DNA of 64,000 nucleotides, from NCBI GenBank assembly GCA_013378375.1, contig JACAFT010000002.1, forward strand, positions 13,802 through 77,801, given 5' to 3'. The stretch is from Nitrososphaerota archaeon (GTDB lineage Archaea > Thermoproteota > Nitrososphaeria > Nitrososphaerales > UBA57). Below are positions 1 through 64,000 of the stretch, piece by piece (within the stretch, counting starts at the first letter, position 1; each line of letters opens with the position of its first letter). Both the position numbers and the translations under genes were made by a program. A model generated the notes under the pieces. The model was given only the letters and a program-made list of their open reading frames with translations. It was not told the DNA's origin and ran no database searches.

Positions 1-2
1 TC

Positions 3-560
3 TACGGTGGTTTCATCAACAACAAGAATGATGAAGCTCCATTCGTACAAGAATTCAACCATACAGTTACTGCAATTGATGCAAGAACTGGTGAAGTCAA
101 ATGGGACTACTTCGTTGATACTGTTGCGCACCGTGGTGGTGTAATTGCTTCTGGCGGAGTAATTTACTGGAACGGCTTCGATGGTATCCTTCGAGCAGTT
201 GCTGGAGATAACGGTGAACTTCTACATGAATTCAAACTAGGCACTGCATTAGACACACAACCTTCTCTTGGTAAAGATGCAAATGGTAAAACATTGCTCA
301 TACAAGGATATGGAGGTAGAGGTCTAAGTAGTCAAATTCCATCATTACGAGGATCCGTTCCTGGTGCTATAATGGCATTTGGTCTACCTGATGACTTACC
401 AGAAGGTATCAGTCGAGAAGTCGAAATTAGAGAAGTTATCGTAGAGAAAGAAGTCGAAGTAGAAACAATTAGTCCAATTTCATATGTTGCAATTGGTCTA
501 GGTGTTATTCTAGTCGTCGTCTCTGGAATTCTCTTCAGTAGATCTCGAGCAAGCACTTAA
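3..560 (+). CDS. C-terminal part of a PQQ-type beta-propeller (quinoprotein dehydrogenase-like) protein with a C-terminal membrane anchor; 5' end is outside the window
   Basis: The frame of ORF 294..560 stays open back to nt 3. Motifs TAIDARTGEVKWDY and GGVIYWNGFDGILRAVAGDNGELLHEF look like PQQ propeller blades. Hydrophobic tail ISYVAIGLGVILVVVSGILF. Confidence 0.55.
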   Translation, partial: YGGFINNKNDEAPFVQEFNHTVTAIDARTGEVKWDYFVDTVAHRGGVIASGGVIYWNGFDGILRAVAGDNGELLHEFKLGTALDTQPSLGKDANGKTLLIQGYGGRGLSSQIPSLRGSVPGAIMAFGLPDDLPEGISREVEIREVIVEKEVEVETISPISYVAIGLGVILVVVSGILFSRSRAST

Positions 561-567
561 TAATTTA

Positions 568-601
568 GTTGTCCCGAAAGGGACAACGACTCTTTTTTTT
601 T
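568..601 (+). terminator. Perfect 8-bp stem-loop (GTTGTCCC gaaa GGGACAAC) followed by a T9 run
   Basis: Read directly from the sequence, 8 nt after the stop at 558-560. The oligo-T tract at 593-601 matches archaeal termination signals. Confidence 0.55.
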
Positions 602-651
602 AATAACTTAATTCAGTTACACTTATTATTGTAAAAATCAACTAATTCTCA

Positions 652-948
652 ATGAAAATTGTTGCGTTAGGATCTCGGGCTTTTGTATCTGGTTTTATGT
701 TATCCGGTGTCAATGGAATTCAAGTTTCTAGTTCTCCAGAAGCTCTTCAACAAATCCAATCTCTTGTAAATGATAAAGAAATTGGTTTAGTTTTAATCAG
801 CAATGACATATCTAGTGCTATATCTGATCAGATTACAGATATTCGTTCGGAACATCCAATTCCACTTATTTATGAAATTCCTGCACCTGGTACAAAAGCA
901 GAATCTGTTGATTATAGAGAATTAATTAAAAAAGTTTTGAAAATGTAA
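652..948 (+). CDS. atpF: A/V-type ATP synthase subunit F
   Basis: 98 aa. N-terminus MKIVALGSRAFVSGFMLSGV and the LVLISNDI core are typical of subunit F. Other ATPase genes are nearby. Confidence 0.8.
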   Translation: MKIVALGSRAFVSGFMLSGVNGIQVSSSPEALQQIQSLVNDKEIGLVLISNDISSAISDQITDIRSEHPIPLIYEIPAPGTKAESVDYRELIKKVLKM

Positions 949-969
949 ATAGAAGTTAAAAAAATGTAA

Positions 970-2208
970 TTACGTTGGTGTTAATTTAAATTTTTTCTTT
1001 TGCTCTTCTGATTCATTCCATGCAGATGAGAGGTTCCCTCCTGCACTGTCCACTATTGCCTTGACCGCTATTTTATCTTTCTGATCAATTATCGTTTTCT
1101 TAATTATATTTACACATTTGGTAATTCTATCGTTCTTATATTCTTCTATTTTTCCATTATCACATAGTCCTGGTATTTCTGGATCAAATGGCAATGTCGC
1201 AATTAATTCTGTTTTTAATCTACTTGCAAATTCCTCACTTTTTGACTCTCCTAAAATATAATTATGTTCTCCACAGTTTTTACAACTGACATAAGACATG
1301 TTCTCAACTAATCCGATTAGTGGTATTTTTAACATTTCCGCCATATTTGCAGATTTACTTACTATCATTTTTGCTAAATCTTGAGGTGTAGTGACGATTA
1401 CAATTCCTGATAACGGTAATGATTGAAAAACTGTAAGTGGTGCGTCTCCTGTTCCTGGTGGAAGGTCAACTAACAAATAATCAATATTTCCCCAATTAAC
1501 ATCCGTATATAATTGTCTGATTAAATTATTAATTATTGGTCCTCGCCAAACTGTTGGCATTTCTGGATTATCTAACATTAAATTTACTGAAATTAATTTT
1601 AATCCTGAATCTGTTTCTGCAGGAATAATTCCAGTTTCTCCTTTCATTATTCGTTTGTTTACACCAAAAATTTTTGCAATACTTGGTCCAGTAACATCTG
1701 CATCCAAAATTCCTACGTTATATCCTTGTCGATTTAATTCTACAGCAAGTAGTGCAGTCATAAGTGATTTACCAACTCCTCCTTTTCCTGAGACAATTGC
1801 TATAAGATCTTCATTATTTTTCTTGTCTAATCTTGCAATAAGATCATCGTTTCCTTGTTTTTCTCCGGAATTTTTTCTTACTTTTACTTTTAACTCATCT
1901 AATTCCTCTTTTGACATTACTGTTGTTGTCACATTGACATTGTTTATCCCTTCTAATTTCATTATCTCATTTTTTACATCTTTTTTAATTGTCTCTGCTA
2001 ATGGGCATCCTGCAACAGTCAATGCCACGATTACTTCTACATTATTATCATCAATAGTGACTTTCTTGACCATGTTGAGTTCTATTATATTCATATGTAT
2101 CTCTGGATCCATTACATTCACTAATACATCTCTGATTTCTTTCTCTGATTGCAAGTCTTTCAAAATTAATTTGTAATTGACCCTTATTATTGTTATTATG
2201 ATTTTCAA
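970..2208 (-). CDS. apbC: Mrp/ApbC/NBP35-family Fe-S cluster carrier ATPase with N-terminal DUF59 (MIP18) domain
   Basis: Deviant Walker A SGKGGVGKS. DUF59-like VMDPEIHMNIIELNMV at the N-terminus. CKNCGEH CxxC cluster-ligand motif. Confidence 0.85.
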   Translation of the reverse strand: MKIIITIIRVNYKLILKDLQSEKEIRDVLVNVMDPEIHMNIIELNMVKKVTIDDNNVEVIVALTVAGCPLAETIKKDVKNEIMKLEGINNVNVTTTVMSKEELDELKVKVRKNSGEKQGNDDLIARLDKKNNEDLIAIVSGKGGVGKSLMTALLAVELNRQGYNVGILDADVTGPSIAKIFGVNKRIMKGETGIIPAETDSGLKLISVNLMLDNPEMPTVWRGPIINNLIRQLYTDVNWGNIDYLLVDLPPGTGDAPLTVFQSLPLSGIVIVTTPQDLAKMIVSKSANMAEMLKIPLIGLVENMSYVSCKNCGEHNYILGESKSEEFASRLKTELIATLPFDPEIPGLCDNGKIEEYKNDRITKCVNIIKKTIIDQKDKIAVKAIVDSAGGNLSSAWNESEEQKKKFKLTPT

Positions 2209-2284
2209 TCTAAAAATTATAATTAATTAAATTTTTATATATGTAAATATTGAATTTTATATTGATATTACTGGTGTATGAAAG

Positions 2285-2887
2285 TTGGTAAAAAATACGT
2301 ATAACAAGACAGTTTTGGACGATGTTTCAAATAGTATTGTGAATGAAATTGAAGTTGTTTTGAACGAAGGTCTAGATGCTGCTAATAAGATGATTGAAGA
2401 ATCTGAATCAAAGACTAATAATGAGCAATTGGTTATCGAGTCTCAACAAGTAAAAGAATCAGATATTAAATCCCGTCAGATTTTAGGCGCTGCTGAAATT
2501 CAAAGTCGTAACTCAACTTTAAAACTTCTTGAAAAGAATATAAATAATGTTTTTACAACTGCCTTAAAAGAACTTTCAAAAGATAAAGGAAAAAATTATC
2601 AAGCTGCTCTTGCCGCATTTATTGAAGAAGGCTTGAGTTCAATTGACTCTGACGATGTTTTAATTTCATGTAATAAACAAGATAATTCTGTTGTTAAAAC
2701 TTTAGTTTCTAAATTATCTGCTAAACATAAAAGAAATATTAGCGTATCTGACGAACCTCTCAAGACATCTGGAGGTGTTATTGTTAGCAATCTCGATGAT
2801 ACTATTAGTGTAAATAATACTATTGAAGCAAGGTTGGAACGAATGAAGGCTGAATTACGTACTGATATTGTTAATAAATTTAAATAA
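2285..2887 (+). CDS. atpE: A-type ATP synthase subunit E (peripheral stalk)
   Basis: 200 aa, TTG start. Charged coiled-coil N-terminal half. C-terminal GGVIVSNLDDTISVNNTIEARLERMKAELRTDIVNKF resembles the archaeal AtpE C-terminus. Confidence 0.8.
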   Translation: MVKNTYNKTVLDDVSNSIVNEIEVVLNEGLDAANKMIEESESKTNNEQLVIESQQVKESDIKSRQILGAAEIQSRNSTLKLLEKNINNVFTTALKELSKDKGKNYQAALAAFIEEGLSSIDSDDVLISCNKQDNSVVKTLVSKLSAKHKRNISVSDEPLKTSGGVIVSNLDDTISVNNTIEARLERMKAELRTDIVNKFK

Positions 2888-2901
2888 ATATTTCTTGTAC
2901 T

Positions 2902-4083
2902 TTGTTTTCAAATAAATTTTCCCAAACATCAAAAACATCAATTATATTATATGTAATTGTATTTTTTACTGCTACTGGATTATCTAATATTGTTCCAGCA
3001 TTGCCTCTTTATGCAAAAGAATTGGGCGCGAATAATTTTATGATTGGAGGTTTGATATCTGGATTTGGATTAGCTCGTGCTTTAACAAATATTCCATCAG
3101 GAATTCTTGCTGATAGAATTAATCAAAAATATTTAATGCAAGCTGGACTTTTTGTTGTAATTATATCATCTATTGCGGCTGCTTTTGTAAATTCATATTA
3201 TTTATTGTTATTTTGCAGAATCATTGAAGGTGTGGGATCTTCATTTTTTATGGTTTCTGCTTCTACAGTTTTGAATTCAATGGCTCCTACTAACAAACGT
3301 GGACAAATAATGAGCTATTTTACGGCATCAATATTAATTGGTGTTATATTTGGACCATCTCTTGGAGGTCTTGTTATACCATTATTTGGTAAGAGTTCAC
3401 CATTTTTACTATATGCTTTGATGGCATTTATTGGATTAATTATTACAACTCTTTTTATTAATATTAAACACAATTCTATAAATGAAGAAAGAACTTTTGG
3501 ATTAGACGTATTTAATAATCGTTCTATAATATTAATTTCATTAGCCACTTTTGCTTTTGCTTTTAGTTGGACCGGATTGGAACTTACAGTTATTCCAATT
3601 TTTGCTTATGAATTTCTAAATTTAACTCCATTCGATCTTGGTCTTGCAATTAGTATTGCCGCTGCATCAAATCTTTCTTGTACTATTCTTGCAGGTCGAT
3701 TAACTGATTCCTTAGGGCGAAAAAAGCCTATAGTTGTTAGTTTATTTTTTACTGGTCTTGTTTCATTATTGCTCTCATTATCTAGTTCAGTATCCTCTTT
3801 TACGCTGTTGATGGTCTTCTTTGGGTTTGCTAGTGGATTTTGGGGTCAAACACAAGCTTGGGTTGCTGATTTAGCTCCAAAAAAGCACTTGGGTAGTGTT
3901 TTAGGATATAACCGTACTATGGGTGATCTTGGTTTTGTTGTAGGTCCCTTAGTTCTTGGATATCTATCTTCATCAAACGATCAAATAATCATTAGTTCGA
4001 TTCCATTTTATTTTAATGCAGTTGTTTTAGTGATTGTTTCTTTGTTATTAATTTTTGCTAAAGACAGTATTAGAAAGAACTAG
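2902..4083 (+). CDS. Major facilitator superfamily transporter
   Basis: 393 aa, about 12 hydrophobic segments. MFS loop 2-3 motif GILADRINQKYLM. Confidence 0.75.
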   Translation: MFSNKFSQTSKTSIILYVIVFFTATGLSNIVPALPLYAKELGANNFMIGGLISGFGLARALTNIPSGILADRINQKYLMQAGLFVVIISSIAAAFVNSYYLLLFCRIIEGVGSSFFMVSASTVLNSMAPTNKRGQIMSYFTASILIGVIFGPSLGGLVIPLFGKSSPFLLYALMAFIGLIITTLFINIKHNSINEERTFGLDVFNNRSIILISLATFAFAFSWTGLELTVIPIFAYEFLNLTPFDLGLAISIAAASNLSCTILAGRLTDSLGRKKPIVVSLFFTGLVSLLLSLSSSVSSFTLLMVFFGFASGFWGQTQAWVADLAPKKHLGSVLGYNRTMGDLGFVVGPLVLGYLSSSNDQIIISSIPFYFNAVVLVIVSLLLIFAKDSIRKN

Positions 4084-4084
4084 T

Positions 4085-4687
4085 TTAGATCTTTGTTAAT
4101 ATCCATGCTTTTATGTCGGTCGATTTTGTTATTGTTTTTGTAATAGAAAACGCTATTGGAATGGAATAGATTATAGTTGTTGCATTAAATATTGCTATTA
4201 ATCCTAATGTTGTTGGCATAGCTTCCATTGGTATTGAGAACCCAATTGGTGGAGGTCTTGGCAGAGCTATGTAATTTACTATAGTCATTATTAACGTCCT
4301 TAAAATCATTGATGAGGCTGTAACCATTATAATATTTTTGAACGAAATTTTGTAATCAAATTTATGATTCTTAATTATTGTTCTTTTTACTAGAATTATT
4401 CCTAAATATGAACTATAAATTGCAATTAAATTGTAAATTGGTCCTGAAATTAGTTGCCCAGGGAAAAAAATCAATAATGATATAAAATTAATTATTCCTG
4501 ATATAACAGCTGCCGTAGGACCAAATAATAATAAACATATGAACAACGGTATTTCCCATATTTGATAAATCAGGAATGGTGCATATGGAGCAGGTATTCC
4601 TAATGGAAGAAAAGGCGGATGTAATACTAATGCAATTGAAGAAAATAGAATTGAAGCTGTTAATGACTTCCGATTTAATGTTATCAT
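4085..4687 (-). CDS. Polytopic membrane protein, function unknown (possibly ECF-transporter S-component-like)
   Basis: 200 aa, 5-6 hydrophobic helices, no recognisable catalytic motif. The functional guess is weak. Confidence 0.45.
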   Translation of the reverse strand: MITLNRKSLTASILFSSIALVLHPPFLPLGIPAPYAPFLIYQIWEIPLFICLLLFGPTAAVISGIINFISLLIFFPGQLISGPIYNLIAIYSSYLGIILVKRTIIKNHKFDYKISFKNIIMVTASSMILRTLIMTIVNYIALPRPPPIGFSIPMEAMPTTLGLIAIFNATTIIYSIPIAFSITKTITKSTDIKAWILTKI

Positions 4688-4753
4688 ATATGATTGTTAT
4701 TTTAATTTATTATTAAGTAATAAATATTTTGTTGTTACAGAAATATTTGTAGC

Positions 4754-5275
4754 TTAGTCTACAACTATTATTTTACCGATCATAAACGGATGAGGTTCAC
4801 AATAAAATTCAAATTCGCCAGTTTCGTTGAATGTAAATGAAAATGCTCCATTGAAAGTAAGTTCTGGGGATTTGAATACATGATCTCCTCTTTTACCTGG
4901 AGGTCCTTCCATAACATTATGCCAATCAACACCGCCTCCGCCACCATCTATTGTCAAGTCCTTTTGTCTCCAGACTACTTTAGTTCCTTTTTTAATAGTA
5001 ATTTCAGATGGTTTAAATTTTAAATTTTCCATTGTAATTTCAACCTTACCTGATAATACTTCACCATCTTCTGGTTTTACTTCTTGAGCTTCTACTGGTT
5101 CTGGTACAGGTTCTGGTACAGGTTCTGGTACAGGTTCTGGTACAGGATCTATATCTGGGTCAAAATTACCTTGTTCTTCATTTATGTTAGTTTCTGTATC
5201 TCCCGGTAACAAAATTATAATTGATAATGCCCCAAGTCCTATTACTAAAACTAATGCAATTATTTTTGCATCCAT
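4754..5275 (-). CDS. Membrane-anchored type-1 (blue) copper protein, plastocyanin/cupredoxin family
   Basis: N-terminal TM helix, (PEPV)n linker, C-terminal cupredoxin with ligand pattern H...YCEPHPFM (Cys-x2-His-x3-Met). Confidence 0.75.
   Translation of the reverse strand: MDAKIIALVLVIGLGALSIIILLPGDTETNINEEQGNFDPDIDPVPEPVPEPVPEPVPEPVEAQEVKPEDGEVLSGKVEITMENLKFKPSEITIKKGTKVVWRQKDLTIDGGGGGVDWHNVMEGPPGKRGDHVFKSPELTFNGAFSFTFNETGEFEFYCEPHPFMIGKIIVVD
5097..5144. repeat. Four perfect tandem copies of a 12-nt unit (GGTTCTGGTACA) encoding the PEPV linker of the cupredoxin
   Basis: Counted directly: 5097-5108, 5109-5120, 5121-5132, 5133-5144. Confidence 0.95.
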
Positions 5276-5408
5276 TGTTTATTGAATTAATTTGTAATGG
5301 ATTTAAGATTTACTATCTGACTTGTTAATATTTCTTTTGATGTATATGTTGGAAAAAATAGAATTGTTTTTAAACATTAAACTATGACGAAAATATAGTT
5401 GAATATAA

Positions 5409-7199
5409 TTGCAAGCAAAAGGTAAAATAATTTGGATTAGCGGTCCTGCCGTTAAGGCCGATGGTATGTCAACCGCACAAATGTACGAAACTGTTGAAGT
5501 GGGCAAAGATAAAATTGTTGGAGAAATTATTCGACTTACTGGGGATACTGCATTTATTCAAGTTTACGAATCTACTAGTGGTTTGACACCTGGAGAACCA
5601 GTAGTTAGTACTGGAAGTCCATTATCTGTAACACTTGGACCTGGTATGATGGGTACTATTTATGATGGTCTACAAAGACCTCTTGATAAGATTGCTGCAA
5701 AAGCTGGTGCATTTATTACTAGAGGTATTCATGTAGCTCCCATTCCAAAGAAAAAATGGACTTATACTCCTGAAGTTAAAGTTGGTGATACAGTTCATGC
5801 TGGTAGTATTCTTGGAACTGTAAAAGAAACAAATTTAATTGATCATAAAATACTTGTTCCGCCTACACATTTTTCTGGAAAAATTACCGAGGTTGTTAAA
5901 GAAGGAAATTATGATAAAGATCAGATTGTTGCAATTGTTGAAAGTAAGGGTAAAAAATCTGAACTAAATATGTATCATCAATGGCCTGTAAGAAAACCTA
6001 GGCCATATACTCAAAGATATGATCCTGAACTGCCTCTTGTAACAGGACAACGTGTTCTTGATACATTTTTCCCTATTGTAAAAGGAGGTACTGGTGCAAT
6101 ACCTGGAGGTTTTGGCACTGGTAAAACTGTAACTCTTCATCAAGTAGCTTCTTGGTCTGACGCAAGCGTTGTTTTTCACGTTGGCTGTGGTGAAAGAGGT
6201 AATGAAATGACAGAGGTTTTGATTAAATTCCCTGAATTAAAAGATCCAAAAACTGGAAAATCATTAATGGAAAGAACAGTTCTTGTTGCTAATACAAGTA
6301 ATATGCCTGTTGCTGCACGAGAAGCGAGTATTTACACTGGAATCACAATGGCTGAATATTATAGGGATATGGGTTATGACACTGTTTTAGTTGCTGATTC
6401 CACTAGTCGATGGGCAGAAGCTCTTCGTGAACTAAGTGGAAGATTAGAGGAAATGCCTGCAGAGGAGGGATATCCTTCTTATCTTGCGTCAAGATTGGCT
6501 GAATTTTATGAACGAGCTGGACGAGTAAAATGCTTAGGTTCTCCAGATAGGGATGGTTCTGTCACTGTAATTGGCGCTGTATCTCCTCCAGGTGGTGATT
6601 TTACGGAACCTGTTTCTACACACACTATGAGGTGCATCAAAACTTTTTGGGCTCTTGATACAAAACTTGCTTATTCTAGACACTATCCGTCTATAAATTG
6701 GATGACTAGCTATTCTGGTTATTCTGAATCTGTTGATAATTGGTGGGTTGAAAATATTGATAAAGACCGACCTAAATTGAGATTAGATACATATACTATA
6801 TTACAACGTGAGGATGTTCTCAAAGAAATAGTTAGGTTATTGGGTCCTGAAGCATTACCTGACGAAGAGAAATTAATTCTTGATGTAGCACGTATGATAA
6901 AAGAAGGGTTCTTACAACAAATGGCATTTGACAAAGTTGATAGATATTGTAGTCCTGTTAAACAAGTTAAAATGATGAGGTTGTATAATGAATTTTATGC
7001 CGAATCTCAAAAAGCACTCAAGAACGGCATAAAGTTAGAATCTATTCGTTCATTACCTATAGTTTCTACGATAATTAGATCTAAATACGAAATTTCAGAT
7101 AACGAAATGGATAAAATGGATGAATTAATTTCAAATGTAAAAACTACATTTAATGAATTATCTAATAAGGAGGTAGAGGCAGTTGTCAACACAAAATAG
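5409..7199 (+). CDS. atpA: A-type ATP synthase catalytic subunit A
   Basis: 596 aa, TTG start. P-loop GGFGTGKTV. Strongly conserved blocks, e.g. [34 protein letters not shown]. Confidence 0.95.
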
Positions 7200-8580
7200 A
7201 TCTGCAGGTCTAGAATATAGTAAGATTTCAGAAATCAAAGGTCCTTTGTTGATTATTGATGGTGTGACTAATTCTGCTTTCGACGAATTGGTTGAGATTC
7301 AAACACCAGACAATGAAAAAAGACTTGGACGTGTTCTTGAGATAGGAGGAGGTACTGCTGTTGTACAAGTCTTTGAAGGTACTACAGGTTTATCTGTTTC
7401 ACAAACAAAAACTCGATTCTTAGGAAAGACAATGGAAATTCCAGTTTCTGATCAATTATTGGGAAGAGTATTCGATGGTTTAGGAAGACCTATTGATGGA
7501 CTTCCTGATCCTGTTGGAGAAAAATTCCTTGATATTAATGGGGAATCAATTAATCCTGAAAGACGTGACTTTCCAGAAGATTTTATTCAAACTGGTGTTT
7601 CTTCAATTGACGGTTTAAATACTCTTGTCCGAGGACAGAAATTGCCTATATTTTCTGGAGCCGGACTTCCACATAATTTACTTGCAGCACAAATTGCACG
7701 TCAAGCAACTGTTCCAGGTAAAGGAGAAGAATTTGCTGTAGTCTTTGCTGCAATTGGTGTTCAAAATAGCGAAGCAACTTTCTTTAGGAGGTCATTGGAA
7801 GAAAGTGGAGCAATTAAAAGAAGTATTCTATATATTAATTTAGCAGACGATCCAGCTATAGAAAGAATCATTACTCCTCGTGTGGCTCTTACTGCTGCTG
7901 AATATTTAGCGTTTGAGAAAGATACACATGTGCTAGTCATAATTAGTGATATGACTAATTATGCAGAAGCACTTCGTGAAATTAGTGCCGCAAGAGAAGA
8001 AGTTCCTGGACGTAAAGGATATCCTGGTTATTTGTATACTGATCTTGCAACTATATACGAACGAGCAGGTAAAATAAAGGGAACATCTGGAAGCTTGACT
8101 CAAATCCCTATACTTTCTATGCCTTCTGATGATATTACACATCCTATTCCTGATCTTACTGGTTATATTACTGAAGGACAAATAGTATTGGGAAGAGACC
8201 TTCATAGAAAGGAAATTTATCCACCTGTAAGTATACTTTCTTGTTTGAGTCGTTTAATGAAAGAAGGAGTCGGCGAAGGAAAAACTCGTAACGATCATCA
8301 AAATGTTAGCAGTCAATTATATAGCGCTTATTCTCGTTCATTAGAGCTAAGAGCTCTTGCAGAAATCGTAGGAAAAGCAGGTCTTGCACCAACTGATATT
8401 AAATACTTAGAATTTGGAGATTTGTTTGAAGAAAAATTCCTAAAACAAGGATTTGATGAAAATCGTACTCTGGAAGATACACTTGGTATTGCTTGGGATC
8501 TTTTCAGTACATTGCCAACAGATGAATTAACAAAAGTCAAACAAGACGAAATTGATTCGTATCTAAAGGTAAAGGAATAA
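7183..8580 (+). CDS. atpB: A-type ATP synthase subunit B
   Basis: 465 aa. TTG start with AAGGAGG (7167-7173) 9 nt upstream. Conserved [34 protein letters not shown]. Confidence 0.95.
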
Positions 8581-9212
8581 TGTCAAGTTCTAACAAGAGA
8601 CCTCCTCCAACTAAAATTGAATTAATTAAGATTAAACGCAGTCTTACTGTTGCTAAATCTGTTTATAAAATTCTTGAAGATAAAAGAGACGTTCTCTTGA
8701 AAAGTATTGATGAAATGATCGACGAGGCCGGTAAAGCACGAAATGAGATGACCGAACCACTTTCTAATGCATATAGATCATTGTTTAAGGCTTACATGTC
8801 ACTTGGTTCATCAAAATTAGAATCAATCGCATTGACATCTCCTCCACATATTGATGTAGACGTTGATGTCAAAGTCGTCGTTGATGTGAGAACTCCAACA
8901 ATTTCTATCAATGAAAAGAAAATTGGATTAAATTATGGTTTTGCGGACTCTAATTCAAAACTTGACGAAGCAACACAGATGATGAGATTGGCTCTTCCTA
9001 GAATTCTTCGTGCGGCCGAATACGAAAATTCCATTCTGGAACTTGCACGATCTCTAGAAAAAACACAAAGGTTACTTAATGCATTAGATTATGTTATTAT
9101 GCCCGGATACCAAGATTCTATAAAGTATATTTCTTCAATCTTGGAAGAAAGAGAACGTGAGGACTTCGCAAGACTTAAACATGTCAAAAAAGTTCTCGAA
9201 AGTAGGAGATGA
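8580..9212 (+). CDS. atpD: A-type ATP synthase subunit D (central stalk)
   Basis: 210 aa, TAATG overlap with atpB. PTKIELIKIKRSLTVAKSVYKILEDKRDVL is typical of the subunit D N-terminus. Confidence 0.9.
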   Translation: MSSSNKRPPPTKIELIKIKRSLTVAKSVYKILEDKRDVLLKSIDEMIDEAGKARNEMTEPLSNAYRSLFKAYMSLGSSKLESIALTSPPHIDVDVDVKVVVDVRTPTISINEKKIGLNYGFADSNSKLDEATQMMRLALPRILRAAEYENSILELARSLEKTQRLLNALDYVIMPGYQDSIKYISSILEEREREDFARLKHVKKVLESRR

Positions 9213-9218
9213 TCAAGT

Positions 9219-9344
9219 TTGGATAATAAAAAATATAAAGATTTAAACAAAAAAATTGAAGATAAATATCAATCTGATTTAAACGAACTAAAAAAAGAAA
9301 TTATTACAGCAAAAGAAAATGCTTATAAGGAATTGGAAAAATAA
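9219..9344 (+). CDS. Unannotated 41-codon ORF between atpD and atpK; lysine/glutamate-rich predicted helix, possibly a minimal stalk (H-like) subunit
   Basis: Hand translation: LDNKKYKDLNKKIEDKYQSDLNELKKEIITAKENAYKELEK. TTG start with AGGAG (9204-9208) 10 nt upstream. It fills the atpD-atpK gap but is below the ORF-track cutoff. Confidence 0.3.
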   Translation: MDNKKYKDLNKKIEDKYQSDLNELKKEIITAKENAYKELEK

Positions 9345-9358
9345 TTCCAATAATCAAA

Positions 9359-9658
9359 ATGAACTACAAAACATCATTGATATTTATCGCAATTGTATCA
9401 GCAATATTCCTACAATTTGTACCTATTGCACATGCACAAGAGGCCTCTTCTGAATCTGGAGATAAATACTTGGGCGCAGGTATTGCCTTTGCTGGCGCTG
9501 CTATTGGTGCAGGTATGGCCGTTGGTCGTGCAGGTTCAGCTGGTTTAGCTGCAGCCGCAGAAAATGAAAGTATGAAAACGCAAGGTCTTATCATTACTGC
9601 ATTAGGCGAAGCTATTGCCATCTATGGAATAGTTGTTGCTTTACTAATGTTATCTTAG
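9359..9658 (+). CDS. atpK: A-type ATP synthase proteolipid subunit K (c subunit), single hairpin with N-terminal hydrophobic extension
   Basis: 99 aa. Gly/Ala-rich helix GAGIAFAGAAIGAGMAVG and carboxylate helix ALGEAIAIYGIVVALLML. Confidence 0.85.
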   Translation: MNYKTSLIFIAIVSAIFLQFVPIAHAQEASSESGDKYLGAGIAFAGAAIGAGMAVGRAGSAGLAAAAENESMKTQGLIITALGEAIAIYGIVVALLMLS

Positions 9659-9671
9659 TCATCTAGAATAA

Positions 9672-9881
9672 TTATTTTATAATTTTTCTAGCAAACTTAG
9701 ATATTAGTATAATTGAAATTACTAGTCCTAATGTTGATAATACAAACGGCAAAATTATTGCTAGTGGACTATTAATAATTTCCCACAAATATATTCCAAT
9801 TAATGTTCCACTAATTACTAATGATACAATTAATAAAACCGGAAAAACTCTGAATATTTTATTTTTTATTTGTTTATCCAA
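9672..9881 (-). CDS. Small two-TM membrane protein, unknown function
   Basis: 69 aa with two hydrophobic helices; no motif recognised. Confidence 0.4.
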   Translation of the reverse strand: MDKQIKNKIFRVFPVLLIVSLVISGTLIGIYLWEIINSPLAIILPFVLSTLGLVISIILISKFARKIIK

Positions 9882-9896
9882 TAAACTAGATTTCAG

Positions 9897-10361
9897 TTAC
9901 TTGCTTAATAATATCTCTTCTGGAAGTGAAATCCTTGTACAATACTTACACTGGAGTTTTGGAGGGTGCTTGCTGATAATAATTAGTTCAGAATTAATTG
10001 GTTCATTTGTATTTGATATACACGTTGGATTTGTACATTTAAAAACATCTACGAACCTTTCTGGTAATTCTATATTTCTTTTTTCAGTTATATTATAGTC
10101 CTTAATTATGTTAATAGTTGAATTTGGAGAAATTAACGCTAAACGGTTTGTTTCTTCCACGGCTAGTACTCTATTTTCTATTTTTATTATGTCTTTCTTT
10201 TCAAATTGCTTACTTGTGACGTTTATTGCAACTGACACTTGATTGCCGTCTGTCCCATTAATATCTAAAGCTGTTAATACGTTAAATGCACTTCCTGATT
10301 TGATATGGTCTATTACTGTTCCATGTTGAATTCTATTGATTCTTAATTCCTTTTCTATCAT
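9897..10361 (-). CDS. pyrI: Aspartate carbamoyltransferase regulatory subunit
   Basis: 154 aa. INRIQHGTVIDHI motif and C-terminal Zn site CTNPTC...CKYC. Confidence 0.9.
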   Translation of the reverse strand: MIEKELRINRIQHGTVIDHIKSGSAFNVLTALDINGTDGNQVSVAINVTSKQFEKKDIIKIENRVLAVEETNRLALISPNSTINIIKDYNITEKRNIELPERFVDVFKCTNPTCISNTNEPINSELIIISKHPPKLQCKYCTRISLPEEILLSK

Positions 10362-10384
10362 TATGTATTATTTTCAATGATTAT

Positions 10385-10396
10385 ATTTATATAAAT
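10385..10396. promoter_or_regulatory. Perfect 12-bp palindromic TATA element (ATTTATATAAAT) midway between the divergent pyrI and pyrB start codons
   Basis: Palindrome centre is 10390.5. The pyrI start is at 10361 and the pyrB start at 10421, each about 30 nt away. Confidence 0.45.
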
Positions 10397-10420
10397 GGAT
10401 TTTATACATTAATCAAAAGA

Positions 10421-11347
10421 TTGAATAATCCATTTTATAATCGTGATGTAGTTTCAATTAAGGATTTTCAACGTTCCGATCTAGAATATCTCTTTGATGT
10501 TGCAAATAAGCTTGAAACGGGAAAGCCATTGAATTCTCTTACTGGTAAGTTACTTGGTCTGATGTTTCTTGAACCAAGTACTCGAACAAGATTAAGTTTT
10601 GAATCTGCTATGAATTCATTAGGTGGAAAGTCGATTAGCTTTGGAGACCCTTCATCAACATCAACTGAAAAAGGTGAGAATCTTGCTGATAGTTTATCTA
10701 CTGTGGATCGATATGTTGATGCAATAGTTTTACGCCACTCTCGAGAAGGTGTTTCACGTTTTGCTTCTGAGATATGTCAAAAACCTGTCATTAATGCTGG
10801 GAGTGGAAGTGAGGAACATCCTACTCAAGCTATGTTAGATGTTTTTACTATCATGAAAGAATGTGGTAAAGTTGACGATCTTAATATTGCTATTTTTGGA
10901 GATTTAAAATATGGAAGAACTGTTTATTCTTTATTATATGCTTTGTCTAATTACAAACCTAATATTTTTCTTGTATCTCCTGCACTTCTACAACTCCGTA
11001 AAGATCCTTTAATTGATATTCAAGAAAATCTGAATATCTCACAACATGATAATATTTCTGATATAATTTCAAAACTTGATGTTATCTATACAACACGTAT
11101 ACAAAAAGAACGCTTTCCTGATCTTCAAGAATATGAAAGAGTGAAGGGTTCTTATAAAATTGACGAAGAGTTACTTGATCAAGCAAAAGAAAGTTTGATT
11201 CTTCTCCACCCAATGCCTAGATCTGAAGAAATTCCACCTAGTATAGATAAGACTAAATTTGCAAAGTATTTCCAACAAATGAGTTATGGGAAATTAATAA
11301 GATCTGCCTTATTACATCTTGTTTTTAATGAAAATCCTAGTTTCTAG
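10421..11347 (+). CDS. pyrB: Aspartate carbamoyltransferase catalytic subunit
   Basis: 308 aa, TTG start. STRTR carbamoyl-phosphate motif, HPTQ, HPMPR. Confidence 0.95.
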   Translation: MNNPFYNRDVVSIKDFQRSDLEYLFDVANKLETGKPLNSLTGKLLGLMFLEPSTRTRLSFESAMNSLGGKSISFGDPSSTSTEKGENLADSLSTVDRYVDAIVLRHSREGVSRFASEICQKPVINAGSGSEEHPTQAMLDVFTIMKECGKVDDLNIAIFGDLKYGRTVYSLLYALSNYKPNIFLVSPALLQLRKDPLIDIQENLNISQHDNISDIISKLDVIYTTRIQKERFPDLQEYERVKGSYKIDEELLDQAKESLILLHPMPRSEEIPPSIDKTKFAKYFQQMSYGKLIRSALLHLVFNENPSF

Positions 11348-13767
11348 CCACAGCTCGAGTATGAGCATGATAAACATTTACTACACCCTTCTGCATATAT
11401 CAAACTCATTTCTCCACAAGCCCCACATTTACTTTTATTGTGATTGATATCTTTTTCTGCTATATTGACCTCAATTTCTTCTTCTTTTTTTACATCTTGG
11501 ATTTCTATAGCTTTTTGTCCATTTTCTGTATGTATGGAATCTGCAAGTGCATGTGCTATTGCATCTGGTACAGATCTAATTGCTATACTGTTTCCTTTAG
11601 TTTGATGCCATGATACATTCCTTGTTTGTATTCCTCTCATTGTTTTAATTATTGAAGTTACATTAACATTTGATTGTAGTGCTATTGAAATCAATCTCCC
11701 CATTCCTTCATACGCTGCCTTTTCTTCATCTCCTGATTTTCCTCTTTCAATGAATACTTCTCTTGGTATTCCATTTTCATCTTTGTTGATTGTTATAAAT
11801 AATCCGCTGTTTGTATAGGTGAATCTATATGTTCTACCTTCTAGGTATTCTGGCCTTTTATATCCTCCAGATAAAACATGTAAACTTTCATTCTCGGATT
11901 TTGAACTACGTAGATTTTTTGTTTTATCTGTTTCTAAAACTTGTTCATCTAAACATCCATCTCTATATACTGTTATTCCTTTACAATGTGTTTTGTATGC
12001 TAATTTGTACGCATTGTTTACATCTTCTATTTTTGCTTCATTTGGTAAATTGATTGTTTTACTTACTCCATTATCTACAAATTCCTGAAATGCTGATTGC
12101 ATTTTTACATGTTGTTCTCCGGATAAATCTGCGGCAATTGGAAACATTTCTTTTATTTCATTTGGAATCCATGACAAGTTTTGAATACTTCCTCCGTTCT
12201 TTGATATTTCATTTATTTTTTCTCTATCTAATGCAATGTTTTTTTCTTCTAATGCTAAAGAAAATGATTCGTTTAAATAATGAAGTTCTTCAAATTCTTC
12301 ACTTCTTTCTTTGATCCTCGAATGTCTAACAAATACTAAAGCAAAATGTGGTTCTATTCCAGGTGAGCAATTGGCTATTGTACCAATTGAACCTGTTGGC
12401 GCAATAATTGTACAATTAACATTTCTGACTTTTTTATCAACTTTTGCAAAGTCACTTTTATCCCAATTTACAAATGTTCCCCTTGTTTCAGCTAATTCTT
12501 CTGACATTTTCCAAGATACTTCTGAAATAAATTTCATTAATTTTCTTGCTAATATATATGATTGTTCAGTTCCATATTTTATTTTTAATTTACTTAATAA
12601 ATCCGCAAAACCCATTACACCTAATCCTAATCTTCTCATATCTTGTGATAATTCTTGAATTTCTTTTGTCGGATATTTATTTGCAGTAACAACATTATCC
12701 AAGAAATGTATTGCATCTCGTGTACATTTTTTTAATTTATCCCAATCAATATCATCTTCTTTTTCATTTACGAATTTAGAAATATTTATTGAACCTAAAT
12801 TACAACTTTCATTAGGAAGTAATGGAACTTCACCACAAGGGTTGGTTGATTCAATTTTATAATGTTCTCTTAATGGATTTGAATTACTGTTATTTATTTT
12901 ATCAATAAATATTAAACCTGGATCTGCACATTCCCATGCACATTTTATAATTTTTTCCCATAGTTCTTTTGCTTTAATTCTTTTTGCTTCTCCTCCACAC
13001 AGTTTGCATTTTGGTATTGAGCTTATATCTACTTCTGGAAAAATATTTTTTGAACATTTATTACATTTTAAAACTTCGTTCCCTGTTCTTGGATTTATAA
13101 ATACATGATCATCATTGTTTTCTAATTCTCTCATAAATTCATCTGTTATTGCTACTGAAACATTAAATTCTTTCATTATTTTTGCTTCGCTTTGTAGATT
13201 CATATTATTTTTTTTCATTTCAATAAATTCTAATACATCTGGATGTTCGATATTTAATATTCCCATGTTTGCTCCTCGTCTTTTTCCTCCTTGTTTGATA
13301 ACTTGTGTACATTTATCAAATAATTGCATAAATGATACTGGTCCTGATGCTACTGAACCTGTTGAACCTACTTGGTCGCCCTCTGGTCTTAAGTTCGAAA
13401 ATGAAAAACCTGTACCTCCTCCTGTTTTTTGAACTATTGCTTGTGTCTTTACAGCATCTAATATGGAACTTGTGTTATCATTTACTGGTAGTACAAAACA
13501 TGCTGATAATTGACCTAAAGACGCACCGGCATTCATTAATGTTGGAGAATTTGGCAAAAATTCAAAATTTTTCATCATTTTATAAAATATTTCTTCTGTT
13601 TCTTCATGTTTAAAATCATTATATTCTTTGTCTGAATTTGCTATAGCTTTTGCAACTCTTCTAAACAAATCATCCGGATTTTCCTGCCTGCCATCTTCAA
13701 ATTTTAGCAAATATCTTGCCTTTAATACTTTCATTACATTTTCAGGTAAAGTTTCACTTATTTCCAA
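11344..13767 (-). CDS. nrdJ: Class II (adenosylcobalamin-dependent) ribonucleotide reductase, no ATP-cone, Cys-rich C-terminal Zn-finger tail
   Basis: 807 aa. TTG start with AAGGAG about 9 nt upstream. Blocks LPNSPTLMNAG, CFVLPV, NPCGE. Tail CGACGEMSLIYAEGCSKCLSCSYSSCG. Confidence 0.9.
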   Translation of the reverse strand: MEISETLPENVMKVLKARYLLKFEDGRQENPDDLFRRVAKAIANSDKEYNDFKHEETEEIFYKMMKNFEFLPNSPTLMNAGASLGQLSACFVLPVNDNTSSILDAVKTQAIVQKTGGGTGFSFSNLRPEGDQVGSTGSVASGPVSFMQLFDKCTQVIKQGGKRRGANMGILNIEHPDVLEFIEMKKNNMNLQSEAKIMKEFNVSVAITDEFMRELENNDDHVFINPRTGNEVLKCNKCSKNIFPEVDISSIPKCKLCGGEAKRIKAKELWEKIIKCAWECADPGLIFIDKINNSNSNPLREHYKIESTNPCGEVPLLPNESCNLGSINISKFVNEKEDDIDWDKLKKCTRDAIHFLDNVVTANKYPTKEIQELSQDMRRLGLGVMGFADLLSKLKIKYGTEQSYILARKLMKFISEVSWKMSEELAETRGTFVNWDKSDFAKVDKKVRNVNCTIIAPTGSIGTIANCSPGIEPHFALVFVRHSRIKERSEEFEELHYLNESFSLALEEKNIALDREKINEISKNGGSIQNLSWIPNEIKEMFPIAADLSGEQHVKMQSAFQEFVDNGVSKTINLPNEAKIEDVNNAYKLAYKTHCKGITVYRDGCLDEQVLETDKTKNLRSSKSENESLHVLSGGYKRPEYLEGRTYRFTYTNSGLFITINKDENGIPREVFIERGKSGDEEKAAYEGMGRLISIALQSNVNVTSIIKTMRGIQTRNVSWHQTKGNSIAIRSVPDAIAHALADSIHTENGQKAIEIQDVKKEEEIEVNIAEKDINHNKSKCGACGEMSLIYAEGCSKCLSCSYSSCG

Positions 13768-13887
13768 ATCTTATTTCTCCTTCTGGACAATGTAATAACA
13801 CATCCTAGTATATCTATATTTGGTTGTGGAAATTTCCTTTGATGTGTATTTACCGGCAAATACTTAAGATATGTGGTGTTAAAAATA

Positions 13888-13931
13888 AAATACAAATTTA
13901 ACATATACTATGATATGTGAATTTTGTATTT
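13888..13931. promoter_or_regulatory. Nested inverted repeats in the nrdJ upstream region: outer AAATACAAA/TTTGTATTT, inner ACATAT/ATATGT
   Basis: Outer arms 13888-13896 and 13923-13931; inner arms 13901-13906 and 13913-13918; read directly. GATATGTG also occurs as a direct repeat at 13868 and 13912. Confidence 0.35.
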
Positions 13932-14101
13932 CATACTTTGTTGTTAAATAAGTTGACAAGAATTTTTTTTTTATTTTATCCGGTATATAATTCAACACGT
14001 AAACGATTAGAAATTCAAAAAATGTGCTTATTTTGACCTTTTTCTTTCTAGTGTTTATAATTTAAGTGTCAATTGTTTATGACTTTCGAGTTATAACGTA
14101 A

Positions 14102-16189
14102 TTATCTTATTGGATATTCTTCTAATGAAGTTGAATTACAATTTTTACATTTATCGGTGTTATGAGTGTTTTTCACTGTACATGAAATACAAACTTTCAT
14201 TCTATTATAAAATTTGAAATATGAAATTTTATTGGACGTTTTTTTCGTAATTCCTATGAACTTCTTTGATGAAATATTGGATGTGTCCAAATAAATAGAA
14301 TATCCTCCTTCAAATTTATTTATATAATTGCTTATTTGATCTACTTTTTCAAGCTCATTAGGATTGATCGTGATAGATTGTGAATAGTAATTACTTTCTG
14401 ATTTCACTCTACTTTTCCCAAATTTCTCAATATCTATGTTTGTGAACCTCTCACTTGAGTCGTCTCGTATTGAGGATAATCCAAATTCTTCTCCTGTTTT
14501 TTTACTAAATTTTGCAATTTCTTCATTTGCTGTATCCAAAATTTTACCTGCTAACTTTGTTTTCTCTTTATTTGTTGATTCTGAGCCTAAAAGATTATTT
14601 ATTGCTTCATTTATTCCTGTTAAATTTATTATTAAAGGGATTTTCTGACTTGAAATAATTCCAATATTTGTATTTAAAAATGGTAATAATCCTTTTCCTG
14701 TTATATCGTCAATAATTGATCTTCTTTTTGAAAGAGTAGAAATTGCGATTTTTAACATTAAAGCTACTTTTGCGCGAAAATATGCTTCATCTTTATTTGA
14801 TTCATATGAAAGTTTTGGGAGATTGATTGCTACTTCGTGTAATGAAATATTTCCTCCTACTATTTTCTTATTTAGTGATTTACTAATTCCTGAAAATGCA
14901 AATATATTTTTTGAATTATTATTTATTCCAATAAATCCGCCATTTTTTACCGTCGATAAAATTTTTATAATTACTTCTTCTTCATTTTTTTGGAATTTAC
15001 ACGGAATTATTAATGCTATTTTGGGCATTGCAATAGAATCTAAATAAGTGTTATAACTTTCTAAAATAATTTTTTTAATCTTGATTAATTTTTTTTCATC
15101 AATTTTTGAATCTTTTGTTATGGATAGATCTAGTGTAATGAAAGGACTGTCTTTTTCAGATACTATTTGAGATATCATTTTGAACATTTGTACTATGCTA
15201 TCCTTTGCATCTGTTATTGTTTTATTATCAATTAGATCTGAAATATATCCTAAAAAATTATTATAGACTATTTCTTTATTGATTTCATTATTTAATTCAG
15301 ATGTTATTAATATTATATTTGTTAAACTATCAGTAAATTTTTTTGGTGTTGTTATATGTATTGAATTAAGTAATTTTCCTTGAATTTTAATTCCTTGTGC
15401 AGGTAATGAATATAAATCAATAAATATAGTATCTGGTTTTAATCCCCACGATCCTACATTTGCAATATTTATATCTCCAGAAAAATGTGCGTCAGTTACA
15501 TCTCTTGATAATTGATTTAATAGCAAGTATTCTGAAAATACTCTTTTTGATGTTTGTTTAATTAAAGAATTGATTGCATCTGTACTTCTGGAATATTGAT
15601 TAAACATTTGAGTTATGTCATGAATTGGTAATCCTATTCTTGTTAGTTTATGCCTGTATTCTTCATGTCCATGTTCAATTAATAAAGCGTTCACTATTTC
15701 TCTAATCAATGGTGCGGTTAGGTAACTTGTTTGAAATTTATGTACTCTAGCTTCTGCTTCACCTGTCATTTTCTCTGCCAATTCCATCGGCATACCTGCT
15801 TCTTTTACTAATACTTGTAATATTTTATCTGGTTTGAATTCTTCCATTGTTTCCCTTGATGTTCTAACATAAGTTTTTCCACTTTCTATTACACTTTGTT
15901 CTTCTATCTGTCTTGTTAGGTTAAGTATTAACCTTCCCAAATTTGTTACTACATAACGTCTTTCTGCACGGTTTAAACTAACGAGTTGCATTCTAACTAA
16001 TTTTCTTAAATGATATGCAAATTTTCCTGATTCTTTTTTTGATTTAAATCCTGCTAGTGTTTTTAATTCAGAATAACTTAATGGCCCTTTAGAGTTTAAT
16101 ATTTTTAAAATATCGAGCCTATTATCTGAAGCAATTACTGAATATATCGCCCTTACTCTTTTTGTTGTTCTGTAAGGTCCACTTGACAT
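14102..16189 (-). CDS. Multidomain protein: N-terminal ArsR-like winged HTH, then ATP-cone, then a large uncharacterised domain ending in a CxxC-x10-CxxC Zn ribbon (class III RNR-like layout without a glycyl-radical motif)
   Basis: 695 aa. wHTH: NRLDILKILNSKGPLSYSELKTLAG...FAYHLRKLVRMQLV. ATP-cone-like: YVRTSRETMEEFKPDKILQVLVKEAG...LIREIVNALLIEHGHEEYRHKLTRIG. C-terminus: CISCTVKNTHNTDKCKNCNSTSLEEYPIR. Confidence 0.7.
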   Translation of the reverse strand: MSSGPYRTTKRVRAIYSVIASDNRLDILKILNSKGPLSYSELKTLAGFKSKKESGKFAYHLRKLVRMQLVSLNRAERRYVVTNLGRLILNLTRQIEEQSVIESGKTYVRTSRETMEEFKPDKILQVLVKEAGMPMELAEKMTGEAEARVHKFQTSYLTAPLIREIVNALLIEHGHEEYRHKLTRIGLPIHDITQMFNQYSRSTDAINSLIKQTSKRVFSEYLLLNQLSRDVTDAHFSGDINIANVGSWGLKPDTIFIDLYSLPAQGIKIQGKLLNSIHITTPKKFTDSLTNIILITSELNNEINKEIVYNNFLGYISDLIDNKTITDAKDSIVQMFKMISQIVSEKDSPFITLDLSITKDSKIDEKKLIKIKKIILESYNTYLDSIAMPKIALIIPCKFQKNEEEVIIKILSTVKNGGFIGINNNSKNIFAFSGISKSLNKKIVGGNISLHEVAINLPKLSYESNKDEAYFRAKVALMLKIAISTLSKRRSIIDDITGKGLLPFLNTNIGIISSQKIPLIINLTGINEAINNLLGSESTNKEKTKLAGKILDTANEEIAKFSKKTGEEFGLSSIRDDSSERFTNIDIEKFGKSRVKSESNYYSQSITINPNELEKVDQISNYINKFEGGYSIYLDTSNISSKKFIGITKKTSNKISYFKFYNRMKVCISCTVKNTHNTDKCKNCNSTSLEEYPIR

Positions 16190-16369
16190 AATATAATTCG
16201 TACTTCAAAAACACATTTAAAGGTTAAGTAAAGTTGACTAAAAATGACCTTTTGTGTTTTGGGTGAAAAATCTTTAACGTAACTGGAAAATATTCATATT
16301 TTCTTCTGATCTAATTATATTTTTGGATATTCTTTTTATTTTTCTCTTTTCTATTAGTGTTACAATAAT

Positions 16370-16445
16370 GGGGTGGTAGTCTAGTTTGGTCTAAGATGTT
16401 AGCTTTGGGAGCTAGTGATCGGGAGTTCAAATCTCTCTCACCCCA
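16370..16445 (+). tRNA. tRNA-Pro (anticodon UGG), no intron, CCA not encoded
   Basis: Hand fold: acceptor GGGGTGG/TCACCCC, D stem GTCT/AGAT, anticodon arm TTAGC-TTTGGGA-GCTAG, T arm GGGAG-TTCAAAT-CTCTC, discriminator A. Confidence 0.9.
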
Positions 16446-16461
16446 TCCTTGTACAATCTTA

Positions 16462-17886
16462 TTATTCTTGAATTATTCTAATTGGAATTGATTGAGTTAT
16501 TGATTCACTTTTTACACTTATCATAATGGTGTAAATTCCTGGATCTAAATTCTGTGATTCGATAATTACTTTATTCTGATATTTGTTTTCTATGAATTTC
16601 TCTACAGGTTCAAATGACACAGAAATATTTTCTAATTTGCCATTGTTTGAAAATGTACCTGAAGATTTAATATCTATTTCAATTCTTTTTATTGGATCAA
16701 TAGTAATAAAAAATTCAACCGGCGTATCTGATTTTAGACTAATTTCTCTTGTTGAAGTAGTTACTGAAAAATCAAGTGGTTTATTTGCATCTAAAAATCC
16801 AATTTTATTTTCTGTCCATTCTGTAAACCATATATTTCCTTGTTTATCTATATCAAATTGCAGATGATTGGATATACCTCCCCAATCTGCATTTTTCGTT
16901 GGTATTTCATATTCTATTAATATTTGTTTATTTAAATCAAATTTTCCTATTGTATTTGCTTGATGTATATTTAACCATAAATTGCCATGTATATCGAATT
17001 TATTCCAATATGGCAAAGTAGTTGAATAATATGTATCGCTTGACGATGTAACAAATTTCGTAAATGATTTGTTAATTAAATTCATTACCACAAACTGACT
17101 CGATCCATGATCATTGATCCATATATTGTTATTATTTATAGAAATTCCTACCGGTGATGAAATACCTTTTGGTAATTCATAGAAATTAAATTGATTATCT
17201 TTGTAACTTCCAAGATATCCCTCAATTGGCCAAGTAAGCATTGTAAACCAAATTGTATTGTTTGAGTCGACAGCTATGCCTCCAAGAACTTCTAATTCTG
17301 TTTGAGGTTGTATTTCTATTATTCCTTTACTTGAATTTACTTTTGTTTGATTTGGATCTACGATTGCTATTTTTTTACCAAAAATTTCTGAAACAATTAA
17401 ATGATTATTTGTATTTTTTATTATTTGTACAGGATAACTGTTTTGTGTTTCAAGTCTATAATTAACAAATGAATTATTTTGTTTGTAAAATCTCCATATG
17501 AAATTATTTTTATGATCTGTAAACCAAATTTCATCATCTAGGGATAATATACTCCAAGATTCTATGTTTTGATAATAGTTTGATATTGTATAATCTGTGA
17601 ATATATTTTTACTTGGGTTAAAAGAAACTAGTTTACTATTGTTATTTTGTATAAACCATACGATTCCATTGTTGTCTGTAGTTATTGCTATTGGCGCTGA
17701 GCAACTATCCGGGATTAAATATTCTGATATGTATCTATTATTATTTACTTTTCTTTCATTACATGTGTTTTCTAATGTATTTGATTTTGAACCGTTGAAA
17801 TCATTTGTTAAGATTGTTCCAACTAATAATCCCGAAATTACAGGTATTAATATAATTAATATCATCTTTTTCTTCTTTATATTCAA
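16462..17886 (-). CDS. Secreted or membrane-anchored beta-propeller repeat protein (Vgb/NHL-like blades) with C-terminal Ig-like region
   Basis: 474 aa. N-terminal signal/TM helix. Recurring blade signature: GIVWFIQ, EIWFTD, TIWFTM, NIWINDHG, NLWLNIH, NIWFTEW. Confidence 0.6.
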   Translation of the reverse strand: MNIKKKKMILIILIPVISGLLVGTILTNDFNGSKSNTLENTCNERKVNNNRYISEYLIPDSCSAPIAITTDNNGIVWFIQNNNSKLVSFNPSKNIFTDYTISNYYQNIESWSILSLDDEIWFTDHKNNFIWRFYKQNNSFVNYRLETQNSYPVQIIKNTNNHLIVSEIFGKKIAIVDPNQTKVNSSKGIIEIQPQTELEVLGGIAVDSNNTIWFTMLTWPIEGYLGSYKDNQFNFYELPKGISSPVGISINNNNIWINDHGSSQFVVMNLINKSFTKFVTSSSDTYYSTTLPYWNKFDIHGNLWLNIHQANTIGKFDLNKQILIEYEIPTKNADWGGISNHLQFDIDKQGNIWFTEWTENKIGFLDANKPLDFSVTTSTREISLKSDTPVEFFITIDPIKRIEIDIKSSGTFSNNGKLENISVSFEPVEKFIENKYQNKVIIESQNLDPGIYTIMISVKSESITQSIPIRIIQE

Positions 17887-17972
17887 AAACTACTCACTCA
17901 CTACTCACATTTTATTAATATTATAGAATCCTTTTAATTTATTGTAATGTACTCAATTCCATAATAATTGAA

Positions 17973-18092
17973 GCCGGGGTTGCCGAGCCAGGTCAAAGGC
18001 GCTGGACTTAAGATCACTCTCAATTGAGAGTCATGCAATATGACATCCCGTCACTTAGGTGTTCGTGGGTTCAAATCCCACCCCCGGCACCA
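17973..18092 (+). tRNA. tRNA-Leu (anticodon UAA), class II with long variable arm, 32-nt intron at the canonical 37/38 position (18013-18044), 3' CCA encoded
   Basis: Acceptor GCCGGGG/CCCCGGC. Anticodon arm CTGGA-CTTAAGA-TCCCG after removal of ATCACTCTCAATTGAGAGTCATGCAATATGAC (one U-C mismatch). Variable arm CAC-TTAG-GTG. T arm GTGGG-TTCAAAT-CCCAC. Confidence 0.8.
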
Positions 18093-18136
18093 TTTTTGTA
18101 GAAAGACTAATACATGTGATGTAATGAATATATTTT

Positions 18137-18340
18137 ATGTCACTTATTACTGAAAGAAAATTTGATTCAGATCTTATGTTTCGATTCATTGGTTTGATTA
18201 TGATTGTTATTGGATTACTTACTGCACTTTATGCTTCTGATACTGGTCTTTCACAACAGATAGTTCCTGTTTATTATTTTATCTCATTTGTACTGGTTTT
18301 TGTAGGTATTTACGGATTAGTTTCTATTATTCGTGATTAA
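18137..18340 (+). CDS. Small two-TM membrane protein, unknown function
   Basis: 67 aa with two hydrophobic helices. Confidence 0.4.
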   Translation: MSLITERKFDSDLMFRFIGLIMIVIGLLTALYASDTGLSQQIVPVYYFISFVLVFVGIYGLVSIIRD

Positions 18341-18375
18341 AGTATAAATCCAATTGTTTACAGCTCATAAATAAT

Positions 18376-19422
18376 ATGATTAGAACTGTATTATTGGGCG
18401 TTGGTAATTCTACTAGTGCATTAGTACAAGGGTTGGAATATTATAAAACTAATAATTCTAAACCAGGATTATGGCACAACCTTGTTGGTAAATATGGAGT
18501 TTCTGATATTGAATTAGTTGGTGCATATGATATAAATAAAAATAAAATTAATAGTGATGTCTCTGAAGCAATTTTTACATCACCAAATCAATTGGAAGAA
18601 TATGTTAAACTAAAAAATTGTGGAATTGTTGTGGAAAAAGGAATATTAGAAGATGATGTTAATACAAACCTTAAATCTTCTATCGATATATCAACAAATT
18701 CTACAGAAGAATTTAAAAAATCATTATTAGAAAAAAAACCTGATGTAATACTAAATTTAATTTCTTCTGGTTTGGATACGACATCTAAAAAATATGCAGA
18801 AATTGCTTTTGAAGTAAATTCAAATTTCTTAAATGCCACACCTACTAATATCGCGAATGATGAAAAAATTATTGATGATTTTAAAAATAAAAATCTTATA
18901 CTTGTAGGAGATGATTTAATGAGTCAATTTGGAGGTACTGCTTTTCATAAAGGCATAATGAATTTAATCAACGAACGCGGTATTCATGTAAATAAAAGTT
19001 ACCAACTTGATGTAGGAGGTGGTCTAGAAACTAATAATACCCTTGATGAAAATCTTAGAGCTATAAAACGCAAAGTTAAATCATCTACAATTGAATCCGA
19101 GTTACCATATGATGTTCAAACTGTTTCAGGAACTACTGATTATGTTGATTTTATGGGTAATTCAAGAACTAATTATTTTTGGATTGAAGGTGATTCATTT
19201 CTTGGTTCAAAAATAACTTTTGATATTTATCTCCGAAGTAAAGATGGTCCTAATGCTGGTGGATTATTATTGGATCTGATACGAGGAATTCAATATTCTA
19301 GAGATCTTAATGAATCAGGTAATATTCAGGAATTATCTAATTTTGGATTTAAATCAACTTTGTTTGATAATAAATTAAGAAATTCCTATAAAGAATTTTT
19401 TAACAAATACATAGTAAATTAA
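18376..19422 (+). CDS. ino1: myo-Inositol-1-phosphate (inositol-3-phosphate) synthase
   Basis: 348 aa. N-terminal Rossmann motif LLGVGNSTSALVQGLEYY closely parallels the prokaryotic Ino1 motif VGVGNCASSLVQGVEYY. Also GDDLMSQFGGT. Confidence 0.85.
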   Translation: MIRTVLLGVGNSTSALVQGLEYYKTNNSKPGLWHNLVGKYGVSDIELVGAYDINKNKINSDVSEAIFTSPNQLEEYVKLKNCGIVVEKGILEDDVNTNLKSSIDISTNSTEEFKKSLLEKKPDVILNLISSGLDTTSKKYAEIAFEVNSNFLNATPTNIANDEKIIDDFKNKNLILVGDDLMSQFGGTAFHKGIMNLINERGIHVNKSYQLDVGGGLETNNTLDENLRAIKRKVKSSTIESELPYDVQTVSGTTDYVDFMGNSRTNYFWIEGDSFLGSKITFDIYLRSKDGPNAGGLLLDLIRGIQYSRDLNESGNIQELSNFGFKSTLFDNKLRNSYKEFFNKYIVN

Positions 19423-19440
19423 TTTAATTAAATGTTTGAG

Positions 19441-19543
19441 CGCCGCCGACAGGATTTTCATTATAATCTTGAACCTGTGGCCAGCTGATTAACAGTCAGC
19501 TGCTCTACCACACTGAGCTCTCACCATTTTTTGTTACGGCGGC
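19441..19543 (-). tRNA. tRNA-Asn (anticodon GUU) with two non-canonical introns: about 16 nt after position 9 (19519-19534) and about 13 nt inside the T-loop (about 19456-19468)
   Basis: Reverse complement: GCCGCCG TA [ACAAAAAATGGTGAGA] GCTC AGTGTGGTA GAGC A GCTGA CTGTTAA TCAGC TGGCC ACAGG TTCAA[GATTATAATGAAA]AT CCTGT CGGCGGC G. Confidence 0.8.
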
Positions 19544-19827
19544 TAACGGCACTCAAATTACGAAAGATTCAATTATTTATATCAATTTCTTTATGTTTTC
19601 TGTTTATTTTCATTATGCTGCTTTAACCTTCTTGTCATTTTTGTCAAAGCTTTATTACATGACTTTGTAAATTCATTTTTTCATTACTAATTGTTATGTC
19701 TTGGAAATTGGTTCACAAAAAAATGAGAAGAAAGGCTAAATCAAAATCTCTTGAGTGGAAAAAATAAGTTCCTTTCATTTATTCTCTATTTCTCAATTTT
19801 TCATGTTTATATATTCTTAATTAATAA

Positions 19828-19927
19828 TGGGCCCGGTGGGCTTCGATCCCACGGCAAACCGATATCTCCAGTGATATGAGTCGGTCACTTTTAGCGAAAT
19901 TATTCTACCAAGCTGAGTTACGGGCCC
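19828..19927 (-). tRNA. tRNA with CAU anticodon (elongator Met or Ile2) carrying two introns: 15 nt inside the 3' D-stem (19889-19903) and 11 nt at 37/38 (19864-19874)
   Basis: Reverse complement: GGGCCCG TA ACTC AGCTTGGTA GA[ATAATTTCGCTAAAA]GT G ACCGA CTCATA[TCACTGGAGAT]A TCGGT TTGCC GTGGG ATCGAAG CCCAC CGGGCCC A. Confidence 0.8.
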
Positions 19928-20041
19928 TATGAATTTCATCACTAGTCTCATTTTTAGGTTTATTCTTTAAACTTATTTTTATATGTATTAATTTCCATAG
20001 CATTTAACTCAAAGTACTTACTAATTTAACATGGTAAAAAA

Positions 20042-21073
20042 TTGCTTCAAGGATGTTATACTGCTCTAATAACTCCATTTACTAATGATTGTCAGGTGGA
20101 TTATGAAGGCCTTTCAAGTATTATAGATTTTCAAATCTCTGAAGGCGTTTCTGGTATTTTGGTTGCTGGAACTACTGGGGAAAGTCCTACATTATCTTGG
20201 TCTGAACATGAAAAAGTGATTAAAACAGTATATGATGTAGCCGGTGATCGCACTGTAGTTATTGCTGGTACTGGAAGTAATAATACTGAAGAAAGTCTTA
20301 AAGTCACAAAATTCGCTCATAATTTGGGCATAGAAAATATATTACTTATTGATCCATATTACAATGGTCCTAGTTCTCTTGAAATACGTAAAGAATATTT
20401 AGAAGTTATTGCAAACGAATTTCCTTCCTTGACAATTATTCCTTATATTATACCTGGTCGTACGGGTACTAAATTACTTCCACAAGATCTTGCTCTTTCA
20501 TATAAAAATTATCCAAATATTAATACTGTGAAAGAAGCTACTGGTGATTTTGAAAATGCAAAATTAACTAGAAAACTATGCGGGGATTCTTTTTCTATTT
20601 TATCTGGTGACGATGATAAAACTGTTTCCTTAATTCAAGATTCTGACATTAAAGCTAATGGTGTTATTTCAGTAGCTTCGAATTTAGTTCCTGCTGCAAT
20701 AACTGATCTTGTTTCTTTTACATTAGCTAATGATGGGAATTTGACTACTCTTCAGGATTCCGTATCTCCATTATTCAAAATCATTGGTGTACAAACTAAT
20801 GAATCAACAGAACTTGGATCAGTTATTACTAAATCTCGTAATCCTGTCCCTACAAAAACTCTTATGAGATTGTTTGGCATGCCTTCAGGTCCGTCTCGAA
20901 AACCACTTGGTCTTGTTACCTATCAAGCATTGCAGTTTATTTTAGAAAAAGCACGGATAGTTTACGAAAATAGTAGTTTATTCAAGCCTATTGAGGACTT
21001 TTTTGATTTAAATATACAGGAAAGATTATACTCTGATAAGTACTTGAAGGGATTGTATTATGAATCGTATTAA
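20042..21073 (+). CDS. dapA: 4-hydroxy-tetrahydrodipicolinate synthase
   Basis: 343 aa, TTG start. ALITPF, VAGTTGES and AGTGSNNT motifs. About 40 aa C-terminal extension. Confidence 0.9.
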   Translation: MLQGCYTALITPFTNDCQVDYEGLSSIIDFQISEGVSGILVAGTTGESPTLSWSEHEKVIKTVYDVAGDRTVVIAGTGSNNTEESLKVTKFAHNLGIENILLIDPYYNGPSSLEIRKEYLEVIANEFPSLTIIPYIIPGRTGTKLLPQDLALSYKNYPNINTVKEATGDFENAKLTRKLCGDSFSILSGDDDKTVSLIQDSDIKANGVISVASNLVPAAITDLVSFTLANDGNLTTLQDSVSPLFKIIGVQTNESTELGSVITKSRNPVPTKTLMRLFGMPSGPSRKPLGLVTYQALQFILEKARIVYENSSLFKPIEDFFDLNIQERLYSDKYLKGLYYESY

Positions 21074-21857
21074 ACTTTGTATTGTTGGAGCTTGTGGAAG
21101 ACTTGGTAGGTCTATAATCCAAGAAAGTGTAGATGATTTTGAAATAGTTGGTGCTGTAGAAGCTCCAAATAGTCAAAATCTTGGTAAATCCTTAACTAAT
21201 CTTGGTCTAATTGATTCTGACGTTCAGATTTCCAGTTCTGACGATTTGTCATCTGCTATATTAAATGCCGATGTTACTATCTCTGCTACTATTCCTGATT
21301 CTGAGCTTGTTAATGCACCTATTTACGTACAGAACAATCAAAAAATTATTATTGGTACCACTGGTTTTTCTGAAACTCAATATTCTAAACTTGTTTCTAT
21401 TCTTGATCAAAAAGTTCCATCTATTATAACTTCAAATTTCTCTATTGGAATGAATTTCCTATATCGTATATCTGAATTAGTTGGACTATTGCCAGAAGAA
21501 TTTGAAATTAGTATTAATGAAAAACATCATTCTCAAAAAATTGATTCGCCCAGTGGAACTGCTCTTTCAATCGCTAAAATTATTTCAGAATCTAAAGGAT
21601 ATGAAGATCTTATTTTTGATCGTAGTAAACATGGCAAGAGAAAGAAATCTGAACTTGACGTAACATCTGAGAGAATAGGTGGTACTCCTGGAATACATGA
21701 AGTTAGTATTGCTGGTCAGTATGAAATACTTAGATTTGAGCATATAGCATTTTCCAGATTGGCATTTACACGTGGCGCGCTGTCTGCTGCTCGTTGGCTT
21801 CACAATATGTCTGAACCACGAATTTATAGCATGCAAGATGTAATATCTCGTCAGTGA
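21060..21857 (+). CDS. dapB: 4-hydroxy-tetrahydrodipicolinate reductase
   Basis: 265 aa. N-terminal Rossmann motif KLCIVGACGRLG; EKHHSQKIDSPSGTA motif. Confidence 0.85.
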   Translation: MNRIKLCIVGACGRLGRSIIQESVDDFEIVGAVEAPNSQNLGKSLTNLGLIDSDVQISSSDDLSSAILNADVTISATIPDSELVNAPIYVQNNQKIIIGTTGFSETQYSKLVSILDQKVPSIITSNFSIGMNFLYRISELVGLLPEEFEISINEKHHSQKIDSPSGTALSIAKIISESKGYEDLIFDRSKHGKRKKSELDVTSERIGGTPGIHEVSIAGQYEILRFEHIAFSRLAFTRGALSAARWLHNMSEPRIYSMQDVISRQ

Positions 21858-21864
21858 CCTCAAT

Positions 21865-23148
21865 ATGTGGAAAATCGAAACTCCTTTAAAGAATTTAAAC
21901 GGTAAACTCTTCTTTGCAAATGTTAGTGCTAGTAAGCTTGCAAGTAAATTTGGCACTCCCGTATTTGTTACTGATTCTGAACGAATTATATATAATTATA
22001 ACAGACTTTATTCAGCTTTCTCTTCACATTATGATAAATTTAAAATTAATTATGCGGTGAAAGCTAATAATAATCTATCAATTCTTAAATTATTCAACTA
22101 TTTAGGCAGTGGCGCTGACTGTTCTTGCCCTGAAGAGATATTTCTTGCTAAAAAAATGGGTTTTTCAAGTAAAGATATTTTATATACTGGAAATTATAAT
22201 TCTAACGATCAACTTTCTTATGCACTAAAACAAAAAATCATTATTAATATTGATAGTTCATCGATTCTTCCAAGACTTCTTAAACTTGGAACTCCAAATT
22301 TTATTTCACTTCGAATCAATCCTGGAATTGGCGGTGGTTCACATAGTGGGTTAGTCTTTGGTGGAAAACATACAAAGTTTGGTATGAGTAGAAAAGATGC
22401 TATTCATGCTTACAATCTCGCAAAAAAATCTGGTGTAAAACAATTCGGTATACACATGATGACTGGTTCATCAATTCTTGATTCTTCATATTTTAAGAAA
22501 GCCACTAACAAATTAATTGATATTGCAGTAGAAATTGTAGAAGAATGTAAGATATCAATTGATTTTATTAATATTGGTGGTGGTTTTGGTATACCATATA
22601 AACCTCCAGAAAAGTCACTTGATATAAAGAAAGTCGGTTCAGATATCGGTAAAATTTTTAATGGAAAGAAATCTTCTAAAATTCTTAACAATCCTTGGTT
22701 GTTTGTTGAACCTGGTCGATATCTAGTGGCAGATTCTACTATTCTATTAACTAATGTTCATTCAATAAAATCTGGTCCTGAGAAATATGTTGGTATTGAT
22801 GCAGGAATGAATACATTACTTCGACCAGCATTGTATGGTGCTTATCATCATATTGTTAATGCTAGTCGACTTAATTCTCGTAACAAAGAAGTTGTAAATA
22901 TCTGTGGACAAATTTGCGAAAATACTGATATTCTTGCTAAAAATAGAAAACTTGGTAATATAAAAGAAGGTGATTTATTGGCAATTCTTAATGTTGGTGC
23001 ATATGGTTTTTCAATGAGTTCACAATATAATACCCGTCCACGAGCTGCAGAAGTAATGATTAGTAAAAAAAACTGTAAAATAATCAGACAAAGAGAAACT
23101 ATAAATGATTTAATAAATGGACAAAAAGTTGTTGCGTGGTTTAAATGA
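21865..23148 (+). CDS. lysA: Diaminopimelate decarboxylase
   Basis: 427 aa. PLP lysine context INYAVKAN. Also GGGFGIPY and EPGRYLVA motifs. Confidence 0.9.
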   Translation: MWKIETPLKNLNGKLFFANVSASKLASKFGTPVFVTDSERIIYNYNRLYSAFSSHYDKFKINYAVKANNNLSILKLFNYLGSGADCSCPEEIFLAKKMGFSSKDILYTGNYNSNDQLSYALKQKIIINIDSSSILPRLLKLGTPNFISLRINPGIGGGSHSGLVFGGKHTKFGMSRKDAIHAYNLAKKSGVKQFGIHMMTGSSILDSSYFKKATNKLIDIAVEIVEECKISIDFINIGGGFGIPYKPPEKSLDIKKVGSDIGKIFNGKKSSKILNNPWLFVEPGRYLVADSTILLTNVHSIKSGPEKYVGIDAGMNTLLRPALYGAYHHIVNASRLNSRNKEVVNICGQICENTDILAKNRKLGNIKEGDLLAILNVGAYGFSMSSQYNTRPRAAEVMISKKNCKIIRQRETINDLINGQKVVAWFK

Positions 23149-24305
23149 AAATTTCTTCTCGATTAAATGCTCTTCCTCCTTATCCTTTTGCAAAGCTTGA
23201 AAATCTAATCTCTCAAAAACGCCAAGAAGGAATTGATCTGATAAGTTTTGGTATTGGAGATCCTGATTTAACTACTCCTGATTTTGTAAATCAAGCTTTA
23301 ATTGACGGTCTTTCTATTCCTGGTAATCATAATTATTCATCCAGTGCAGGTGAAAAGTCATTCCGAGATAGTATATCTGTGTGGTTTGAAAAACGATTCA
23401 ATGTATCTCTTAATCCTGATAAAGAAATATGTGCATTGATTGGCTCTAAAGAAGGACTTGCTCATATTTTTCGTGCATTTTTAAATTCTGACGAAACAAT
23501 TGCTGTGCCTAATCCCGGTTATCCACTTTATGAACATGGAGGTACTATGTTAAACGGCTTTAAACCATTAATTCTTGATTTATCTGAAGAATATAATTAC
23601 ATTCCACAAACTAATCAATTACAAGAATCTAATTTTTCTGGTATTTATTTAAACTATCCTAACAATCCTACTGGAGCTGTCATTCAACAGTCCGAACTTA
23701 ATAATATAGTTAATATTTGCAATGAAAAAGATTCTATAATAGTTTATGATAATGCATATTCGGAAATCACTTATGGAGATTATAAAGCTCCTTCTATCAT
23801 GCAATGTACAAATGCCAATCAAAATAGTATAGAATTTCATTCTCTCTCCAAGACTTTCAACATGACTGGTTATAGAATTGGTTTTGCTGTGGGTAATGAG
23901 TTTCTCATTGACGGTCTTAAAAAAATAAAAAATCAAATTGATTCTGGTTCACCAAAATTCATACAATATGCAGCTACAACTGCACTTGATAGTTATTCTA
24001 ATGGAGTTCCTCCTAAAGAAATTCTTGATAATATAAAAATCTATGAAACCCGAATGTCTCTTCTTTATAATGGCTTGTCAAAGCTTGGATATGATGTAAA
24101 AATGCCTTCTGGTACATTTTATTTATGGATGAAAATTAATGAAGATTGTGAAAGTTTTGCAATGAAATTATTGGATAAAGGAATAGTTGTTACTCCTGGT
24201 TCAGGATTTGGAAACGCTGGATCTAATTATGTCCGATTCTCGCTCACAGTTTCAGAATCTGATATTTCTCGCGCATTGGAAAAATTTCCTGAGAATTCGA
24301 AATAA
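23145..24305 (+). CDS. Class I/II PLP aminotransferase, probably the LL-diaminopimelate aminotransferase of this operon
   Basis: 386 aa. NYPNNPTG and SLSKTFNMTGYRIG motifs. The assignment to DapL rests on operon context only. Confidence 0.65.
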   Translation: MKISSRLNALPPYPFAKLENLISQKRQEGIDLISFGIGDPDLTTPDFVNQALIDGLSIPGNHNYSSSAGEKSFRDSISVWFEKRFNVSLNPDKEICALIGSKEGLAHIFRAFLNSDETIAVPNPGYPLYEHGGTMLNGFKPLILDLSEEYNYIPQTNQLQESNFSGIYLNYPNNPTGAVIQQSELNNIVNICNEKDSIIVYDNAYSEITYGDYKAPSIMQCTNANQNSIEFHSLSKTFNMTGYRIGFAVGNEFLIDGLKKIKNQIDSGSPKFIQYAATTALDSYSNGVPPKEILDNIKIYETRMSLLYNGLSKLGYDVKMPSGTFYLWMKINEDCESFAMKLLDKGIVVTPGSGFGNAGSNYVRFSLTVSESDISRALEKFPENSK

Positions 24306-24320
24306 ATAATATGCGTCGGT

Positions 24321-24335
24321 TATAACTGGTGTTAT
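24321..24335. promoter_or_regulatory. 15-bp palindromic motif TATAACTGGTGTTAT (ATAAC-N4-GTTAT), copy 1, upstream of ferredoxin and the DUF59 gene
   Basis: Identical 15-mer recurs at 52114-52128 upstream of sufC. Read directly from the sequence. Confidence 0.4.
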
Positions 24336-24435
24336 TATATACAAGTTCGTAAATATGTATAATATTTCTGTTTTATACCGTCTTCAGGCGACATATCTTA
24401 TATATTAACCATAACCCTTTTTTACTTTTGATTGT

Positions 24436-24882
24436 GTGAAATGTACTATGCCTATTGATCAAGAATTCTATAAATCGTTAAAACCTGTGGCACGTTCCGA
24501 ACATGGTTATCTTATCTGGGGGCCTGGTAAGGATGGTGCTGCTGCCGAAAGTGACGAAGTTAAATCTGCTTATGAAGCAGCTGGCGAAAAATTTGAACCA
24601 TTAGGTGTTCATGGTACGTATGTAGCTGTTGATTTTGACGATTGTGTTGCAGATGGTGCATGTCTGCCTGCTTGTCCAGTCAGTGTTTTTGAATGGACTA
24701 AAAATCCTGGTTACAGTGGTACTGAAGAAAAACTTGATTTAACTGATAAAGCTGCTCCAGTTCGTGAATCTGATTGTATTTGGTGTATGGCTTGTGTTAC
24801 TGTATGTCCTACAGAAGCAGTCAAAGTTGACGAATCATTAGTTTCTGTAGCAGAAAATGCCGAAAGTAGTCTTGATGAATAA
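24436..24882 (+). CDS. Sulfolobus-type zinc-containing dicluster (7Fe) ferredoxin
   Basis: 148 aa. The start may be GTG 24436 or ATG 24448. LGVHGTYVAVDFDDCVADGACLPACPVSVFEW and CIWCMACVTVCPTEA parallel the Sulfolobus Zn-ferredoxin. Confidence 0.85.
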   Translation: MKCTMPIDQEFYKSLKPVARSEHGYLIWGPGKDGAAAESDEVKSAYEAAGEKFEPLGVHGTYVAVDFDDCVADGACLPACPVSVFEWTKNPGYSGTEEKLDLTDKAAPVRESDCIWCMACVTVCPTEAVKVDESLVSVAENAESSLDE

Positions 24883-24896
24883 TCAGGTCAGTTTAA

Positions 24897-25208
24897 ATGT
24901 CACAAACCTTTTCTGAAGAAGATATTTTAGAAGCCGTATCTGAGGTAGTAGATCCAGAAATTAATGTACCTATTTTAGAAATGGGTGAACCAAACGGACT
25001 TGTAGACGAGGTTGTTATTGGTACTGATAATTCTATAGAACTAAAATATCATGCTACAACTCCTTATTGCCCTCCAGTTTTTGCTTTACAAATATCTATG
25101 GATATAAAACGAAGTATTGAAAAAATGGAAAATATTGGACCTGTTACAGTAATTGTTTCAGGACATTCTATGTCTAAACAAATTAATGATAAAATAAATG
25201 AAAAATAA
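24897..25208 (+). CDS. DUF59/MIP18-family (SufT-like) Fe-S assembly protein
   Basis: 103 aa. VVDPEINVPILEMG motif and conserved Cys context TTPYCP. Confidence 0.7.
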   Translation: MSQTFSEEDILEAVSEVVDPEINVPILEMGEPNGLVDEVVIGTDNSIELKYHATTPYCPPVFALQISMDIKRSIEKMENIGPVTVIVSGHSMSKQINDKINEK

Positions 25209-25211
25209 ATA

Positions 25212-25511
25212 TTAAGGCATGTATACTTTTTCGTATATTCCTGCATTAAATGACAAACATTCTTGATGTATCCAACCTGCTTTGATTACTTTTCCCTTAC
25301 TAATTCCTTCATTCCAGTAAGTTCTTCTACCACCTTCTACTTGTTGTCTAGTGATTATTTTATCACACATTACACAAATTACTAAATTTTTAATATCTTC
25401 TTTCTCATGCTCATCTATTTGATTTCTTTTTGAAGGAACTTTTATTACCCCGTCTAATTCATCCAACCATCTTCTTGATTCTGGTTCCCAACGTCTGACT
25501 GGTAATTTCAA
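25212..25511 (-). CDS. Hypothetical protein with a possible CxxC...HxxC metal site
   Basis: 99 aa. VICVMCDKI...WIHQECLSF. No family recognised. Confidence 0.4.
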   Translation of the reverse strand: MKLPVRRWEPESRRWLDELDGVIKVPSKRNQIDEHEKEDIKNLVICVMCDKIITRQQVEGGRRTYWNEGISKGKVIKAGWIHQECLSFNAGIYEKVYMP

Positions 25512-25614
25512 TATACTCTAAATATTTATTCGACTATATATTGATTATTCTTATTATCCAAGAAATATTATTTTATTAGTCAATCTTTTTACATAGTGAA
25601 TAATCCTATGAAAT

Positions 25615-26832
25615 ATGGAAGAAAAAAATTCAAAGATTGATTTTCTTATATTTCCATTTTTGTGGCTCTTTAAAACACAACAAGGCAACCGTTTGATGGA
25701 TAGACTTGCACAGTATAGGATTATATCTTTTCTTAGTTATTTTTCTTTAATGTTGATGCCAATCTTTTCTATTATTGCTATTCTGGTATTATTACTTACT
25801 GTATCATTATATTTGTCCTTCTCTGAAGTTCGTGAAATCGCACGTGATGTTGGACCTCAAGGGGCTTTATTAATACCTGGATTAAATCCTTATTTACCTA
25901 TTGTTTATGGTTGGATTGCTATTTTTATTGGAATTGTCATTCATGAACTTTCACATGGAGTTGTTGCTAGGAATATTGGTGTTCCTGTTAAATCTGCAGG
26001 TTTGATGTTTTTTGTATTACTACCAATTGGAGCATTTGTTGAAGTTGACGATGAAAAAATGGATTCTATTTCATTTAAAAAAAGTGGACGTATTATAGCT
26101 GCTGGTTCTGGAAGTAATATTTTGGTTGCATTCTTGTCATTACTTTTGTTAGTTGGCGTAGTTAACACAATGCAACCTGTAGCTCAAGGTATAGCTGTTG
26201 GACAAATATTTGCTGATTCTCCTGCACATGAAGCAGGTATACTTCCCGGGGATATTATAACTCATTTAAACCAAGTTCCTACTCCTGATTCTGCTGTTTT
26301 TAGTTCAAATTTTGATAATTTTGGCCCTGGTGAAGAAATTGTTCTTACAGTTCAACGCCAACATCAGCAATATGACTTTGAATTAATACTATCTACTCAT
26401 CCTGATAATCAAGATCTTCCCTTTATTGGAGTTGTTCGTCCTCCTGTTGATATTAATAATTCTCTTGAAATGTATCAATCTGGATTGGGGTTGTCTACAA
26501 ATTTTCTCTTGTACTTGTCTTTTCCTACAAGTTCGAGTTTTTTAATTCCTTTTTCTGATTCAATGCAAAAATTTTATACATCTAGTCTTGGTGATCAATA
26601 CGTTGTATTATCTAATTTATTTTTCTGGATATGGTTCATTAATTTTAATTTAGGTATCTTTAATGCATTACCTTTGGGACCTTTAGATGGAGGTCAGGCA
26701 TTTAAACGTGGATTAAAATCTTTTACTAAAAATAAACTTTCAGAATATCAAATTAGTCTTATTGCTAGATTTGTTACCTTGTCTATTGTTTCGTTATTAC
26801 TTATGATGTTTTTACTTCCTTATCTTTTATAA
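25615..26832 (+). CDS. Site-2 protease (M50 family) with an inserted PDZ domain
   Basis: 405 aa. HELSHG zinc motif, PDZ-like GILPGDIITHLNQ, C-terminal NALPLGPLDGG motif. Confidence 0.85.
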   Translation: MEEKNSKIDFLIFPFLWLFKTQQGNRLMDRLAQYRIISFLSYFSLMLMPIFSIIAILVLLLTVSLYLSFSEVREIARDVGPQGALLIPGLNPYLPIVYGWIAIFIGIVIHELSHGVVARNIGVPVKSAGLMFFVLLPIGAFVEVDDEKMDSISFKKSGRIIAAGSGSNILVAFLSLLLLVGVVNTMQPVAQGIAVGQIFADSPAHEAGILPGDIITHLNQVPTPDSAVFSSNFDNFGPGEEIVLTVQRQHQQYDFELILSTHPDNQDLPFIGVVRPPVDINNSLEMYQSGLGLSTNFLLYLSFPTSSSFLIPFSDSMQKFYTSSLGDQYVVLSNLFFWIWFINFNLGIFNALPLGPLDGGQAFKRGLKSFTKNKLSEYQISLIARFVTLSIVSLLLMMFLLPYLL

Positions 26833-28074
26833 TTATATAACATATGATTCGCCATAGTCTTTTTGTTCTTGTGTTTGTGTATCTATATTTATTTTCATTC
26901 CATCTAATGCATATTTTGCTACTTTATTATCAATTTCTTTTGGCATATTGATTAATCCTTTTAGTTTATTGTGGTCTTGTTTAATTTTTACTGCTCCTAA
27001 AAGTTGATTTGAGAATGACATTGACATTACTTCAGGTGGATGTCCTTCTGCAGCAACTAAATTAGCTATTCTTCCTTTTGCTATTAGTACTAATTTATTA
27101 CCATTTTCTAATTCATATTCTTCTAAATTCTCTCTAATTACTCGAACATTTTTTGTTATATCTTGTAAAAATGCTACATCTATTTCTAAATCAAAATGTC
27201 CTGCATTAGCTAATATTGCCCCATCTTTCATATTTTTTAGACTATTTTTGTCTATTACATGCTTCTGCCCTGTAGCAGTAATAAAAATATCAGATTCTTT
27301 CGCTAATTCGATAATTGGTTTTACATCAAATCCATCCATAACTGCTTCTATTGCTCTAATTGGATTAATTTCTGATACTGAAACTATTCCACCTAATCCT
27401 TTTGCTCGAGCTGCTATTCCTCTTCCTACCCAACCATAGCCACAAACTGTTATTTTTTTACCTGCTATTAGTAATGCTGTTGATCTCAATATCCCATCAA
27501 ATGTACTTTGACCTGTTCCATACCTATTATCAAATAGATGTTTTGTGTATGCATTATTTACTGCAATGATTGGATATTTTAATTTCCCACTCTTTTCTAG
27601 AGCTTCTAATCTCACGACTCCTGTTGTTGTTTCTTCTGTTCCTCCAATAATTTTTAATTCATTAAATTCATTTTTCTCATGACATGTAATATGTGCGTCC
27701 GAACCATCATCCATAATAATTTCTGGTTGGGCCTTTAATATATCATCTATACACTCTTGATATTCTTTATCATTTTGACCTCTCCAAGCAAAAACATTTA
27801 TGCCTTCTGAATCTAAGTATGCTGCTATATCGTCTTGTGTTGATAATGGATTCGCTCCTGCTAGATAAACATCTGCTCCTAGTTCCTTTAGCCCCATTGC
27901 TAATACTGAAGTTTCTTTTGTTACATGTAGACACACAGCAATTTTGGTCCCATTAAAAGAAAAATTTTTTGCAGTATTGTTTATTGTTGTTACTAATGCT
28001 GGCATATTATTACGTGCCCATTCGTACGATTTTTTACCTTGTTCCGCTAATTCTTTGTGTGTAATTTTGCTCAT
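26833..28074 (-). CDS. ahcY: S-adenosyl-L-homocysteine hydrolase
   Basis: 413 aa. GYGWVGRG NAD motif and other conserved blocks (DDGSD, ETTTGV). Confidence 0.95.
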   Translation of the reverse strand: MSKITHKELAEQGKKSYEWARNNMPALVTTINNTAKNFSFNGTKIAVCLHVTKETSVLAMGLKELGADVYLAGANPLSTQDDIAAYLDSEGINVFAWRGQNDKEYQECIDDILKAQPEIIMDDGSDAHITCHEKNEFNELKIIGGTEETTTGVVRLEALEKSGKLKYPIIAVNNAYTKHLFDNRYGTGQSTFDGILRSTALLIAGKKITVCGYGWVGRGIAARAKGLGGIVSVSEINPIRAIEAVMDGFDVKPIIELAKESDIFITATGQKHVIDKNSLKNMKDGAILANAGHFDLEIDVAFLQDITKNVRVIRENLEEYELENGNKLVLIAKGRIANLVAAEGHPPEVMSMSFSNQLLGAVKIKQDHNKLKGLINMPKEIDNKVAKYALDGMKINIDTQTQEQKDYGESYVI

Positions 28075-28119
28075 GATTATATTCAGTTTAGTCGATATTA
28101 AAAAATATTTTCTATTTAA

Positions 28120-28902
28120 TTAAATTGCCTCATCTAAAGCATGAGCGCATAGACAATCTCTTTCTGACTTAATATTGGGTATTATATTCTTGATTATGTT
28201 GCTTGTTTTTTCAACATTTTTCTCTAGTGTTTTTAACACTTCGTGATGTGAGACTGCCGTTCCACCCAAATTATCGTAATCTGTTATTGTTGCGATTGCT
28301 ACATAACAAATTTGTGACTCTCTTGCCAAAACACATTCTGGAAATAAAGTCATATTTATTGTATCAGCTCCCCAATTTCTAAACATATTAGATTCTGCTC
28401 TCGTTGAAAATCTTGGCCCTTCTATACACACTTGTGTTGCTTTTTCATGTATTTTGTAATTCAAATTATTTCCTTCTGAAATAGCTATGTTTCTAAGTTC
28501 TGGACAAAATGGATCTGCTGTTGAAATATGAGCTACTGTATCTTTCTCATAAAATGTACTTGCCCTGTCTTTTGTTCTATCTATAAATTGATCTGGTATT
28601 GCTATATCGCCTGGTTCCATTTCTTCTCTTAAACTTCCTACTGCACAAGGAGCAATTATTCTAGTAACACCTAGTTCTTTTAATGCCCATATGTTTGCAA
28701 GAAAATTAATTTTATGCGGTGCTACACTGTGTTTTTGCCCATGTCTTGGAAGAAATGCTATTTTTTTATCCATAAAAACACCAGTTGTTATTTGATCTGA
28801 AGTTTCACCATATGGTGTTTGAATATTAATCTTTTCTTCATTGGTTATTATATCTGTATTATAAATTCCTGTTCCTCCAATAATTGCTATTTCTGCATTC
28901 AT
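28120..28902 (-). CDS. mtnP: 5'-methylthioadenosine phosphorylase
   Basis: 260 aa. IAIIGGTG, FLPRHG and NMT motifs typical of MTAP. Confidence 0.9.
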   Translation of the reverse strand: MNAEIAIIGGTGIYNTDIITNEEKINIQTPYGETSDQITTGVFMDKKIAFLPRHGQKHSVAPHKINFLANIWALKELGVTRIIAPCAVGSLREEMEPGDIAIPDQFIDRTKDRASTFYEKDTVAHISTADPFCPELRNIAISEGNNLNYKIHEKATQVCIEGPRFSTRAESNMFRNWGADTINMTLFPECVLARESQICYVAIATITDYDNLGGTAVSHHEVLKTLEKNVEKTSNIIKNIIPNIKSERDCLCAHALDEAI

Positions 28903-28903
28903 C

Positions 28904-29413
28904 TTAATCGTAACTCACTATCGAAAATATGTTATAATTTGTAAGTGTATCTCTAGCTTTAAGAAATTTTAATTCTATTAAGAAACCCAAACTAATAATT
29001 GTTCCATCCAAACTCTCAATTAATTTTATTGCAGCTTCTACCGTTCCACCTGTTGCTAGTAGATCATCTATGATCAGAATTTTCTTATTTTTCAAAGATT
29101 TATTTGTTATTTCTATTTCTGCACTTCCATATTCTAGTTTATAATCTCTTGAAATTGTTTCGCCTGGTAATTTACCTTTTTTTCGTATTGGCATGAAACT
29201 TATTTTCATTTTATTTGCTAATGCTGCACCAAATACAAATCCTCTTGATTCTATTCCTATAATTGTATCTATTTTCTCATTGAATTCTTTTTCAAAAGTT
29301 GTTAAGATAAAATTAAATGCTTCAGGATCTTCTAATACTGGCCACATATCCTTGAATATAATGCCTTTTTTTGGATAATCTGGATAGTCTTTAATTATAT
29401 TTTTTATATCCAT
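28904..29413 (-). CDS. apt: Adenine phosphoribosyltransferase
   Basis: 169 aa. PRPP loop ILIIDDLLATGGT. Confidence 0.9.
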   Translation of the reverse strand: MDIKNIIKDYPDYPKKGIIFKDMWPVLEDPEAFNFILTTFEKEFNEKIDTIIGIESRGFVFGAALANKMKISFMPIRKKGKLPGETISRDYKLEYGSAEIEITNKSLKNKKILIIDDLLATGGTVEAAIKLIESLDGTIISLGFLIELKFLKARDTLTNYNIFSIVSYD

Positions 29414-29500
29414 GTTTCTTATGAAATTTACTTTACATATAATATTTTTCTATTAAATGTGGAAACTATTATATTCTCTAATTCTTATTCTCATTACTTG

Positions 29501-29917
29501 ATGGCTGATAAAACTTATGATGAATTATTAGATCGTATTTCAGATAACTTATCTAAGGTCGAAGTTAAATCAGATGTTAGACTCGAAATTCCTAAAGCAG
29601 AGACTTTTTGGATAGGCCAAAAAACATTCTTTAGAAATTTTAATACATATCCTAAATTATTACGTCGAAACGTCGAACATTTTCTTATGTTTCTTTCAAA
29701 GGAATTTGCAACTTCTGCTTCTGTTGACGGAGATAGAGCTATTTTTATTGGTAGAAAAACCCCTGATTCTTTTGATTTTATAATTAATAGGTATATAAGA
29801 TCGTTTGTATTGTGTTCAGTTTGCGGTAGCTATGATACTACTCTTGACAAGGTAAAACGATTATATTTTGTTATCTGTGAAGCTTGCGGTGCTAAATCAA
29901 CAGCCGGTTCTAGATAA
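29501..29917 (+). CDS. eif2b: Translation initiation factor aIF2 beta subunit
   Basis: The ORF track opens at 29459 (GTG). ATG 29501 (MADKTYDELLDRI) fits the family length. C-terminal Zn ribbon CSVCGS...CEACGA. Confidence 0.85.
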   Translation: MADKTYDELLDRISDNLSKVEVKSDVRLEIPKAETFWIGQKTFFRNFNTYPKLLRRNVEHFLMFLSKEFATSASVDGDRAIFIGRKTPDSFDFIINRYIRSFVLCSVCGSYDTTLDKVKRLYFVICEACGAKSTAGSR

Positions 29918-29918
29918 T

Positions 29919-30230
29919 ATGACAAATAATTTGTTTAACTATAAATCTATTTCTAATAATGAAGTTAAAGTAGTGAATCTTTGTGATTCAGAATGTATTG
30001 GAAAAACTCTTTCTGATGGAACCTTTGAAATTGATATTTCTGATTCTTATTTTGGTGGACAATCTATTGGTAAAACTGAAGCAATTGACTTATTGAATAA
30101 TTCTAATATGTTGAATCTTGTGGGAAATCGGATTGTTAAACTTGCTCTCGAACTTAATCTTGCATCGATTGAATCAGTTAAAGAAATTGACGGTATTTCT
30201 TTTTTATTAATTTATAAATTTACACAATGA
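29919..30230 (+). CDS. Conserved archaeal small protein (DUF424-like) downstream of aIF2 beta
   Basis: The ORF track opens at 29868 inside the previous gene; ATG 29919 follows the aIF2-beta stop. The family call comes from memory of the gene neighbourhood and is tentative. Confidence 0.45.
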   Translation: MTNNLFNYKSISNNEVKVVNLCDSECIGKTLSDGTFEIDISDSYFGGQSIGKTEAIDLLNNSNMLNLVGNRIVKLALELNLASIESVKEIDGISFLLIYKFTQ

Positions 30231-30265
30231 CTTAAGTAATGATTTTTGCAAATATAAGTGATATA

Positions 30266-30577
30266 ATGGGTAAGCGTAAAGTTCTTAATGAAAAGGCATT
30301 AAAAGAAGTTGTTTTACCGCAAGAAGGTGAAATGTTTGGTCGAGTTGTAAAACATCTTGGTAGTGAATTAATACAAATAAAATGCACTGATGGTAAAATT
30401 CGTATTGGTCGTATACGTGGAAAATTAAAACGTCGGGTTTGGATACGTGATAATGACGTGGTCCTTATTGCGCCTTGGGATTTTAAAGCAGATGAAAGAG
30501 GTGATATTCTTTGGCGATATACTATTGGTCAAGTTGAATGGTTACAATCTCAAGGACATCTTCCTAAGGATTTGTAG
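30266..30577 (+). CDS. eif1a: Translation initiation factor aIF1A
   Basis: The likely start is MGKRK at 30266. S1-like core GEMFGRVVKHLGSELIQIKCTDGKIRIGRIRGKLKRRVWIRDNDVVLIAPW. Confidence 0.9.
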   Translation: MGKRKVLNEKALKEVVLPQEGEMFGRVVKHLGSELIQIKCTDGKIRIGRIRGKLKRRVWIRDNDVVLIAPWDFKADERGDILWRYTIGQVEWLQSQGHLPKDL

Positions 30578-30579
30578 TT

Positions 30580-31380
30580 ATGAATTCAACAGATTATCTT
30601 GATAATCGTGCAATTAAAAAAGCATTAAATAAAGTTGAGAAATCTGAAAAAGCAACAAGATTTCTAAATAAACGTTCAGAGGATTTTCAGGTGTTTCAAG
30701 ATGTTTTTAACAAACCTACACTTATCACTTTATATAATTTATTTAACGATGGTACATTGTCTTATCTGAATGGTATTGTGAATTCTGGAAAAGAATCAAA
30801 TATTTTTTGGGGTGTTACTCCTGATGGTAATGACGTTGCCGTCAAAATATATATGACTGTTGCTTCAGAGTTTAGAAAAAGACTTCAGTATGTTGAAGGA
30901 GATAATAGGTTTAGGAATATTAATCGTAATGGCCACAAGTTAATTGAACTATGGGCTCGAAAAGAATATAAAAACCTATTAAAGGCTTATTCCCTAAAAA
31001 TCCCTGTTCCAAAACCTGTTACAGTAAAGCGAAATGTTTTGGTAATAGAATTTAAAGGAATAAAAGGCAAATCATTTCCAACATTTGCTGAAACAGAAGT
31101 TACTGAACTCGATCTAGAAAAAACTCTATCTATTGTAGATCGTTTATATAATGAATCAAAACTTGTTCATTCTGATCTTTCTGAATTCAATATTTTTAAA
31201 AATTCAACTGAAGTGATATTTTTTGATTTTGGTTCTGCCATAGATATATCTCATCCTATGTCAAAAGATTTCTTATTGAGAGATCTGAATAATATTAATA
31301 GATTCTTTTCAAAACGTGGTATAAATGGATTTGATCCCAATAAAAAATTTGGAGAAATAGTTCGAAATGATGTTTCGTAA
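30580..31380 (+). CDS. rio1: RIO-type serine protein kinase (Rio1)
   Basis: 266 aa. SGKESNIF nucleotide loop, VAVKIY, HSDLSEFNI catalytic loop, FDFGSA. Confidence 0.85.
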   Translation: MNSTDYLDNRAIKKALNKVEKSEKATRFLNKRSEDFQVFQDVFNKPTLITLYNLFNDGTLSYLNGIVNSGKESNIFWGVTPDGNDVAVKIYMTVASEFRKRLQYVEGDNRFRNINRNGHKLIELWARKEYKNLLKAYSLKIPVPKPVTVKRNVLVIEFKGIKGKSFPTFAETEVTELDLEKTLSIVDRLYNESKLVHSDLSEFNIFKNSTEVIFFDFGSAIDISHPMSKDFLLRDLNNINRFFSKRGINGFDPNKKFGEIVRNDVS

Positions 31381-31936
31381 AACCCTTAGAATTTCTGTTG
31401 ATCGTGTCGGTGCATTAATTGGTCAATCTGGAAAAACAAAAACCTGGATTGAGCAAAAATGCCGAGTTAATCTTGTGATTGATAGTAATACTGGTGAAGT
31501 AATTGTATCTAGTGACAATTTACATTCTAATTCTTTATGTGCTCTTGACATAGTTCAAGCAATTGCACACGGATTTTCACATGTTCGAGCTTCTAGTTTA
31601 TTAGACGAAAATAAATATCTTGATACCATTGATCTTAAACAATATTGTGGAAAATCATCTAATTCATTGTCAAGAATTAAGTCTCGTCTTATTGGTGAAA
31701 AAGGTAAAGCTCGAAGAGTTATGGAAGAAACTACTAATACATATATTTCTATTTATGGACATTTTATCTCTGTGATTGGTACGCCTGAAAAAATTAAATT
31801 AGTTGAAGATGCAGTTGGTATTCTTGCATCTGGCGGTCAACATAAAACAGCTTATGATTTGTTACAACGTAGTCGGACTCGAGCTAAATTAGATCGTTTA
31901 CAGTTGTGGGAGGATTCGCCAGTTGTCGAAAACTAA
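31367..31936 (+). CDS. Double-KH-domain RNA-binding protein (Dim2/Pno1-like)
   Basis: 189 aa. GxxG loops GQSGKTK and GEKGKAR. The conserved archaeal aIF1A-Rio1-KH neighbourhood is present. Confidence 0.7.
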   Translation: MMFRKTLRISVDRVGALIGQSGKTKTWIEQKCRVNLVIDSNTGEVIVSSDNLHSNSLCALDIVQAIAHGFSHVRASSLLDENKYLDTIDLKQYCGKSSNSLSRIKSRLIGEKGKARRVMEETTNTYISIYGHFISVIGTPEKIKLVEDAVGILASGGQHKTAYDLLQRSRTRAKLDRLQLWEDSPVVEN

Positions 31937-33464
31937 AACAACCTTTTCTGGTATTTCACCTAGTGAATTCTTTTATAGAAATAGAGATCTTGCTGGTTTT
32001 AGTAATCCTGCCAAGGCTTTGTATACTGCCACACGAGAATTAGTAGAAAATTCTCTTGACGCCTGTGAATCGTCACAAATTTTACCTAATATTTATGTTA
32101 GAATGACTCCAATTGTAGAACATCTTCATGAATCTGAACCTAGAACTTATTTGCTGAAAGTCAGTGATAATGGCCCTGGAATAGATCCTAGTCAAACTCC
32201 TAATGCTTTTGGACGTGTATTTTATGGAAGTAAATACAAATTACGACAAGCACGAGGGATGTTTGGAATGGGAGGGACTATGGCTGTTTTGTACGGACAG
32301 ATCACGACAAGTAAACCTGTTATAATACATACCTCTATTGATGGAAAGAAATTCTATAAATTTACCTTAAGGATAGATATTCAAAAAAATGAACCAGTTG
32401 TTATAAACAAAGAGATAATTGACGGAAACGGTTCTACTGGTACGACTGTTGAATTACTATTAACTGGTGATTCATTCCGCGCATCCGCAAAAGTACATGA
32501 CTATTTCTTGGAATCTGCATTAGTTACCCCTTATGCAGATATTACTTTTCTTGATGCTCAAGGAAAAATATTTTATTATCCTCGTAGCACAAACACTTTA
32601 CCAAAACGTCCTGAAGAAACTCAACCTCATCCCCATGGTTTTGATTTTGAAGGAATGAGAAGATTAATTCATGAAACTGACGATAAAACTTTGCGTAAAT
32701 TACTTGTTAATAATTTTCATCGTGTTGGCCCAACAACCGCTGTTAATTTTTTTAAATTTGCCAATCTTGACTATAATAACAATCCTTCTGATTTATCCTA
32801 TGAAAATATTGTTACTATGGTTGACGCAATGCACAAATATGATTCCTTTCTTCCTCCAGATTCTCATTGTTTATCACCTCTTGGCAGAGAAATATTAAAT
32901 GCCGGGATAATGAATGAATTATCTCCTGAATTTTCTACAATAGCTATACGTCCTCCTTCTGCATATTCTGGATTCCCATTTATTGTCGAAGTTGGATTAG
33001 CTTATGGAGGCAAAGTCGCTCATGGCGGAGTTAAATTATATAGGTATGCAAACCGTATTCCTTTACTTTATGATGAAGGAAGTGATATCGCTTGGCAAGT
33101 TGTAAAAGATCTTGTCATTGATAAGAAAAAGGCTTATAAAATTCCAGATAATGCGCCATTAGCACTCATTACCCATGTTTGCTCTACTAAAATTCCTTTT
33201 AAAACTGCTGGTAAAGAATTTCTTGCTGACCGACCAGAAATCGAACGAGAATTAAAAAATGCAGTCCGAGAAGCTCTTCGAAAGCTTCGTTTACACTTGT
33301 CTCGTAAATCTTCACAGGAAGCTGTTAAAAGAAGACGTGATATATATTCAAAATATCTTCCATTGATTGCCGAATTTTCTAAAGACTTGTCAGGAAAAAA
33401 AACTTTACCAAATTTTCAACCAATGTTAAAAACACATCTTGAGGAATTAGAGCGTGATAATTAA
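31923..33464 (+). CDS. top6B: DNA topoisomerase VI subunit B
   Basis: 513 aa, TTG start. Bergerat fold motifs ELVENSLDA and DNGPGI; GMFGMGG. Confidence 0.9.
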   Translation: MSKTKTTFSGISPSEFFYRNRDLAGFSNPAKALYTATRELVENSLDACESSQILPNIYVRMTPIVEHLHESEPRTYLLKVSDNGPGIDPSQTPNAFGRVFYGSKYKLRQARGMFGMGGTMAVLYGQITTSKPVIIHTSIDGKKFYKFTLRIDIQKNEPVVINKEIIDGNGSTGTTVELLLTGDSFRASAKVHDYFLESALVTPYADITFLDAQGKIFYYPRSTNTLPKRPEETQPHPHGFDFEGMRRLIHETDDKTLRKLLVNNFHRVGPTTAVNFFKFANLDYNNNPSDLSYENIVTMVDAMHKYDSFLPPDSHCLSPLGREILNAGIMNELSPEFSTIAIRPPSAYSGFPFIVEVGLAYGGKVAHGGVKLYRYANRIPLLYDEGSDIAWQVVKDLVIDKKKAYKIPDNAPLALITHVCSTKIPFKTAGKEFLADRPEIERELKNAVREALRKLRLHLSRKSSQEAVKRRRDIYSKYLPLIAEFSKDLSGKKTLPNFQPMLKTHLEELERDN

Positions 33465-34582
33465 TGCCAAAATCAAAAAAACAAATAAAATCTAACCAAC
33501 ATAAGAATAATCTACAAGAAAATAAAATTCAAATTAAATCGCAATTAAAAAAACTTGGCGAAAAAATCTATTCTGATTTAAATTCGCAAAAATTTCCTAC
33601 AATTCATTTTCCTAGTCGATCTGTAAGAAATATTGTTTATGATAAACAAACTAAACAATATATTCTTGGTTCTAATACAGTATCAAGAACTGCATCGAAT
33701 ATTAAACACATTCGACCATTTACTCAATTAACTTGGCTTGCATTTTTTGCTAATGAATTAATGTCTAATAAAAAGTCATCTACTCTTCGAGATGTTTATT
33801 ATTCGTCTCAAGCTTATGCTGTTGATTATGACGATCAATCTGAATCTGACTCCATAATTACTGATCTTGAATCTGTTATATCTACTGCCAGAGAACGTTT
33901 GAATATCTATCCAGAGGAACGTTCAGCTATATTCGGAGATCTTGATATTGAATACACCGTTCCTGGTTATGAAGGCAATAGATTAAATCTTTCTTCACAT
34001 CCTGATGGATATCTTATTGGACCTAGTCTTAGTACTGCCGATTTTGTAGATACTTCTGCAGAAATGATTATTGCTATAGAAAAAGGCGGACTGTTTAATC
34101 GATTTGTCGAAGAAAAAGTTCATTCAAAATATAAAGCTATAATTATTGATACTGCAGGACAGGCACCTCGAGCTACTCGATATATGCTAAAACGTCTTAG
34201 CAAAGAACTTAATCTTCCAGTTTATATTATGACTGATGGGGATGTCTATGGAGAACATATTGCTATGGTGATTGTTTCTGGTTCTGCTGGAGCTGCACAC
34301 CTACGTGATTTGACCGTACCTTCTGCAAAATGGTTGGGTATTTGGGCCTCTGATATTGCAAAATATAAACTTCCCACTATTCCTATGACTGAAATGGACT
34401 TAAAAAGAGTCTCAGAATTAAAACGAGATCCAAGATATCAAAAAGGAGTTTGGAATAAAGAACTTGACGTATTTATGAAAATAAAAGCAAAGTGTGAATT
34501 AGAAGCTTTTAGTAAATATGGATTAACAACTATTGTAGATAAATATCTGCCTGAAAAATTAGAGCAAGCAAAAAGTATGTAA
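33464..34582 (+). CDS. top6A: DNA topoisomerase VI subunit A (Spo11 family)
   Basis: 372 aa, TAATG overlap with top6B. Catalytic Tyr context LRDVYYSS and Toprim MTDGDVYGEHI. Confidence 0.9.
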   Translation: MPKSKKQIKSNQHKNNLQENKIQIKSQLKKLGEKIYSDLNSQKFPTIHFPSRSVRNIVYDKQTKQYILGSNTVSRTASNIKHIRPFTQLTWLAFFANELMSNKKSSTLRDVYYSSQAYAVDYDDQSESDSIITDLESVISTARERLNIYPEERSAIFGDLDIEYTVPGYEGNRLNLSSHPDGYLIGPSLSTADFVDTSAEMIIAIEKGGLFNRFVEEKVHSKYKAIIIDTAGQAPRATRYMLKRLSKELNLPVYIMTDGDVYGEHIAMVIVSGSAGAAHLRDLTVPSAKWLGIWASDIAKYKLPTIPMTEMDLKRVSELKRDPRYQKGVWNKELDVFMKIKAKCELEAFSKYGLTTIVDKYLPEKLEQAKSM

Positions 34583-34592
34583 TATTTTTTAC

Positions 34593-34862
34593 TTATATTC
34601 GTAATTCTGTAGATCCACCTGCGCAATCTACTTCTCCCATGACTCTTCTTATGAATGATTTACAGGCAAAACATTCTACAAAATTTCTTTCTTCGTTTAA
34701 AACTGGACAATGTATTGCTTGTTTTTTTAATTTACCAATCTTTTTTGTACTGACTACTCCTTTTAATGATTCTGTAATTTCTTTTGAAACTCTCTTTGGT
34801 TTTTCTCCCTCTGGGTAATCATACACTTTTACTTTGAATTTTGTTTCTGGCGCATCGCTCAT
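34593..34862 (-). CDS. Hypothetical small Cys4 protein
   Basis: 89 aa. Lys-rich N-terminal half; four Cys at residues 52, 64, 67 and 80 (HCPV...CFAC...CAGG). Confidence 0.45.
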   Translation of the reverse strand: MSDAPETKFKVKVYDYPEGEKPKRVSKEITESLKGVVSTKKIGKLKKQAIHCPVLNEERNFVECFACKSFIRRVMGEVDCAGGSTELRI

Positions 34863-34905
34863 ATTATTTACTTAAAAAATTACTTTATAATATTATGTTT
34901 TATTT

Positions 34906-35718
34906 TTAAATTATATTCTGACTGATTATTTCAAATAAATATGGTATTAGTATTAATGTACCAATAATTATTGAAAATATCCAAAATTTAATTTTTTGTG
35001 CAATTTTTATGAAACTACTTATTGAAATTAATCCTGATATGCATGAAAACATTATTGCAATAATTAATTCTATATACTGTAAATCCTGAATGCCTTCAAA
35101 TAATAATACATATAAATTTGCTAAGAGTACTGCAGGAATACTCATAATAAAAGACAGTCTTAAAGCAGTACTTGGGTTAAACTTTCGAACAAGTAAATAT
35201 GAAGTTGTTATTCCTGATCTTGAAATTCCTGGTATTACTGCAAATCCTTGTAGAATTCCAGTTATTATGGATATGTCGTGACTTAGATTCTTTGTATTTC
35301 TTAAATCGGATTTGATTGTTTTCTGTAATATTCCTGTTATAATTAATCCTGCACCTATGATTGCAGTAAAAAATACATTTTCTGCTATTTCTAGAAGACT
35401 GGAGAATAAAATCAATCCTATTATGCTTGATGATATGGTTGATAAAATAACAAATGTCGTTAAAGAATTAATTTCATTATTATATCCAATTTTATAATTC
35501 TTCAAATTTGTTGTTATTTGAATTATTTCTTTTCTAAAATATATACTGGCTGACATTACAGTTCCTAGATGTAAAATTATTGATAGTTTTAATGCGTTTT
35601 CTATATTATAATCGAATACTTCTGACATTAAAATTATAATATTTCCTTGACTTGAAATTGGTAGCCATTCAATCATTCCTTGTATTATGCTAATAATTAT
35701 TGTTTGCAACAAATCCAT
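34906..35718 (-). CDS. uppP: Undecaprenyl-diphosphatase (BacA/UppP family)
   Basis: 270 aa polytopic protein. N-terminal EWLPISSQGN and PGISRSG motifs. Confidence 0.85.
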   Translation of the reverse strand: MDLLQTIIISIIQGMIEWLPISSQGNIIILMSEVFDYNIENALKLSIILHLGTVMSASIYFRKEIIQITTNLKNYKIGYNNEINSLTTFVILSTISSSIIGLILFSSLLEIAENVFFTAIIGAGLIITGILQKTIKSDLRNTKNLSHDISIITGILQGFAVIPGISRSGITTSYLLVRKFNPSTALRLSFIMSIPAVLLANLYVLLFEGIQDLQYIELIIAIMFSCISGLISISSFIKIAQKIKFWIFSIIIGTLILIPYLFEIISQNII

Positions 35719-35756
35719 TATGTTGTTTACACGTTATACAAGAATAAATAATTAAT

Positions 35757-37196
35757 CTAATATGATTTTGCAAAATAAACTGCGTTTGTTGCATTTTTTC
35801 TACAAACAATACACGCCGAATCTATTATTTCGTCTTCAATTAGTCTTATATCTGCTCCTGTTTTATCTTTTATTTTATCTTCACACTCTCTATTTCCACA
35901 CCAGACTGATTTGACAAATCCTCCTTCACTATTTAATTTACTGCATAATTCATTATAGTCCTCGATTCTGTGTATCATCTCATTATGTTTCTTTTTTGCA
36001 CTTTCAAATAATTCATCCTGAATAGTATTCAATTCTTTCAGTATATGGTCTGATAAATTATCATTTATAGTAATATTTTTCTTGTCTCGTGAGGTTCTTT
36101 TTACTACAACTAATGAATTATTTTCTAAATCTTTTGGTCCTATTTCTATTCTTATAGGGACTCCTTTCATCTCCCATTGATTGAATTTCCATCCTGGTGT
36201 GTGATTTTCACTAGAGTCTGCATAACTTCTTATTCCTTTTCCATCTAATTGTTTTGTAATGTCTTCAATTACGCTCAAAATCTCCTTTTTCTTTACTTCA
36301 TCATAGTAAATTGGAATAATAACAACTTGTATTGGAGCAATTTTTGGTGGTAAAATTAGACCCTTGTCGTCACCATGTATCATTATCAAAGCTCCTATTA
36401 ATCTCCAAGATACTCCCCAAGATGTTTGCCATGTGAAGTGCTGTTTTTCATCTTTTCCTAAGAAATTTATATCAAAGGGTTTTGAGAAATTTTGTCCTAG
36501 ATGATGTGATGTTCCCATTTGTAATGCTTTTCCGTCTGGCATAATTCCTTCTAATGTCAATGTATAATCCGCTCCTACGAATTTTTCTTTGTCACTTTTT
36601 CTTCCAGTTAATATTGGCAGAGCTAAATATTCATTTACAAAATTTTTATATAATTTTAACATAAAGTCAACTTGTTTCGTTGCATCTTCTTTAGTTTCAT
36701 GTACTGTATGTCCTTCTTGCCATAAGAATTCTGAAGTTCTAATGAATGGTTTTGTATCTTTTATTTCTGCTCTTAGTACTGAGTTCCAAAAATTTAATTT
36801 TAATGGTAGATCTCTCCAACTCTTTATCCACTTTGAATATGATTCATAAGCTATTGTTTCTGACGTTGGTCTTATTGCTAATTTATTTTCTATATCATTG
36901 TCTCCAGTTCTTGTTACCCAAAATACTTCTGGAGTAAAACCTTTGAAATGATCTGATTCTCTATTTAATAATGATTCAGGAATTAATAATGGGAAATATG
37001 CATTCTTTGTATTATCTTTTTTAAATTCCTTATCTAGAATTGATTGTATGTTCTCCCATATTGAAAAACCATATTCTCTTAAAATAATGAATCCTTTTAC
37101 TGAAGAATAGTCAACTAATTCTGCTCTTGTTACAACTTGTGTATACCATTCTGAGAAGTTATCATTTTTCTTTTCTGTTATTCCAATTTTTGTCAA
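35757..37196 (-). CDS. proS: Prolyl-tRNA synthetase, archaeal/eukaryal type
   Basis: 479 aa. Class II motifs, C-terminal Zn-binding domain (CGNRECE...CIVC) and terminal Tyr. Confidence 0.95.
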   Translation of the reverse strand: MTKIGITEKKNDNFSEWYTQVVTRAELVDYSSVKGFIILREYGFSIWENIQSILDKEFKKDNTKNAYFPLLIPESLLNRESDHFKGFTPEVFWVTRTGDNDIENKLAIRPTSETIAYESYSKWIKSWRDLPLKLNFWNSVLRAEIKDTKPFIRTSEFLWQEGHTVHETKEDATKQVDFMLKLYKNFVNEYLALPILTGRKSDKEKFVGADYTLTLEGIMPDGKALQMGTSHHLGQNFSKPFDINFLGKDEKQHFTWQTSWGVSWRLIGALIMIHGDDKGLILPPKIAPIQVVIIPIYYDEVKKKEILSVIEDITKQLDGKGIRSYADSSENHTPGWKFNQWEMKGVPIRIEIGPKDLENNSLVVVKRTSRDKKNITINDNLSDHILKELNTIQDELFESAKKKHNEMIHRIEDYNELCSKLNSEGGFVKSVWCGNRECEDKIKDKTGADIRLIEDEIIDSACIVCRKNATNAVYFAKSY

Positions 37197-37377
37197 TTTA
37201 ATTTTAACCTATTTTTCTGCGTAACATTAGATTTTCTTATTATTAATAATTTTATTACTTGATCTTAATTACCATTATATAAAAATATCACAAAATTTAT
37301 ATATAACATCTACACAACAACCGGAATATCAAGTATAAGAATACTTAAATATGAATATAAAATTGGTTGATGTTTAA

Positions 37378-38325
37378 TTGAAAAAAGATGAATTAGGTTC
37401 CGTAGTTAACGACGATAGAGCTATTGGTAATAAAGTTCAAAGTTGTCAGAGATGTGGCAAGGGTCCTATAGTTGTTGATTCTTCTGGCGGAGAAATGACT
37501 TGTAGTCATTGTGGTTTTGTTATAGTTGATAAAATTGAAGAAGAAGGTCCTGAATGGCGTGCATTTTCTAAAGAAGAAAAAGATGATAGATCTAGGACTG
37601 GTGTTCCGTCTTCATTAGCTATGCATGATATGGGTTTAGCTACTGTTATTGGTGCAGAAGATCGTGATGCTGCTGGACGTTCATTGCCCGCATCTATGAA
37701 AGCTGCCATTGAAAGATTACGTACCTGGGATGGAAGAAGTCAAGTTCATGAACCTGTTGATAGAAATCTTCGACAAGCTTTTAGTGAATTAGATCGATTG
37801 GCTGATAAATTAAATCTTAGTGATGCAGTTATTGAGAAAGCTGCATATGTGTATAGAAAGGCACTTGAAAAAGGGTTGGTTCGAGGACGTTCTATTTCTG
37901 CATTAATTGCCGCATCATTATATGCTGCTTGTCGTGACACTGAAACTCCTAGAACTTTAAAAGATGTTGCTGCCGCTTGTAATATTAAGAAAAAAGATAT
38001 TGCTCGTTGTTATAGATTACTTTTACGAGAAATGGATCTTCGGATGCCTGTTGTTGATCCTACTAAATGTGTTTCTCGAATTGCCAGTAAAGCTGGTTTA
38101 TCTGAAAAAACAAAACGTAGTGCGTTATTAATTTTAAAGAAAGCCGAGGATACTAGGACTTCTGCTGGTAAAGATCCTATGGGTCTTGCTGCTGCTGCTT
38201 TATACGTTGCTTGCGTAATGGAGGGTGAAAATAAAACTCAGAAAGACGTTGCGGAGGCTGCTGGAGTAACTGAAGTTACTATTCGTAACCGTTATAAAGG
38301 CTTGAAATCAGCATTACAGCTCTAG
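37378..38325 (+). CDS. tfb: Transcription initiation factor B (TFB)
   Basis: 315 aa, TTG start. Zn ribbon CQRCG...CSHCG, B-reader, two cyclin folds. Noticeably less AT-rich than its neighbours. Confidence 0.95.
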   Translation: MKKDELGSVVNDDRAIGNKVQSCQRCGKGPIVVDSSGGEMTCSHCGFVIVDKIEEEGPEWRAFSKEEKDDRSRTGVPSSLAMHDMGLATVIGAEDRDAAGRSLPASMKAAIERLRTWDGRSQVHEPVDRNLRQAFSELDRLADKLNLSDAVIEKAAYVYRKALEKGLVRGRSISALIAASLYAACRDTETPRTLKDVAAACNIKKKDIARCYRLLLREMDLRMPVVDPTKCVSRIASKAGLSEKTKRSALLILKKAEDTRTSAGKDPMGLAAAALYVACVMEGENKTQKDVAEAAGVTEVTIRNRYKGLKSALQL

Positions 38326-38362
38326 AAGTATTGTTTTACCTTTCAAAATTTAGGCCGTGAGT

Positions 38363-38791
38363 TTATCTACCCTTACTCATGTCAATTAGTTCTATTCCAG
38401 TTTCTTGAGCAAATGTAAATATTTTATTATCTCGATAAAACTCTCCAAAATAGATCTTCTTGATTCCACTATTTGCTAGTATTTTAAAACATGGCCAACA
38501 AGGACTTGCTGTAAGATATATACTTGAATTATTAATATTTGTTCCATTCATTGATGATTGTGCTACTGCATTAACTTCTGCATGAACTGTTCTTACACAA
38601 TGTCCGTTTTCAATTAAATGACCTATCTCATCACAATGTTTTACGCCTCTAATACTTCCGTTATATCCTGTTGACAGTATTACCTTATCTCTGACAATTA
38701 CTGCTCCGACATGTTTTCTATCACAAGTAGATCTTTTCGATACTTGTAATGCAATTTCCATAAAGTAATTGTCCCAAGTTGGTCTAGTCAT
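38363..38791 (-). CDS. dCMP/cytidine deaminase family protein
   Basis: 142 aa. HAEVNA and PCWPC zinc motifs. Confidence 0.85.
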   Translation of the reverse strand: MTRPTWDNYFMEIALQVSKRSTCDRKHVGAVIVRDKVILSTGYNGSIRGVKHCDEIGHLIENGHCVRTVHAEVNAVAQSSMNGTNINNSSIYLTASPCWPCFKILANSGIKKIYFGEFYRDNKIFTFAQETGIELIDMSKGR

Positions 38792-39743
38792 ATCTTGATA
38801 AATAATTTCTGTAGGTATTAAAATTTAGTATAATCAGTAATATCATTATTAGTCCTAACATATTAAACACGATAGAAATAATTTGATACAAATTATTAAA
38901 AATCCATATTTGACTATCATAATATACATAGACATAAAGAAGGTAATTGAAACTCCAATGCAATAGTATTGCCATTCCAAATCCATAATGTATGTATACT
39001 AAGCCAATGATTATACCTAAGAACGAAGCAATTATTGCCTTTCCTACTAACCAGTTTGAACTATAAATTATATGTGCAATGCCGAAATATATTCCAATAA
39101 TTATTGCTATTGCATAAAGCAATTTAATATAATATTCTGCTTTACTCTTCTCCAGTTTATTTATTTTTGAAATTGGATGAATTGCTCCTATTAATGCTTC
39201 TTTCGTTCCTAATTTTGTTTTTAATATTAAGAATGTAAACAGTCCAAGGGTTGATAATCTAAATCCTATTTCTTCCGTAATTGGAGCTAAAGAAATTTGA
39301 AATAAATTTACTATGTATGAGTTTTCTTGAATATTTCCTGTTTGTATTCCCATATTAGTCTGAATGAATTCCATTACATTTACAATAAAAAAACACATAA
39401 CAAATAAAACTGCGAAAATACAAGCCTTATTGTTGATTGAATTCTTTGTAAATTTCTTATTTACATTTATGGATTTAATTAATGTAAATAATATGGTTCT
39501 TACAAAGATTGCCAGATAAATAATACTTAATATAGAAAAACCAAGTGTAATGTTGTTGATTTCGTTTGTTGTAATCTGATAACCAAATAGAAATATTGGT
39601 ATGCTTACCGTTATATTTTCTAATCCTGAATTTATTTCATTAATTAATGCAAAAAATGCTAATGGGAATGAAATTAACATTAATAAAATAACTAATGTCG
39701 AAATTCCACCTACAAATAAATAAATATTATTTCTGTCTGACAA
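38784..39743 (-). CDS. CPBP-family intramembrane glutamic endopeptidase (CAAX protease-like)
   Basis: 319 aa polytopic protein. EEIGFR motif (APITEEIGFRL), later H at GAIHP, and LLHWSFN. Confidence 0.7.
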   Translation of the reverse strand: MSDRNNIYLFVGGISTLVILLMLISFPLAFFALINEINSGLENITVSIPIFLFGYQITTNEINNITLGFSILSIIYLAIFVRTILFTLIKSINVNKKFTKNSINNKACIFAVLFVMCFFIVNVMEFIQTNMGIQTGNIQENSYIVNLFQISLAPITEEIGFRLSTLGLFTFLILKTKLGTKEALIGAIHPISKINKLEKSKAEYYIKLLYAIAIIIGIYFGIAHIIYSSNWLVGKAIIASFLGIIIGLVYIHYGFGMAILLHWSFNYLLYVYVYYDSQIWIFNNLYQIISIVFNMLGLIMILLIILNFNTYRNYLSRYD

Positions 39744-39752
39744 ATTTAACGT

Positions 39753-39950
39753 CTATTTTTTATTATCTTGTTTTTCAAAATAAACACTTCCTTTATAACC
39801 ACATTTCTTACAATGAAATTCTTCTGGTAATAACCAATTGGTAAAATGATCATTCACCCAATCTAATTCCGAAGTGCATTTTGGACATACTTTAGTTTTT
39901 GAATTTGGCGCTGTATATTTAATTTTGAGATTTTTTATTTTGTCAAACAT
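39753..39950 (-). CDS. Small zinc-ribbon protein
   Basis: 65 aa. CPKC...CKKC. Confidence 0.5.
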   Translation of the reverse strand: MFDKIKNLKIKYTAPNSKTKVCPKCTSELDWVNDHFTNWLLPEEFHCKKCGYKGSVYFEKQDNKK

Positions 39951-39955
39951 GTGTA

Positions 39956-40273
39956 TTATTGTACCTCTATTGAAGATTCATTAAATCCTAGATCTACTAG
40001 GTGAGATTTTAATACATCTCTATGATCTCCTTGAAGTATTACTAATTTTCCCTTTCCAGATCCGCCACACGCTAATATATTTTTTAATTTTTTGGTTATT
40101 TCTATTATATCTGTACTCTTTGATTCTAAACCCTCTATAATCGTTGTTGGCTTTTTGAATCTTCTCATTTCTAATCTTACAATAATTCTCGAATCATCTT
40201 TTTCAAGTTCTTGACAGACACATAAATCCGTCGGTAACCCACATTTATTACATACTTCCATGATTTGACACAA
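39956..40273 (-). CDS. sui1: Translation initiation factor SUI1/aIF1
   Basis: 105 aa; may start at the internal MEVCNKCG. N-terminal Zn knuckle, then the SUI1 fold RRFKKPTTIIEGL...ACGGSGKGKLVILQGDHR. Confidence 0.85.
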   Translation of the reverse strand: MCQIMEVCNKCGLPTDLCVCQELEKDDSRIIVRLEMRRFKKPTTIIEGLESKSTDIIEITKKLKNILACGGSGKGKLVILQGDHRDVLKSHLVDLGFNESSIEVQ

Positions 40274-40440
40274 CTTGATAATAATTACTATTTATTTTAG
40301 ATAATTGATATTTTAACAGTGTTAATTCTCTTCTCCGATTCCTCAGGTTACAAGAAGTCTTTACGTCATAGATAAGTATTGTTATTCAATATAAACGCCA
40401 AAAAATTATATATAGTGGTATAACTCATTATTTTGAACAC

Positions 40441-40662
40441 TTGAATATTAATCAAATCTCATATTTTGGCTATTTGCTAGTTATTTTTGGAATTATTCTC
40501 ATTTTCTTACCTATGATTATCAGATATTTGCCTTTTATTGATTCTGAACAAATTCCTTGGTTTATACTTTATGTATATAAAAAGGGTGATTTTGTATTTG
40601 CTACTTCTCCATTTCTTATTATTATTGGTTTAGTTCTGTCTTATTTTTTTATATCTAAATGA
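40441..40662 (+). CDS. Small membrane protein, unknown function
   Basis: 73 aa, TTG start, two or three hydrophobic helices. Confidence 0.4.
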   Translation: MNINQISYFGYLLVIFGIILIFLPMIIRYLPFIDSEQIPWFILYVYKKGDFVFATSPFLIIIGLVLSYFFISK

Positions 40663-40706
40663 TTTTTTTAATTTACTATTTTTTTAACCTTATAAATTGA
40701 CTTTAC

Positions 40707-41426
40707 ATGATACTTATTATGCTTGGATCTTACTTTCTATTTTCAGAATATAAGTTAATTGAAGGTTTGTTGTATCTTATCGGTTCTTTTATTGGATATC
40801 GAGTTTTTCGAATAGCACGAGAAGGTTATAGGGATACACGTAGCCCTACTATGCTTAGACTTACTATTTCTTTTATTGCACTTACAATTGGATTCTTTAT
40901 GACTGCCTTTACCTACATCTTTCCTATATTTACACAACTCACTTTCAACTCCAATTTTCTATTTAATTTTCGTTTTGAATTATTAGGAATATCAATTGCA
41001 TTAACTTCTTTGTTTTTTATAATTGCGGCATCATTTGAACTCTTGGGTTATTTTATTCTGGCATTGGGGCATGGTATTAAATCATATCAAAGATCTGCTT
41101 TAGTTCCTGCTGCATTTGGCTTTTTAACTACCGTATCTGTTTTATCTATTTTGAAATCAATTTCTTTCGTTTTTCTTCTTTACGGGGCATTTGAAACCTT
41201 TTTATCATATTTAGAAGCAAAAAAACGTCCTATTTTGTATATGTTTCTTGGTTTTGCTATGTTGTCTATAGGTGAATTTATAAGGTGGTTAGCATTATTT
41301 TACTCAGGTTTAACTCCGTTAATGATATCTTCTATTTTAGTCAAATTAATTGGATTCATAATGCTTTATACCCCAGTAAGTAAATATAACTCGTTAAAAG
41401 GAATTAATCAAAATGTCGACATATAG
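40707..41426 (+). CDS. Seven-helix membrane protein, unknown function
   Basis: 239 aa. About 7 hydrophobic segments by eye. The 3' end overlaps the following wHTH gene by 14 nt. Confidence 0.5.
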   Translation: MILIMLGSYFLFSEYKLIEGLLYLIGSFIGYRVFRIAREGYRDTRSPTMLRLTISFIALTIGFFMTAFTYIFPIFTQLTFNSNFLFNFRFELLGISIALTSLFFIIAASFELLGYFILALGHGIKSYQRSALVPAAFGFLTTVSVLSILKSISFVFLLYGAFETFLSYLEAKKRPILYMFLGFAMLSIGEFIRWLALFYSGLTPLMISSILVKLIGFIMLYTPVSKYNSLKGINQNVDI

Positions 41427-41700
41427 AACTCAAGTCAAAATAGTTGCAGATGTACTCTCATGCATTAGTGATGGTAATGCTGGAGAACAAGGACTTGGTA
41501 TTACTCGTATTTTACAAAAAGCAAATCTGTCTTATTCTAGAGCTACAAATATTTTGAATCGTCTAATTAAGTTTGGTTTAGTAGAACAAATTAATATAGA
41601 CAATAGTCAAAGATATGTTATTAGTCATAAAGGTATAGAATTTTTACAATCACATTCAGACTTTGCTGACTTTGCTGAAAGTTTCGGTATGAAGCTCTAG
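41413..41700 (+). CDS. Small winged-helix DNA-binding protein (COG3432-like archaeal regulator)
   Basis: 95 aa. GITRILQKANLSYSRATNILNRLIKFGLVEQ helix-turn-helix, followed by a beta wing (RYVISHKG). Confidence 0.6.
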   Translation: MSTYRTQVKIVADVLSCISDGNAGEQGLGITRILQKANLSYSRATNILNRLIKFGLVEQINIDNSQRYVISHKGIEFLQSHSDFADFAESFGMKL

Positions 41701-41710
41701 TTTTCTTTAC

Positions 41711-42556
41711 ATGAAACTAGGAGTACATGTATCAATTGCAGGTTCGATAGATCTTTCTATTGATAGAGCTAAATCTTTAGGTCTAGATACTTTTCAAATA
41801 TTTACAAGGAACCCAAGAGGTTGGAAGTTTACCGATCTTAAATCTAATGATGTTGATAATTTTCAAAATAAAATTCTAACTGAGAAAATCCAATCTGTTG
41901 TATGTCACATGCCTTATTTACCAAATTTATCTTCTCCGAAAGATTATGTTCATAAGCTATCAATTGAAGCGTTAACTTCTGAATTAAATCGATGTAATCA
42001 GTTAGGCATTAAATATGTTGTTACTCATATAGGAAGTCATTTAGGTTCAGGCGTGGAAGAAGGACTTAAACGAGTAATTGATGCTTGTAATCAATCTCTT
42101 GCTAATTCCAAAGGGGATTCAATGATTATTCTAGAAAATACTGCAGGAACAAAAAATAGTGTAGGTTCGAAATTTGAAGAATTGAAACACATTTTTGACA
42201 ACGTTGATGATAATACGCGTTTGGGTTTTTGTTTTGATACTTGTCATGCATTTGCCGCAGGATATGATCTGTCTACAAAAAATGCCGTTCATAATACTAT
42301 CAGTGAATTAGATCATATTCTTGGTTTGAATAATCTAAAAGTAGTTCATCTTAATGATTCCAAAGGTGGTCTTGGTGAGCACCTGGACCGGCATCATCAT
42401 ATTGGTCAAGGCTATATAGGAGAAAAAGGATTCCGGGAGATTTTAAAAAATCAATCAATTACCAATCTGCCTATGATCTTGGAAACTCCAATAGATGAAA
42501 ATACTGGAGATTTAGATAATATTAAAAAAATACAAATTTTACATTCTCATTCATAA
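41711..42556 (+). CDS. nfo: Endonuclease IV (AP endonuclease, TIM barrel)
   Basis: 281 aa. VTHIGSH, CFDTCHAFAAGYD, HLNDSK and HHHIG metal-ligand motifs. Confidence 0.9.
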   Translation: MKLGVHVSIAGSIDLSIDRAKSLGLDTFQIFTRNPRGWKFTDLKSNDVDNFQNKILTEKIQSVVCHMPYLPNLSSPKDYVHKLSIEALTSELNRCNQLGIKYVVTHIGSHLGSGVEEGLKRVIDACNQSLANSKGDSMIILENTAGTKNSVGSKFEELKHIFDNVDDNTRLGFCFDTCHAFAAGYDLSTKNAVHNTISELDHILGLNNLKVVHLNDSKGGLGEHLDRHHHIGQGYIGEKGFREILKNQSITNLPMILETPIDENTGDLDNIKKIQILHSHS

Positions 42557-42626
42557 ATTTTTTGATAAAAACAGCTTCGGCATTATGGTTATATATGGAC
42601 TAAATCATTTTTTTAAATGGGGTAAA

Positions 42627-42893
42627 GTGGCAGCAACTTCGGAATTCAAAATCGACGTTTTGATTTCGAACAAACCGGATATTAAAGATCCGGAAGGCGA
42701 AACAATTTTACAAGATTTGTTTTTACGAAATAATTTTGATGATGTAACTTCTGTTAAGACTGCTAAAGTAATTCAATTAATTATTAAAGCAAATAATATT
42801 GAAGATGCTAAAAGTAGAGCATTATCTATTTGTGATGAGTTGAGAATATATAATCCATTAGTAAGTGTTTGTAATATTCGGAGTTCGGAATGA
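42627..42893 (+). CDS. purS: Phosphoribosylformylglycinamidine synthase subunit PurS
   Basis: The ORF opens at ATG 42585. GTG 42627 gives an 88-aa product that aligns with the family N-terminus (FKIDVLISNKPDIKDPEG). The start is uncertain. Confidence 0.75.
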   Translation: MAATSEFKIDVLISNKPDIKDPEGETILQDLFLRNNFDDVTSVKTAKVIQLIIKANNIEDAKSRALSICDELRIYNPLVSVCNIRSSE

Positions 42894-42894
42894 T

Positions 42895-43608
42895 TTGAAG
42901 GTTGCTATTATACAATTTCCAGGAACTAATTGTGATATAGATACTTATCGTGTTTTTACTAATGAACTTGTTATTGATACTTCTTTAATTTGGCATGAAA
43001 AAGATGTGGATCTACAAGAATATGATGCTGTTATACTTCCAGGTGGTTTTTCTTATGGCGATCATCTTCGTGCAGGTATTATTGCAGCACATAGTCCTAT
43101 TGCAAAACAATTGAAAAAACTTTCTCTTAGAGGAAAACCAATTATTGGAATATGTAATGGTTTTCAAATTTTGGTAGAATTGGGTTTACTTCCTGGTGCT
43201 TTGTTACGTAATTCTAATTTAAGATTTGTTTGTAAATGGACTACGTTAAAAGTTGAAAATACTAATTTGTTTACAAATTGTTTTGAATCTAATTCATTAA
43301 TTCGTATGCCTATTGCGCATAATGAAGGTAGATATTATGTTACTGATGAGACATTACAAGATTTAGAAATTAATAAACAAATTATTTTACGTTATGTTGA
43401 TTCTTCAGGAAAAGTGTCAATTAATAGTAATCCAAATGGTTCAGTTTCAAACATTGCCGCAGTTTCAAATACTGAAGGTAATGTTCTTGGAATGATGCCT
43501 CATCCAGAACGTGCGTCAGAAAATATTCTTAGTCCATATTCTACGAACGACGGTTTAGGTATTTTTAGATCAATGGCTCTTTCTTTGGAGGTAATGCTTA
43601 AAGAATGA
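42895..43608 (+). CDS. purQ: FGAM synthase glutaminase subunit PurQ
   Basis: TTG 42895, just after the purS stop, gives LKVAIIQFPGTNCD. Catalytic GICNGFQ and the HPER triad are present. Confidence 0.9.
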   Translation: MKVAIIQFPGTNCDIDTYRVFTNELVIDTSLIWHEKDVDLQEYDAVILPGGFSYGDHLRAGIIAAHSPIAKQLKKLSLRGKPIIGICNGFQILVELGLLPGALLRNSNLRFVCKWTTLKVENTNLFTNCFESNSLIRMPIAHNEGRYYVTDETLQDLEINKQIILRYVDSSGKVSINSNPNGSVSNIAAVSNTEGNVLGMMPHPERASENILSPYSTNDGLGIFRSMALSLEVMLKE

Positions 43609-43781
43609 GCGACCATTTCTGTGAGTCATGTAAGTTAATCGATTCCGTGAGTGAAAATATAATTCATCGTCACGAACATTTCTGCGAATCTTGTAACAAT
43701 AATGAAATAAGGATAGCAGAGGCTTTGGAGAAGATAGCTCTTGAATTAAGGACGATAAAAGATGAGGTGTTTAAAGCATGA
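43605..43781 (+). CDS. Unannotated 58-codon ORF with duplicated HFCESC (CxxC) motifs and a C-terminal amphipathic helix, translationally coupled to purQ and purL
   Basis: Hand translation: MSDHFCESCKLIDSVSENIIHRHEHFCESCNNNEIRIAEALEKIALELRTIKDEVFKA. ATGA overlaps at both ends (43605-43608 and 43778-43781). GGAGG lies at 43587-43591. Confidence 0.55.
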   Translation: MSDHFCESCKLIDSVSENIIHRHEHFCESCNNNEIRIAEALEKIALELRTIKDEVFKA

Positions 43782-45988
43782 GCAAAACTGAATTTGTAGA
43801 TCATTCTCTTACTGATACTGAATTAGCGTATATTGAAAAATCCCTTCAACGTAAAGCAAATCTTGTTGAATTGACAATGATTGATGCACAATGGTCTGAA
43901 CATTGTAGTTATAAATCCTCTAAATCATTACTCAAACTTCTTCCAACTAAAGGAAAGAGAGTGTTGCTTGGACCTGGTTATGAGGCTGGCGTCTTAGACG
44001 TTGATAATGGACAAATTCTTACTATGCATATAGAAAGCCATAATCATCCTTCTGCAATTGATCCCTATGGAGGTGCAGCAACTGGTGTTGGTGGAGTACT
44101 TCGTGATATTCTATCAATTGGAACTAGACCCTTGGCCGTTCTTGATTCTTTACGCTTTGGTAATCTTGACAGTACTAATAGTAAATGGCTACTTCGAAAT
44201 GTAGTTCGTGGTATTGCTGATTATGGAAATTGTGTTGGAATTCCTACTATCGGTGGTGAATTGTCATTTGATTCTTGTTTTGAAACTAATTGTTTAGTTG
44301 ACGTTGTTTGTATTGGCGTTGGAAAAAGAAAACAATTGATATATTCAGAAGCAAAAAATGTAGGCGATATTCTAATATTGTTAGGTGGAAGAACTGGTAG
44401 GGATGGAATTCATGGTTCATCATTTGCCTCAAAAGATTTAGAAGACGAACCTGAAGATCGTTCTGCAGTTCAAATTCCTGATCCACTCATGAAAAAATTA
44501 ATTATCGAAGCAACACTTGACGCACTGTCCACTGGATATGTTTCTGGACTTAAAGATCTTGGAGGTGGAGGTCTTGCGTGTTGTTTATCAGAAGTTAGTG
44601 ATATGGGGAATACTGGTGTTGAAGTTGATCTTGGTAAAATCCACTTACGTGAATCTAATATGGAACCTTATGAGATCCTTATATCTGAATCACAAGAAAG
44701 AATGCTCTTTATTGTAAATCCAAATAATTCTACAGAAATTTTAAAAGCTTTTGATAAATATAATCTTCCTTATTCAGTTATTGGTAAAGTAACTGATAGT
44801 AAAAGTGTAGTTATTAAACAAAATAACAAAATCATTGTTGATTTACCCACATCTCTTATTGCAAATGCTCCTTTGATAAATTGGCCTAAAACTAAACCTG
44901 ATCATTTAAATAATATTTCTCATTCGAAACCTGAATTACCATCAAATATTCAAGAAACTATATTGAAAGTTTTATCGTCTCCAAATCTTGCTAATAAATC
45001 TTGGATTTTTAGTCAATATGATCATGAAGTTGGCACAAATACCGTAATAAAACCCGGTGAATCTGGAGCTTCGGTAATGCGTATTTCTAACGAAAAATTT
45101 ATTGCAATATCTGTTGATGGGAATCCTTCTCATTGTTATCTTGATCCTTATCATGGTGCCGCAGGTGTTGTAGCTGAAGCAATGAGGAATGTAATTTCTG
45201 TTGGGGCAGAACCAATTGCAATGCTTGATCATTTACAATTTGGCAATCCTGGTAATTCTGATGTGTTTTGGACATTCAATGAAACCATTAATGCTCTTTC
45301 AGATTTTTGTTATTATATTGATTTGCCTTGTGTTGGTGGGAAAGTAAGCTTCTATAATGAAGATGCAAAAACTCATGAAGCAATTAAACCCAGTCCTGTG
45401 ATTTCTGTCGCTGGTTTGATTAAAGGTTCGCATAATATTAGAACACGGAAAATTTCTACATCACATCCTGTCATTGTTTTGGTTGGAACTACATTTGATG
45501 AATTAGGAGGTTCTGAATATTATTCAGTTATGAACAATAAGAACTCTGGTATTGTTCCTAAACTAAATTTTGAACTAGAAAAGAAAGCACAAAAACTAGT
45601 ACGTGATGGAATTAAAGTTGGATTGTTTGGAGCAGTGACTGATTGTTCTAAAGGCGGTTTAGTTCATTCTTTGTTACAAATGTGCATGAGTGGTGATATT
45701 GGTGCTAGTGTTGATCTTTCTAAAATTCCAACTAATTGTAAACGCTGGGATGATATCTTATTTTCCGAATCTCATTCTCGTTTTCTTGTAACTATTAAAG
45801 AAAAAAATCTTGTTAATTTATTGAATATTTCTAGAAATCATAATATTCCTGTCTCAATTATTGGTTATGTCGGAGGTAAAGATCTGGAACTTAAAAATAA
45901 CGACGATGTACTTTTTTCAAGTGAAATTACTTACATTTCAGATTCTGTATATTCAAGTTTATCTAAATTAATGGATGATGCTGTTTGA
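43778..45988 (+). CDS. purL: FGAM synthase II, large subunit PurL
   Basis: 736 aa. Conserved ESHNHPS, GGAATGVGG and DLGGGGL blocks. Confidence 0.95.
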   Translation: MSKTEFVDHSLTDTELAYIEKSLQRKANLVELTMIDAQWSEHCSYKSSKSLLKLLPTKGKRVLLGPGYEAGVLDVDNGQILTMHIESHNHPSAIDPYGGAATGVGGVLRDILSIGTRPLAVLDSLRFGNLDSTNSKWLLRNVVRGIADYGNCVGIPTIGGELSFDSCFETNCLVDVVCIGVGKRKQLIYSEAKNVGDILILLGGRTGRDGIHGSSFASKDLEDEPEDRSAVQIPDPLMKKLIIEATLDALSTGYVSGLKDLGGGGLACCLSEVSDMGNTGVEVDLGKIHLRESNMEPYEILISESQERMLFIVNPNNSTEILKAFDKYNLPYSVIGKVTDSKSVVIKQNNKIIVDLPTSLIANAPLINWPKTKPDHLNNISHSKPELPSNIQETILKVLSSPNLANKSWIFSQYDHEVGTNTVIKPGESGASVMRISNEKFIAISVDGNPSHCYLDPYHGAAGVVAEAMRNVISVGAEPIAMLDHLQFGNPGNSDVFWTFNETINALSDFCYYIDLPCVGGKVSFYNEDAKTHEAIKPSPVISVAGLIKGSHNIRTRKISTSHPVIVLVGTTFDELGGSEYYSVMNNKNSGIVPKLNFELEKKAQKLVRDGIKVGLFGAVTDCSKGGLVHSLLQMCMSGDIGASVDLSKIPTNCKRWDDILFSESHSRFLVTIKEKNLVNLLNISRNHNIPVSIIGYVGGKDLELKNNDDVLFSSEITYISDSVYSSLSKLMDDAV

Positions 45989-47400
45989 GGGAAAAGTGTG
46001 GTCTTTTTGCGGCATTTTCTACATCAAAAACTGATGTTATTCCTCTTGTAACCATTGGTCTAAGAGGTTTGCAACATAGAGGTCAGGAAGCTTGGGGCAT
46101 AGCTACTCCAACCATGAATCCTTTCAAACAAAACGGACTCGTTAGTGAAAATTTGGATCAATCGGCCCAAGTTCTTCAACAAATGAAAACTAATATTGCA
46201 ATTGGACATGTGCGGTATTCAACTGCAGGTGGTACATCTCTTTCTAATGCGCAGCCCCTTTCTATAAATAAAAAATTCTGTCTAGCACATAACGGTACTG
46301 TTTGTGATCTTAATTCAGTAAATATTAAGCTCACCAACCAAAAACCTAGACGAATTAATGATACATCAATCGTTGGTAAAAGATTGTTATCTATACTTAA
46401 GGCAAATAAATTCGATTGGTTCAAATCAATCGAATTATTATGCGACGAACTAGTTGGCGCCTATTGTTTTGTAATATTAACTCCTAATAATGAAATCTAT
46501 GCATTTAGAGATACTCGTGGTTTTCGACCTTTATGCATTGGCTGGCACAAAAAATCAAAAACATATCTTGTATCTTCAGAAAGTTGTGCATTTTCAATGA
46601 TTGGTGCTGAATTGAAACGTGATATTAAACCTGGTGAAATAGTTAAAATTTCAAATCAAGGTGTGGAGTCGTATTCCTTTTCACGCGGAGAACGAACTGC
46701 TCATTGTTCTTTTGAATATATCTATTTTGCACACCCTAGTTCTGTTATTGATCAAACAAGTGTTTATGAGAGTAGACGTAAATTGGGTCAAATGCTTGCT
46801 GAGCTGTATACAGTCAAAGGAGATGTTGTTGTTCCTGTACCTGATTCTGCACGACCTGCTGCTCTTGGATTTTCAGAAAAATCAGGAATTCCTATGGTGG
46901 AGGGACTAATGAAAGATAGATATACAAAACGTGGAAGTCAAAGAAGCTTTATTCAACCAAAATATAAAGAACGTTTAAAAATTAATCGTTGGATTATGCC
47001 TGTTAAAAGTGCAATAGATGGGAAAGATGTGATTGTTATAGATGATAGTATAGTTCGTGGAATAAGTTCTAAAGCAATAGTAAAAACACTTCGTACTTCT
47101 GGCGCAAAAAGTGTTAAAATTCTTGTTACTTATCCTCCAATTCGTCATCCTTGTCGTGCAGGAATTGATTTTCCAACACATGAAGAATTGATTGCATATA
47201 ATACGTCTGGTAAAAATTCTGATATAGATACTATAAATAAAAAAGTTTGTAAATCTGTTAATGCAGATTTTGTTGGATATAATACTGTGGAAAATCTTTC
47301 TGCTGGTATAGGAAAAAAATCATCTGAGTTGTGTATGGCTTGTCATGATGGTGAATACGGAGTACTCAATCGTAATCTTAGTAATGAAACCTCGGAGTGA
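45985..47400 (+). CDS. purF: Amidophosphoribosyltransferase
   Basis: 471 aa. N-terminal nucleophile context KCGLFA, PRPP loop VIVIDDSIVRG, C-terminal Cys residues. Confidence 0.9.
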   Translation: MREKCGLFAAFSTSKTDVIPLVTIGLRGLQHRGQEAWGIATPTMNPFKQNGLVSENLDQSAQVLQQMKTNIAIGHVRYSTAGGTSLSNAQPLSINKKFCLAHNGTVCDLNSVNIKLTNQKPRRINDTSIVGKRLLSILKANKFDWFKSIELLCDELVGAYCFVILTPNNEIYAFRDTRGFRPLCIGWHKKSKTYLVSSESCAFSMIGAELKRDIKPGEIVKISNQGVESYSFSRGERTAHCSFEYIYFAHPSSVIDQTSVYESRRKLGQMLAELYTVKGDVVVPVPDSARPAALGFSEKSGIPMVEGLMKDRYTKRGSQRSFIQPKYKERLKINRWIMPVKSAIDGKDVIVIDDSIVRGISSKAIVKTLRTSGAKSVKILVTYPPIRHPCRAGIDFPTHEELIAYNTSGKNSDIDTINKKVCKSVNADFVGYNTVENLSAGIGKKSSELCMACHDGEYGVLNRNLSNETSE

Positions 47401-47406
47401 TTTATT

Positions 47407-48657
47407 CTGAATGTATTAGTTATTGGAGGAGGTGGACGAGAACATGCTATTTGCCTTTCTATCTCTAATTCAAATCTATTAGACGAACTTTATTGTATGC
47501 CTGGTAATCCAGGTATCGAGAATATCGCAACTTGTATACCTGGTGACATAATGGATAATGATTTTATTCTTAATACATGTAAAGAAAATTCTATTGATTT
47601 TGTAATTGTTGGCCCTGAGGCTCCTTTAACAAATGGAGTCACTGACATACTTCAAACTGAAAACATCTATGTTTTTGGACCTGATTCCAAGGCAGCTGAA
47701 CTCGAAGGCTCAAAAATCTTTATGAAAGATTTATGTAAAAAATACGAAATTCCTAGTGCTGATTATGAGACTTTTTACGATGCAGATTTAGCAATTTCAT
47801 ATCTTGAATCTAAAACCCTGCCTATTGTTGTTAAAGCAAATGGTTTAGCTGCAGGTAAAGGCGTTATAATTGTCGATGAAAAATCTCAGGCTGTAGATGC
47901 CATCAATGACATGTTAATTAATAATAAATTTGGTTCTGCAGGAAGTTCTATAGTTATAGAAGAGTTCTTGGAAGGAAGAGAAACTAGTTTCTTTATTATT
48001 TCCGACGGAAATACTGTATTGCCATTGGGATTTGCTCAGGATTATAAACCAATTTTTGAAGGAAATAAAGGTCCAAATACTGGTGGAATGGGTTCTTACA
48101 GCCCTGTTGAATATGTAGACGAAAATTTAGAAAAAGAAATCTTGTCTCTTGCTCAAAAAACCATTGATTCGATGAATAAGGAGGGTCGTACTTATCGTGG
48201 TGTACTATATGTTGGATTGATGCTTACTAAAAATGGACCTAAAATATTAGAATACAATGTACGTTTTGGCGATCCAGAATGTCAAGTACTCCTTCCTCGT
48301 ATTAAAAATGACTTACTTGAAATCTTGTATCTCTCTAGTAAAGGAGAATTGAATACAGTTACTGATTATGAATTATATCCGGACTCAACTATATGTGTTG
48401 TCATATCTTCTCCTGGTTATCCTGAAAAACCAATAACTGGTTCTGAAATAATAATAGAAAATAATCATAATATATTACATGCCGGAACTGAAAAGAAAAA
48501 TAATAAATTATATTCTAAAGGCGGTCGTGTTTTAAATATTCTTGGTAAAGGCTCTAATCTTTCAATTGCTAGAGATGAAGCATATAATTTAATAAATGGC
48601 ATTACATGGAAAGATATGTATTATAGAAGGGATATAGGTTTAATTGAAAATGAGTAA
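47407..48657 (+). CDS. purD: Phosphoribosylamine-glycine ligase; conserved N-terminus requires a non-canonical start (CTG 47407 or ATT 47404)
   Basis: The first in-frame ATG (47497) would delete NVLVIGGGGREHA. The frame is open from 47401, directly after the purF TGA. GGAG at 47394-47397. ATP-grasp motifs lie downstream. Confidence 0.8.
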   Translation: MNVLVIGGGGREHAICLSISNSNLLDELYCMPGNPGIENIATCIPGDIMDNDFILNTCKENSIDFVIVGPEAPLTNGVTDILQTENIYVFGPDSKAAELEGSKIFMKDLCKKYEIPSADYETFYDADLAISYLESKTLPIVVKANGLAAGKGVIIVDEKSQAVDAINDMLINNKFGSAGSSIVIEEFLEGRETSFFIISDGNTVLPLGFAQDYKPIFEGNKGPNTGGMGSYSPVEYVDENLEKEILSLAQKTIDSMNKEGRTYRGVLYVGLMLTKNGPKILEYNVRFGDPECQVLLPRIKNDLLEILYLSSKGELNTVTDYELYPDSTICVVISSPGYPEKPITGSEIIIENNHNILHAGTEKKNNKLYSKGGRVLNILGKGSNLSIARDEAYNLINGITWKDMYYRRDIGLIENE

Positions 48658-49093
48658 AAAAGTAGCTGTAATTTCTGGCAGTAAATCTGATTCAAATATC
48701 ACAGATTCAATCGGCAAAGTTTTTGATGACTTTGGCGTTGATCATGAGATTCGTGTAATTTCAGCACATAGAAATCATGATGAATTACAAGAATATGTGT
48801 CAAATTCTGACGCTGATATATTTATTGGTGTTGCAGGTCTTTCTGCACATCTTCCTGGAGTTTTATCTGCTCTCACAACTAAACCTGTTATAGGCGTTCC
48901 CGTTAAAGCCGCATTAGGAGGAATTGATTCCTTACTTTCTATTGCACAAATGCCACCTGGTATTCCAGTTGCTGCTGTTGGAATCAACAATGGTAAAAAT
49001 GCAGCTTTATTGGCAATTGCTATATTATGCCTAAATGACGAAACACTTCATAACAAACTCGTCGAATATCGAAAAAGTTGGAAAATCCAATGA
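48644..49093 (+). CDS. purE: Phosphoribosylaminoimidazole carboxylase catalytic subunit / N5-CAIR mutase (PurE)
   Basis: 149 aa. VAVISGSKSD, SAHR and GVAGLSAHLPG motifs. Confidence 0.9.
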   Translation: MKMSKKVAVISGSKSDSNITDSIGKVFDDFGVDHEIRVISAHRNHDELQEYVSNSDADIFIGVAGLSAHLPGVLSALTTKPVIGVPVKAALGGIDSLLSIAQMPPGIPVAAVGINNGKNAALLAIAILCLNDETLHNKLVEYRKSWKIQ

Positions 49094-49935
49094 GCACTTC
49101 AGATTCTGACTATTCTTTAATTAAACAAGGTAAAGTAAAAACTGCCTATGAATCTCCTTCTAATCCTGATACTATAATGTTTGACTTTTCAGATCGTATA
49201 TCTGCCTTTGATGTAGTTATTCCAACTGACATTCCAAAGAAGGGAGAAAATTTGCGTGATTTTGCAAAATTCTTTTTTGATAATCTTAATGTACCTCATC
49301 ATTTAATCGACATAGTTGATTCTACAAAAATGATTGTTAAAAAACTAGATATGATTCCAGTTGAATGTATTGTACGTGGTTATCTTTATGGTGGTCTATT
49401 TGATCGAGTCAATAATGGTGAAATAGAAATTGATTGCGATAATGTTTTAGCTACTAAATTGTCAGAACCTATTTTTGACCCAACAACAAAATCCGATATT
49501 AAAGACGAACCAATTACTGAATCAGAAATTATCTCTCAGAAAATTGTTTCGGAAGAAGAATTGAATTACCTCAAAAACACTTCTATTGACATCTATAAAA
49601 AAATACTTGACATGGCATCTAAGTCTGGATTTCTAATTGCGGATTTGAAACTTGAATTTGGTAAGGACGAATCAGGAAATATACTTCTTGCTGATTCAAT
49701 TGGCCCTGATGAATTCAGGTTGTGGTCTCTAGCTAAATATGAAGTTGGAAAAACTCAAGAGAGTTACGACAAACAGATTCTTCGTGATTGGCTCATTGAT
49801 TCTGGTTATAAGAAACAACTTGACGATGCCCGAAAAAATAAATCTGATTTACCTCCTCCACCTGTACTTCCTCAAGATCTCGTAGATTTGATCCAGGAAA
49901 GATACGCAACCGCTTATGAGAACTTTTCAAACTAA
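49090..49935 (+). CDS. purC: SAICAR synthetase
   Basis: ATG 49090 forms an ATGA overlap with the purE stop; the ORF opens at TTG 49078. GKVKTAY, DRISAFD and LADLKLEFG motifs. Confidence 0.9.
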   Translation: MSTSDSDYSLIKQGKVKTAYESPSNPDTIMFDFSDRISAFDVVIPTDIPKKGENLRDFAKFFFDNLNVPHHLIDIVDSTKMIVKKLDMIPVECIVRGYLYGGLFDRVNNGEIEIDCDNVLATKLSEPIFDPTTKSDIKDEPITESEIISQKIVSEEELNYLKNTSIDIYKKILDMASKSGFLIADLKLEFGKDESGNILLADSIGPDEFRLWSLAKYEVGKTQESYDKQILRDWLIDSGYKKQLDDARKNKSDLPPPPVLPQDLVDLIQERYATAYENFSN

Positions 49936-49941
49936 CTGAAA

Positions 49942-50982
49942 ATGACTAAATCTTGGTCCTACAAAAAAGCTGGCGTAGATATTCGTAGTATCAAGTCTAG
50001 TCACTCTGAAATCTCTAAATTACTGGGTTCAACACTTTCTCTTCGAAATGGACGAATAGGCGAAGTAATCGCTGGTTCGGGTCACTATGCAGGCGTTATA
50101 AAACTTCGAAACGACGATTATCTTGCTTTGCATACTGATGGGGTTGGAACTAAAGTTCTAATTGCTCAACAATATTCAAAATTTGATACCGTTGGAATTG
50201 ATTGTATAGCAATGAATGTAAATGATCTTATCTGTGTCGGAGCTGAACCGATATCTCTTGTTGATTACATTGCTCTGAAAAAGAACAATCCTGTTTTAGT
50301 AAAAGAGATAACTAAAGGATTAGTTAAAGGCTCGAAATTATCTGATACTCCTATAATTGGCGGTGAAACTGCAATCATGCCTGACGTAATCGAAGGATAT
50401 GGAAACAAAGCGTTTGATCTTGCTGCATCTGCTATTGGTATAATAAACAAAAGAACAAACATGCTTAATAGAAAAATTAAATCTGGTGACATAATCATTG
50501 GATTAAGAAGTTCTGGCATTCATTCTAACGGAGCTACACTTGCCCGCAAAGTCTTATTGGAAAAATATTCTCTTCGTAAAAAAATATACAAATCAAAACG
50601 ATTAGGAGATATTTTGCTTGAACCAACTGTAATTTATTCCAAAGCTGTTATGGATATCTTGAATAATATAAAATCAATTCATGGACTTGCTCATATTACT
50701 GGTGGAGCATTTACTAAGTTGCCTCGTATAGGTTCAGTTGGATTTTCTATCGATTTACCAGACCCTCCATTAATATTTGATTTAATTCAGAGAACTGGTA
50801 ATGTATCCGACAAAGAAATGCATAGAACATTTAACATGGGTTATGGATTCGTTGTTGTTTGTCCAAAATCCCAACATAATAACGTTGTATCTATTTTAGA
50901 TGAATACAAGATAAAGAGTGACGTTATAGGTGAAATATTCGCTGGTTCAGGCGTAAAAGTTAACGGTAAATCTGTACTCTGA
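49942..50982 (+). CDS. purM: Phosphoribosylformylglycinamidine cyclo-ligase (AIR synthetase)
   Basis: 346 aa. YKKAGVDI, DGVGTK and GGETA motifs. Confidence 0.9.
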   Translation: MTKSWSYKKAGVDIRSIKSSHSEISKLLGSTLSLRNGRIGEVIAGSGHYAGVIKLRNDDYLALHTDGVGTKVLIAQQYSKFDTVGIDCIAMNVNDLICVGAEPISLVDYIALKKNNPVLVKEITKGLVKGSKLSDTPIIGGETAIMPDVIEGYGNKAFDLAASAIGIINKRTNMLNRKIKSGDIIIGLRSSGIHSNGATLARKVLLEKYSLRKKIYKSKRLGDILLEPTVIYSKAVMDILNNIKSIHGLAHITGGAFTKLPRIGSVGFSIDLPDPPLIFDLIQRTGNVSDKEMHRTFNMGYGFVVVCPKSQHNNVVSILDEYKIKSDVIGEIFAGSGVKVNGKSVL

Positions 50983-50992
50983 TCTTCAACTG

Positions 50993-52042
50993 TTAATTTA
51001 TTTTACACAAATCTTCTGGGTTATCGTTTGAATATGTACAAGTAAAGCAATTATTCTTTGATTCATTTAATCTCGTGTCGAATTCTTTTTCTGAATATAC
51101 TCCAAATTTGCTGTAAATGCTCTTGTATTTTGCTGCATTATCTCCAAATAACAGTACTATTTTTCCTTCTAATTCACCTATGGTTTTGTTTAATGTTGCT
51201 AAAACCGAACCTGTTGACGGACCTGCAAATAAATTCTCGGTTACCAATAATTTCTTTATCATCTCAAAAGATTCTTTATCGGTCACTGTAATTTTTTCAT
51301 CAATAACATTTATTCTTCTTTTTAATAGCTCTGGTTTTTCCGATTCTTCTAGGTTTCTAAGACCTTGTATGTTGTGGTTCTTTTGTGGTTCTGCTGCAAT
51401 TATTTTGATATTCTGATTTTTCTCTTTTAGAAATGTACCTACTCCAGTAATTGTTCCGCCTGTTCCAATTCCAGTAATGAATGCTCCTACTTCTCCGTTG
51501 GTTGCTTTCCAGATTTCTGGACCAGTTCCGTAATAATGAGATCTAAAATTTGCATCATTATTGTATTGATCTGGAGAATAATATTCATCTGGATGATTTT
51601 TTATCAATGCTGAAGCCAACGCTATTGCTTGATCAGTTCCAGGTCCAACTCTTGGACACAAATCATCTTCCGTCTCCAACAGTTTTGCGCCGTTTGTTTT
51701 TAGAATGTCCTTTGTTTCATCACTCATTCTTTCTGGTACTGCTAATTCTATTTTATACCCAAGTGATTTTGCGAAATGACTTAAAGCAACTCCAGTATTT
51801 CCTGAAGTTGGTTCGATAACTGTTGTTTTATCTCTAATTAAATTTCCTTGTTCTTTACCTTCGTTTAACATCCATGCTGCAGGTCTTGCTTTTACTGATC
51901 CAGATGGATTACACCATTCGATTTTTGCATATATTTCTTTTTCTTTATCAAACAACTTGTCTAATTTAACGAGAGGTGTTTTTCCTACACTGTTTACAAT
52001 ATCTTCTATATTCTCAATTTCAGGTGGATGTTGAGTTTGCAA
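50993..52042 (-). CDS. PLP-dependent cysteine synthase family enzyme (CysK/CysM/O-phosphoserine sulfhydrylase) with a Cys-containing C-terminal extension
   Basis: 349 aa, TTG start. PLP-lysine context NPSGSVKARPA, EPTSGNTG, GIGTGGTITG. Confidence 0.8.
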   Translation of the reverse strand: MQTQHPPEIENIEDIVNSVGKTPLVKLDKLFDKEKEIYAKIEWCNPSGSVKARPAAWMLNEGKEQGNLIRDKTTVIEPTSGNTGVALSHFAKSLGYKIELAVPERMSDETKDILKTNGAKLLETEDDLCPRVGPGTDQAIALASALIKNHPDEYYSPDQYNNDANFRSHYYGTGPEIWKATNGEVGAFITGIGTGGTITGVGTFLKEKNQNIKIIAAEPQKNHNIQGLRNLEESEKPELLKRRINVIDEKITVTDKESFEMIKKLLVTENLFAGPSTGSVLATLNKTIGELEGKIVLLFGDNAAKYKSIYSKFGVYSEKEFDTRLNESKNNCFTCTYSNDNPEDLCKIN

Positions 52043-52113
52043 TATTTTCCGATTATTAAGCCGTTATATATTTATATAAGTTATTCTATGGAAAAAATAC
52101 TTTGATTGTTTGA

Positions 52114-52128
52114 TATAACTGGTGTTAT
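52114..52128. promoter_or_regulatory. 15-bp palindromic motif TATAACTGGTGTTAT, copy 2, in the divergent cysteine-synthase / sufC promoter region
   Basis: Identical to 24321-24335. Lies just upstream of a TATA-like AAATATATTTTA (52135-52146), which sits about 20-30 nt before the sufC ATG. Confidence 0.4.
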
Positions 52129-52165
52129 ACACTTAAATATATTTTAATGTAATTGATAACGAATT

Positions 52166-52921
52166 ATGAAAAACACTCTTGAAATTATTGATTTGCATGT
52201 TTCTGTTGAATCGAAACCAATTCTTAAAGGTGTAAATCTGACTGTTAACAAAGGAGAAACACATGCTATAATGGGGCCTAATGGTTCTGGTAAAAGTACT
52301 TTGGCGAATACTTTGATGGGACACCCGAAGTATATTGTTGATCAAGGTGATATATTGCTTGATGGGGAAAGTGTATCTAAGCTTTCGCCTGATAAAAGAG
52401 CAAAAAAGGGTTTGTTTCTTGCCTTTCAATATCCTCATGAAGTATCTGGAGTTAGTGTTTTTAATTTTTTACGTTCGTCATTAAACTCTTTAGACCTGCA
52501 AAATAATAGCAAGCCTATGTCTATAATTGCTTTCAGAAAGTATCTACGTGAACGAATGGAAGTTCTTAATGTAGAAGAAAGTTTTGTTAAGAGATATTTG
52601 AACGAAGGTTTTTCTGGCGGTGAAAAGAAAAAGAGTGAAATACTACAAATGGCTGTTTTGAAACCAAAAATTGCTATACTTGACGAAACAGATTCTGGTC
52701 TGGATATTGATGCATTAAAAACTGTTTCCGACGCTGTAAATAAAATGACAGGTCCTGATCTGGGAATATTGATGATTACTCATTATCAAAGAATTCTAAA
52801 ATATGTCCAACCCGGATTTGTTCATGTTTTAATGGATGGAAAAGTTGTAAAATCTGGTTCAATCGAATTAGCACAAACATTAGAAAACAAAGGCTATGAT
52901 TGGATTCGTGAATCTCTCTAA
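52166..52921 (+). CDS. sufC: Fe-S cluster assembly ATPase SufC
   Basis: 251 aa. Walker A GPNGSGKST, signature FSGGEKKK, Walker B ILDETDSGLD. Confidence 0.9.
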   Translation: MKNTLEIIDLHVSVESKPILKGVNLTVNKGETHAIMGPNGSGKSTLANTLMGHPKYIVDQGDILLDGESVSKLSPDKRAKKGLFLAFQYPHEVSGVSVFNFLRSSLNSLDLQNNSKPMSIIAFRKYLRERMEVLNVEESFVKRYLNEGFSGGEKKKSEILQMAVLKPKIAILDETDSGLDIDALKTVSDAVNKMTGPDLGILMITHYQRILKYVQPGFVHVLMDGKVVKSGSIELAQTLENKGYDWIRESL

Positions 52922-54150
52922 TGAGCGGTAACATACTTCGAGATATTAAAAACGATTTTCCTATATTCTCAAGGCAAATTAATGGAAAAAATCTTGTTTA
53001 TCTTGATAGTGCTGCTACCACTCAAAAACCTAATGCGGTCATCGACTCGATTATTAATTATTATAAGAATTGTAACTCCAATATTCATCGTGGAATATAT
53101 TCAATTAGTATTGAAGCAACTGAGCTTTATGAAAATGCTCGTGCTAATATTGGTAAATTCATAAATGCTAACTCGTCTCATGAACTTGTCTTTACACGTA
53201 ATGCAACTGAAGCTATAAATCTAGTTGCTAATACCTGGGCATCTCAGAATCTGAAGGAAGGCGACTCTATAATATTAACCGAGATGGAACATCATAGTAA
53301 TCTTGTACCTTGGCAAATTCTTGCTGAAAAACTGAAACTTAAACTCAATTTTATTGAAATTCAACCTGATGGAGAACTAATTCTTGATAAATTGGATGAT
53401 TTATTCCAAGACAATGCAAAATTTCTTTCACTTACTCATGTATCTAATGTCTTGGGAACAATTAATCCAATTAAGGATATAATATCAAAAGCCCACTCTC
53501 AAGGAATTACTACTCTTATAGATGCTGCACAATCAGTTCCTCATATGTCTGTTGACGTTCAAGATTTAGACAGTGATTTCTTTGTCTTTTCAGGACATAA
53601 AATGTTGGGTCCATCTGGTATAGGTGTTTTACATGCAAAGGAACCATTACTTGAAAATATGAATCCGTTTCTTTATGGCGGTGATATGATTTCGAGTGTT
53701 AGTTTACGAGAAGCCCAATGGAATGAAATACCTTGGAAATTTGAAGCGGGGACACCAAATATTGTTGGCGCTATAGGTTTGGGCAAAGCCGTAGATTATC
53801 TTAATCAAATTGGAATGGAAGTTGTCCACAAACACGAACAAGAATTATATAATTATGCTATTGATAAATTCTCTGAATTAAAAGATTTCAAAATATTTGG
53901 GTTAGAAAACAAACACTCTACCGGAGGTGTTATATCGTTTTCATATTCTGATTTTCATCCTCATGACATTGCATCAATTCTTGATGGTGAATCTATAGCT
54001 GTCCGTGCTGGTCATCATTGTGCACAACCTCTTATGGAAAAGCTAGGTGTTCCTGCTACTACTAGAGCTAGTTTTTATATTTATAATAATCAATCAGATA
54101 TTGATAAATTATTTAATGGTTTACAAAAAGTAAGAAGTGTATTGACTTAA
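52921..54150 (+). CDS. sufS: Cysteine desulfurase SufS (group II)
   Basis: 409 aa, TAATG overlap with sufC. PLP-Lys context SGHKMLGPSG; catalytic Cys context RAGHHCAQP. Confidence 0.9.
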   Translation: MSGNILRDIKNDFPIFSRQINGKNLVYLDSAATTQKPNAVIDSIINYYKNCNSNIHRGIYSISIEATELYENARANIGKFINANSSHELVFTRNATEAINLVANTWASQNLKEGDSIILTEMEHHSNLVPWQILAEKLKLKLNFIEIQPDGELILDKLDDLFQDNAKFLSLTHVSNVLGTINPIKDIISKAHSQGITTLIDAAQSVPHMSVDVQDLDSDFFVFSGHKMLGPSGIGVLHAKEPLLENMNPFLYGGDMISSVSLREAQWNEIPWKFEAGTPNIVGAIGLGKAVDYLNQIGMEVVHKHEQELYNYAIDKFSELKDFKIFGLENKHSTGGVISFSYSDFHPHDIASILDGESIAVRAGHHCAQPLMEKLGVPATTRASFYIYNNQSDIDKLFNGLQKVRSVLT

Positions 54151-54560
54151 TGAGCGAAGATATTTACAAAGAAATTATTCTTGATCACTATAGAAATCCT
54201 AGGAATAAAGGTAACATCAACGATGCTGAAATTTCAGCAAAAGATTACAATCCTGTATGCGGTGATAAGTTGACTCTTGATATTAAACTCGAAAATGACG
54301 TCGTTTCTGATATAAAGTTTGATGGAGAGGGATGTGCAATAAGTCAAGCATCTGCCTCAATACTTACTGAAATGCTAATGGGTAAAACTCTTGAAGATTT
54401 ATCAAAATTCTCAAAAGACGCTCTATTGGAAGAATTAGGAACTCCTTCTCTCGGCCCTGCACGAATAAAATGCGCTCTTTTATCTCTCAAAGTTCTCAAG
54501 ATTGGAACTTACAAATATCTTGGAGATGAATTACCAAAGGACTCTGCTGATGAGTTATAA
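54150..54560 (+). CDS. sufU: SufU/IscU-type sulfur acceptor / scaffold
   Basis: 136 aa, TAATG overlap with sufS. DHYRNPRN, NPVCGD, GEGCAIS and RIKCALL motifs. Confidence 0.85.
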   Translation: MSEDIYKEIILDHYRNPRNKGNINDAEISAKDYNPVCGDKLTLDIKLENDVVSDIKFDGEGCAISQASASILTEMLMGKTLEDLSKFSKDALLEELGTPSLGPARIKCALLSLKVLKIGTYKYLGDELPKDSADEL

Positions 54561-54572
54561 TTTTGTAATGGC

Positions 54573-54589
54573 TTTTATTTTTTTTCTTT
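54573..54589 (+). terminator. Oligo-T tract after sufU (TTTTATTTTTTTTTCTT)
   Basis: T-rich run 13 nt after the stop, between convergent genes; it matches the archaeal oligo-T termination signal. Confidence 0.4.
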
Positions 54590-54621
54590 AATTATTTTTA
54601 TGATGATTTGGCATGCTATGT

Positions 54622-55890
54622 TTAGATTATAATTTTATCTCCTAATTCTGGGGCAATTGCTTCATATCCAAAATCTTTCTTAACTTTATTTACAAAATTA
54701 ATTGACTGTTCTTCTTCTCCGTGTACTGCTACTATTGTTGGTTCTCCTTTAATTCCTGATATCATTTCAAATAATTCTTTACTTCCACTATGTGATGAAA
54801 AATTGAAATGTTCGAATTCTCCTTTAATTTTTTTTAACTTTCCACTTACACGTATCATTTTCTTTTCTAATAACGTTCTTCCTGGAGTGCCTTCAGCTTG
54901 ATAAGATACTAACGCTATTGCATTTTTTTCATTCATTGATATGCGTTCTTTATAATAAGAAGACAATCCTCCTACCATCATTCCTGCAGGTGCTATTATT
55001 ACTCCTGGTTTATCTACTAATTCTTTTCTCTGCTTCCAATTTTTTAATACAGTAAGTTCATCTATTGTTTTTTCGAATAGTTGAGCATCTTTCAGGTACT
55101 CTAAATTATTGAGTAATATCTGATTTGTCTTTAAAGCCATTCCATCCATTGCTACAGGTAATGAAAATTTGTGTGCTTTTAATACACATGCAATTTCTTG
55201 AGATCTACCAACTGCAAATGCTGGAATTAATAATGTTCCTCCTTTTTCCGCTATTTCTTTTGCAAATAAAACAAATTTTTCTTCTACTTCTTCTCGTTCT
55301 GGATGGTCACTTGTTCCGTATGTTGCTTCTGTAATTAATAGATCTAATTCACCATAATTAGTATCCGCTCCTTTTACCAAATTTTGATCTGACGCGTTTA
55401 TGTCTCCTGTATATGCAATTCTTTTTCCTTCTCCCTCTATTATCATGGATACACTTCCAGGCATATGTCCTGCATTTATGAATTTTATATTTACATCTCC
55501 GATATTGAATTCTGAATTCATTTCAATGTTGTTGATATTTTCATTCATTCTTTTGAGTTCTTGATGTTGAAATGGCAAATATTGTTTTGTCACATCATTT
55601 GAAAGATTTATGAAATCATCAATTAATAAATTGCTGATTTCTGCAGTCGGATTTGTACAATATACGTCTATGTTATTAGATACAAAAAAGGATGGGGCTG
55701 CTCCACTATGATCTAAATGGGCATGACTCAATATTATTGCATCTATCTTTTTTGGGTTGACATGCAATGGAAATGTCATTGGTTGTCTAATTTGAACTCC
55801 AAAATCCAATATTATGCTCTTGTTTTCAATTTCTAATAGAAAAGCAGAACGTCCTACTTCTCTTGACGCTCCTAATGTTGTTACTTTCAT
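54622..55890 (-). CDS. Metallo-beta-lactamase / beta-CASP ribonuclease (aCPSF2-like, no KH domains)
   Basis: 422 aa. HAHLDHSG motif, beta-CASP region; size and lack of an N-terminal KH domain fit aCPSF2. Confidence 0.75.
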   Translation of the reverse strand: MKVTTLGASREVGRSAFLLEIENKSIILDFGVQIRQPMTFPLHVNPKKIDAIILSHAHLDHSGAAPSFFVSNNIDVYCTNPTAEISNLLIDDFINLSNDVTKQYLPFQHQELKRMNENINNIEMNSEFNIGDVNIKFINAGHMPGSVSMIIEGEGKRIAYTGDINASDQNLVKGADTNYGELDLLITEATYGTSDHPEREEVEEKFVLFAKEIAEKGGTLLIPAFAVGRSQEIACVLKAHKFSLPVAMDGMALKTNQILLNNLEYLKDAQLFEKTIDELTVLKNWKQRKELVDKPGVIIAPAGMMVGGLSSYYKERISMNEKNAIALVSYQAEGTPGRTLLEKKMIRVSGKLKKIKGEFEHFNFSSHSGSKELFEMISGIKGEPTIVAVHGEEEQSINFVNKVKKDFGYEAIAPELGDKIII

Positions 55891-55933
55891 TCATTTATCA
55901 GTAAGATTTTTACTTATCTTCAATATATAATCA

Positions 55934-56641
55934 TTGATGAATTCTACAAGATTGTTTCCAGACGATCTCTCAGTTGATGGGTTGTCTTTGATTACAGGTT
56001 TCCATGGTATTGGATCTACTGGTTTTCTTGCAATCAATCATTTGATTGAAATACTCAAACCAAAACGTATAGGTGTATTCGAAACTGATCATATGGCTCC
56101 GATCTCTACTATCAGTTCAGGGAAAATTATTACTCCGTTTGAACTTTATGTACAAAACAATCTTGCTTTTCTTCGTGTTGCAGTTCCTCCGTTACAAGGT
56201 AATGAAATTGAATTTTTACGCGAAGTTTGTGATATAATTATTTCACGTGGTTTTAAAGAATTGATATTGATTGGAGGATTGGATTCTCAATTAAAATCAG
56301 ACAATTCTAATTTTAGATATGTAAAAACATCTTCTTATGAACTTCCTAAATCGTTAATTGATTCTTCTCCATTGGAAGATGGAAGAATTATTATTGGACC
56401 TGTTGCACAGATGTTGAACTTTATGGAAATACGTAATTTTCCTGCTTTGGGTTTGCTTCCTTTTGCAACTTCTCTTCGTGCAGATCCTAGAGCTGCTTCT
56501 GATGCTATTGACATAATTTCAAGTCTTTTTAATATTGAAGTTGAAGTAAGTACTCTTATCGACCAAGCTAGTAAACTCGAATTGGATTTGCCTTCTTCTG
56601 TTGATAATGTGAAACCTCGTCCTACTGATATATACACTTAA
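55934..56641 (+). CDS. PAC2-family (proteasome assembly chaperone-like) protein
   Basis: 235 aa. N-terminal LITGFHGIGSTGFLAINHLIE resembles the PAC2 family signature. Tentative. Confidence 0.55.
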   Translation: MMNSTRLFPDDLSVDGLSLITGFHGIGSTGFLAINHLIEILKPKRIGVFETDHMAPISTISSGKIITPFELYVQNNLAFLRVAVPPLQGNEIEFLREVCDIIISRGFKELILIGGLDSQLKSDNSNFRYVKTSSYELPKSLIDSSPLEDGRIIIGPVAQMLNFMEIRNFPALGLLPFATSLRADPRAASDAIDIISSLFNIEVEVSTLIDQASKLELDLPSSVDNVKPRPTDIYT

Positions 56642-58200
56642 TTTTTTTGAAGAAGTTCATCCAAACTTGTATAGATGTTAGTTTCTTTCTCGATTATTAT
56701 ATTTGGTTTTAGTATTCGTATTACAAAATTAATTATTTTTTGATTTAATTTACTATCTTTAATGAAAGAAATAGACTCTGGATCTAATATTTTAAACTGT
56801 CTCATCAACAGATCTAACATAGCATCAATTTGCACGTTATCATATTTCATAGTTTCAGATATTTCATAATGAGAAATGGGATAAATATCTGTAAGTTGAT
56901 ATGGCACAAAACCAAAAGGTGGAATAATATATCCTATAATTGCATTGTTCTTGTATTTTTCTAAAATTGATTGTAATTTTTTATCATAAAATAATGGTCT
57001 GTTTCTAGTGATTGGTATTATTATCACTTTTTGATTTACAAATTGATTGAACAATTCCATCATTTTTGTTTGATATATGTATAATTCGGGTCTTTTGTTA
57101 TCTGGAACTGACGAAAGAAATATTCCTTTTGATTTAAATCTTGATTGAAAATTATTCATACTTTCCAAATTTTCTGACAAGTATTTGAAAGCATCCCACA
57201 TTTTTGGATGAGTGCGTGCACGTGTCCCGACCAATTCCCATAATCTTCCTTCTTTTATTGCCTGTCTTGTGGACATTATTTCTTTCCATAATGCCCATAA
57301 GTTATGAATACCAATTGTTTTTGTCTTTTCTATTTTTTCCATTGATCTTATTTCTCTCACCGAATATTTCTTACAAATTTCACATATACATGGTAGGTAT
57401 TCTAATTCATCAATATTTCTTGTTCCATTTTCAGTAAAGTATCTTCCATGTTTTGCATATAATATATAAGAAGCAGAATCAAAAGTGTCACATCCAAGAG
57501 CTACTGCCATTGATAATGGAGCAGGATGACCTAGTCCAAACAAATGAAATGGTTTTTCTGCTGAAATGTTCTTTTTTGCAGTTATAATCATTTTTGCTAA
57601 AAGCCTGTAATCATAACTTTCCATAATTTCTGTTGGACTTCCTAGTGTGTACATATCAAAATTCATTCCGTTAATTCTTTTGGCAGAAAATTCAACTAAA
57701 TCTAAAAACTTACCTCCTTGAATTGGTCCCATCCACGCTGATTTATGTTCAATATTATTTAGAGTATTTTCACACGAGTCTAATGTTTTTAATACACTAT
57801 TTCTAGCATCTTTCCAATCATCTTTCAGACTTGTCGGTTTATCTAATATGTTGCATAAATCTGATTTTATATTTTCTTGAAATCTTGCTATTTCTATTTC
57901 TTCAACATCAACTTTACCATATTCTAATATTTGATAACCTCCAGAATCTGTCATGATTGGACCGTTAAATTTTACTATTGAATGTATGTCCATATCTGCC
58001 AAATCTGTTCCATATTTCTGCCATGTTATATAGGAATTAGTCATTACTGCTTCGAATCCCATATTCTTAATTATTTCTGTATCAATCAATTGATTAACTG
58101 GATGAAGTACAGGTAAAAGTGTTGGTGTTTCAAAACTTCCACTATTTGTATGAATTTTTCCTATTCTTGCAGCTAAATCTGAAGATTTTATCTCAAACAT
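56638..58200 (-). CDS. tgtA: Archaeosine tRNA-guanine transglycosylase (ArcTGT), no evident C-terminal PUA domain
   Basis: 520 aa. N-terminal ARIGKIHT...FETPTLLPV, DSGGYQ, LFGLGHP, Zn site CICEICKKY. Confidence 0.85.
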   Translation of the reverse strand: MFEIKSSDLAARIGKIHTNSGSFETPTLLPVLHPVNQLIDTEIIKNMGFEAVMTNSYITWQKYGTDLADMDIHSIVKFNGPIMTDSGGYQILEYGKVDVEEIEIARFQENIKSDLCNILDKPTSLKDDWKDARNSVLKTLDSCENTLNNIEHKSAWMGPIQGGKFLDLVEFSAKRINGMNFDMYTLGSPTEIMESYDYRLLAKMIITAKKNISAEKPFHLFGLGHPAPLSMAVALGCDTFDSASYILYAKHGRYFTENGTRNIDELEYLPCICEICKKYSVREIRSMEKIEKTKTIGIHNLWALWKEIMSTRQAIKEGRLWELVGTRARTHPKMWDAFKYLSENLESMNNFQSRFKSKGIFLSSVPDNKRPELYIYQTKMMELFNQFVNQKVIIIPITRNRPLFYDKKLQSILEKYKNNAIIGYIIPPFGFVPYQLTDIYPISHYEISETMKYDNVQIDAMLDLLMRQFKILDPESISFIKDSKLNQKIINFVIRILKPNIIIEKETNIYTSLDELLQKN

Positions 58201-58289
58201 TAGATTAGATTTGTTATACTTACTATTATCTTGTTTTCAATATCTTATCAGATTAAAAAATTTTAATATCATTTCTTTTCACTATTATT

Positions 58290-58586
58290 ATGAGTAATAA
58301 TCAAGAACGAAACCTTCCTGACGAAATTGAATTCAAAATGCTGGATTCAAAACCTGATGGTGTTGACGAAGTTGTTTTTAAAATAGAAGATGGTTCAACA
58401 ATCAGAATTCGAGTACATATTGATCGTGTCGGTGTAGCAACTAATTATAATAATCCTGATGGTTCACAACATTATAATGTACAAGCATCAATGGCAGTTA
58501 ATGTAATTTCATCTGACAGAAAATATACAATTTCAAAACCAGGAATTAATAAAAATAAATCAGTTACATCAAAACCATACAAATAA
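58290..58586 (+). CDS. Hypothetical protein
   Basis: 98 aa, no recognisable motif. Support is only the ORF length and intergenic placement. Confidence 0.35.
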   Translation: MSNNQERNLPDEIEFKMLDSKPDGVDEVVFKIEDGSTIRIRVHIDRVGVATNYNNPDGSQHYNVQASMAVNVISSDRKYTISKPGINKNKSVTSKPYK

Positions 58587-58587
58587 T

Positions 58588-59991
58588 CTAACTAAGTTTT
58601 ATTCTAGTTCCTTTTTCAGTATCTTCTACAATGTATCCTCTTCTTGACAACTCTTCTCTAATTTCATCTGATTTCTTCCAATCTTTCATATTTCTTGCTT
58701 CATCTCTTTCTGCTACTAAAATCTTAATGTCATCAGAGATTTCAAAATTTATTGTTTCATTTGATAAAACTCCTAATATCTTATTTATTGATTCAAAATA
58801 CTCTGTAATCTCTAACTTATTTTCTTCTAAAATTTGTTCTTTATCTAGGTATTTGTTAATTTCTCTAACAAATCTAAAAATTGATGCTAATGCAACAGGC
58901 ATATCTAAATCGTCATCCATTGCATTTTCAAACTCGATTTTCGCTTCTTTAGTAATTTTTGATAAATCTGAATCTCTTCCATTTTTAGTTTTATCGTCTA
59001 TGATCTTTGAATAAGTCTCTTGAATTCTGTCTATATTCTCTTTTGCTTGATTTATTCCATCTAAAGTAAAGTTAAGTTGAGATCTATAATGAGATGAAAT
59101 TAATAAAAATCTAATTGCTCTTTGGTCATATCCTTTTTCCAAAAGATTTCTTAATGTAAAATAATTTCCTTCTGATTTAGACATTTTTTTTCCTTCTACA
59201 ATTAGATGTTCTGAATGAATCCAATATTTTACAAATTGTTGACTTGAAACTGCTTCTGATTGGGCTATTTCATTTTCATGATGAGGAAAAATTAAATCTG
59301 TTCCTCCTGCGTGTATGTCTATTTGTTTGCCTAGAATTTTTGTCGACATTACGGAACATTCTATATGCCAGCCTGGCCTTCCTTTTCCTAGAATATTGTT
59401 CCAGTATATGTCTCCATCGTTCTCTTCCCAGGCTTTCCACAATGCAAAATCTTGTACCTCTTCTTTTGAATATTCGTCATTTGTTAGTCGACTTTTTGTT
59501 TTTGATGGATCTATATTAATTCCTGATAATTTTCCATATTCTTTAAATTTTGATATTGAAAAATAATATGAGGCATCGCTTTGATACGCATATCCTTCTT
59601 TTTCTAATTTTTTTATATATTCTTCGATTTCTTTGATGTAATCCGTTGCTTTTGGATATAAAGTGGCCTTTGTTATCTTTAGACTATCTAAATCTTTGAA
59701 AAATTCTTCTGTAAATTTATTTGTATATTCTTTTAATGATTTGCCATTTTTTATTGATGCAGCAATTGTTTTATCATCAACGTCTGTTATATTCATTACA
59801 AATTTTATTTTATATCCTTTGTATTTGAGATATCGTATAATTATATCTTCACATAGAAATGTTCTGAAATTTCCTATATGTGCAAAATCGTATACTGTTG
59901 GTCCACAACAATATATTGATACTTTATTGTCTTGGTTTGGTTTGAATTCTTCTTTTTTCTTACCTAATGTATTGAACAGTTTTAAGACCAT
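58588..59991 (-). CDS. cysS: Cysteinyl-tRNA synthetase
   Basis: 467 aa. HIGN (HIGH) and KMSKS motifs, Zn-ligand Cys residues. Confidence 0.95.
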   Translation of the reverse strand: MVLKLFNTLGKKKEEFKPNQDNKVSIYCCGPTVYDFAHIGNFRTFLCEDIIIRYLKYKGYKIKFVMNITDVDDKTIAASIKNGKSLKEYTNKFTEEFFKDLDSLKITKATLYPKATDYIKEIEEYIKKLEKEGYAYQSDASYYFSISKFKEYGKLSGINIDPSKTKSRLTNDEYSKEEVQDFALWKAWEENDGDIYWNNILGKGRPGWHIECSVMSTKILGKQIDIHAGGTDLIFPHHENEIAQSEAVSSQQFVKYWIHSEHLIVEGKKMSKSEGNYFTLRNLLEKGYDQRAIRFLLISSHYRSQLNFTLDGINQAKENIDRIQETYSKIIDDKTKNGRDSDLSKITKEAKIEFENAMDDDLDMPVALASIFRFVREINKYLDKEQILEENKLEITEYFESINKILGVLSNETINFEISDDIKILVAERDEARNMKDWKKSDEIREELSRRGYIVEDTEKGTRIKLS

Positions 59992-60007
59992 TGTAGAAAT
60001 ATGTGTA

Positions 60008-60055
60008 AAAGCACTATTTATAATGACATTATGATTAGTTAAAGCACTATTTATA
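60008..60055. repeat. 15-bp direct repeat AAAGCACTATTTATA x2 (60008-60022 and 60041-60055), each containing a TATA-like box
   Basis: Read directly. Copy 1's TATA lies about 27 nt from the cysS start (minus strand). Copy 2's TATA (60050-60057) lies about 40 nt upstream of the uORF ATG. Confidence 0.6.
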
Positions 60056-60093
60056 TATGAAAAATCTTCTTATCTAATTTATACAGTGTTAAT

Positions 60094-60147
60094 ATGATGG
60101 AAAATAGAAATTACCGATATTGGTTTTTCAACTATTCCTTTAGTTAG
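60094..60147 (+). CDS. 17-codon aromatic-rich upstream ORF (candidate leader peptide) in the shikimate-operon leader
   Basis: ATG ATG GAA AAT AGA AAT TAC CGA TAT TGG TTT TTC AAC TAT TCC TTT AGT TAG = MMENRNYRYWFFNYSFS. 7 of 17 codons encode Tyr, Trp or Phe. Confidence 0.35.
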   Translation: MMENRNYRYWFFNYSFS

Positions 60148-60180
60148 GACTCTAAACTTTATCTCACTGTTATTTTATTG
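60142..60180 (+). terminator. Imperfect hairpin (AGTTAG / CTAAACT, loop GACT) overlapping the uORF stop codon, followed by a T-rich stretch; candidate attenuator
   Basis: Stem 60142-60147 pairs with 60152-60158, with one bulged A. Downstream sequence is TTTATCTCACTGTTATTTTATTG, whose longest T run is only T4. Confidence 0.25.
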
Positions 60181-60194
60181 AGGTTATGATTATA

Positions 60195-60950
60195 ATGACT
60201 AATATTAAACGTAATGAAAAAATACTTGCTGTTACCTTAGACCATGGTCTAACTATTGGTCCTGTTTCTGGATTAATAGATATTAATGGAATTGTAGATG
60301 ACGTACGAAGAGGTGGTGCATCTGCTATAGTTACACATAAAGGATTCATAAAAAATCTTGATACTATTCCTGATATTGGAAAAATAATTCATTTATCTGC
60401 TAGTACTAGTCTTTCTGTATTTCCAGATGATAAAGTTCTTGTAGGAAATCCTGAAACTGCTATGAATATGGGAGCTGACGCAGTTTCTATTCATGTAAAT
60501 ATTGGTTCAAGTCATGATCAACGAATGATTAAAGATTTAGGTATGATCGTCGATCAATGCAAAGATTTAGAATTACCTGTACTTGCAATGATGTATCCTA
60601 GAGGTGAGAAGGTTTCTAATCCTTTTGATCCCGAAGTGGTTGCGCATGTTGCTCGTATTGGAGCTGAATTAGGAGCTGACGTTGTGAAAACTCTATATAC
60701 TGGCAATCCTGATACTTTCAAAACCGTTGTAGAAGGATGTCCTGTTCCTGTTATAATTGCCGGTGGCCCTAAATCTAATACAGACGATGAACTTCTAAAC
60801 ATGGTTAAAGGAGCAATGGATTCTGGAGCTGTTGGCGTTGCCATGGGTAGAAATATTTTTCAGCATTCCCATCCTGAAAATATTACTAGGGCTATTTCTA
60901 ATATTATTTTCGATAATAGTTCTGTAGAATCTGCTCTGGAGGTTATTTGA
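60195..60950 (+). CDS. aroA': 2-amino-3,7-dideoxy-D-threo-hept-6-ulosonate (ADH) synthase, class I aldolase family (archaeal AroA')
   Basis: The ORF opens at ATG 60186, but GAGGT (60180-60184) is better spaced for ATG 60195. Long identity runs to M. jannaschii MJ0400 as remembered (GADAVSIHVN, AMMYPRG, GAELGADVVKT, AGGPK, GRNIFQH). Confidence 0.85.
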   Translation: MTNIKRNEKILAVTLDHGLTIGPVSGLIDINGIVDDVRRGGASAIVTHKGFIKNLDTIPDIGKIIHLSASTSLSVFPDDKVLVGNPETAMNMGADAVSIHVNIGSSHDQRMIKDLGMIVDQCKDLELPVLAMMYPRGEKVSNPFDPEVVAHVARIGAELGADVVKTLYTGNPDTFKTVVEGCPVPVIIAGGPKSNTDDELLNMVKGAMDSGAVGVAMGRNIFQHSHPENITRAISNIIFDNSSVESALEVI

Positions 60951-62033
60951 TTGACGGAGAAATTACGCACTATTATAGTCGAACCTAGGACTTCTGTTGA
61001 TAATATTGACGATTTTACTCAATTACTCTTTGAATCTGGAATAAAAAGCATATTTCTCTCTGAAATTGACGATGTTGGGAAATGCGACTTTTCTAAATTC
61101 GAAACTTATTCCTTTTCAAGTGATTCAGATGTTAAGGTTGTAGATTCAAAAACCCTGAAATACGTTGAACCTAATCAGAGATTTGCTTATTTTGCTAAAT
61201 TGAATGATGATTCAAATCTTGATGAAATCGTAAATGCTGCAAAAAATAATGCCGAATCTGTGATTATTGAATTTGAAGAAAATACAGAATGGAAAATCAT
61301 TCCTCTAGAAAATCTAATTGCTGAATTACATGGATTGAAAACTAAGATATTTACTGTAATTAATGAACCATCTGAAATTAAAATGATGTTTACTATTTTG
61401 GAATTGGGAGTTGATGGTGTTTTACTTCGAACTTCAAATATAGACGACGTTAATAAATTAAATTCTGAACTTGGCGAACTGTCAAAAATTGATCTTAGTG
61501 TTGCAGAAATCCTTGAAATCAAAGAAGTAGGTATTGGTGAACGAGCTTGTGTTGATACTGCATCTATGCTTAATCAAGGTGAGGGGTTATTAGTTGGTAA
61601 TCAAGCGAATTTTATGTTCTTAATGCATAACGAATCTGCAGGTTCTGGATTTACATCGCCCCGACCATTTCGTGTTAATGCTGGTGCAGTACAGTGCTAT
61701 ACCTTGTTGCCTGATGGTCGTACAAAATATTTGTCCGAACTAGAAAGTGGTACAGAAGTTATGATTGTTTCACATAAAGGTCTTGTGAGAACTTCTATTG
61801 TAGGAAGATTGAAAATTGAAAGTAGACCGTTATTTCTTGTTAGAGCTAAATCCGATGATAAAATCGGCGGTGTTCTAATACAAAATGCTGAAACTATTGC
61901 ATTTGTAAAAGATAATGGAAAACCTATCTCCACTACTTCACTCAAAGTTGGCGACAAAATTCTTGTTAAAACTGAATTAAATAAGGGTCGACATTTTGGA
62001 ATGGAAGTAGAGGAGTATATTCTTGAGAAATAG
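60951..62033 (+). CDS. aroB': 3-dehydroquinate synthase type II (archaeal AroB')
   Basis: 360 aa, TTG start directly after the ADH synthase stop. Size and operon position fit; family resemblance is from memory. Confidence 0.85.
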   Translation: MTEKLRTIIVEPRTSVDNIDDFTQLLFESGIKSIFLSEIDDVGKCDFSKFETYSFSSDSDVKVVDSKTLKYVEPNQRFAYFAKLNDDSNLDEIVNAAKNNAESVIIEFEENTEWKIIPLENLIAELHGLKTKIFTVINEPSEIKMMFTILELGVDGVLLRTSNIDDVNKLNSELGELSKIDLSVAEILEIKEVGIGERACVDTASMLNQGEGLLVGNQANFMFLMHNESAGSGFTSPRPFRVNAGAVQCYTLLPDGRTKYLSELESGTEVMIVSHKGLVRTSIVGRLKIESRPLFLVRAKSDDKIGGVLIQNAETIAFVKDNGKPISTTSLKVGDKILVKTELNKGRHFGMEVEEYILEK

Positions 62034-62748
62034 TTCATTGATCAAACCACGATTTTGTGTTTCTATAGCCGAGTCAAGTACGACTAAATTAAATTCAACT
62101 GTTAAGCGTGCATTTGTTTCTGGTTCTCATTTTGCTGAAATACGCTTAGATTACTTGTCTTCATTTTCTATTGAAAAAATTCAGAATTTATCAAATACGT
62201 ATAAAAATCGATTGATTTTGACTTTTCGTAGTAAGAATGAAGGTGGTTTTTCTAATATATCAGAATCTGACAGACTTGATATATTGTCTCAATTGTTGGA
62301 TCTAAAATATTCTATTAAAGACATTGAATCTAGTACATATCTGAAGCATTATTCATTATTCCACAAAAAGAAAAACCTGCTCATTTCGTGGCATAATTTC
62401 AAATCAACTCCATCTTATAATGAACTAGAAACTCGAGTACGAACTATATCGAAGAAATTCTCTAACAATCCCGAGAATAATGGTAATTGGCAACTTGGAA
62501 AAATCATCAAAATCGTTACCAAAGCAAATACCATGGATGATTGTAATAAAATCTTCAAGTTGTACAAGAAATTTAATAAATCTAGATTTCACTTATTGGC
62601 ATTTTGTATGGGTGATAATGGTTCTACTACACGAATTTTATCTCCTTTTCTTGGAGCGCCTTTTGTCTACTGTTTTATTGGAAAAAATCCGATAGCTCCT
62701 GGACAAATCCATATAAATACACTGAAGGAAATATATTCTAATTTCTAG
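62023..62748 (+). CDS. aroD: 3-dehydroquinate dehydratase, type I
   Basis: 241 aa; alternative TTG start at 62038. AEIRLDYL motif and a KIV lysine context typical of type I DHQase. Confidence 0.8.
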   Translation: MRNSSLIKPRFCVSIAESSTTKLNSTVKRAFVSGSHFAEIRLDYLSSFSIEKIQNLSNTYKNRLILTFRSKNEGGFSNISESDRLDILSQLLDLKYSIKDIESSTYLKHYSLFHKKKNLLISWHNFKSTPSYNELETRVRTISKKFSNNPENNGNWQLGKIIKIVTKANTMDDCNKIFKLYKKFNKSRFHLLAFCMGDNGSTTRILSPFLGAPFVYCFIGKNPIAPGQIHINTLKEIYSNF

Positions 62749-62769
62749 TAATTATTTACAGGTGTTGTC

Positions 62770-63606
62770 ATGAAAGATACTTCAAATCGACTATTTTGCT
62801 TATTGGGTGATAAAGTAGATAATTCATTGTCTCCAGTTATTCATAATTCTTTTTTTAATTATTATGATATTAGTGGATTCTATATTCCATTAAATGTCTC
62901 ACAATCAAATTTGGAAGACATTGTTTTATTGTTAAATAAATTAAATTTTCAAGGAGCTAATGTAACTATTCCACATAAAGAAAATATTATAAAATTTCTT
63001 GATGTATTAGATCCTGTTGCAAAACAAATTCACGCGGTTAATACAATTCTACGAAAGAACGATAAATTAATTGGTTATAATACTGATATTGGTGGATTTC
63101 TTGAACCACTGGATAGAAAAATTTCTTCCTTGAATGATAAAAAAATCTTAATTTTGGGTGCAGGAGGTGCTGCTAAAGCTGTATTTCGTGCTTTGGTCAC
63201 TAAAAATTGTAAAGAAATTGTGATCTTGAATCGTACTGTTGAGAATATTAAAAAATTATTTCATAATGATGATTCTCTTACTAAATTATCCTATGATGTT
63301 TTAACTCAACAGAATTTAGATGCTTTATTTGACGTGGATATTGTTATTAATACAATTCCTCTAAGTAGAACTGGTACTAATTTTGAGTTTAATAATCTGA
63401 AATCAGATATTAGTCTTGCATATGATCTCGAATATATTCCCAAAGAAACTAATTTTATTAAAAAAATGAAAATGCTTGATGCTGAGATTGTATATGGTTA
63501 TGAAATGCTTTTATCCCAAGCTAAATTATCTTTTCAAATCTGGAATGATGTTATGCCTGATGAGAATATAATTCATGATAAAATACTTTCATTATTGAGT
63601 GATTAG
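62770..63606 (+). CDS. aroE: Shikimate 5-dehydrogenase
   Basis: 278 aa. SLSPVIHN, GANVTIPHK, NTD.GG and GAGGAAKAV motifs. Confidence 0.9.
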   Translation: MKDTSNRLFCLLGDKVDNSLSPVIHNSFFNYYDISGFYIPLNVSQSNLEDIVLLLNKLNFQGANVTIPHKENIIKFLDVLDPVAKQIHAVNTILRKNDKLIGYNTDIGGFLEPLDRKISSLNDKKILILGAGGAAKAVFRALVTKNCKEIVILNRTVENIKKLFHNDDSLTKLSYDVLTQQNLDALFDVDIVINTIPLSRTGTNFEFNNLKSDISLAYDLEYIPKETNFIKKMKMLDAEIVYGYEMLLSQAKLSFQIWNDVMPDENIIHDKILSLLSD

Positions 63607-63607
63607 T

Positions 63608-64000
63608 ATGAATGGAAAAGCAAAAGTTCATGGGGCTATTTCTGTTGTCAATGCAATAGCTACTGGCAAAGGTTCAGCTCTGGGTATTTCTTTAGAAACT
63701 AATGCTGAAGTTACTCTTCATTCTGATGATCTTATACAAGTTATTATTAATGATGATCTTTCTGAAGACTCTACGCTTGCAAAAGAATGTTTTAAAATAG
63801 TTCGGAAAAAAACCTCACAAACTAGTGGAGCAAAAATTGTTATTGATTCAAATATTCCTATTGGTAAAGGCCTAAAAAGTTCAAGTGCCGCTGCTAATGC
63901 AATTATTTTAGCATCTCTTAATGCGTTTGATATGAAATTACCTGATTTAGACGTTCTAAATTTATCAGTAGAAGCTTCTAAGAAATCCAACGTTACTATT
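63608..64000 (+). CDS. aroK: Archaeal GHMP-type shikimate kinase, 3' end outside the window
   Basis: Not in the ORF track because there is no stop in the window. ATG 63608; MNGKAKVHGAISVVNAIATGKG and the GHMP motif PIGKGLKSSSAAANA. Confidence 0.8.
   Translation, partial: MNGKAKVHGAISVVNAIATGKGSALGISLETNAEVTLHSDDLIQVIINDDLSEDSTLAKECFKIVRKKTSQTSGAKIVIDSNIPIGKGLKSSSAAANAIILASLNAFDMKLPDLDVLNLSVEASKKSNVTI

Follow-up and report, generated by a model that had tools for sequence, protein, structure and literature searches.

A predicted transcription factor derived from class III ribonucleotide reductase and linked to dNTP-supply genes in Nitrososphaerota

Within the window analyzed here, a stretch of 64,000 nucleotides from a Nitrososphaerota archaeon, the gene immediately upstream of nrdJ (gene X) encodes a protein in which a winged helix (wHTH) precedes an ATP-cone, a large domain related to class III ribonucleotide reductase (RNR; NrdD) and a zinc ribbon (Table 1). 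We predict that X, derived from NrdD, is a pseudo-enzyme working as a transcription factor on genes of dNTP supply, and put the probability of this reading at roughly 60%. An earlier note, made from the sequence alone, had described the wHTH, the ATP-cone, a domain of ~480 aa and a terminal CxxC-x10-CxxC and had proposed an archaeal functional analogue of NrdR. Each of these features was found at the position given, and this observation is confirmed. The interpretation is partly supported: its core survived all of the computational tests that the note named, and none of the contrary outcomes that it listed, such as an intact class III active site or a missing ATP-cone, was observed. The HTH, ATP-cone and NrdD domains were all recovered by profile searches and recovered again by structure prediction and Foldseek comparison.

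Table 1. Features of the X-nrdJ locus, in positions of the window
Feature	Position	Strand	Basis and details
X gene (wHTH + ATP-cone + pseudo-NrdD + zinc ribbon)	14102..16189	minus	ORF, Pfam; 695 aa, ATG start
ArsR/SmtB-type wHTH, residues 10-98	15896..16162	minus	Pfam, AF2, Foldseek, conservation
Divergent ATP-cone ('VRTS' type), residues 104-186	15632..15880	minus	Pfam, hhalign, Foldseek
Class III RNR (NrdD) barrel without catalytic residues, residues 187-660	14210..15631	minus	Pfam, Foldseek, alignments
Cys4 zinc ribbon, residues 661-690 (C667, C670, C681, C684)	14120..14209	minus	Orthologue conservation, alignments
nrdJ, class II (B12-dependent) RNR, 807 aa, presumed regulatory target	11344..13767	minus	Pfam, NCBIfam
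Candidate operator, X promoter: GTCAACTTTACTTAAC (GTCAA-N6-TTAAC)	16223..16238	minus	Motif search
Candidate operator, X-nrdJ spacer: GTCAACTTATTTAAC	13943..13957	minus	Position homologous to GTCAA-N6-TTSAC of other clades
Two more spacer half-sites: TTGAC (14068-14072), GGTCAA (14033-14038)	14033..14072	minus	Motif coordinates

A Pfam search of the N terminus revealed a DUF7347 wHTH at residues 15-89 (37.8 bits; cutoff, 27.6) and an HTH_20 match at residues 20-66 that was slightly below its cutoff (24.5 versus 27 bits), while the ArsR-family profiles HTH_metalloreg (far short, at 21 versus 55 bits) and HTH_5 (12 versus 22 bits) stayed below theirs. In the AF2 model, which had a pLDDT of 85 for the N-terminal part as a whole and of 90-97 across the wHTH, the order was helix-helix-helix-recognition helix-wing, with the recognition helix at approximately residues 51-66, the beta-wing at 70-81 and a long helix at 83-103 running into the cone. 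Foldseek matched this domain to ArsR, CadC, SmtB, CzrA and NolR with a target-normalized TM score of about 0.7. X therefore shares the wHTH fold of the ArsR/SmtB repressors, whose dimers act at inverted repeats, but those proteins are ~100-aa sensors of metals or metalloids that stand alone, whereas the wHTH of X is one domain within 695 aa. With a mean pairwise identity of 85% among 77 orthologues, the wHTH is the best-conserved part of X.

Most of the remaining chain is built on an NrdD scaffold. The Pfam NRDD profile matched residues 204-688 with 139 bits, and since the match ran from profile position 7 to position 531 of 562, the glycyl-radical end of the profile (532-562) was left unmatched. 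Against the PDB, the best 36 Foldseek matches were all NrdD, with E values down to 3e-20. Like the class III enzymes of T4, T. maritima, S. thermophilus and P. copri, X has the NrdD fold, the N-terminal cone, the Cys4 zinc ribbon and conserved NLPR and 'TRLGLP' regions, and the NLPR region is conserved among the X orthologues. X differs from these enzymes in lacking the thiyl-radical Cys, the second active-site Cys and the glycyl-radical domain and in having the extra wHTH. In the profile alignment, the thiyl-radical C290 of T4 NrdD corresponds to I429 of X, in a variable non-Cys column, and N311 corresponds to S449; C79, the second active-site Cys of T4 NrdD, lies in an insert that is missing from the X family. 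Alignment with an intact NrdD from Bathyarchaeia (locus L082) also showed that both Cys positions are lost ('CC-R' to 'FS--G' and 'RPFCQSHD' to 'KPDTIFID') and that X ends 2 residues short of the radical Gly in the SRITGY of that enzyme; residue 616 of T. maritima NrdD aligned with residue 692 of X. The CxxC-x10-CxxC at residues 667-684 is followed by 11 residues with no Gly (STSLEEYPIR and stop), and the tail after the last Cys is 6-14 aa long across the 76-77 orthologues compared.

Apart from the four cysteines of the zinc ribbon, X has only C397. The zinc-ribbon cysteines are present in 99-100% of the 77 orthologues and form the only conserved Cys columns; no such column is found in the barrel, and just 7 of the 77 have any Cys within residues 400-460, the finger-loop region. 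Conservation is lowest in the barrel, with a mean pairwise identity of 37-41%. Because both active-site cysteines are gone and the chain stops before the radical Gly, X, judging from these alignments, cannot be a reductase. The earlier note had considered a reductase unlikely from the absence of a glycyl-radical site alone; this was borne out, with the active-site residues found to be missing too, and the degenerate NrdD scaffold that it proposed is upheld by the NRDD match, the NrdD matches in Foldseek and the lost catalytic residues.

Two other explanations of these losses were considered. That X is a functional RNR or other radical enzyme with a non-canonical radical site would fit the name 'anaerobic ribonucleoside-triphosphate reductase' under which databases mostly list the family, the non-glycine aminoacyl radical enzymes known from the broader glycyl-radical superfamily (PMC11528403) and the degenerate glycyl tail kept by Bathyarchaeia relatives, in which Ala, Thr or Leu replaces the Gly. 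It is nevertheless very improbable, given that the barrel has no conserved Cys and is the least conserved part, that the entire radical domain is deleted in Nitrososphaerota and that X scored far below all cutoffs of the NCBIfam NrdD equivalogs (110 versus 326 for TIGR02487 and lower for the others). An active or non-canonical reductase was rejected from the active-site and C-terminal alignments and appears effectively refuted. Gene calls at six distant loci (L081-L086) showed no NrdG activase gene adjoining the X relatives. The lost catalytic residues and relaxed barrel conservation might also suggest a decaying, functionless relic of an ancestral nrdD, but the genomes of at least 512 Nitrososphaerota species carry intact, full-length ORFs, the N-terminal 190 residues are near-invariant, and the zinc ribbon, the NLPR region and the gene position are all conserved. 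A relic is hardly conceivable and seems refuted by this conservation. More than 3900 database clusters hold proteins identical or related to X.

The ATP-cone of X is divergent. The ATP-cone profile (PF03477) matched residues 107-178 with 32.1 bits (cutoff, 25.8), and hhalign aligned the cone to canonical NrdJ cones with a probability of 91.5% (E = 8.7e-7). The modeled cone, a beta-hairpin with helices, was matched by Foldseek to the cones of NrdR, NrdA, NrdB and NrdD with rmsd values of 1.8-3.4 Å, the NrdD and NrdB cones giving 1.8 Å. In a sequence search of the PDB, the single X cone sequence had no matches and the cone profile reached no solved ATP-cone, so that recognition came only through profile-profile and fold comparison. 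The canonical Lys-Arg pair ('iRKRDG') is missing, being aligned by hhalign to T110-S111, which R109 and R/K112 flank. In E. coli NrdA, this pair is K9/R10 of the N-terminal hairpin and makes phosphate contacts. Mean identity of the cone among the 77 orthologues is 80%, with R109, E116, F118, a PLIRE motif and Y178-R179 invariant, and the orthologue alignments indicate that very strong purifying selection is acting on both the wHTH and the cone. The closest sequence relatives outside the X family are archaeal NrdDs with a 'VRTS' cone, and in those that are intact, a second, more canonical cone is usually found ahead of it.

Since the Lys-Arg pair is replaced, ATP/dATP sensing by the X cone is plausible but not assured, and the effector is uncertain. 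X may regulate nrdJ and itself by DNA binding while responding to a signal other than ATP/dATP, in which case the cone and NrdD body would form an oligomerization scaffold or a sensor of redox, through the zinc ribbon, or of another metabolite. The Thr-Ser substitution and the failure of the cone profile to reach a solved ATP-cone are consistent with this, and the VRTS cone might not sense nucleotides even in the intact archaeal NrdDs, because these usually have the more canonical cone in front. We consider such a signal unlikely, however, as the phylum-wide identity of the cone with its invariant residues exceeds the needs of a scaffold, its fold matches nucleotide-loaded cones, and R109 and R/K112 could take over the phosphate contacts.

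The genomic context associates X with dNTP supply. In the window, nrdJ follows X on the same strand after a spacer of 334 bp and encodes a protein with Ribonuc_red_lgN, lgC and TSCPD domains and a Cys-rich C-terminal tail (NrdJ_Z, 698 bits; cutoff, 400), in which Pfam detected no ATP-cone. The same arrangement, with nrdJ next downstream and codirectional, was observed in all loci with enough downstream sequence (about 70 of 80), these loci being phylogenetically related, so that the counts include shared descent and are not independent events. X was found in aerobic ammonia oxidizers beside class II RNR. Among the six distant loci (Bathyarchaeia or other), X relatives were located upstream of an intact nrdD, whose product has a cone, and a thioredoxin-like gene (L082), upstream of nrdJ (L085) and 17 nt upstream of dcd (L083), and the other three had no dNTP gene adjoining. 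The RNR linkage is kept across the phylum and beyond; the earlier note had named synteny and phyletic distribution as points to check.

That note had also made much of X standing beside a nrdJ without an ATP-cone, which is correct for the window and does not hold in general, as in many lineages the NrdJ downstream of X includes a canonical ATP-cone (68-76 bits). The linkage spans both NrdJ architectures. The idea that X lends its cone in trans to an NrdJ without one was therefore rejected as a general rule: X is not simply providing a missing cone, because many linked NrdJs, and the NrdD of L082, have one of their own. Pseudo-enzyme paralogues are often regulators of their active relatives, and X might bind the active NrdJ or NrdD protein and serve as its allosteric or inhibitory subunit, offering its cone in trans and using the HTH only secondarily. 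The cone-less NrdJ of the window would suit this arrangement, but we regard it as improbable. The partners of X vary (NrdJ with a cone, NrdJ without a cone, intact NrdD and dcd), and their differing surfaces favor action at the DNA level; the wHTH is the best-conserved part of X, and a conserved palindromic motif is present at the promoters.

This motif, a palindrome of GTCAA and TTGAC half-sites, is a candidate operator common to the X promoter and the region upstream of nrdJ. The X promoter site, GTCAACTTTACTTAAC, adjoins a TATA-like TTTAAAT (16215-16221), ends 34 nt upstream of the X ATG and is the one place in the whole window where GTCAA-N6-TTRAC is matched; GTCAA-N6-TTGAC or TTAAG sites occur at the equivalent place in loci L001-L009. 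The spacer site, GTCAACTTATTTAAC, precedes the nrdJ start codon by 176 nt. A point against the proposed role is that, in the clade of the window, ~125 nt separate the spacer site from the likely nrdJ TATA downstream of it, and the element lacks its CGTCTCAT part. Across the loci, the 27 kb of target regions (X promoter plus X-nrdJ spacer) contained 22 copies of GTCAA-N6-TTGAC and TTGAC-N5-GTCAA taken together, whereas the remaining non-ORF DNA (35 kb) and the ORF-covered DNA (854 kb) had one copy each, and the half-site density was 8.2 per kb in the target regions versus 2.0 per kb elsewhere. All 12 TTGAC-N5-GTCAA sites lie 14-36 nt past the X stop codon, and 32 of the 33 matches to the composite element in 916 kb are within the X-nrdJ spacer. 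The same palindrome is present at both promoters of one genome in, for example, L007. The motif is kept between clades despite spacers that are otherwise very dissimilar, from AT-rich to GC-rich, and in the arrays before nrdJ a second site follows at a constant distance of 64-66 nt, close to six helical turns.

Also against the proposed role, no half-site was found in 10 of 74 spacers, mostly from Nitrososphaeraceae, or in 16 of 77 X-upstream regions. Both GTCAA-N6-TTGAC and TTGAC-N5/6-GTCAA arrangements occur, two half-site orientations that one geometry of the dimer cannot account for, and a factor other than X could bind the motif. Relaxed motif matches in the window were at chance level (4 found versus 1.7 expected), and the two extra ones (30177-30191 and 37192-37208), which flank unrelated genes, were rejected as signs of further targets in the window. 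An RNA structure or riboswitch in the spacer was also rejected: an Rfam search over positions 11000-18000 gave only tRNA-Pro, and folding energies favored a spacer hairpin only in some loci of the marine clade (z of about -4 in L006 and L008), with z of about 0 in soil clades that keep the sequence. In the marine clade, such a structure may still exist.

The best reading of X in relation to NrdR is that of an analogue, homologous in the cone alone and not in the DNA-binding part. Both combine a small ATP-cone-type domain with a DNA-binding domain, are encoded beside nrd genes and are associated with palindromic boxes in nrd promoters, some of them phased by whole helical turns, and the X cone superposes on NrdR cones. 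NrdR, however, binds DNA through a Zn ribbon at its N terminus, whereas X has an ArsR-type wHTH and its Zn ribbon is C-terminal and NrdD-derived; NrdR has no counterpart of the dead RNR barrel of ~480 aa, its canonical K-R pair is T-S in the X cone, and its boxes are unrelated to the GTCAA/TTGAC motif. NrdR family profiles of Pfam and NCBIfam gave no matches to X. A parallel in design is offered by the MocR/GabR-type and NrtR-type regulators, in which a wHTH is joined to a full-size enzyme fold with lost or reduced catalysis that serves as a dimerization and ligand-sensing module, and whose targets are genes of the same pathway. The enzyme part of these regulators has an aminotransferase or Nudix fold, whereas in X it is an RNR barrel from another pathway, and we know of no RNR-derived example of such a design.

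We propose that X arose from an ancestral NrdD that kept its fold, N-terminal cone and zinc ribbon, was stripped of the glycyl-radical domain and of the two cysteines of its active site, and acquired an ArsR-type winged helix at its N terminus. X would dimerize through its NrdD-like body in the manner of NrdD enzymes, and the dimer would place two winged helices on the GTCAA/TTGAC inverted repeats. X may control its own promoter, autoregulation being suggested by sites that abut or overlap the TATA/BRE region there, and the fixed 64-66 nt before nrdJ suggests that the arrays could support a higher-order or looped complex. More speculatively, nucleotide binding by the cone might reposition the wHTH or change the oligomeric state, with an effect on DNA binding by which RNR transcription would be coupled to the state of the (d)NTP pool, the role that NrdR has in bacteria; the ancestral NrdD specificity site might contribute as well. 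In its fullest form, offered only tentatively, the proposal is that X reads the size and balance of the dNTP pool through the ancestral cone and the dimer-interface specificity site and sets the transcription of whichever RNR class is used (nrdD in anaerobic Bathyarchaeia and nrdJ in aerobic ammonia oxidizers) and of further dNTP genes, dcd among them.

A full-text literature search, with most subscription-journal papers outside its coverage, found no prior description of a wHTH-NrdD-like protein. The name of an anaerobic reductase could wrongly imply anaerobic DNA synthesis in aerobic ammonia oxidizers where metabolism is deduced from MAG annotations. The statement in the earlier note that archaea lack NrdR was too strong: NrdR is rare in archaea (PMC9110341) rather than absent, a haloarchaeal nrdR being listed in PMC3019208. 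X, a predicted regulator, is most likely the missing archaeal switch for DNA-precursor synthesis and provides a concrete candidate RNR regulator, together with a candidate operator, in the dominant marine and soil nitrifiers. Its linkage outlasts enzyme replacement, the reductase gene beside it being nrdD at one locus and nrdJ at other loci, and if the prediction is true, X would be an unusual case of an enzyme turned into a regulator of its own pathway with its allosteric hardware retained. Should X indeed read the dNTP pool, it would be the master regulator of dNTP supply in two archaeal lineages of very high abundance, and archaea would have arrived independently at their own answer to the problem that NrdR solves in bacteria.

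The open reading frame and Pfam searches bore out the earlier note's description of protein X as a winged helix-turn-helix (wHTH), an ATP-cone, an NrdD-like body and terminal CxxC pairs, with DUF7347, ATP-cone and NRDD all detected above cutoff and HTH_20 scoring slightly under its cutoff. The NRDD match stops at profile position 531, and the extreme C-terminal part of the NrdD profile is thus absent from X. Its cysteines number five in all, C397 and the CxxC-x10-CxxC set of C667, C670, C681 and C684, and the 11 residues that follow the last of these are free of glycine.

Features of the X-nrdJ locus and of other sites in the window
Feature	Position	Strand	Remarks
X gene	14102-16189	-	ORF, 695 aa
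X winged helix	residues 15-89		Pfam DUF7347, 37.8 bits (cutoff 27.6)
X ATP-cone	residues 107-178		Pfam, 32.1 bits (cutoff 25.8)
X NRDD	residues 204-688		Pfam, 139 bits, profile positions 7-531 of 562
nrdJ	11344-13767	-	class II RNR, 807 aa, without ATP-cone; next gene after X
Candidate site, X promoter	16223-16238		sole GTCAA-N6-TTRAC match in 64 kb
TTTAAAT	16215-16221		adjoined by the preceding site
Candidate site, spacer	13943-13957		GTCAACTTATTTAAC
Spacer half-sites	14068-14072 and 14033-14038
tRNA-Pro (TGG)	16369-16448	+	divergent, just upstream of X promoter
Beta-propeller gene	16462-17886	-	474 aa, upstream of X
pyrI	9897-10361	-
pyrB	10421-11347	+	overlaps nrdJ 3' end by 4 bp, convergent
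Relaxed motif match	37192-37208	+	GTCAATTTAATTTTAAC
Prolyl-tRNA synthetase gene	35757-37196
TFB gene	37378-38325

The AlphaFold model of full-length X (pLDDT 72 overall, high in the body) identified the body as an NrdD fold, its 36 best PDB matches all being class III ribonucleotide reductases (RNRs), including those of S. thermophilus, T. maritima, P. copri and T4 (E values down to 3e-20). In T4 NrdD, Cys290 is the thiyl-radical cysteine. In the family profile alignment this residue corresponded to I429 of X, in a variable non-Cys column, and Asn311 to S449, while Cys79 lay in an insert missing from the X family. Residue 616 of T. maritima NrdD aligned with residue 692 of X, so the equivalent of radical Gly621 would fall past the X C terminus. 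Cys conservation among 77 full-length orthologues was limited to the four zinc-ribbon columns, any Cys in the finger-loop region was found in only 7, and the tail past the last Cys was 6 to 14 aa long. The reference was an intact Bathyarchaeia NrdD in which RPFCQSHD, CC-R in the finger loop, the zinc ribbon and SRITGY are all present; in direct alignment with it, both cysteines were substituted in X and the chain stopped 2 residues short of the Gly. Every NCBIfam NrdD equivalog score was far under cutoff. The Gly-free tail and the alignments confirmed the suspected absence of a glycyl-radical site, and, with the active-site cysteines also missing, the sequence indicates that X has an NrdD fold but no reductase activity. 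Although NrdD is the closest family by structure, none of its three defining catalytic features was found in X, which should therefore not be filed as NrdD. Two HTH-less NrdD-like proteins (P0253 and P0262) also lacked the finger-loop Cys, one being truncated right behind the zinc ribbon and the other having no Gly motif, and catalytically dead NrdD paralogues are thus not confined to the HTH-fused family.

A second model, of residues 1 to 194 from a more diverse alignment (pLDDT 85; 90 to 97 within the wHTH), exhibited three helices and then, in order, the recognition helix (51-66), the beta-wing (70-81), a long helix (83-103) and a cone made of a beta-hairpin and helices. In Foldseek, the N-terminal part matched the ArsR/SmtB repressors ArsR, CadC, SmtB, CzrA and NolR (target-normalised TM of about 0.7), and the cone matched the ATP-cones of NrdR, NrdA, NrdB and NrdD (rmsd 1.8 to 3.4 A). 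The cone is divergent in sequence; solved ATP-cones were not reached from it by phmmer or by profile, and when its profile was compared with one of the canonical cones in sibling NrdJ proteins, the match had 91.5% probability. In that alignment the canonical Lys-Arg of 'iRKRDG' corresponded to Thr110-Ser111, with the invariant Arg109 and Arg/Lys112 on either side. The same 'VRTS' cone lies ahead of the core in intact archaeal NrdDs, usually with an extra, more canonical cone in front of it. Since the Lys-Arg is replaced, the fold kept and the VRTS cone usually placed behind a canonical one, nucleotide binding by X is plausible but not assured. Two distant matches of about 1200 aa, P0235 and P0267, are intact archaeal NrdDs with both kinds of cone, and their barrels carry large, apparently intein-like insertions.

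More than 3900 relatives were found in the protein database. Public annotations of the family are inconsistent, with anaerobic reductase the name most often given. The best 120 relatives were all 687 to 702 aa with the architecture of X, and the organism-named entries among them were almost all Nitrososphaerales/Thaumarchaeota. When each species was represented by a single genome, X was found in at least 512 genomes, nearly all labelled Nitrososphaerota and including Nitrosopumilales, Nitrososphaeraceae, Nitrosotalea, Nitrosomirales, Gagatemarchaeum and Conexivisphaerales. Mean pairwise identity among 77 orthologues was highest in the wHTH (85%) and cone (80%), indicating strongest selection on these domains, and was lower in the linker after the cone (61%), the barrel (37 to 41%), the NLPR region (59%) and the zinc ribbon (45%). 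Judged from these sequences, this is the reverse of the pattern expected for an enzyme.

The linkage of X to nrdJ proved general: an RNR gene lay directly downstream on the same strand in every Nitrososphaerota locus with enough downstream sequence (about 70 of 80). All of these RNRs scored above the NrdJ equivalog cutoff, and they had either a C-terminal TSCPD domain and no cone (the window, L010, L016, and the distant locus L085) or an N-terminal canonical ATP-cone of 68 to 76 bits (L006, L059, L069 and L076). The earlier note's pairing of X with an ATP-cone-less nrdJ was therefore correct for the window but not generally, and the linkage is independent of a cone-less RNR. Two architectures at one locus imply a replacement of the RNR gene, with the regulator gene upstream staying in place. 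Many Nitrososphaerota loci, and L082 of the Bathyarchaeia, shared the order X-RNR-pyrB. The pyrI gene, which in the window forms a divergent pair and no operon with pyrB, was a neighbour in part of these loci; in L081 it directly followed X. On the other side of X, the beta-propeller gene (N-terminal hydrophobic segment, Vgb_lyase/SGL-type repeats) kept its position in the closest relatives (L001-L005), and a tRNA-like sequence was observed upstream of X in the same loci and in many soil-clade loci.

An exhaustive search gave 1085 matches, including Bathyarchaeia proteins of 700 to 800 aa with the wHTH, cone and NrdD-like layout. These kept a tail past the zinc ribbon but had lost the finger-loop Cys, and the radical Gly was Ala, Thr or Leu. 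Among the six distant loci, X was followed by an intact NrdD and a thioredoxin-like gene, with a divergent ATCase, in L082, by NrdJ in L085 and by dCTP deaminase, 17 nt downstream, in L083; a dNTP gene was not found adjacent to X in L081, L084 or L086. We infer that X arose from a duplicated nrdD before the Nitrososphaeria/Bathyarchaeia split and kept its place while the aerobic lineage swapped nrdD for nrdJ.

An element in the spacer between X and nrdJ was shared by clades in which this region otherwise has very little sequence in common and varies in composition between AT-rich and GC-rich. The element begins about 15 to 35 nt past the X stop codon and reads [TTGAC-N5-]GTCAA-N6-TT(G/A/C)AC-N7-CGTCTCAT(TGAC), with half-sites in two orientations. 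Soil clades had an extra GTCAAC/GTTAAC at a fixed 64 to 66 nt downstream of the element, followed after about 22 nt by a TATA-like box. Upstream of X, the TATA box of marine clades was immediately preceded by GTCAA-N6-TTGAC/TTAAC. In soil clades TTGACC came 2 to 3 nt downstream of the TATA box, frequently accompanied by another TTGAC some 32 nt upstream, and Nitrososphaera had TTGAC-N6-GTCAA (e.g., AATTGACCAAAAGGTCAATT). In the window, the X promoter site ends 34 nt ahead of the ATG. The composite element occurred 33 times in 916 kb on both strands, 32 of them in the spacer, and TTGAC-N5-GTCAA 12 times in the spacer and nowhere else. The two palindromes combined occurred 22 times in the 27 kb of target regions (upstream of X plus spacer) versus once in 35 kb of other non-ORF DNA and once in 854 kb of ORF-covered DNA, and half-sites 8.2 versus 2.0 times per kb, counts that are not independent since the loci are related by descent. 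The GTCAA/TTGAC motif is thus enriched at both promoters and is a candidate operator and putative target of X, but not a universal one: 10 of the 74 spacers and 16 of the 77 X-upstream regions lack it.

The spacer element might instead work as an RNA structure. In five spacers (L006-L009 and L053) an inverted copy, ATGAGACGC, lies about 40 to 60 nt upstream of GCGTCTCAT, enclosing GTCAA-N6-TTGAC. For L006 and L008, folding thermodynamics (z about -4) made a 65-nt hairpin (ATGAGAC...GTCTCAT) plausible, and the sequence changes in it appear to compensate one another. However, the hairpin was not predicted in L007 or L009, the only Rfam match near X was tRNA-Pro, and in soil clades the sequence is conserved although it has no stable fold, which favours recognition at the DNA level.

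The CGTCTCAT part often forms its own 13-bp palindrome (ATGAG-CGT-CTCAT; L016, L031, L045, L050 and other spacers, but not that of the window), which may be a second operator for another factor or another surface of X. GTCAA/TTGAC was not found in the spacers of the Nitrososphaeraceae loci L069-L071 and L074; TTACTA-N10-TAGTAA was observed instead in L069 and L071, with TACTAtTAGTA upstream of X in L069 and CACTAtTAGTG in L068, a possible sign of operator divergence within the family. Relaxed matches, whose number was at chance level, included one in the divergent spacer of the prolyl-tRNA synthetase and TFB genes.

With recognition of DNA as the favoured reading, X would form an NrdD-like dimer whose two winged helices face the inverted repeats. 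Autoregulation is suggested by the sites at the X promoter, which abut or overlap TATA/BRE, and a higher-order complex by the arrays before nrdJ, in which the spacing corresponds to whole helical turns. Nucleotide in the cone would shift the wHTH or alter oligomerisation; a recent cryo-EM study of class III RNRs (PMC12662201) reports that ATP and dATP reposition cone domains.

The closest system by function is NrdR, with homology limited to the cone; X differs in its DNA-binding domain and motif and in its large pseudo-enzyme body. In its design, a wHTH joined to an inactive enzyme fold that would serve as the sensor, X resembles the MocR/GabR or NrtR regulators. A full-text literature search, covering few subscription-journal papers, did not find a description of a wHTH-NrdD-like protein. 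X makes the regulation of RNR in archaea directly testable.

What the first reader, a model, noticed from the sequence alone, without database searches (positions are those of the whole stretch)
24321..24335. Identical 15-bp palindrome TATAACTGGTGTTAT upstream of two Fe-S-related transcription units (copy 1: ferredoxin + DUF59)
The 15-mer at 24321-24335 is repeated exactly at 52114-52128, and it is an inverted repeat (ATAAC-TGGT-GTTAT). Copy 1 lies in the 130-nt spacer before the Zn-ferredoxin and the DUF59/SufT-like gene. Copy 2 lies in the divergent promoter region of cysteine synthase and sufC-sufS-sufU. An exact 15-nt match between two short intergenic regions is unlikely by chance. The shared functional theme (Fe-S cluster supply and use, cysteine as the sulfur donor) suggests a dimeric regulator operator. 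This would be analogous in role to IscR/SufR boxes, but such a regulon is not described for this lineage as far as I know. A much weaker relative (TATTACTGGTGTATG, 2266-2280) lies between mrp/apbC and atpE.
Basis: seen in the sequence. Interest (0 to 1): 0.6.

Follow-up and report, generated by a model that had tools for sequence, protein, structure and literature searches.

The report
Conserved operator before archaeal Fe-S genes
A 14-base palindrome (ATAAC-N4-GTTAT) sits just before the promoters of the iron-sulfur cluster assembly genes and a ferredoxin operon in a group of tiny-genome deep-sea archaea; it stays unchanged while the surrounding DNA diverges, so it is very probably the docking site of a still unidentified regulator protein.

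Summary
TATAACTGGTGTTAT occurs exactly at 24321-24335 and 52114-52128. Copy 1 lies before a zinc-ferredoxin-like gene plus a DUF59/SufT-like gene. Copy 2 lies between a cysteine-synthase-like gene and sufC-sufS-sufU.

The window holds about 33 exact repeats of 15 bases or more, and a 15-mer shared by two spacers arises in 23% of simulations. The dyad ATAAC-N4-GTTAT is rare, though: 2 found against 0.14 expected.

Conservation settles it. The window comes from the heterotrophic marine Thaumarchaeota (HMT). All nine distinct orthologous sufC promoters examined carry ATAAC-N4-GTTAT, down to 67-69% SufC identity and 41-47% GC. The arms never change, the four central bases vary, and the flanks diverge. 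A TATA-like box follows 2-5 nt later and the start codon 32-43 nt later. Two other HMT species have the site before ferredoxin; one subclade lacks it. Across 192 fetched loci, every exact match lies in one of these spacers.

The "weak third copy" at 2266-2280 is the atpE Shine-Dalgarno sequence.

Best reading: the operator of an unidentified dimeric transcription factor that overlaps the sufC BRE and most likely represses. The factor and its signal are unknown. It is a new member of a known kind, of moderate interest.

The parts
52115..52128 (.). Operator copy 2: ATAAC-TGGT-GTTAT (the 15-mer spans 52114-52128). It lies 37 nt before the sufC ATG and 73 nt before the cysK-like TTG start.
   Evidence: The dyad is invariant at the same position in all orthologous sufC promoters.
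24322..24335 (.). Operator copy 1: ATAAC-TGGT-GTTAT (the 15-mer spans 24321-24335). It lies 112 nt before the ferredoxin ATG and is directly followed by TATATACA.
   Evidence: The same dyad sits 61-62 nt before ferredoxin in L081/L161-169 (ATAACTGCTGTTAT) and in L175/176 (ATAACGGCAGTTAT); it is absent in L170-174.
52132..52140 (+). Predicted sufC TATA box, CTTAAATAT, starting 4 nt after the palindrome. The proximal arm therefore overlaps the BRE position.
   Evidence: Inferred from sequence. The same box (CTTAAATAT, TTTAAAT or CTTTATAT) follows 2-5 nt after the dyad in all relatives. TATA-like boxes in this window typically start 29-36 nt before start codons. No transcription-start data exist.
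52166..54560 (+). The sufC (52166-52921), sufS (52921-54150) and sufU (54150-54560) operon, the deeply conserved target.
   Evidence: Pfam. NCBIfam: TIGR01978, TIGR01979 and TIGR01994 all score above their cut-offs.
50993..52042 (-). Cysteine-synthase-family (PALP) gene, divergent from sufC. It is a possible co-target.
   Evidence: The divergent arrangement is conserved in all relatives. In L007 a second full dyad lies 27-40 nt before the cysK ATG.
52060..52069 (.). GCCGTTATAT block, invariant among HMT on the cysK side. It reads ATATAACGGC on the cysK strand, at the position of the cysK TATA box. It may be a half-site remnant or simply the TATA box.
   Evidence: Alignment A1. It is not conserved in that form in L184/L187, so its status is unresolved.
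24448..25208 (+). Zinc-ferredoxin-like gene (24448-24882) and DUF59/SufT-like gene (24897-25208), a lineage-variable target.
   Evidence: Pfam. NCBIfam: best hits NF041165 and TIGR02945, both below their cut-offs.
24408..24429 (+). Ferredoxin-proximal conserved block ACCATAACCCTTTTTTACTTTT, at the usual TATA position (-40 to -19). Site-less lineages have TTTTATTAATTATT there instead.
   Evidence: Reading it as a weak core promoter is inference.
2266..2280 (+). Not a member of the family. GGTG here is the Shine-Dalgarno sequence of atpE (TTG start at 2285).
   Evidence: The orthologous spacers keep ACAGGTGAT(G) 5-7 nt before the atpE ATG and have no ATAAC/GTTAT arms. The 16S 3' end of this species is GGATCACCTCCT.

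Best explanation
ATAAC-N4-GTTAT is a sequence-specific protein-binding operator for a still unidentified homodimeric transcription factor. A refined consensus is (T)ATAAC[A/T]-NN-[T/A]GTTAT(A). The factor belongs to the heterotrophic marine Thaumarchaeota and their non-ammonia-oxidising relatives.

At its ancestral target, the sufC-sufS-sufU promoter, the site sits at a fixed place. The TATA box starts 2-5 nt downstream of it, so its proximal arm overlaps the BRE, and the start codon follows 32-43 nt later. A bound dimer would compete with TFB and TBP. I therefore take repression of sufCSU as the most likely mode, relieved when demand for Fe-S clusters, cysteine or iron rises.

In some HMT species, including the window's, a second copy upstream of the ferredoxin-DUF59 operon brings the main Fe-S client and a SufT-like maturation factor under the same factor.

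Shown: the sites exist, they are conserved with invariant arms and a variable centre, and they hold a fixed geometry relative to a TATA-like box. Inferred: protein binding, dimer, repression, and the nature of the signal.
For: 1. Rarity: 2 exact dyads in the window against 0.14 expected.
2. Phylogenetic footprint at sufC. The window, L001-L006 (SufC 82-83% identical), L007 (67%), L184-186 (68%, 41% GC) and L187/188 (69%, 46-47% GC) all carry the dyad. The centres differ (TGGT, AGAT, AGGT, ACAT, AATT, CATG, TATT) and the flanks diverge.
3. Geometry: the gap from dyad to start codon is 32-43 nt, and the TATA-like box starts 2-5 nt after the dyad in every lineage.
4. Ferredoxin spacers of two further species carry it with other centres (TGCT, GGCA). 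In the window it sits at a non-homologous distance.
5. The Langseth MAG contig has both sites (L003 and L161).
6. Specificity: every exact match in the 192 loci is in a cysK-sufC or ferredoxin spacer. About 250 kb of clade sequence shows no other copy.
7. The arms are invariant rather than covarying, and the hairpins are marginal at -1.4 to -4 kcal/mol, no better than shuffles. This points to base-specific protein recognition, not structure.
8. In L007 a second full dyad lies 27-40 nt before the cysK ATG, over or just downstream of its TATA region. Only a repressor fits that position.
Against: - No regulator gene is adjacent in any locus, so the binding protein is unknown.
- There are no transcription-start or expression data for this uncultured lineage. 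TATA and BRE positions are predictions.
- A site just upstream of the TATA box can also activate in archaea (from my own knowledge of Ptr2, TrmBL1 and SurR).
- The ferredoxin sites lie 61-112 nt before the ATG, which does not fit simple occlusion of the proximal promoter.
- One HMT subclade lacks the ferredoxin site.
- Mrp/ApbC, another Fe-S gene, has no site.
- Whole genomes could not be scanned, so the regulon is known only from roughly 6-25% of a genome.
Confidence: 0.8

Rival explanations
1. Specialised core-promoter element. The dyad is an extended BRE or upstream element read by one of several TFB/TBP paralogues, defining a promoter class, rather than the site of a separate regulator.
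For: The proximal arm overlaps the BRE position at a fixed 2-5 nt from the TATA box in all sufC promoters. A TFB gene lies in the window (37378-38325). From my own knowledge, Thaumarchaeota carry several TFB paralogues.
Against: Both arms are equally invariant, including the distal arm about 10-14 bp beyond the BRE, and the element is a true dyad. TFB-BRE contacts are asymmetric. The ferredoxin copies are not at a fixed distance from the start codon, at 61-62 versus 112 nt. In L007 a copy lies at or after the cysK TATA region.
Confidence: 0.08
2. Same operator, different logic. It belongs to a cysteine or sulfur-metabolism regulator (functionally CymR- or CysB-like) rather than an Fe-S-cluster or iron sensor. 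Alternatively it is a dual-mode factor that represses sufCSU and activates ferredoxin.
For: The site always sits in the cysK<->sufS spacer, that is, between cysteine synthesis and cysteine desulfuration. L007 has a dedicated cysK copy. Ferredoxin promoters with the site have a degenerate TATA (CTTTTTTAC), whereas site-less lineages have TTTTATTAAT. This suits dependence on an activator.
Against: Ferredoxin plus a DUF59/SufT-like gene is an Fe-S target rather than a sulfur target. The cysS promoter has no dyad. Nothing here bears on the effector.
Confidence: 0.3
3. RNA or DNA hairpin, for example a terminator of the upstream aminotransferase gene at copy 1, or a 5' leader structure.
For: Copy 1 lies 16 nt after a stop codon. 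A consensus scan calls a wobble-rich terminator-like hairpin at 24313-24332 followed by a T-rich run.
Against: The hairpins are marginal and no better than shuffles. The arms are invariant rather than covarying. At sufC the dyad is upstream of the TATA box of either divergent gene, so it is probably not transcribed. The extended stem at copy 1 is absent from L081 and L175. There is no Rfam match.
Confidence: 0.03
4. Chance repeat or dispersed repeat family with no function.
For: Exact 15-mers recur about 33 times in this AT-rich window. A 15-mer shared by two spacers arises in 23% of simulations.
Against: The dyad is conserved across lineages at 67-83% SufC identity and at 31-47% GC, at a fixed promoter position. 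The flanks of the two copies are unrelated. There are only two copies in 64 kb and none elsewhere in about 250 kb of clade DNA.
Confidence: 0.02

Closest known systems
SufR operators of cyanobacteria and actinobacteria (a [4Fe-4S] repressor of the suf operon; motif recalled from memory as CAAC-N6-GTTG)
   Same: A short palindrome with an AAC...GTT core in the promoter or divergent spacer of the suf operon. It is presumed to be the operator of a dimeric repressor that tunes Fe-S assembly to demand.
   Different: The spacing is N4 rather than N6 and the flanking bases differ. The promoter is an archaeal BRE/TATA promoter. No sufR-like or any HTH gene lies next to the operon. The operon is sufC-sufS-sufU without sufB or sufD. 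The regulator family is unknown.
IscR (Rrf2 family) regulon of proteobacteria
   Same: One factor controlling both the Fe-S biogenesis machinery and genes for Fe-S proteins. The role is analogous.
   Different: IscR type 1 and type 2 sites are about 25-bp motifs unrelated in sequence (from memory). No Rrf2 gene was seen in the DNA available, and binding is untested.
Archaeal dyad operators next to BRE/TATA: SurR (GTT-N3-AAC, Thermococcales) and TrmBL1 (TATCAC-N5-GTGATA)
   Same: A short dyad placed at a fixed distance from the BRE/TATA of an archaeal promoter. Position (upstream, overlapping or downstream) is expected to decide between activation and repression. SurR is a redox and sulfur-responsive factor.
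   Different: The half-site sequence, orientation and spacing differ. The lineage is Thaumarchaeota. Relation to these protein families is not shown.
Gram-positive LexA (Cheo) box GAAC-N4-GTTC
   Same: Identical architecture, AAC-N4-GTT. This shows that a winged-helix dimer can read this geometry (motif seen in the papers listed).
   Different: The flanking bases are TA/TA rather than G/C. The downstream genes are Fe-S and cysteine genes, not SOS genes. From my own knowledge, LexA is not expected in archaea.

Membership tests
Transcription-factor operator (generic archaeal dyad site) | Dyad symmetry with sequence-invariant half-sites and a free centre. | tested here: met
   12 distinct sites. 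Arms ATAAC/GTTAT are invariant and the central 4 nt vary. The sites were found by an exact-arm search, but every orthologous sufC promoter had one.
Transcription-factor operator (generic archaeal dyad site) | Conserved in orthologous promoters while the flanks diverge (phylogenetic footprint). | tested here: met
   A1 alignment. Relatives at 67-69% SufC identity and 41-47% GC keep the dyad.
Transcription-factor operator (generic archaeal dyad site) | Fixed position relative to the core promoter (BRE/TATA/TSS). | tested here: inconclusive
   The TATA-like box starts 2-5 nt downstream and the start codon lies 32-43 nt away in all sufC promoters. However, TATA and TSS are predicted, not mapped, and the ferredoxin sites sit at 61-112 nt.
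Transcription-factor operator (generic archaeal dyad site) | A protein binds it and changes transcription. | not testable with these tools
   The lineage is uncultured and no candidate has been identified.
SufR operator | CAAC-N6-GTTG type palindrome (from memory). | tested here: not met
   The motif is ATAAC-N4-GTTAT in all 12 sites.
SufR operator | sufR gene in or next to the suf operon. | tested here: not met
   No HTH or COG2345-like gene lies within 5-8 kb of sufC in the window or in L001-L007 and L184-L188.
SufR operator | Located in the suf promoter region. | tested here: met
IscR box | A type 1 or type 2 IscR motif of about 25 bp, plus an Rrf2 regulator. | tested here: not met
   The 14-bp dyad has no resemblance to that motif. 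No Rrf2 domain occurs among the window proteins scanned. The rest of the genome was not available.
Dispersed repeat / mobile element | Many copies with similar flanks, no positional link to genes. | tested here: not met
   Two copies in the window, unrelated flanks, and all copies in 192 loci lie at two promoter types.
Shine-Dalgarno sequence (third site, 2266-2280) | Complementary to the 16S rRNA 3' end, 5-10 nt before a start codon, and conserved as such. | tested here: met
   GGTG lies 11 nt before the TTG at 2285. Orthologues have AGGTGAT 5-7 nt before the atpE ATG. The 16S 3' end is GGATCACCTCCT.

The most novel reading that the evidence does not exclude
This is the operator of the first dedicated Fe-S-homeostasis regulator described in Archaea. 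It would be a dual-mode factor, conserved across the non-ammonia-oxidising marine Thaumarchaeota. It would repress sufCSU (and cysK) by occupying the BRE/TATA. In some HMT species it would activate the ferredoxin-SufT operon from an upstream site that compensates for a degenerate TATA box, so coupling Fe-S supply to the main Fe-S client in a genome of about 1 Mb with very few regulators.
Probability: 0.2. Interest if true: 0.65.

Novelty: new member of a known kind. Interest (0 to 1): 0.45.

Why it matters
As far as my literature searches show, no dedicated transcriptional control of Fe-S cluster biogenesis has been described in Archaea. Nothing is known about regulation in the uncultured heterotrophic marine Thaumarchaeota, whose genomes of about 0.8-1 Mb (PMC7300363) retain few regulators.

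A 14-bp dyad that is invariant over deep divergence gives three things:
- A concrete DNA bait to fish out the regulator.
- A marker for reconstructing its regulon in MAGs.
- A testable prediction for deep-ocean metatranscriptomes: co-variation of sufCSU, cysK and ferredoxin/DUF59 transcripts with iron or redox status.

It remains a predicted operator of a familiar type, not a new kind of mechanism.

Tried and rejected
1. The third "weak" site at 2266-2280. I fetched mrp<->atpE spacers from four relatives (Mrp 74-79% identical). None has ATAAC/GTTAT arms, even allowing one mismatch across about 21 kb each. The conserved core is AGGTGAT before the atpE ATG, complementary to the 16S 3' end. I rejected it as an operator, so Mrp/ApbC is not a detectable target.
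2. One-mismatch sites in the window match chance: 8 found against 5 expected. Only 40372-40385 (ATAAGTATTGTTAT) is intergenic among them; with two mismatches allowed, 58204-58217 is intergenic as well. The first lies in the SUI1 / Sso10a-like wHTH operon spacer. Every confirmed site has perfect arms, and conservation could not be tested because the look-ups were exhausted. I treated it as probably chance.
3. Regulator hunt. The window encodes a TFB (37378-38325), an Sso10a-family wHTH (41413-41700) and an HTH fused to an NrdD-like protein. None is linked to the sites. The conserved 99-aa CxxC...HxxC protein beside ferredoxin-DUF59 has no Pfam, NCBIfam or PDB match. No candidate emerged.
4. RNA explanations. 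Rfam found nothing credible and the hairpins are no better than shuffles.
5. Other spacings (N0-N8) and everted repeats of the arms gave nothing relevant.
6. Literature search for the motif string returned only LexA-type GAAC-N4-GTTC boxes.
7. The HMT paper's supplement lists ArsR-type and other regulators across Thaumarchaeota but gives no way to tie one to this motif.
8. A possible half-site on the cysK side (GCCGTTATAT) and one before ferredoxin (CATAAC). They are conserved within HMT but not in position or orientation in deeper relatives. I left them unresolved.

Full report
**1. Observation**

The 15-mer TATAACTGGTGTTAT is present exactly at 24321-24335 and 52114-52128, on the same strand. 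It contains the dyad ATAAC-TGGT-GTTAT.

- Copy 1 lies between the end of a lysine-biosynthesis cluster (LL-DAP-aminotransferase-like gene, 23145-24305) and a zinc-ferredoxin-like gene (24448-24882). That gene is followed by a DUF59/SUF-associated gene (24897-25208).
- Copy 2 lies in the 123-nt divergent spacer between a cysteine-synthase-family gene (50993-52042, minus strand) and sufC-sufS-sufU (52166-54560).
- Gene identities come from Pfam and NCBIfam. SufC, SufS and SufU score above the curated cut-offs. The cysteine synthase, ferredoxin and DUF59 genes are best hits below cut-off.

**2. Is it more than chance?**

- The 32%-GC window contains about 33 distinct exact repeats of 15 bases or more.
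- In simulations of its 5.4 kb of spacers, a 15-mer shared by two spacers turns up in 23% of runs.
- Three things are unusual. The shared word is a 5-4-5 inverted repeat (P about 0.005 for a random 15-mer). ATAAC-N4-GTTAT occurs twice against 0.14 expected. Both copies precede functionally linked genes.
- The flanks of the two copies are unrelated, so this is not a duplicated segment or a mobile element.

**3. Lineage**

- SufC relatives at 82-83% identity are marine Thaumarchaeota MAGs. They include ASW8 and HMT_ATL, which Aylward and Santoro assign to the heterotrophic marine Thaumarchaeota with genomes of about 0.8-1 Mb (PMC7300363).
- Flanking loci are full of PQQ dehydrogenases, a hallmark of that group.
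- The window's exact proteins occur on many marine metagenome contigs and in assembly GCA_002693165.1.

**4. Conservation at sufC (the decisive test)**

Every orthologous sufC promoter I could fetch has ATAAC-N4-GTTAT at the same place.

| Locus | SufC identity | GC | Central 4 nt |
|---|---|---|---|
| window | 100% | 32% | TGGT |
| L001, L004, L006 | 82-83% | 33-35% | AGAT, ACAT, ACAT |
| L002, L003, L005 | 82-83% | 33-34% | AGGT |
| L007 | 67% | 31% | AATT (plus a second site, TGTT) |
| L184-186 | 68% | 41-42% | CATG |
| L187/188 | 69% | 46-47% | TATT |

- All share the synteny purM-...-cysK<->sufC-sufS-sufU-beta-CASP.
- In the alignment of the HMT spacers, the invariant blocks are the dyad, a TATA-like box just after it, the start codon, and a block on the cysK side (A1).
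- Over 12 distinct sites the arms never change. The inner flanking positions prefer A/T...T/A, which gives a 6-2-6 consensus ATAAC[A/T]NN[T/A]GTTAT. The centre is free.
- The gap from dyad to start codon is 32-43 nt. CTTAAATAT, TTTAAAT or CTTTATAT starts 2-5 nt after the dyad.
- Other genes in this window have TATA-like boxes starting about 29-36 nt before their start codons, which implies leaderless or short-leader mRNAs. The dyad therefore spans roughly -48 to -35, and its proximal arm overlaps the BRE position. This is a prediction; there are no transcription-start data.

**5. Conservation at ferredoxin**

- One species (ferredoxin 94% identical; L081, L161-169) has AATAACTGCTGTTATA 61 nt before the ATG.
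- A second species (88%; L175/176) has AATAACGGCAGTTATA at 62 nt.
- The window has the site at 112 nt, in a spacer that is otherwise not alignable upstream of the proximal promoter.
- A third HMT subclade (87-89%; L170-174) has no site. Nor do more distant ferredoxin loci.
- L003 (sufC) and L161 (ferredoxin) are pieces of the same 75,253-bp contig of the Langseth MAG. A second genome therefore carries the dyad at both promoters, with different centres (AGGT and TGCT).
- It follows that the identity of the whole 15-mer in the window is partly incidental. The constrained unit is the two arms.
- Site-bearing ferredoxin promoters have CTTTTTTACTTTT at the usual TATA position. Site-less lineages have TTTTATTAATTATT there.

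**6. Specificity**

- Across all 192 loci fetched, every exact match lies in a cysK-sufC or ferredoxin spacer. These loci include 760 kb around SufC homologues from bacteria and other archaea.
- About 250 kb of sequence from the clade contains no other copy.

**7. The third site**

- Orthologous mrp<->atpE spacers (Mrp 74-79% identical) have no ATAAC/GTTAT arms.
- What is conserved there is ACAGGTGAT(G), 5-7 nt before the atpE ATG.
- The 16S rRNA of this species ends in GGATCACCTCCT.
- The site at 2266-2280 is therefore a Shine-Dalgarno sequence, and Mrp/ApbC is not a detectable target.

**8. What it is not**

- Hairpins formed by the dyad are marginal (-1.4 to -4 kcal/mol, no better than shuffles).
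- The arms are invariant rather than covarying.
- There is no Rfam match.
- At sufC the dyad lies upstream of both divergent TATA boxes.
- A terminator-like call at copy 1 depends on wobble pairs that relatives lack.
- These points argue against an RNA or DNA structural element and for base-specific protein recognition.

**9. Mechanism**

The best-supported reading is an operator for a homodimeric transcription factor.

- Overlap with the BRE at sufC points to repression by exclusion of TFB/TBP.
- So does the second full dyad in L007, which lies 27-40 nt before the cysK ATG, over or just after its TATA region.
- Activation from a site abutting the BRE is known in archaea (my own knowledge of Ptr2, TrmBL1 and SurR) and cannot be excluded.
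- The ferredoxin copies sit 61-112 nt before the ATG. Either they abut an upstream promoter (TATATACA follows directly in the window), or they act as upstream activating sites for a weakened proximal promoter.
- The second option would make the factor dual-mode. That would be biologically sensible (more assembly machinery and less client when clusters are scarce), but it is speculative.
- The effector is not addressed by any data here. It could be an Fe-S cluster, iron, cysteine or O-acetylserine, or redox state.

**10. The regulator**

- No HTH gene lies beside the suf or ferredoxin operons in any lineage.
- The window's DNA-binding proteins have no link to the sites. They are a TFB, an Sso10a-family wHTH, and an HTH fused to an NrdD-like protein.
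- The regulator's identity remains open.

**11. Comparison and novelty**

- In role it resembles the SufR and IscR systems. In promoter logic it resembles archaeal SurR and TrmBL1 sites. In architecture it matches the LexA Cheo box (AAC-N4-GTT).
- It fails the sequence and gene-neighbourhood criteria for SufR and IscR membership.
- Literature searches found no archaeal suf-specific regulator and no report of this motif.
- I rate it a new member of a known kind: a well-supported, previously undescribed operator and mini-regulon in an uncultured archaeal lineage, of moderate interest.

Noticed in passing
window 60008-60022 and 60041-60055: AAAGCACTATTTATA occurs twice, 33 nt apart, in the spacer upstream of cysteinyl-tRNA synthetase (58588-59991, minus strand). 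On the cysS strand it reads TATAAATAGTGCTTT. It looks like a duplicated TATA box plus downstream element (tandem promoters or a repeated operator).
   Followed up: no
window 14102-16189 (-): A 695-aa protein combining an N-terminal winged-helix (HTH_20/DUF7347), an ATP-cone and an anaerobic-RNR-like (NRDD) domain. This is an odd fusion for an oxic-ocean archaeon that also has a class II-like RNR (11344-13767).
   Followed up: no
window 25212-25511 (-); also L161 3787-4086, L172 3881-4180, L173 3403-3738, L175 1079-1375: A 99-aa protein conserved tail-to-tail with ferredoxin-DUF59 in all HMT loci. It has an invariant CxxC...WIHQEC motif (Cys46, Cys49, His82, Cys85), which suggests a zinc-knuckle or PHD-like fold. 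It has no Pfam, NCBIfam or PDB match.
   Followed up: partly
window 52166-54560 and L001-L007, L184-L188: The SUF operon here is sufC-sufS-sufU with no sufB or sufD alongside. The closest SufC homologues outside this clade include bacterial ones (Chloroflexi, Bacilli, up to about 63% identity) as well as other archaea (about 60%). This hints at an unusual or laterally acquired SUF arrangement.
   Followed up: no
window 40372-40385: ATAAGTATTGTTAT (one arm mismatch) lies in the divergent spacer between SUI1 (39956-40273, minus strand) and an operon of two membrane proteins plus an Sso10a-family wHTH protein (41413-41700). It could be a degenerate site or chance. Conservation was not tested.
   Followed up: no
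window 5097-5146: A 24-nt tandem repeat (GGTTCTGGTACAGG...) inside the cupredoxin/plastocyanin-like gene 4754-5275 (minus strand), probably encoding a repeated Gly/Ser/Thr-rich linker.
   Followed up: no
L189 15431-20132 (same species, just beyond the window's right end): The 16S-23S rRNA operon follows the shikimate/chorismate gene cluster. The 16S 3' end GGATCACCTCCT shows that this lineage can use Shine-Dalgarno pairing (for example at atpE), although many genes look leaderless.
   Followed up: partly
window 24408-24429; L081 and L175 equivalents: The ferredoxin-proximal block ACCATAAC[C/G/T]CTTTTTTACTTTT is conserved only in lineages that also carry the upstream dyad. Site-less lineages have a canonical A/T-rich TATA there.
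   Followed up: partly

What the first reader, a model, noticed from the sequence alone, without database searches (positions are those of the whole stretch)
43605..43781. Hidden 58-codon double-CxxC ORF translationally coupled between purQ and purL
The 170-nt gap between purQ and purL is filled exactly by an ORF too short for the supplied track. Its ATG overlaps the purQ stop (ATGA, 43605-43608), and its own TGA overlaps the purL ATG (ATGA, 43778-43781). The product is MSDHFCESCKLIDSVSENIIHRHEHFCESCNNNEIRIAEALEKIALELRTIKDEVFKA. It has a duplicated HFCESC motif (a four-Cys zinc-knuckle candidate with flanking His residues) and an amphipathic C-terminal helix. Other junctions in this operon use the same ATGA/TAATG coupling, and GGAGG lies 13 nt upstream. 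The position between the glutaminase and synthetase subunits of the PurS/PurQ/PurL FGAM synthase complex suggests either a fourth small subunit or assembly factor, or a metal-dependent regulator of the complex. No such component is part of the canonical PurLQS description.
Basis: seen in the sequence. Interest (0 to 1): 0.6.

Follow-up and report, generated by a model that had tools for sequence, protein, structure and literature searches.

The report
Mobile small cysteine protein gene in purQ–purL
The 58-codon reading frame wedged between two purine-synthesis genes is a real, strongly conserved gene for a tiny cysteine- and histidine-rich helical protein found only in a few related marine ammonia-oxidising archaea, but it also occurs at an unrelated genome position and is missing from close relatives, so it looks like a movable accessory gene rather than a fixed fourth part of the enzyme.

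Summary
ORF 43605-43781 fills the purQ-purL gap exactly, with ATGA overlaps at both ends. It is protein-coding: dN/dS is 0.04-0.16 across relatives, variable sites by codon position are 9/5/34, and three Cys plus His23 are invariant in 31 variants (the fourth Cys in 30 of 31).

The family is an orphan. An HMM search of 1.84 billion representative proteins found only its own cluster, and there was no Pfam, NCBIfam, PHROG, PADLOC or PDB match. Public MAG records already call it a "hypothetical protein".

The "fourth FGAM-synthase subunit" reading is weakened in three ways:
- Close relatives (PurL 84% identical to the window, or 92% to an ORF-bearing sister) lack the ORF and have purQ overlapping purL directly.
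- One lineage (L091) acquired the ORF plus about 62 nt of purL by recombination.
- An 86%-identical, equally constrained copy is free-standing at an unrelated locus. In a sister lineage that slot holds a different small gene.

AlphaFold2 predicts an acidic Rop-like helical hairpin with a coiled-coil helix, not a zinc ribbon.

Best reading: a horizontally exchanged accessory micro-protein, probably metal-binding and protein-binding, that was inserted at the junction and adapted to keep purL translationally coupled. A facultative link to FGAM synthase remains possible but is untested.

The parts
42627..42893 (+). purS (88-aa form, GTG start inferred by length from relatives; the mechanical ORF starts at 42585)
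   Evidence: Pfam PurS E=3.7e-16. The stop is TGA 42891-42893. Gene calls of 88 aa in L085, L086 and L089.
42895..43608 (+). purQ (237 aa, TTG start 1 nt after the purS stop). Its stop TGA 43606-43608 overlaps the small ORF's ATG.
   Evidence: NCBIfam TIGR01737 E=2e-91. 237-aa gene calls in relatives. Sequence read.
43587..43591 (+). GGAGG Shine-Dalgarno-like motif 13 nt upstream of the small ORF's ATG. It lies within purQ codons, and its conserved core is GAGGT.
   Evidence: Read. The GAGGT core is invariant in 8 ORF-bearing loci. It is also present in ORF-less relatives, where it precedes purL.
43605..43781 (+). Small ORF, 58 aa: MSDHFCESCKLIDSVSENIIHRHEHFCESCNNNEIRIAEALEKIALELRTIKDEVFKA. 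An acidic orphan micro-protein rich in Cys and His.
   Evidence: ORF. dN/dS 0.04-0.16. Variable columns by codon position 9/5/34, and pN/pS 0.10 in frame against 1.2-2.5 in the unlinked frames. Only its own cluster was found among 1.84e9 representatives.
43620..43631 (+). First CxxC pair (Cys6-Glu-Ser-Cys9), preceded by His4
   Evidence: C9 is invariant, and C6 is present in 30 of 31 distinct variants.
43665..43694 (+). His cluster H21-R-H23-E-H25 followed by the second CxxC pair (Cys27-Glu-Ser-Cys30). The spacing is H23-x3-C27-x2-C30.
   Evidence: H23, C27 and C30 are invariant. H21 is present in 29 of 31 variants and H25 in 30 of 31.
43698..43769 (+). Predicted helix 2 (residues 32-55), with heptad core I37/L41/I44/L48/I51/V55 and a coiled-coil-like 'IAEALEKIALEL' stretch
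   Evidence: AlphaFold2 gives H32-55 with pLDDT 88-91. The weak PDB sequence hits are nearly all designed coiled coils matching residues 37-52. The variable positions 39/43/50/53-54 fall on one helix face.
43764..43769 (+). GAGGTG Shine-Dalgarno-like motif for purL, 8 nt before its ATG, encoded by Glu54-Val55 of the small ORF
   Evidence: GAGGTGTTTAAA is invariant in all 8 pur-context loci. Free-standing copies have AAAGTGTTTGAG at the same place.
43778..45988 (+). purL (smPurL, 736 aa). Its ATG overlaps the small ORF's TGA.
   Evidence: NCBIfam TIGR01736 E=2e-266. Sequence read.
45985..47400 (+). purF (amidophosphoribosyltransferase), with a TTG start overlapping the purL stop (TTGA)
   Evidence: Pfam GATase_7/GATase_6/Pribosyltran. 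Sequence read.
43670..43804 (-). 44-aa antisense ORF, judged a by-product of the sense gene and not part of the feature
   Evidence: It shares wobble positions with the sense frame, so its low pN/pS (0.15) is not independent. That frame has 2 stops across the sense ORF span. It is frameshifted by the 1-nt deletion in L083, which the sense ORF tolerates. It runs into purL and has no start context.

Best explanation
The ORF is a real gene for a 58-aa acidic micro-protein rich in Cys and His. It belongs to an orphan family confined to a few closely related lineages of marine Nitrosopumilales.

It is an accessory gene exchanged horizontally, not a core part of FGAM synthase. It was inserted exactly at the ancestral purQ-stop/purL-start overlap. 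Its last codons were then shaped to give GAGGTG plus an ATGA overlap, so ribosomes finishing purQ translate it and then reinitiate on purL. This keeps the operon's translational coupling intact and makes the peptide roughly in step with PurQ and PurL.

The product is most likely a helical hairpin that pairs into a four-helix bundle. The N-terminal CxxC of one chain and the loop CxxC (plus His23) of the other would then form metal sites at each end. It probably acts by binding another protein. In this genome FGAM synthase is the obvious candidate partner, but only as a facultative one.

Shown: coding status, selection, orphan status, patchy distribution, the recombination tract, and the second genomic context.
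Inferred: metal binding, dimerisation, protein binding, and any link to FGAM synthase.
For: Coding and constraint:
- dN/dS is 0.04-0.16, as low as or lower than purQ and purL.
- Variable sites by codon position are 9/5/34.
- C9, C27, C30 and H23 are invariant in 31 distinct variants, and C6 is present in 30 of 31.

Orphan status:
- Only its own cluster was found among 1.84e9 representative proteins.
- The first homology search found 8 close hits only.
- Nothing passed threshold in Pfam, NCBIfam, PHROGs, PADLOC or PDB.

Accessory and mobile:
- It is absent from L085 (PurL 84% identical to the window), from L089/L090 (PurL 92% identical to ORF-bearing L091), and from L092, L087 and L013. All have purQ and purL adjacent or overlapping directly.
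- L091 is a mosaic. The ORF plus about 62 nt of purL are of the window/L001 type, and the flanks are of the L089 type. Window and L091 show 9 of 31 synonymous differences against a flank pS of 0.56 (nominal P=0.002).
- The small protein is about 90% identical where PurQ is 64-76% and PurL 80-87%.
- A free-standing copy, 86% identical, has its own TAA stop and follows a 116-aa acidic orphan gene near PolD-small, Band_7 and ThiL-like genes in six contigs. Those copies differ by 0-1 nonsynonymous against 0-10 synonymous changes.
- In sister lineage L105 the same slot holds an unrelated 61-aa membrane ORF.

Adaptation to coupling: GAGGTG and the ATGA overlap are invariant in pur-context copies, while free-standing copies have AAAGTG...TAG.

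Fold:
- AlphaFold2 predicts a helical hairpin, H6-26 and H32-55, with mean pLDDT 81.
- The best structural analogue is the Rop hairpin, at TM 0.81 and not significant.
- Residues 37-52 resemble designed coiled coils.
- The net charge of about -5 (12 acidic against 7 basic residues, counted from the sequence) argues against nucleic-acid binding.
Against: - There is no direct evidence of translation, metal content, oligomeric state or partner.
- The structure model rests on 9 near-identical sequences. AlphaFold2 is documented to mispredict Cys4 geometry in archaeal micro-proteins (PMC11241148), so a compact intramolecular zinc site is not excluded.
- I could not establish whether genomes lacking the ORF at the pur locus carry the free-standing copy. 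If they always do, the protein would be universal in this clade and a constant role with FGAM synthase would regain plausibility.
- Tight coupling and a position between the two subunits that must dock is what a dedicated subunit would look like. PurS itself was once an overlooked small ORF in this operon (PMC3261824).
- The synonymous-site tests rest on about 31 sites and are not corrected for multiple testing.
Confidence: 0.55

Rival explanations
1. Dedicated fourth component of FGAM synthase. The peptide binds the PurS2-PurQ-PurL complex as a small structural subunit, an assembly factor, or a metal- or redox-dependent regulator. Its place between purQ and purL reflects that role.
For: - The ATGA/ATGA coupling between the two subunit genes is exact and invariant in all 8 pur-context loci.
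- The peptide is more conserved than PurQ and PurL.
- Nearly all surface-type polar residues are invariant, as expected for a peptide largely buried in an interface.
- The first ~20 codons of purL travel with it in L091.
- There are precedents for archaeal small proteins that bind and modulate enzymes: sP26 with glutamine synthetase (10.1101/2020.05.06.080432) and MtrR with Mtr (PMC13370731).
- PurS was itself an overlooked small ORF (PMC3261824).
Against: - Sister lineages with 84-92% identical PurL lack it at this locus and keep direct purQ/purL coupling.
- A constrained copy exists at an unrelated locus with no purine genes in the operon.
- The family is absent from all other organisms with smPurL/PurQ/PurS.
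- The canonical complex needs no such part (PMC3261824).
- No interaction test could be run.
Confidence: 0.17
2. A stand-alone metal- or redox-handling micro-protein unrelated to purine synthesis, such as a zinc/copper/nickel buffer or chaperone, or a thiol redox switch. It uses the pur operon only as a convenient, steadily expressed landing site.
For: - It has four near-invariant Cys and four near-invariant His in 58 residues, and is acidic.
- The free-standing copies are equally constrained.
- The H23-x3-C27-x2-C30 spacing recalls redox-sensitive zinc sites of ZAS anti-sigma factors (from memory only).
- Predicted Cys4 micro-proteins in haloarchaea bind zinc, another metal, or none (PMC11241148).
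Against: - Strong conservation of the whole helical surface and the coiled-coil heptads points to a specific protein partner or a defined oligomer rather than a simple metal buffer.
- No homology to any known metallochaperone or redox family was found.
- This idea cannot be separated from the best explanation with sequence data alone.
Confidence: 0.2
3. A 'junction plug'. The insert is essentially selfish or neutral. It persists because it now carries purL's ribosome-binding site and coupling signal, so only a precise deletion is tolerated.
For: - The insert supplies GAGGTG and the ATGA overlap for purL.
- Similar ~20-nt sequences (GAGGT..TTAAAGnATGAGC) flank it.
- It shows patchy presence and lateral spread by recombination.
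- The alternative slot behaves like a replaceable cassette position.
Against: - A mere spacer would not keep dN/dS at 0.04-0.16 with invariant Cys and His.
- Free-standing copies, which plug nothing, are under equally strong amino-acid constraint.
- There is no mobility gene and no viral or defence link.
Confidence: 0.06
4. Not a protein gene. The spacer would be conserved as an RNA element or as the 44-aa antisense ORF (43670-43804), or the frame is open by chance.
For: - The region is more conserved at the nucleotide level than its flanks: 87-94% against about 70-80% between lineages.
- The antisense ORF stays open in 7 of 8 loci.
Against: - No structure signal was found. The fold z-score is -0.43, and the RNAalifold covariation term is +0.38 with 3 compensatory pairs out of 69.
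- The third-position bias (9/5/34) and pN/pS of 0.10 hold only in the sense frame and its wobble-linked antisense frame, which has stops.
- The antisense ORF is frameshifted in L083.
- The chance of an open frame is about 0.013.
- Rfam found nothing here.
Confidence: 0.02

Closest known systems
Archaeal zinc-finger micro-proteins with two C(P)XCG motifs (Haloferax volcanii HVO_2753, HVO_0758 and others; PMC11241148, PMC10716476, PMC6562870)
   Same: Both are archaeal, under 70 aa and single-domain. Both have two CxxC pairs that suggest a Cys4 metal site. Functions are mostly unknown and probably work through binding partners.
   Different: - There is no sequence homology.
- The motifs here are C-E-S-C-K and C-E-S-C-N, without the Pro/Gly consensus.
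- The predicted fold is a helical hairpin with the Cys pairs about 20 residues of helix apart, not a zinc ribbon.
- The protein is acidic and carries an HRHEH cluster.
- It sits inside a coupled enzyme operon.
Small proteins that bind and tune metabolic enzymes in Methanosarcina mazei: sP26 with glutamine synthetase, MtrR with the Mtr complex (10.1101/2020.05.06.080432; PMC13370731)
   Same: These are very small archaeal proteins, and MtrR forms oligomers. They modulate a large enzyme by direct binding. This is the functional model for a facultative FGAM-synthase modulator.
   Different: Those interactions were shown experimentally, whereas none is shown here. There is no homology. They are not cysteine-rich and were not described as translationally coupled between the target's subunit genes.
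PurS (YexA), the small third component of smPurL-type FGAM synthase (PMC3261824)
   Same: Both are small proteins (<100 aa) encoded in the same operon. PurS was historically missed by gene finders and is thought to act as a protein-interaction module.
   Different: PurS is near-universal wherever smPurL occurs and is required for activity. This ORF is confined to a few lineages, is dispensable in close relatives, is unrelated in sequence and predicted fold, and also occurs away from pur genes.
Rop/ROM-type helical hairpins that dimerise into four-helix bundles
   Same: The predicted fold superposes on Rop (4do2_A, TM 0.81, rmsd 1.6 A over 56 columns). The length is similar, about 60 aa. The heptad pattern has small residues flanking the core.
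   Different: The match is not statistically significant (E=2.4), as is usual for hairpins. Rop has no metal site and binds RNA. This protein is acidic and Cys/His-rich. The dimer is inferred, not predicted.
Brz, the small zinc-finger regulator encoded next to bop in Halobacterium salinarum (PMC2253796)
   Same: Both are small archaeal CxxC proteins encoded immediately beside the genes they are thought to serve.
   Different: Brz regulates transcription of its neighbours. The net negative charge here and the lack of any DNA-binding signature make that mode unlikely. There is no homology.

Membership tests
FGAM synthase complex component (smPurL/PurQ/PurS type) | Co-occurs with smPurL and PurQ across organisms that use the split enzyme | tested here: not met
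   It is absent from L085, L089, L090, L092, L087/L088, L013 and the bacterial loci. Only one cluster was found in 1.84e9 representatives.
FGAM synthase complex component (smPurL/PurQ/PurS type) | Encoded with, and co-expressed with, the other subunits | tested here: inconclusive
   This is met in the window and in 7 further pur-context loci with distinct sequences, through ATGA overlaps on both sides. It is not met in six free-standing loci.
FGAM synthase complex component (smPurL/PurQ/PurS type) | Physically associates with PurL/PurQ/PurS and affects activity or assembly | not testable with these tools
No multimer tool or experiment was available.
Archaeal C(P)XCG zinc-finger micro-proteins | Fewer than 70 aa with at least two CxxC motifs | tested here: met
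   58 aa with C6-x2-C9 and C27-x2-C30. Three of the four Cys are invariant across 31 variants, and C6 is present in 30 of 31.
Archaeal C(P)XCG zinc-finger micro-proteins | C(P)XCG consensus (Pro after the first Cys, Gly after the second) | tested here: not met
   The motifs are CESCK and CESCN in all variants.
Archaeal C(P)XCG zinc-finger micro-proteins | Binds one zinc through four Cys in a zinc-ribbon or knuckle fold | tested here: inconclusive
   AlphaFold2 gives a helical hairpin with the Cys pairs at opposite ends. AlphaFold2 is unreliable for this feature (PMC11241148). Metal content cannot be tested here.
Pfam DUF6510 (PF20120), best Pfam match | Score at or above the gathering threshold (26.4 bits) | tested here: not met
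   14.5 bits, E=0.033. No such relatives appeared in the exhaustive profile search.
ZAS-type zinc sites (HxxxCxxC of anti-sigma factors) | HxxxCxxC motif at a helix-helix junction plus an upstream Cys/His ligand | tested here: inconclusive
   The H23-x3-C27-x2-C30 spacing is present and invariant and lies at the predicted helix1/helix2 junction. There is no Pfam anti-sigma zinc-finger hit at E<=1, and archaea have no sigma factors. The resemblance is from memory and is only a lead.
Rop-like four-helix-bundle dimers | A helical hairpin of about 60 aa that forms an antiparallel homodimer | tested here: inconclusive
   The hairpin is predicted (pLDDT 81) and superposes on Rop at TM 0.81 with E=2.4.
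Phage, defence or mobile-element gene | Homology to phage or defence families, or presence on viral contigs | tested here: not met
   PHROGs gave only E>=0.012 noise, PADLOC gave none, and no relative was found in IMG/VR.

The most novel reading that the evidence does not exclude
A new kind of facultative enzyme accessory. This would be a horizontally spreading micro-protein gene that inserts precisely into the stop/start overlap of two translationally coupled subunit genes, rebuilds the coupling signal from its own last codons, and yields a metal-bridged four-helix-bundle dimer. That dimer would dock on the PurQ-PurL interface and tune glutaminase-synthetase coupling (for example in response to zinc or redox state) in some marine ammonia-oxidising archaea but not in their sisters.
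Probability: 0.12. Interest if true: 0.7.

Novelty: new variant of a known kind. Interest (0 to 1): 0.38.

Why it matters
Marine ammonia-oxidising archaea are among the most abundant cells in the ocean, and their small proteins are essentially unstudied. This case shows three things:
- An uncharacterised orphan micro-protein can be under stronger constraint than the housekeeping enzymes around it.
- Such a gene can be slotted into an essential, translationally coupled operon without breaking the coupling, and can then move between lineages by recombination.
- 'Guilt by position' for small ORFs can mislead. The same gene sits in an unrelated slot in a related lineage.

If the peptide does bind FGAM synthase, it would be the first accessory factor described for the split PurLQS enzyme. 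If it does not, it is a clean example of how accessory micro-genes colonise operon junctions.

Tried and rejected
- **RNA element.** The single-sequence fold has z=-0.43, and RNAalifold gives no covariation support. Rfam finds nothing here. Rejected.
- **Antisense 44-aa ORF (43670-43804).** Its low pN/pS is an artefact of shared wobble positions, it is frameshifted in L083, and it has no gene context. Rejected.
- **Paralogue or source sequence elsewhere in the window.** tblastn found none.
- **Distant homologues.** A word-indexed search gave only 84-95% identical hits. The exhaustive profile search gave its own cluster plus one spurious repeat protein, P0009. The PDB profile search gave only designed coiled coils, above E=0.02.
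- **Viral or defence origin.** IMG/VR scan, PHROGs and PADLOC were all negative.
- **Genome-contig scan with PurQ.** It was swamped by bacterial PurQ because of the IGICNGFQ motif. I therefore could not check complete genomes for co-occurrence of the two contexts.
- **Flanking direct repeat as a target-site duplication.** This was only partly upheld. The shared GTGTTT in free-standing copies shows that part of the 3' similarity is the gene's own sequence, later tuned into GAGGTG.
- **The 116-aa neighbour of the free-standing copy.** It is also an orphan and gives no functional clue.
Full report
**1. The observation**

The window carries a tightly packed purine operon.
- purS is at 42627-42893 and purQ at 42895-43608.
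- A 58-codon ORF lies at 43605-43781.
- purL is at 43778-45988 and purF at 45985-47400.
- Gene identities were confirmed by Pfam and NCBIfam.

The small ORF's ATG overlaps the purQ stop, and its TGA overlaps the purL ATG (ATGA in both cases). GGAGG lies 13 nt upstream at 43587-43591. The other junctions are equally tight: purS and purQ are 1 nt apart, and purL/purF overlap as TTGA.

With the window's base composition, a random 57-codon stretch stays open with probability of about 0.013.
- The exact HFCESC duplication is specific to this lineage. Relatives have H-[S/T/L]-CESC in the first copy.
- The upstream motif is CGAGG in many relatives, so the conserved core is GAGGT.
- Public gene callers already list the ORF as a hypothetical protein, e.g. 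MCH2379972.1.

**2. It is a protein-coding gene under strong purifying selection**

I recovered the same ORF in the same position from a Nitrosopumilales MAG (L001) and from metagenome contigs (L081-L084, L086, L091).
- Nei-Gojobori dN/dS for the small ORF is 0.04-0.16. Flanking purQ gives 0.04-0.35 and purL 0.03-0.13.
- Variable alignment columns fall 9/5/34 on codon positions 1/2/3.
- pN/pS is 0.10 in the proposed frame and 1.2-2.5 in the unlinked frames.
- In 31 distinct full-length variants, C9, C27, C30 and H23 are invariant and C6 is present in 30 of 31. Variation is confined to positions 5, 17, 39, 43, 49, 50, 53 and 54.

A 1-nt deletion at the very 3' end in L083 is absorbed by a 59-aa product with an ATGAGTAA overlap.

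An RNA-structure explanation finds no support. The fold z-score is -0.43, the covariation term is +0.38, and Rfam has nothing here. The 44-aa antisense ORF is a wobble-linked by-product.

**3. The family is an orphan**
- A word-indexed search of 5.8 billion clusters found only 8 hits at 84-95% identity.
- An exhaustive profile search of 1.84 billion representatives found only the family's own cluster, plus one spurious repeat protein.
- Nothing passes threshold in Pfam (best is DUF6510, E=0.033), NCBIfam, PHROGs, PADLOC or the PDB.
- There is no relative on viral contigs and no paralogue in the window.

**4. Comparative genomics argues against a fixed role in FGAM synthase**

PurL and PurQ trees resolve four close lineages: the window; clade A (L001 and others); L085; and clade C (L089, L090, L091).

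*Patchy presence.* The ORF is present in the window, clade A and L091. It is absent from L085 (PurL 84% identical to the window) and from L089/L090 (PurL 92% identical to L091). There the purQ stop overlaps the purL ATG directly. It is also absent from the more distant L092, L087/L088 and L013.

*Recombination.* L091 is a clear mosaic. Its purQ 3' end, and its purL beyond about +62 nt, are of the L089 type. The 174-nt ORF plus the first ~62 nt of purL are of the window/L001 type. Window and L091 have 9 of 31 synonymous differences in the ORF against a flank pS of 0.56 (nominal P=0.002). Two pairs within clade A show the opposite deviation. The small protein is about 90% identical where PurQ is 64-76% and PurL 80-87%. 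Together these results indicate lateral exchange of the ORF by homologous recombination.

*A second context.* The variant MSDHTCESC...KALEDIALELKDIKNKVFEK (86% identical) is a free-standing gene in six contigs.
- It lies 25 nt downstream of a 116-aa acidic orphan gene, has its own TAA stop, and is followed by AT-rich non-coding DNA.
- Its neighbourhood holds the PolD small subunit, Band_7, a methyltransferase and a ThiL-like AIRS protein.
- These copies differ by 0-1 nonsynonymous and 0-10 synonymous changes, so they are equally constrained.
- In sister lineage L105, with conserved flanks, the same slot holds an unrelated 61-aa two-helix membrane ORF.

**5. Adaptation to the junction**

All pur-context copies end ...GAG GTG TTT AAA GCA TGA. 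This provides GAGGTG 8 nt before the purL ATG, plus the ATGA overlap. Free-standing copies end ...AAA GTG TTT GAG AAG TAG.

The upstream GAGGT-N13-ATG signal belongs to purQ's last codons. In ORF-less relatives it serves purL. The two ends of the insert thus carry similar ~20-nt sequences. This could favour precise loss, and it explains how coupling survives both gain and loss.

**6. The protein**

AlphaFold2 was run with a 9-sequence alignment.
- It predicts a helical hairpin, H6-26 and H32-55, with mean pLDDT 81. Confidence is lower (67-73) around the Cys motifs.
- The best structural analogue is Rop (TM 0.81), which is not significant, as expected for hairpins.
- Residues 37-52 (IAEALEKIALELRTIK) match designed coiled coils.
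- The variable positions lie on one face of helix 2.
- The net charge is about -5, counted from the sequence, which argues against DNA or RNA binding.

In a hairpin the two CxxC pairs sit about 20 helical residues (about 30 Å of helix) apart. A single intramolecular Cys4 site is therefore inconsistent with the model. An antiparallel Rop-like dimer would bring C6/C9 of one chain next to H23/C27/C30 of the other. AlphaFold2 is also known not to predict Cys4 geometry reliably, and predicted Cys4 micro-proteins may bind zinc, another metal, or none (PMC11241148).

**7. Most likely mechanism, and rivals**

*Best explanation (about 0.55).* This is an accessory, laterally exchanged micro-protein gene. 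It landed at the purQ/purL overlap and was tuned to keep purL coupled. Its product is a probably metal-bridged, oligomeric helical hairpin that acts by binding a protein partner. FGAM synthase is the leading candidate partner in this genome, but it is neither proven nor obligatory.

*Rivals.*
- A dedicated fourth FGAM-synthase component: 0.17.
- A stand-alone metal or redox micro-protein merely using the operon for expression: 0.20.
- A selfish 'junction plug': 0.06.
- Not a gene: 0.02.

The canonical archaeal enzyme is smPurL+PurQ+PurS (PMC3261824).

**8. Comparison with known systems, and verdict**

The closest kinds are these:
- Haloarchaeal C(P)XCG zinc-finger micro-proteins. Size and the two CxxC pairs match, but the consensus and the predicted fold do not.
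- Enzyme-modulating small proteins of Methanosarcina (sP26, MtrR), as a functional analogy only.
- PurS, as a historical and positional analogy.
- Rop, as a fold analogy.

It is a member of none by homology. I rate it a new variant of a known kind, namely small archaeal Cys-rich micro-proteins. Its unusual, well-documented evolutionary behaviour is precise insertion into a coupled junction, lateral spread, and an alternative slot. Interest is moderate at 0.38. The gene is real and strongly constrained. However, its function is unknown, the organisms are uncultured, and the most exciting reading (a facultative FGAM-synthase subunit) is not favoured by the comparative data.

Noticed in passing
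L072 ~4693-5209 (Gemmatimonadaceae MAG): A 104-aa protein with a Zn_ribbon_TFIIB domain (PF13453, E=3e-13; CPKC...CTNC) is encoded between purQ and purL in this bacterium. It is an unrelated CxxC/CxxC small gene at the same junction. In L042 (Chloroflexota) the same gap holds a 55-aa hydrophobic ORF.
   Followed up: partly
L105 682-867 (also L106, L107): The slot after the 116-aa acidic orphan gene holds the Cys4 gene in L093 and L101-L104. Here it holds an unrelated 61-aa two-transmembrane ORF (weak holin-like PHROG hit, E=0.015). The flanks are conserved, so the slot behaves like a cassette position.
   Followed up: partly
L089 vs L090, first ~400 nt of purQ: The two contigs are 99-100% identical from about purQ nt 400 through purL, but only 64-83% identical in the purQ 5' part. 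This is either a recombination breakpoint inside purQ or an assembly chimera.
   Followed up: no
L086 3501-4154: PurQ is 217 aa here, with about 20 residues missing, although the rest of the locus is about 99% identical to L001. It may be a deletion allele or an assembly error.
   Followed up: no
window 43778-43830 and the same region in 7 related loci: The first ~50 nt of purL are almost invariant at the nucleotide level, synonymous sites included, in all ORF-bearing lineages. The sequence is quite different in ORF-less relatives (MSKTEFVDHSLT vs MSSTQSVSYSLT / MSKLESLNLSLT). This is consistent with co-transfer with the ORF. A translation-initiation constraint is not excluded.
   Followed up: partly
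window 17973-18089 (+): Rfam reports a 117-nt tRNA match (39 bits) that ARAGORN, run with bacterial settings, does not call. It is probably an intron-containing archaeal tRNA.
   Followed up: no
window 41413-41700 and 40707-41426 (+): Upstream of the operon lie an AP-endonuclease-2 gene (41711-42556), a 95-aa HTH_45 winged-helix protein and a 239-aa membrane protein that overlap by 14 nt. This block is syntenic with the pur operon in L086, L089, L095 and L096, so the small regulator might control the operon.
   Followed up: no
L093 28-737 / L101 2-475: There is a run of three or four paralogous small membrane ORFs (43-76 aa, MKNKTKTRL.IGGTV.L...) beside the free-standing Cys4 gene locus. This suggests a region rich in small accessory genes.
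   Followed up: no
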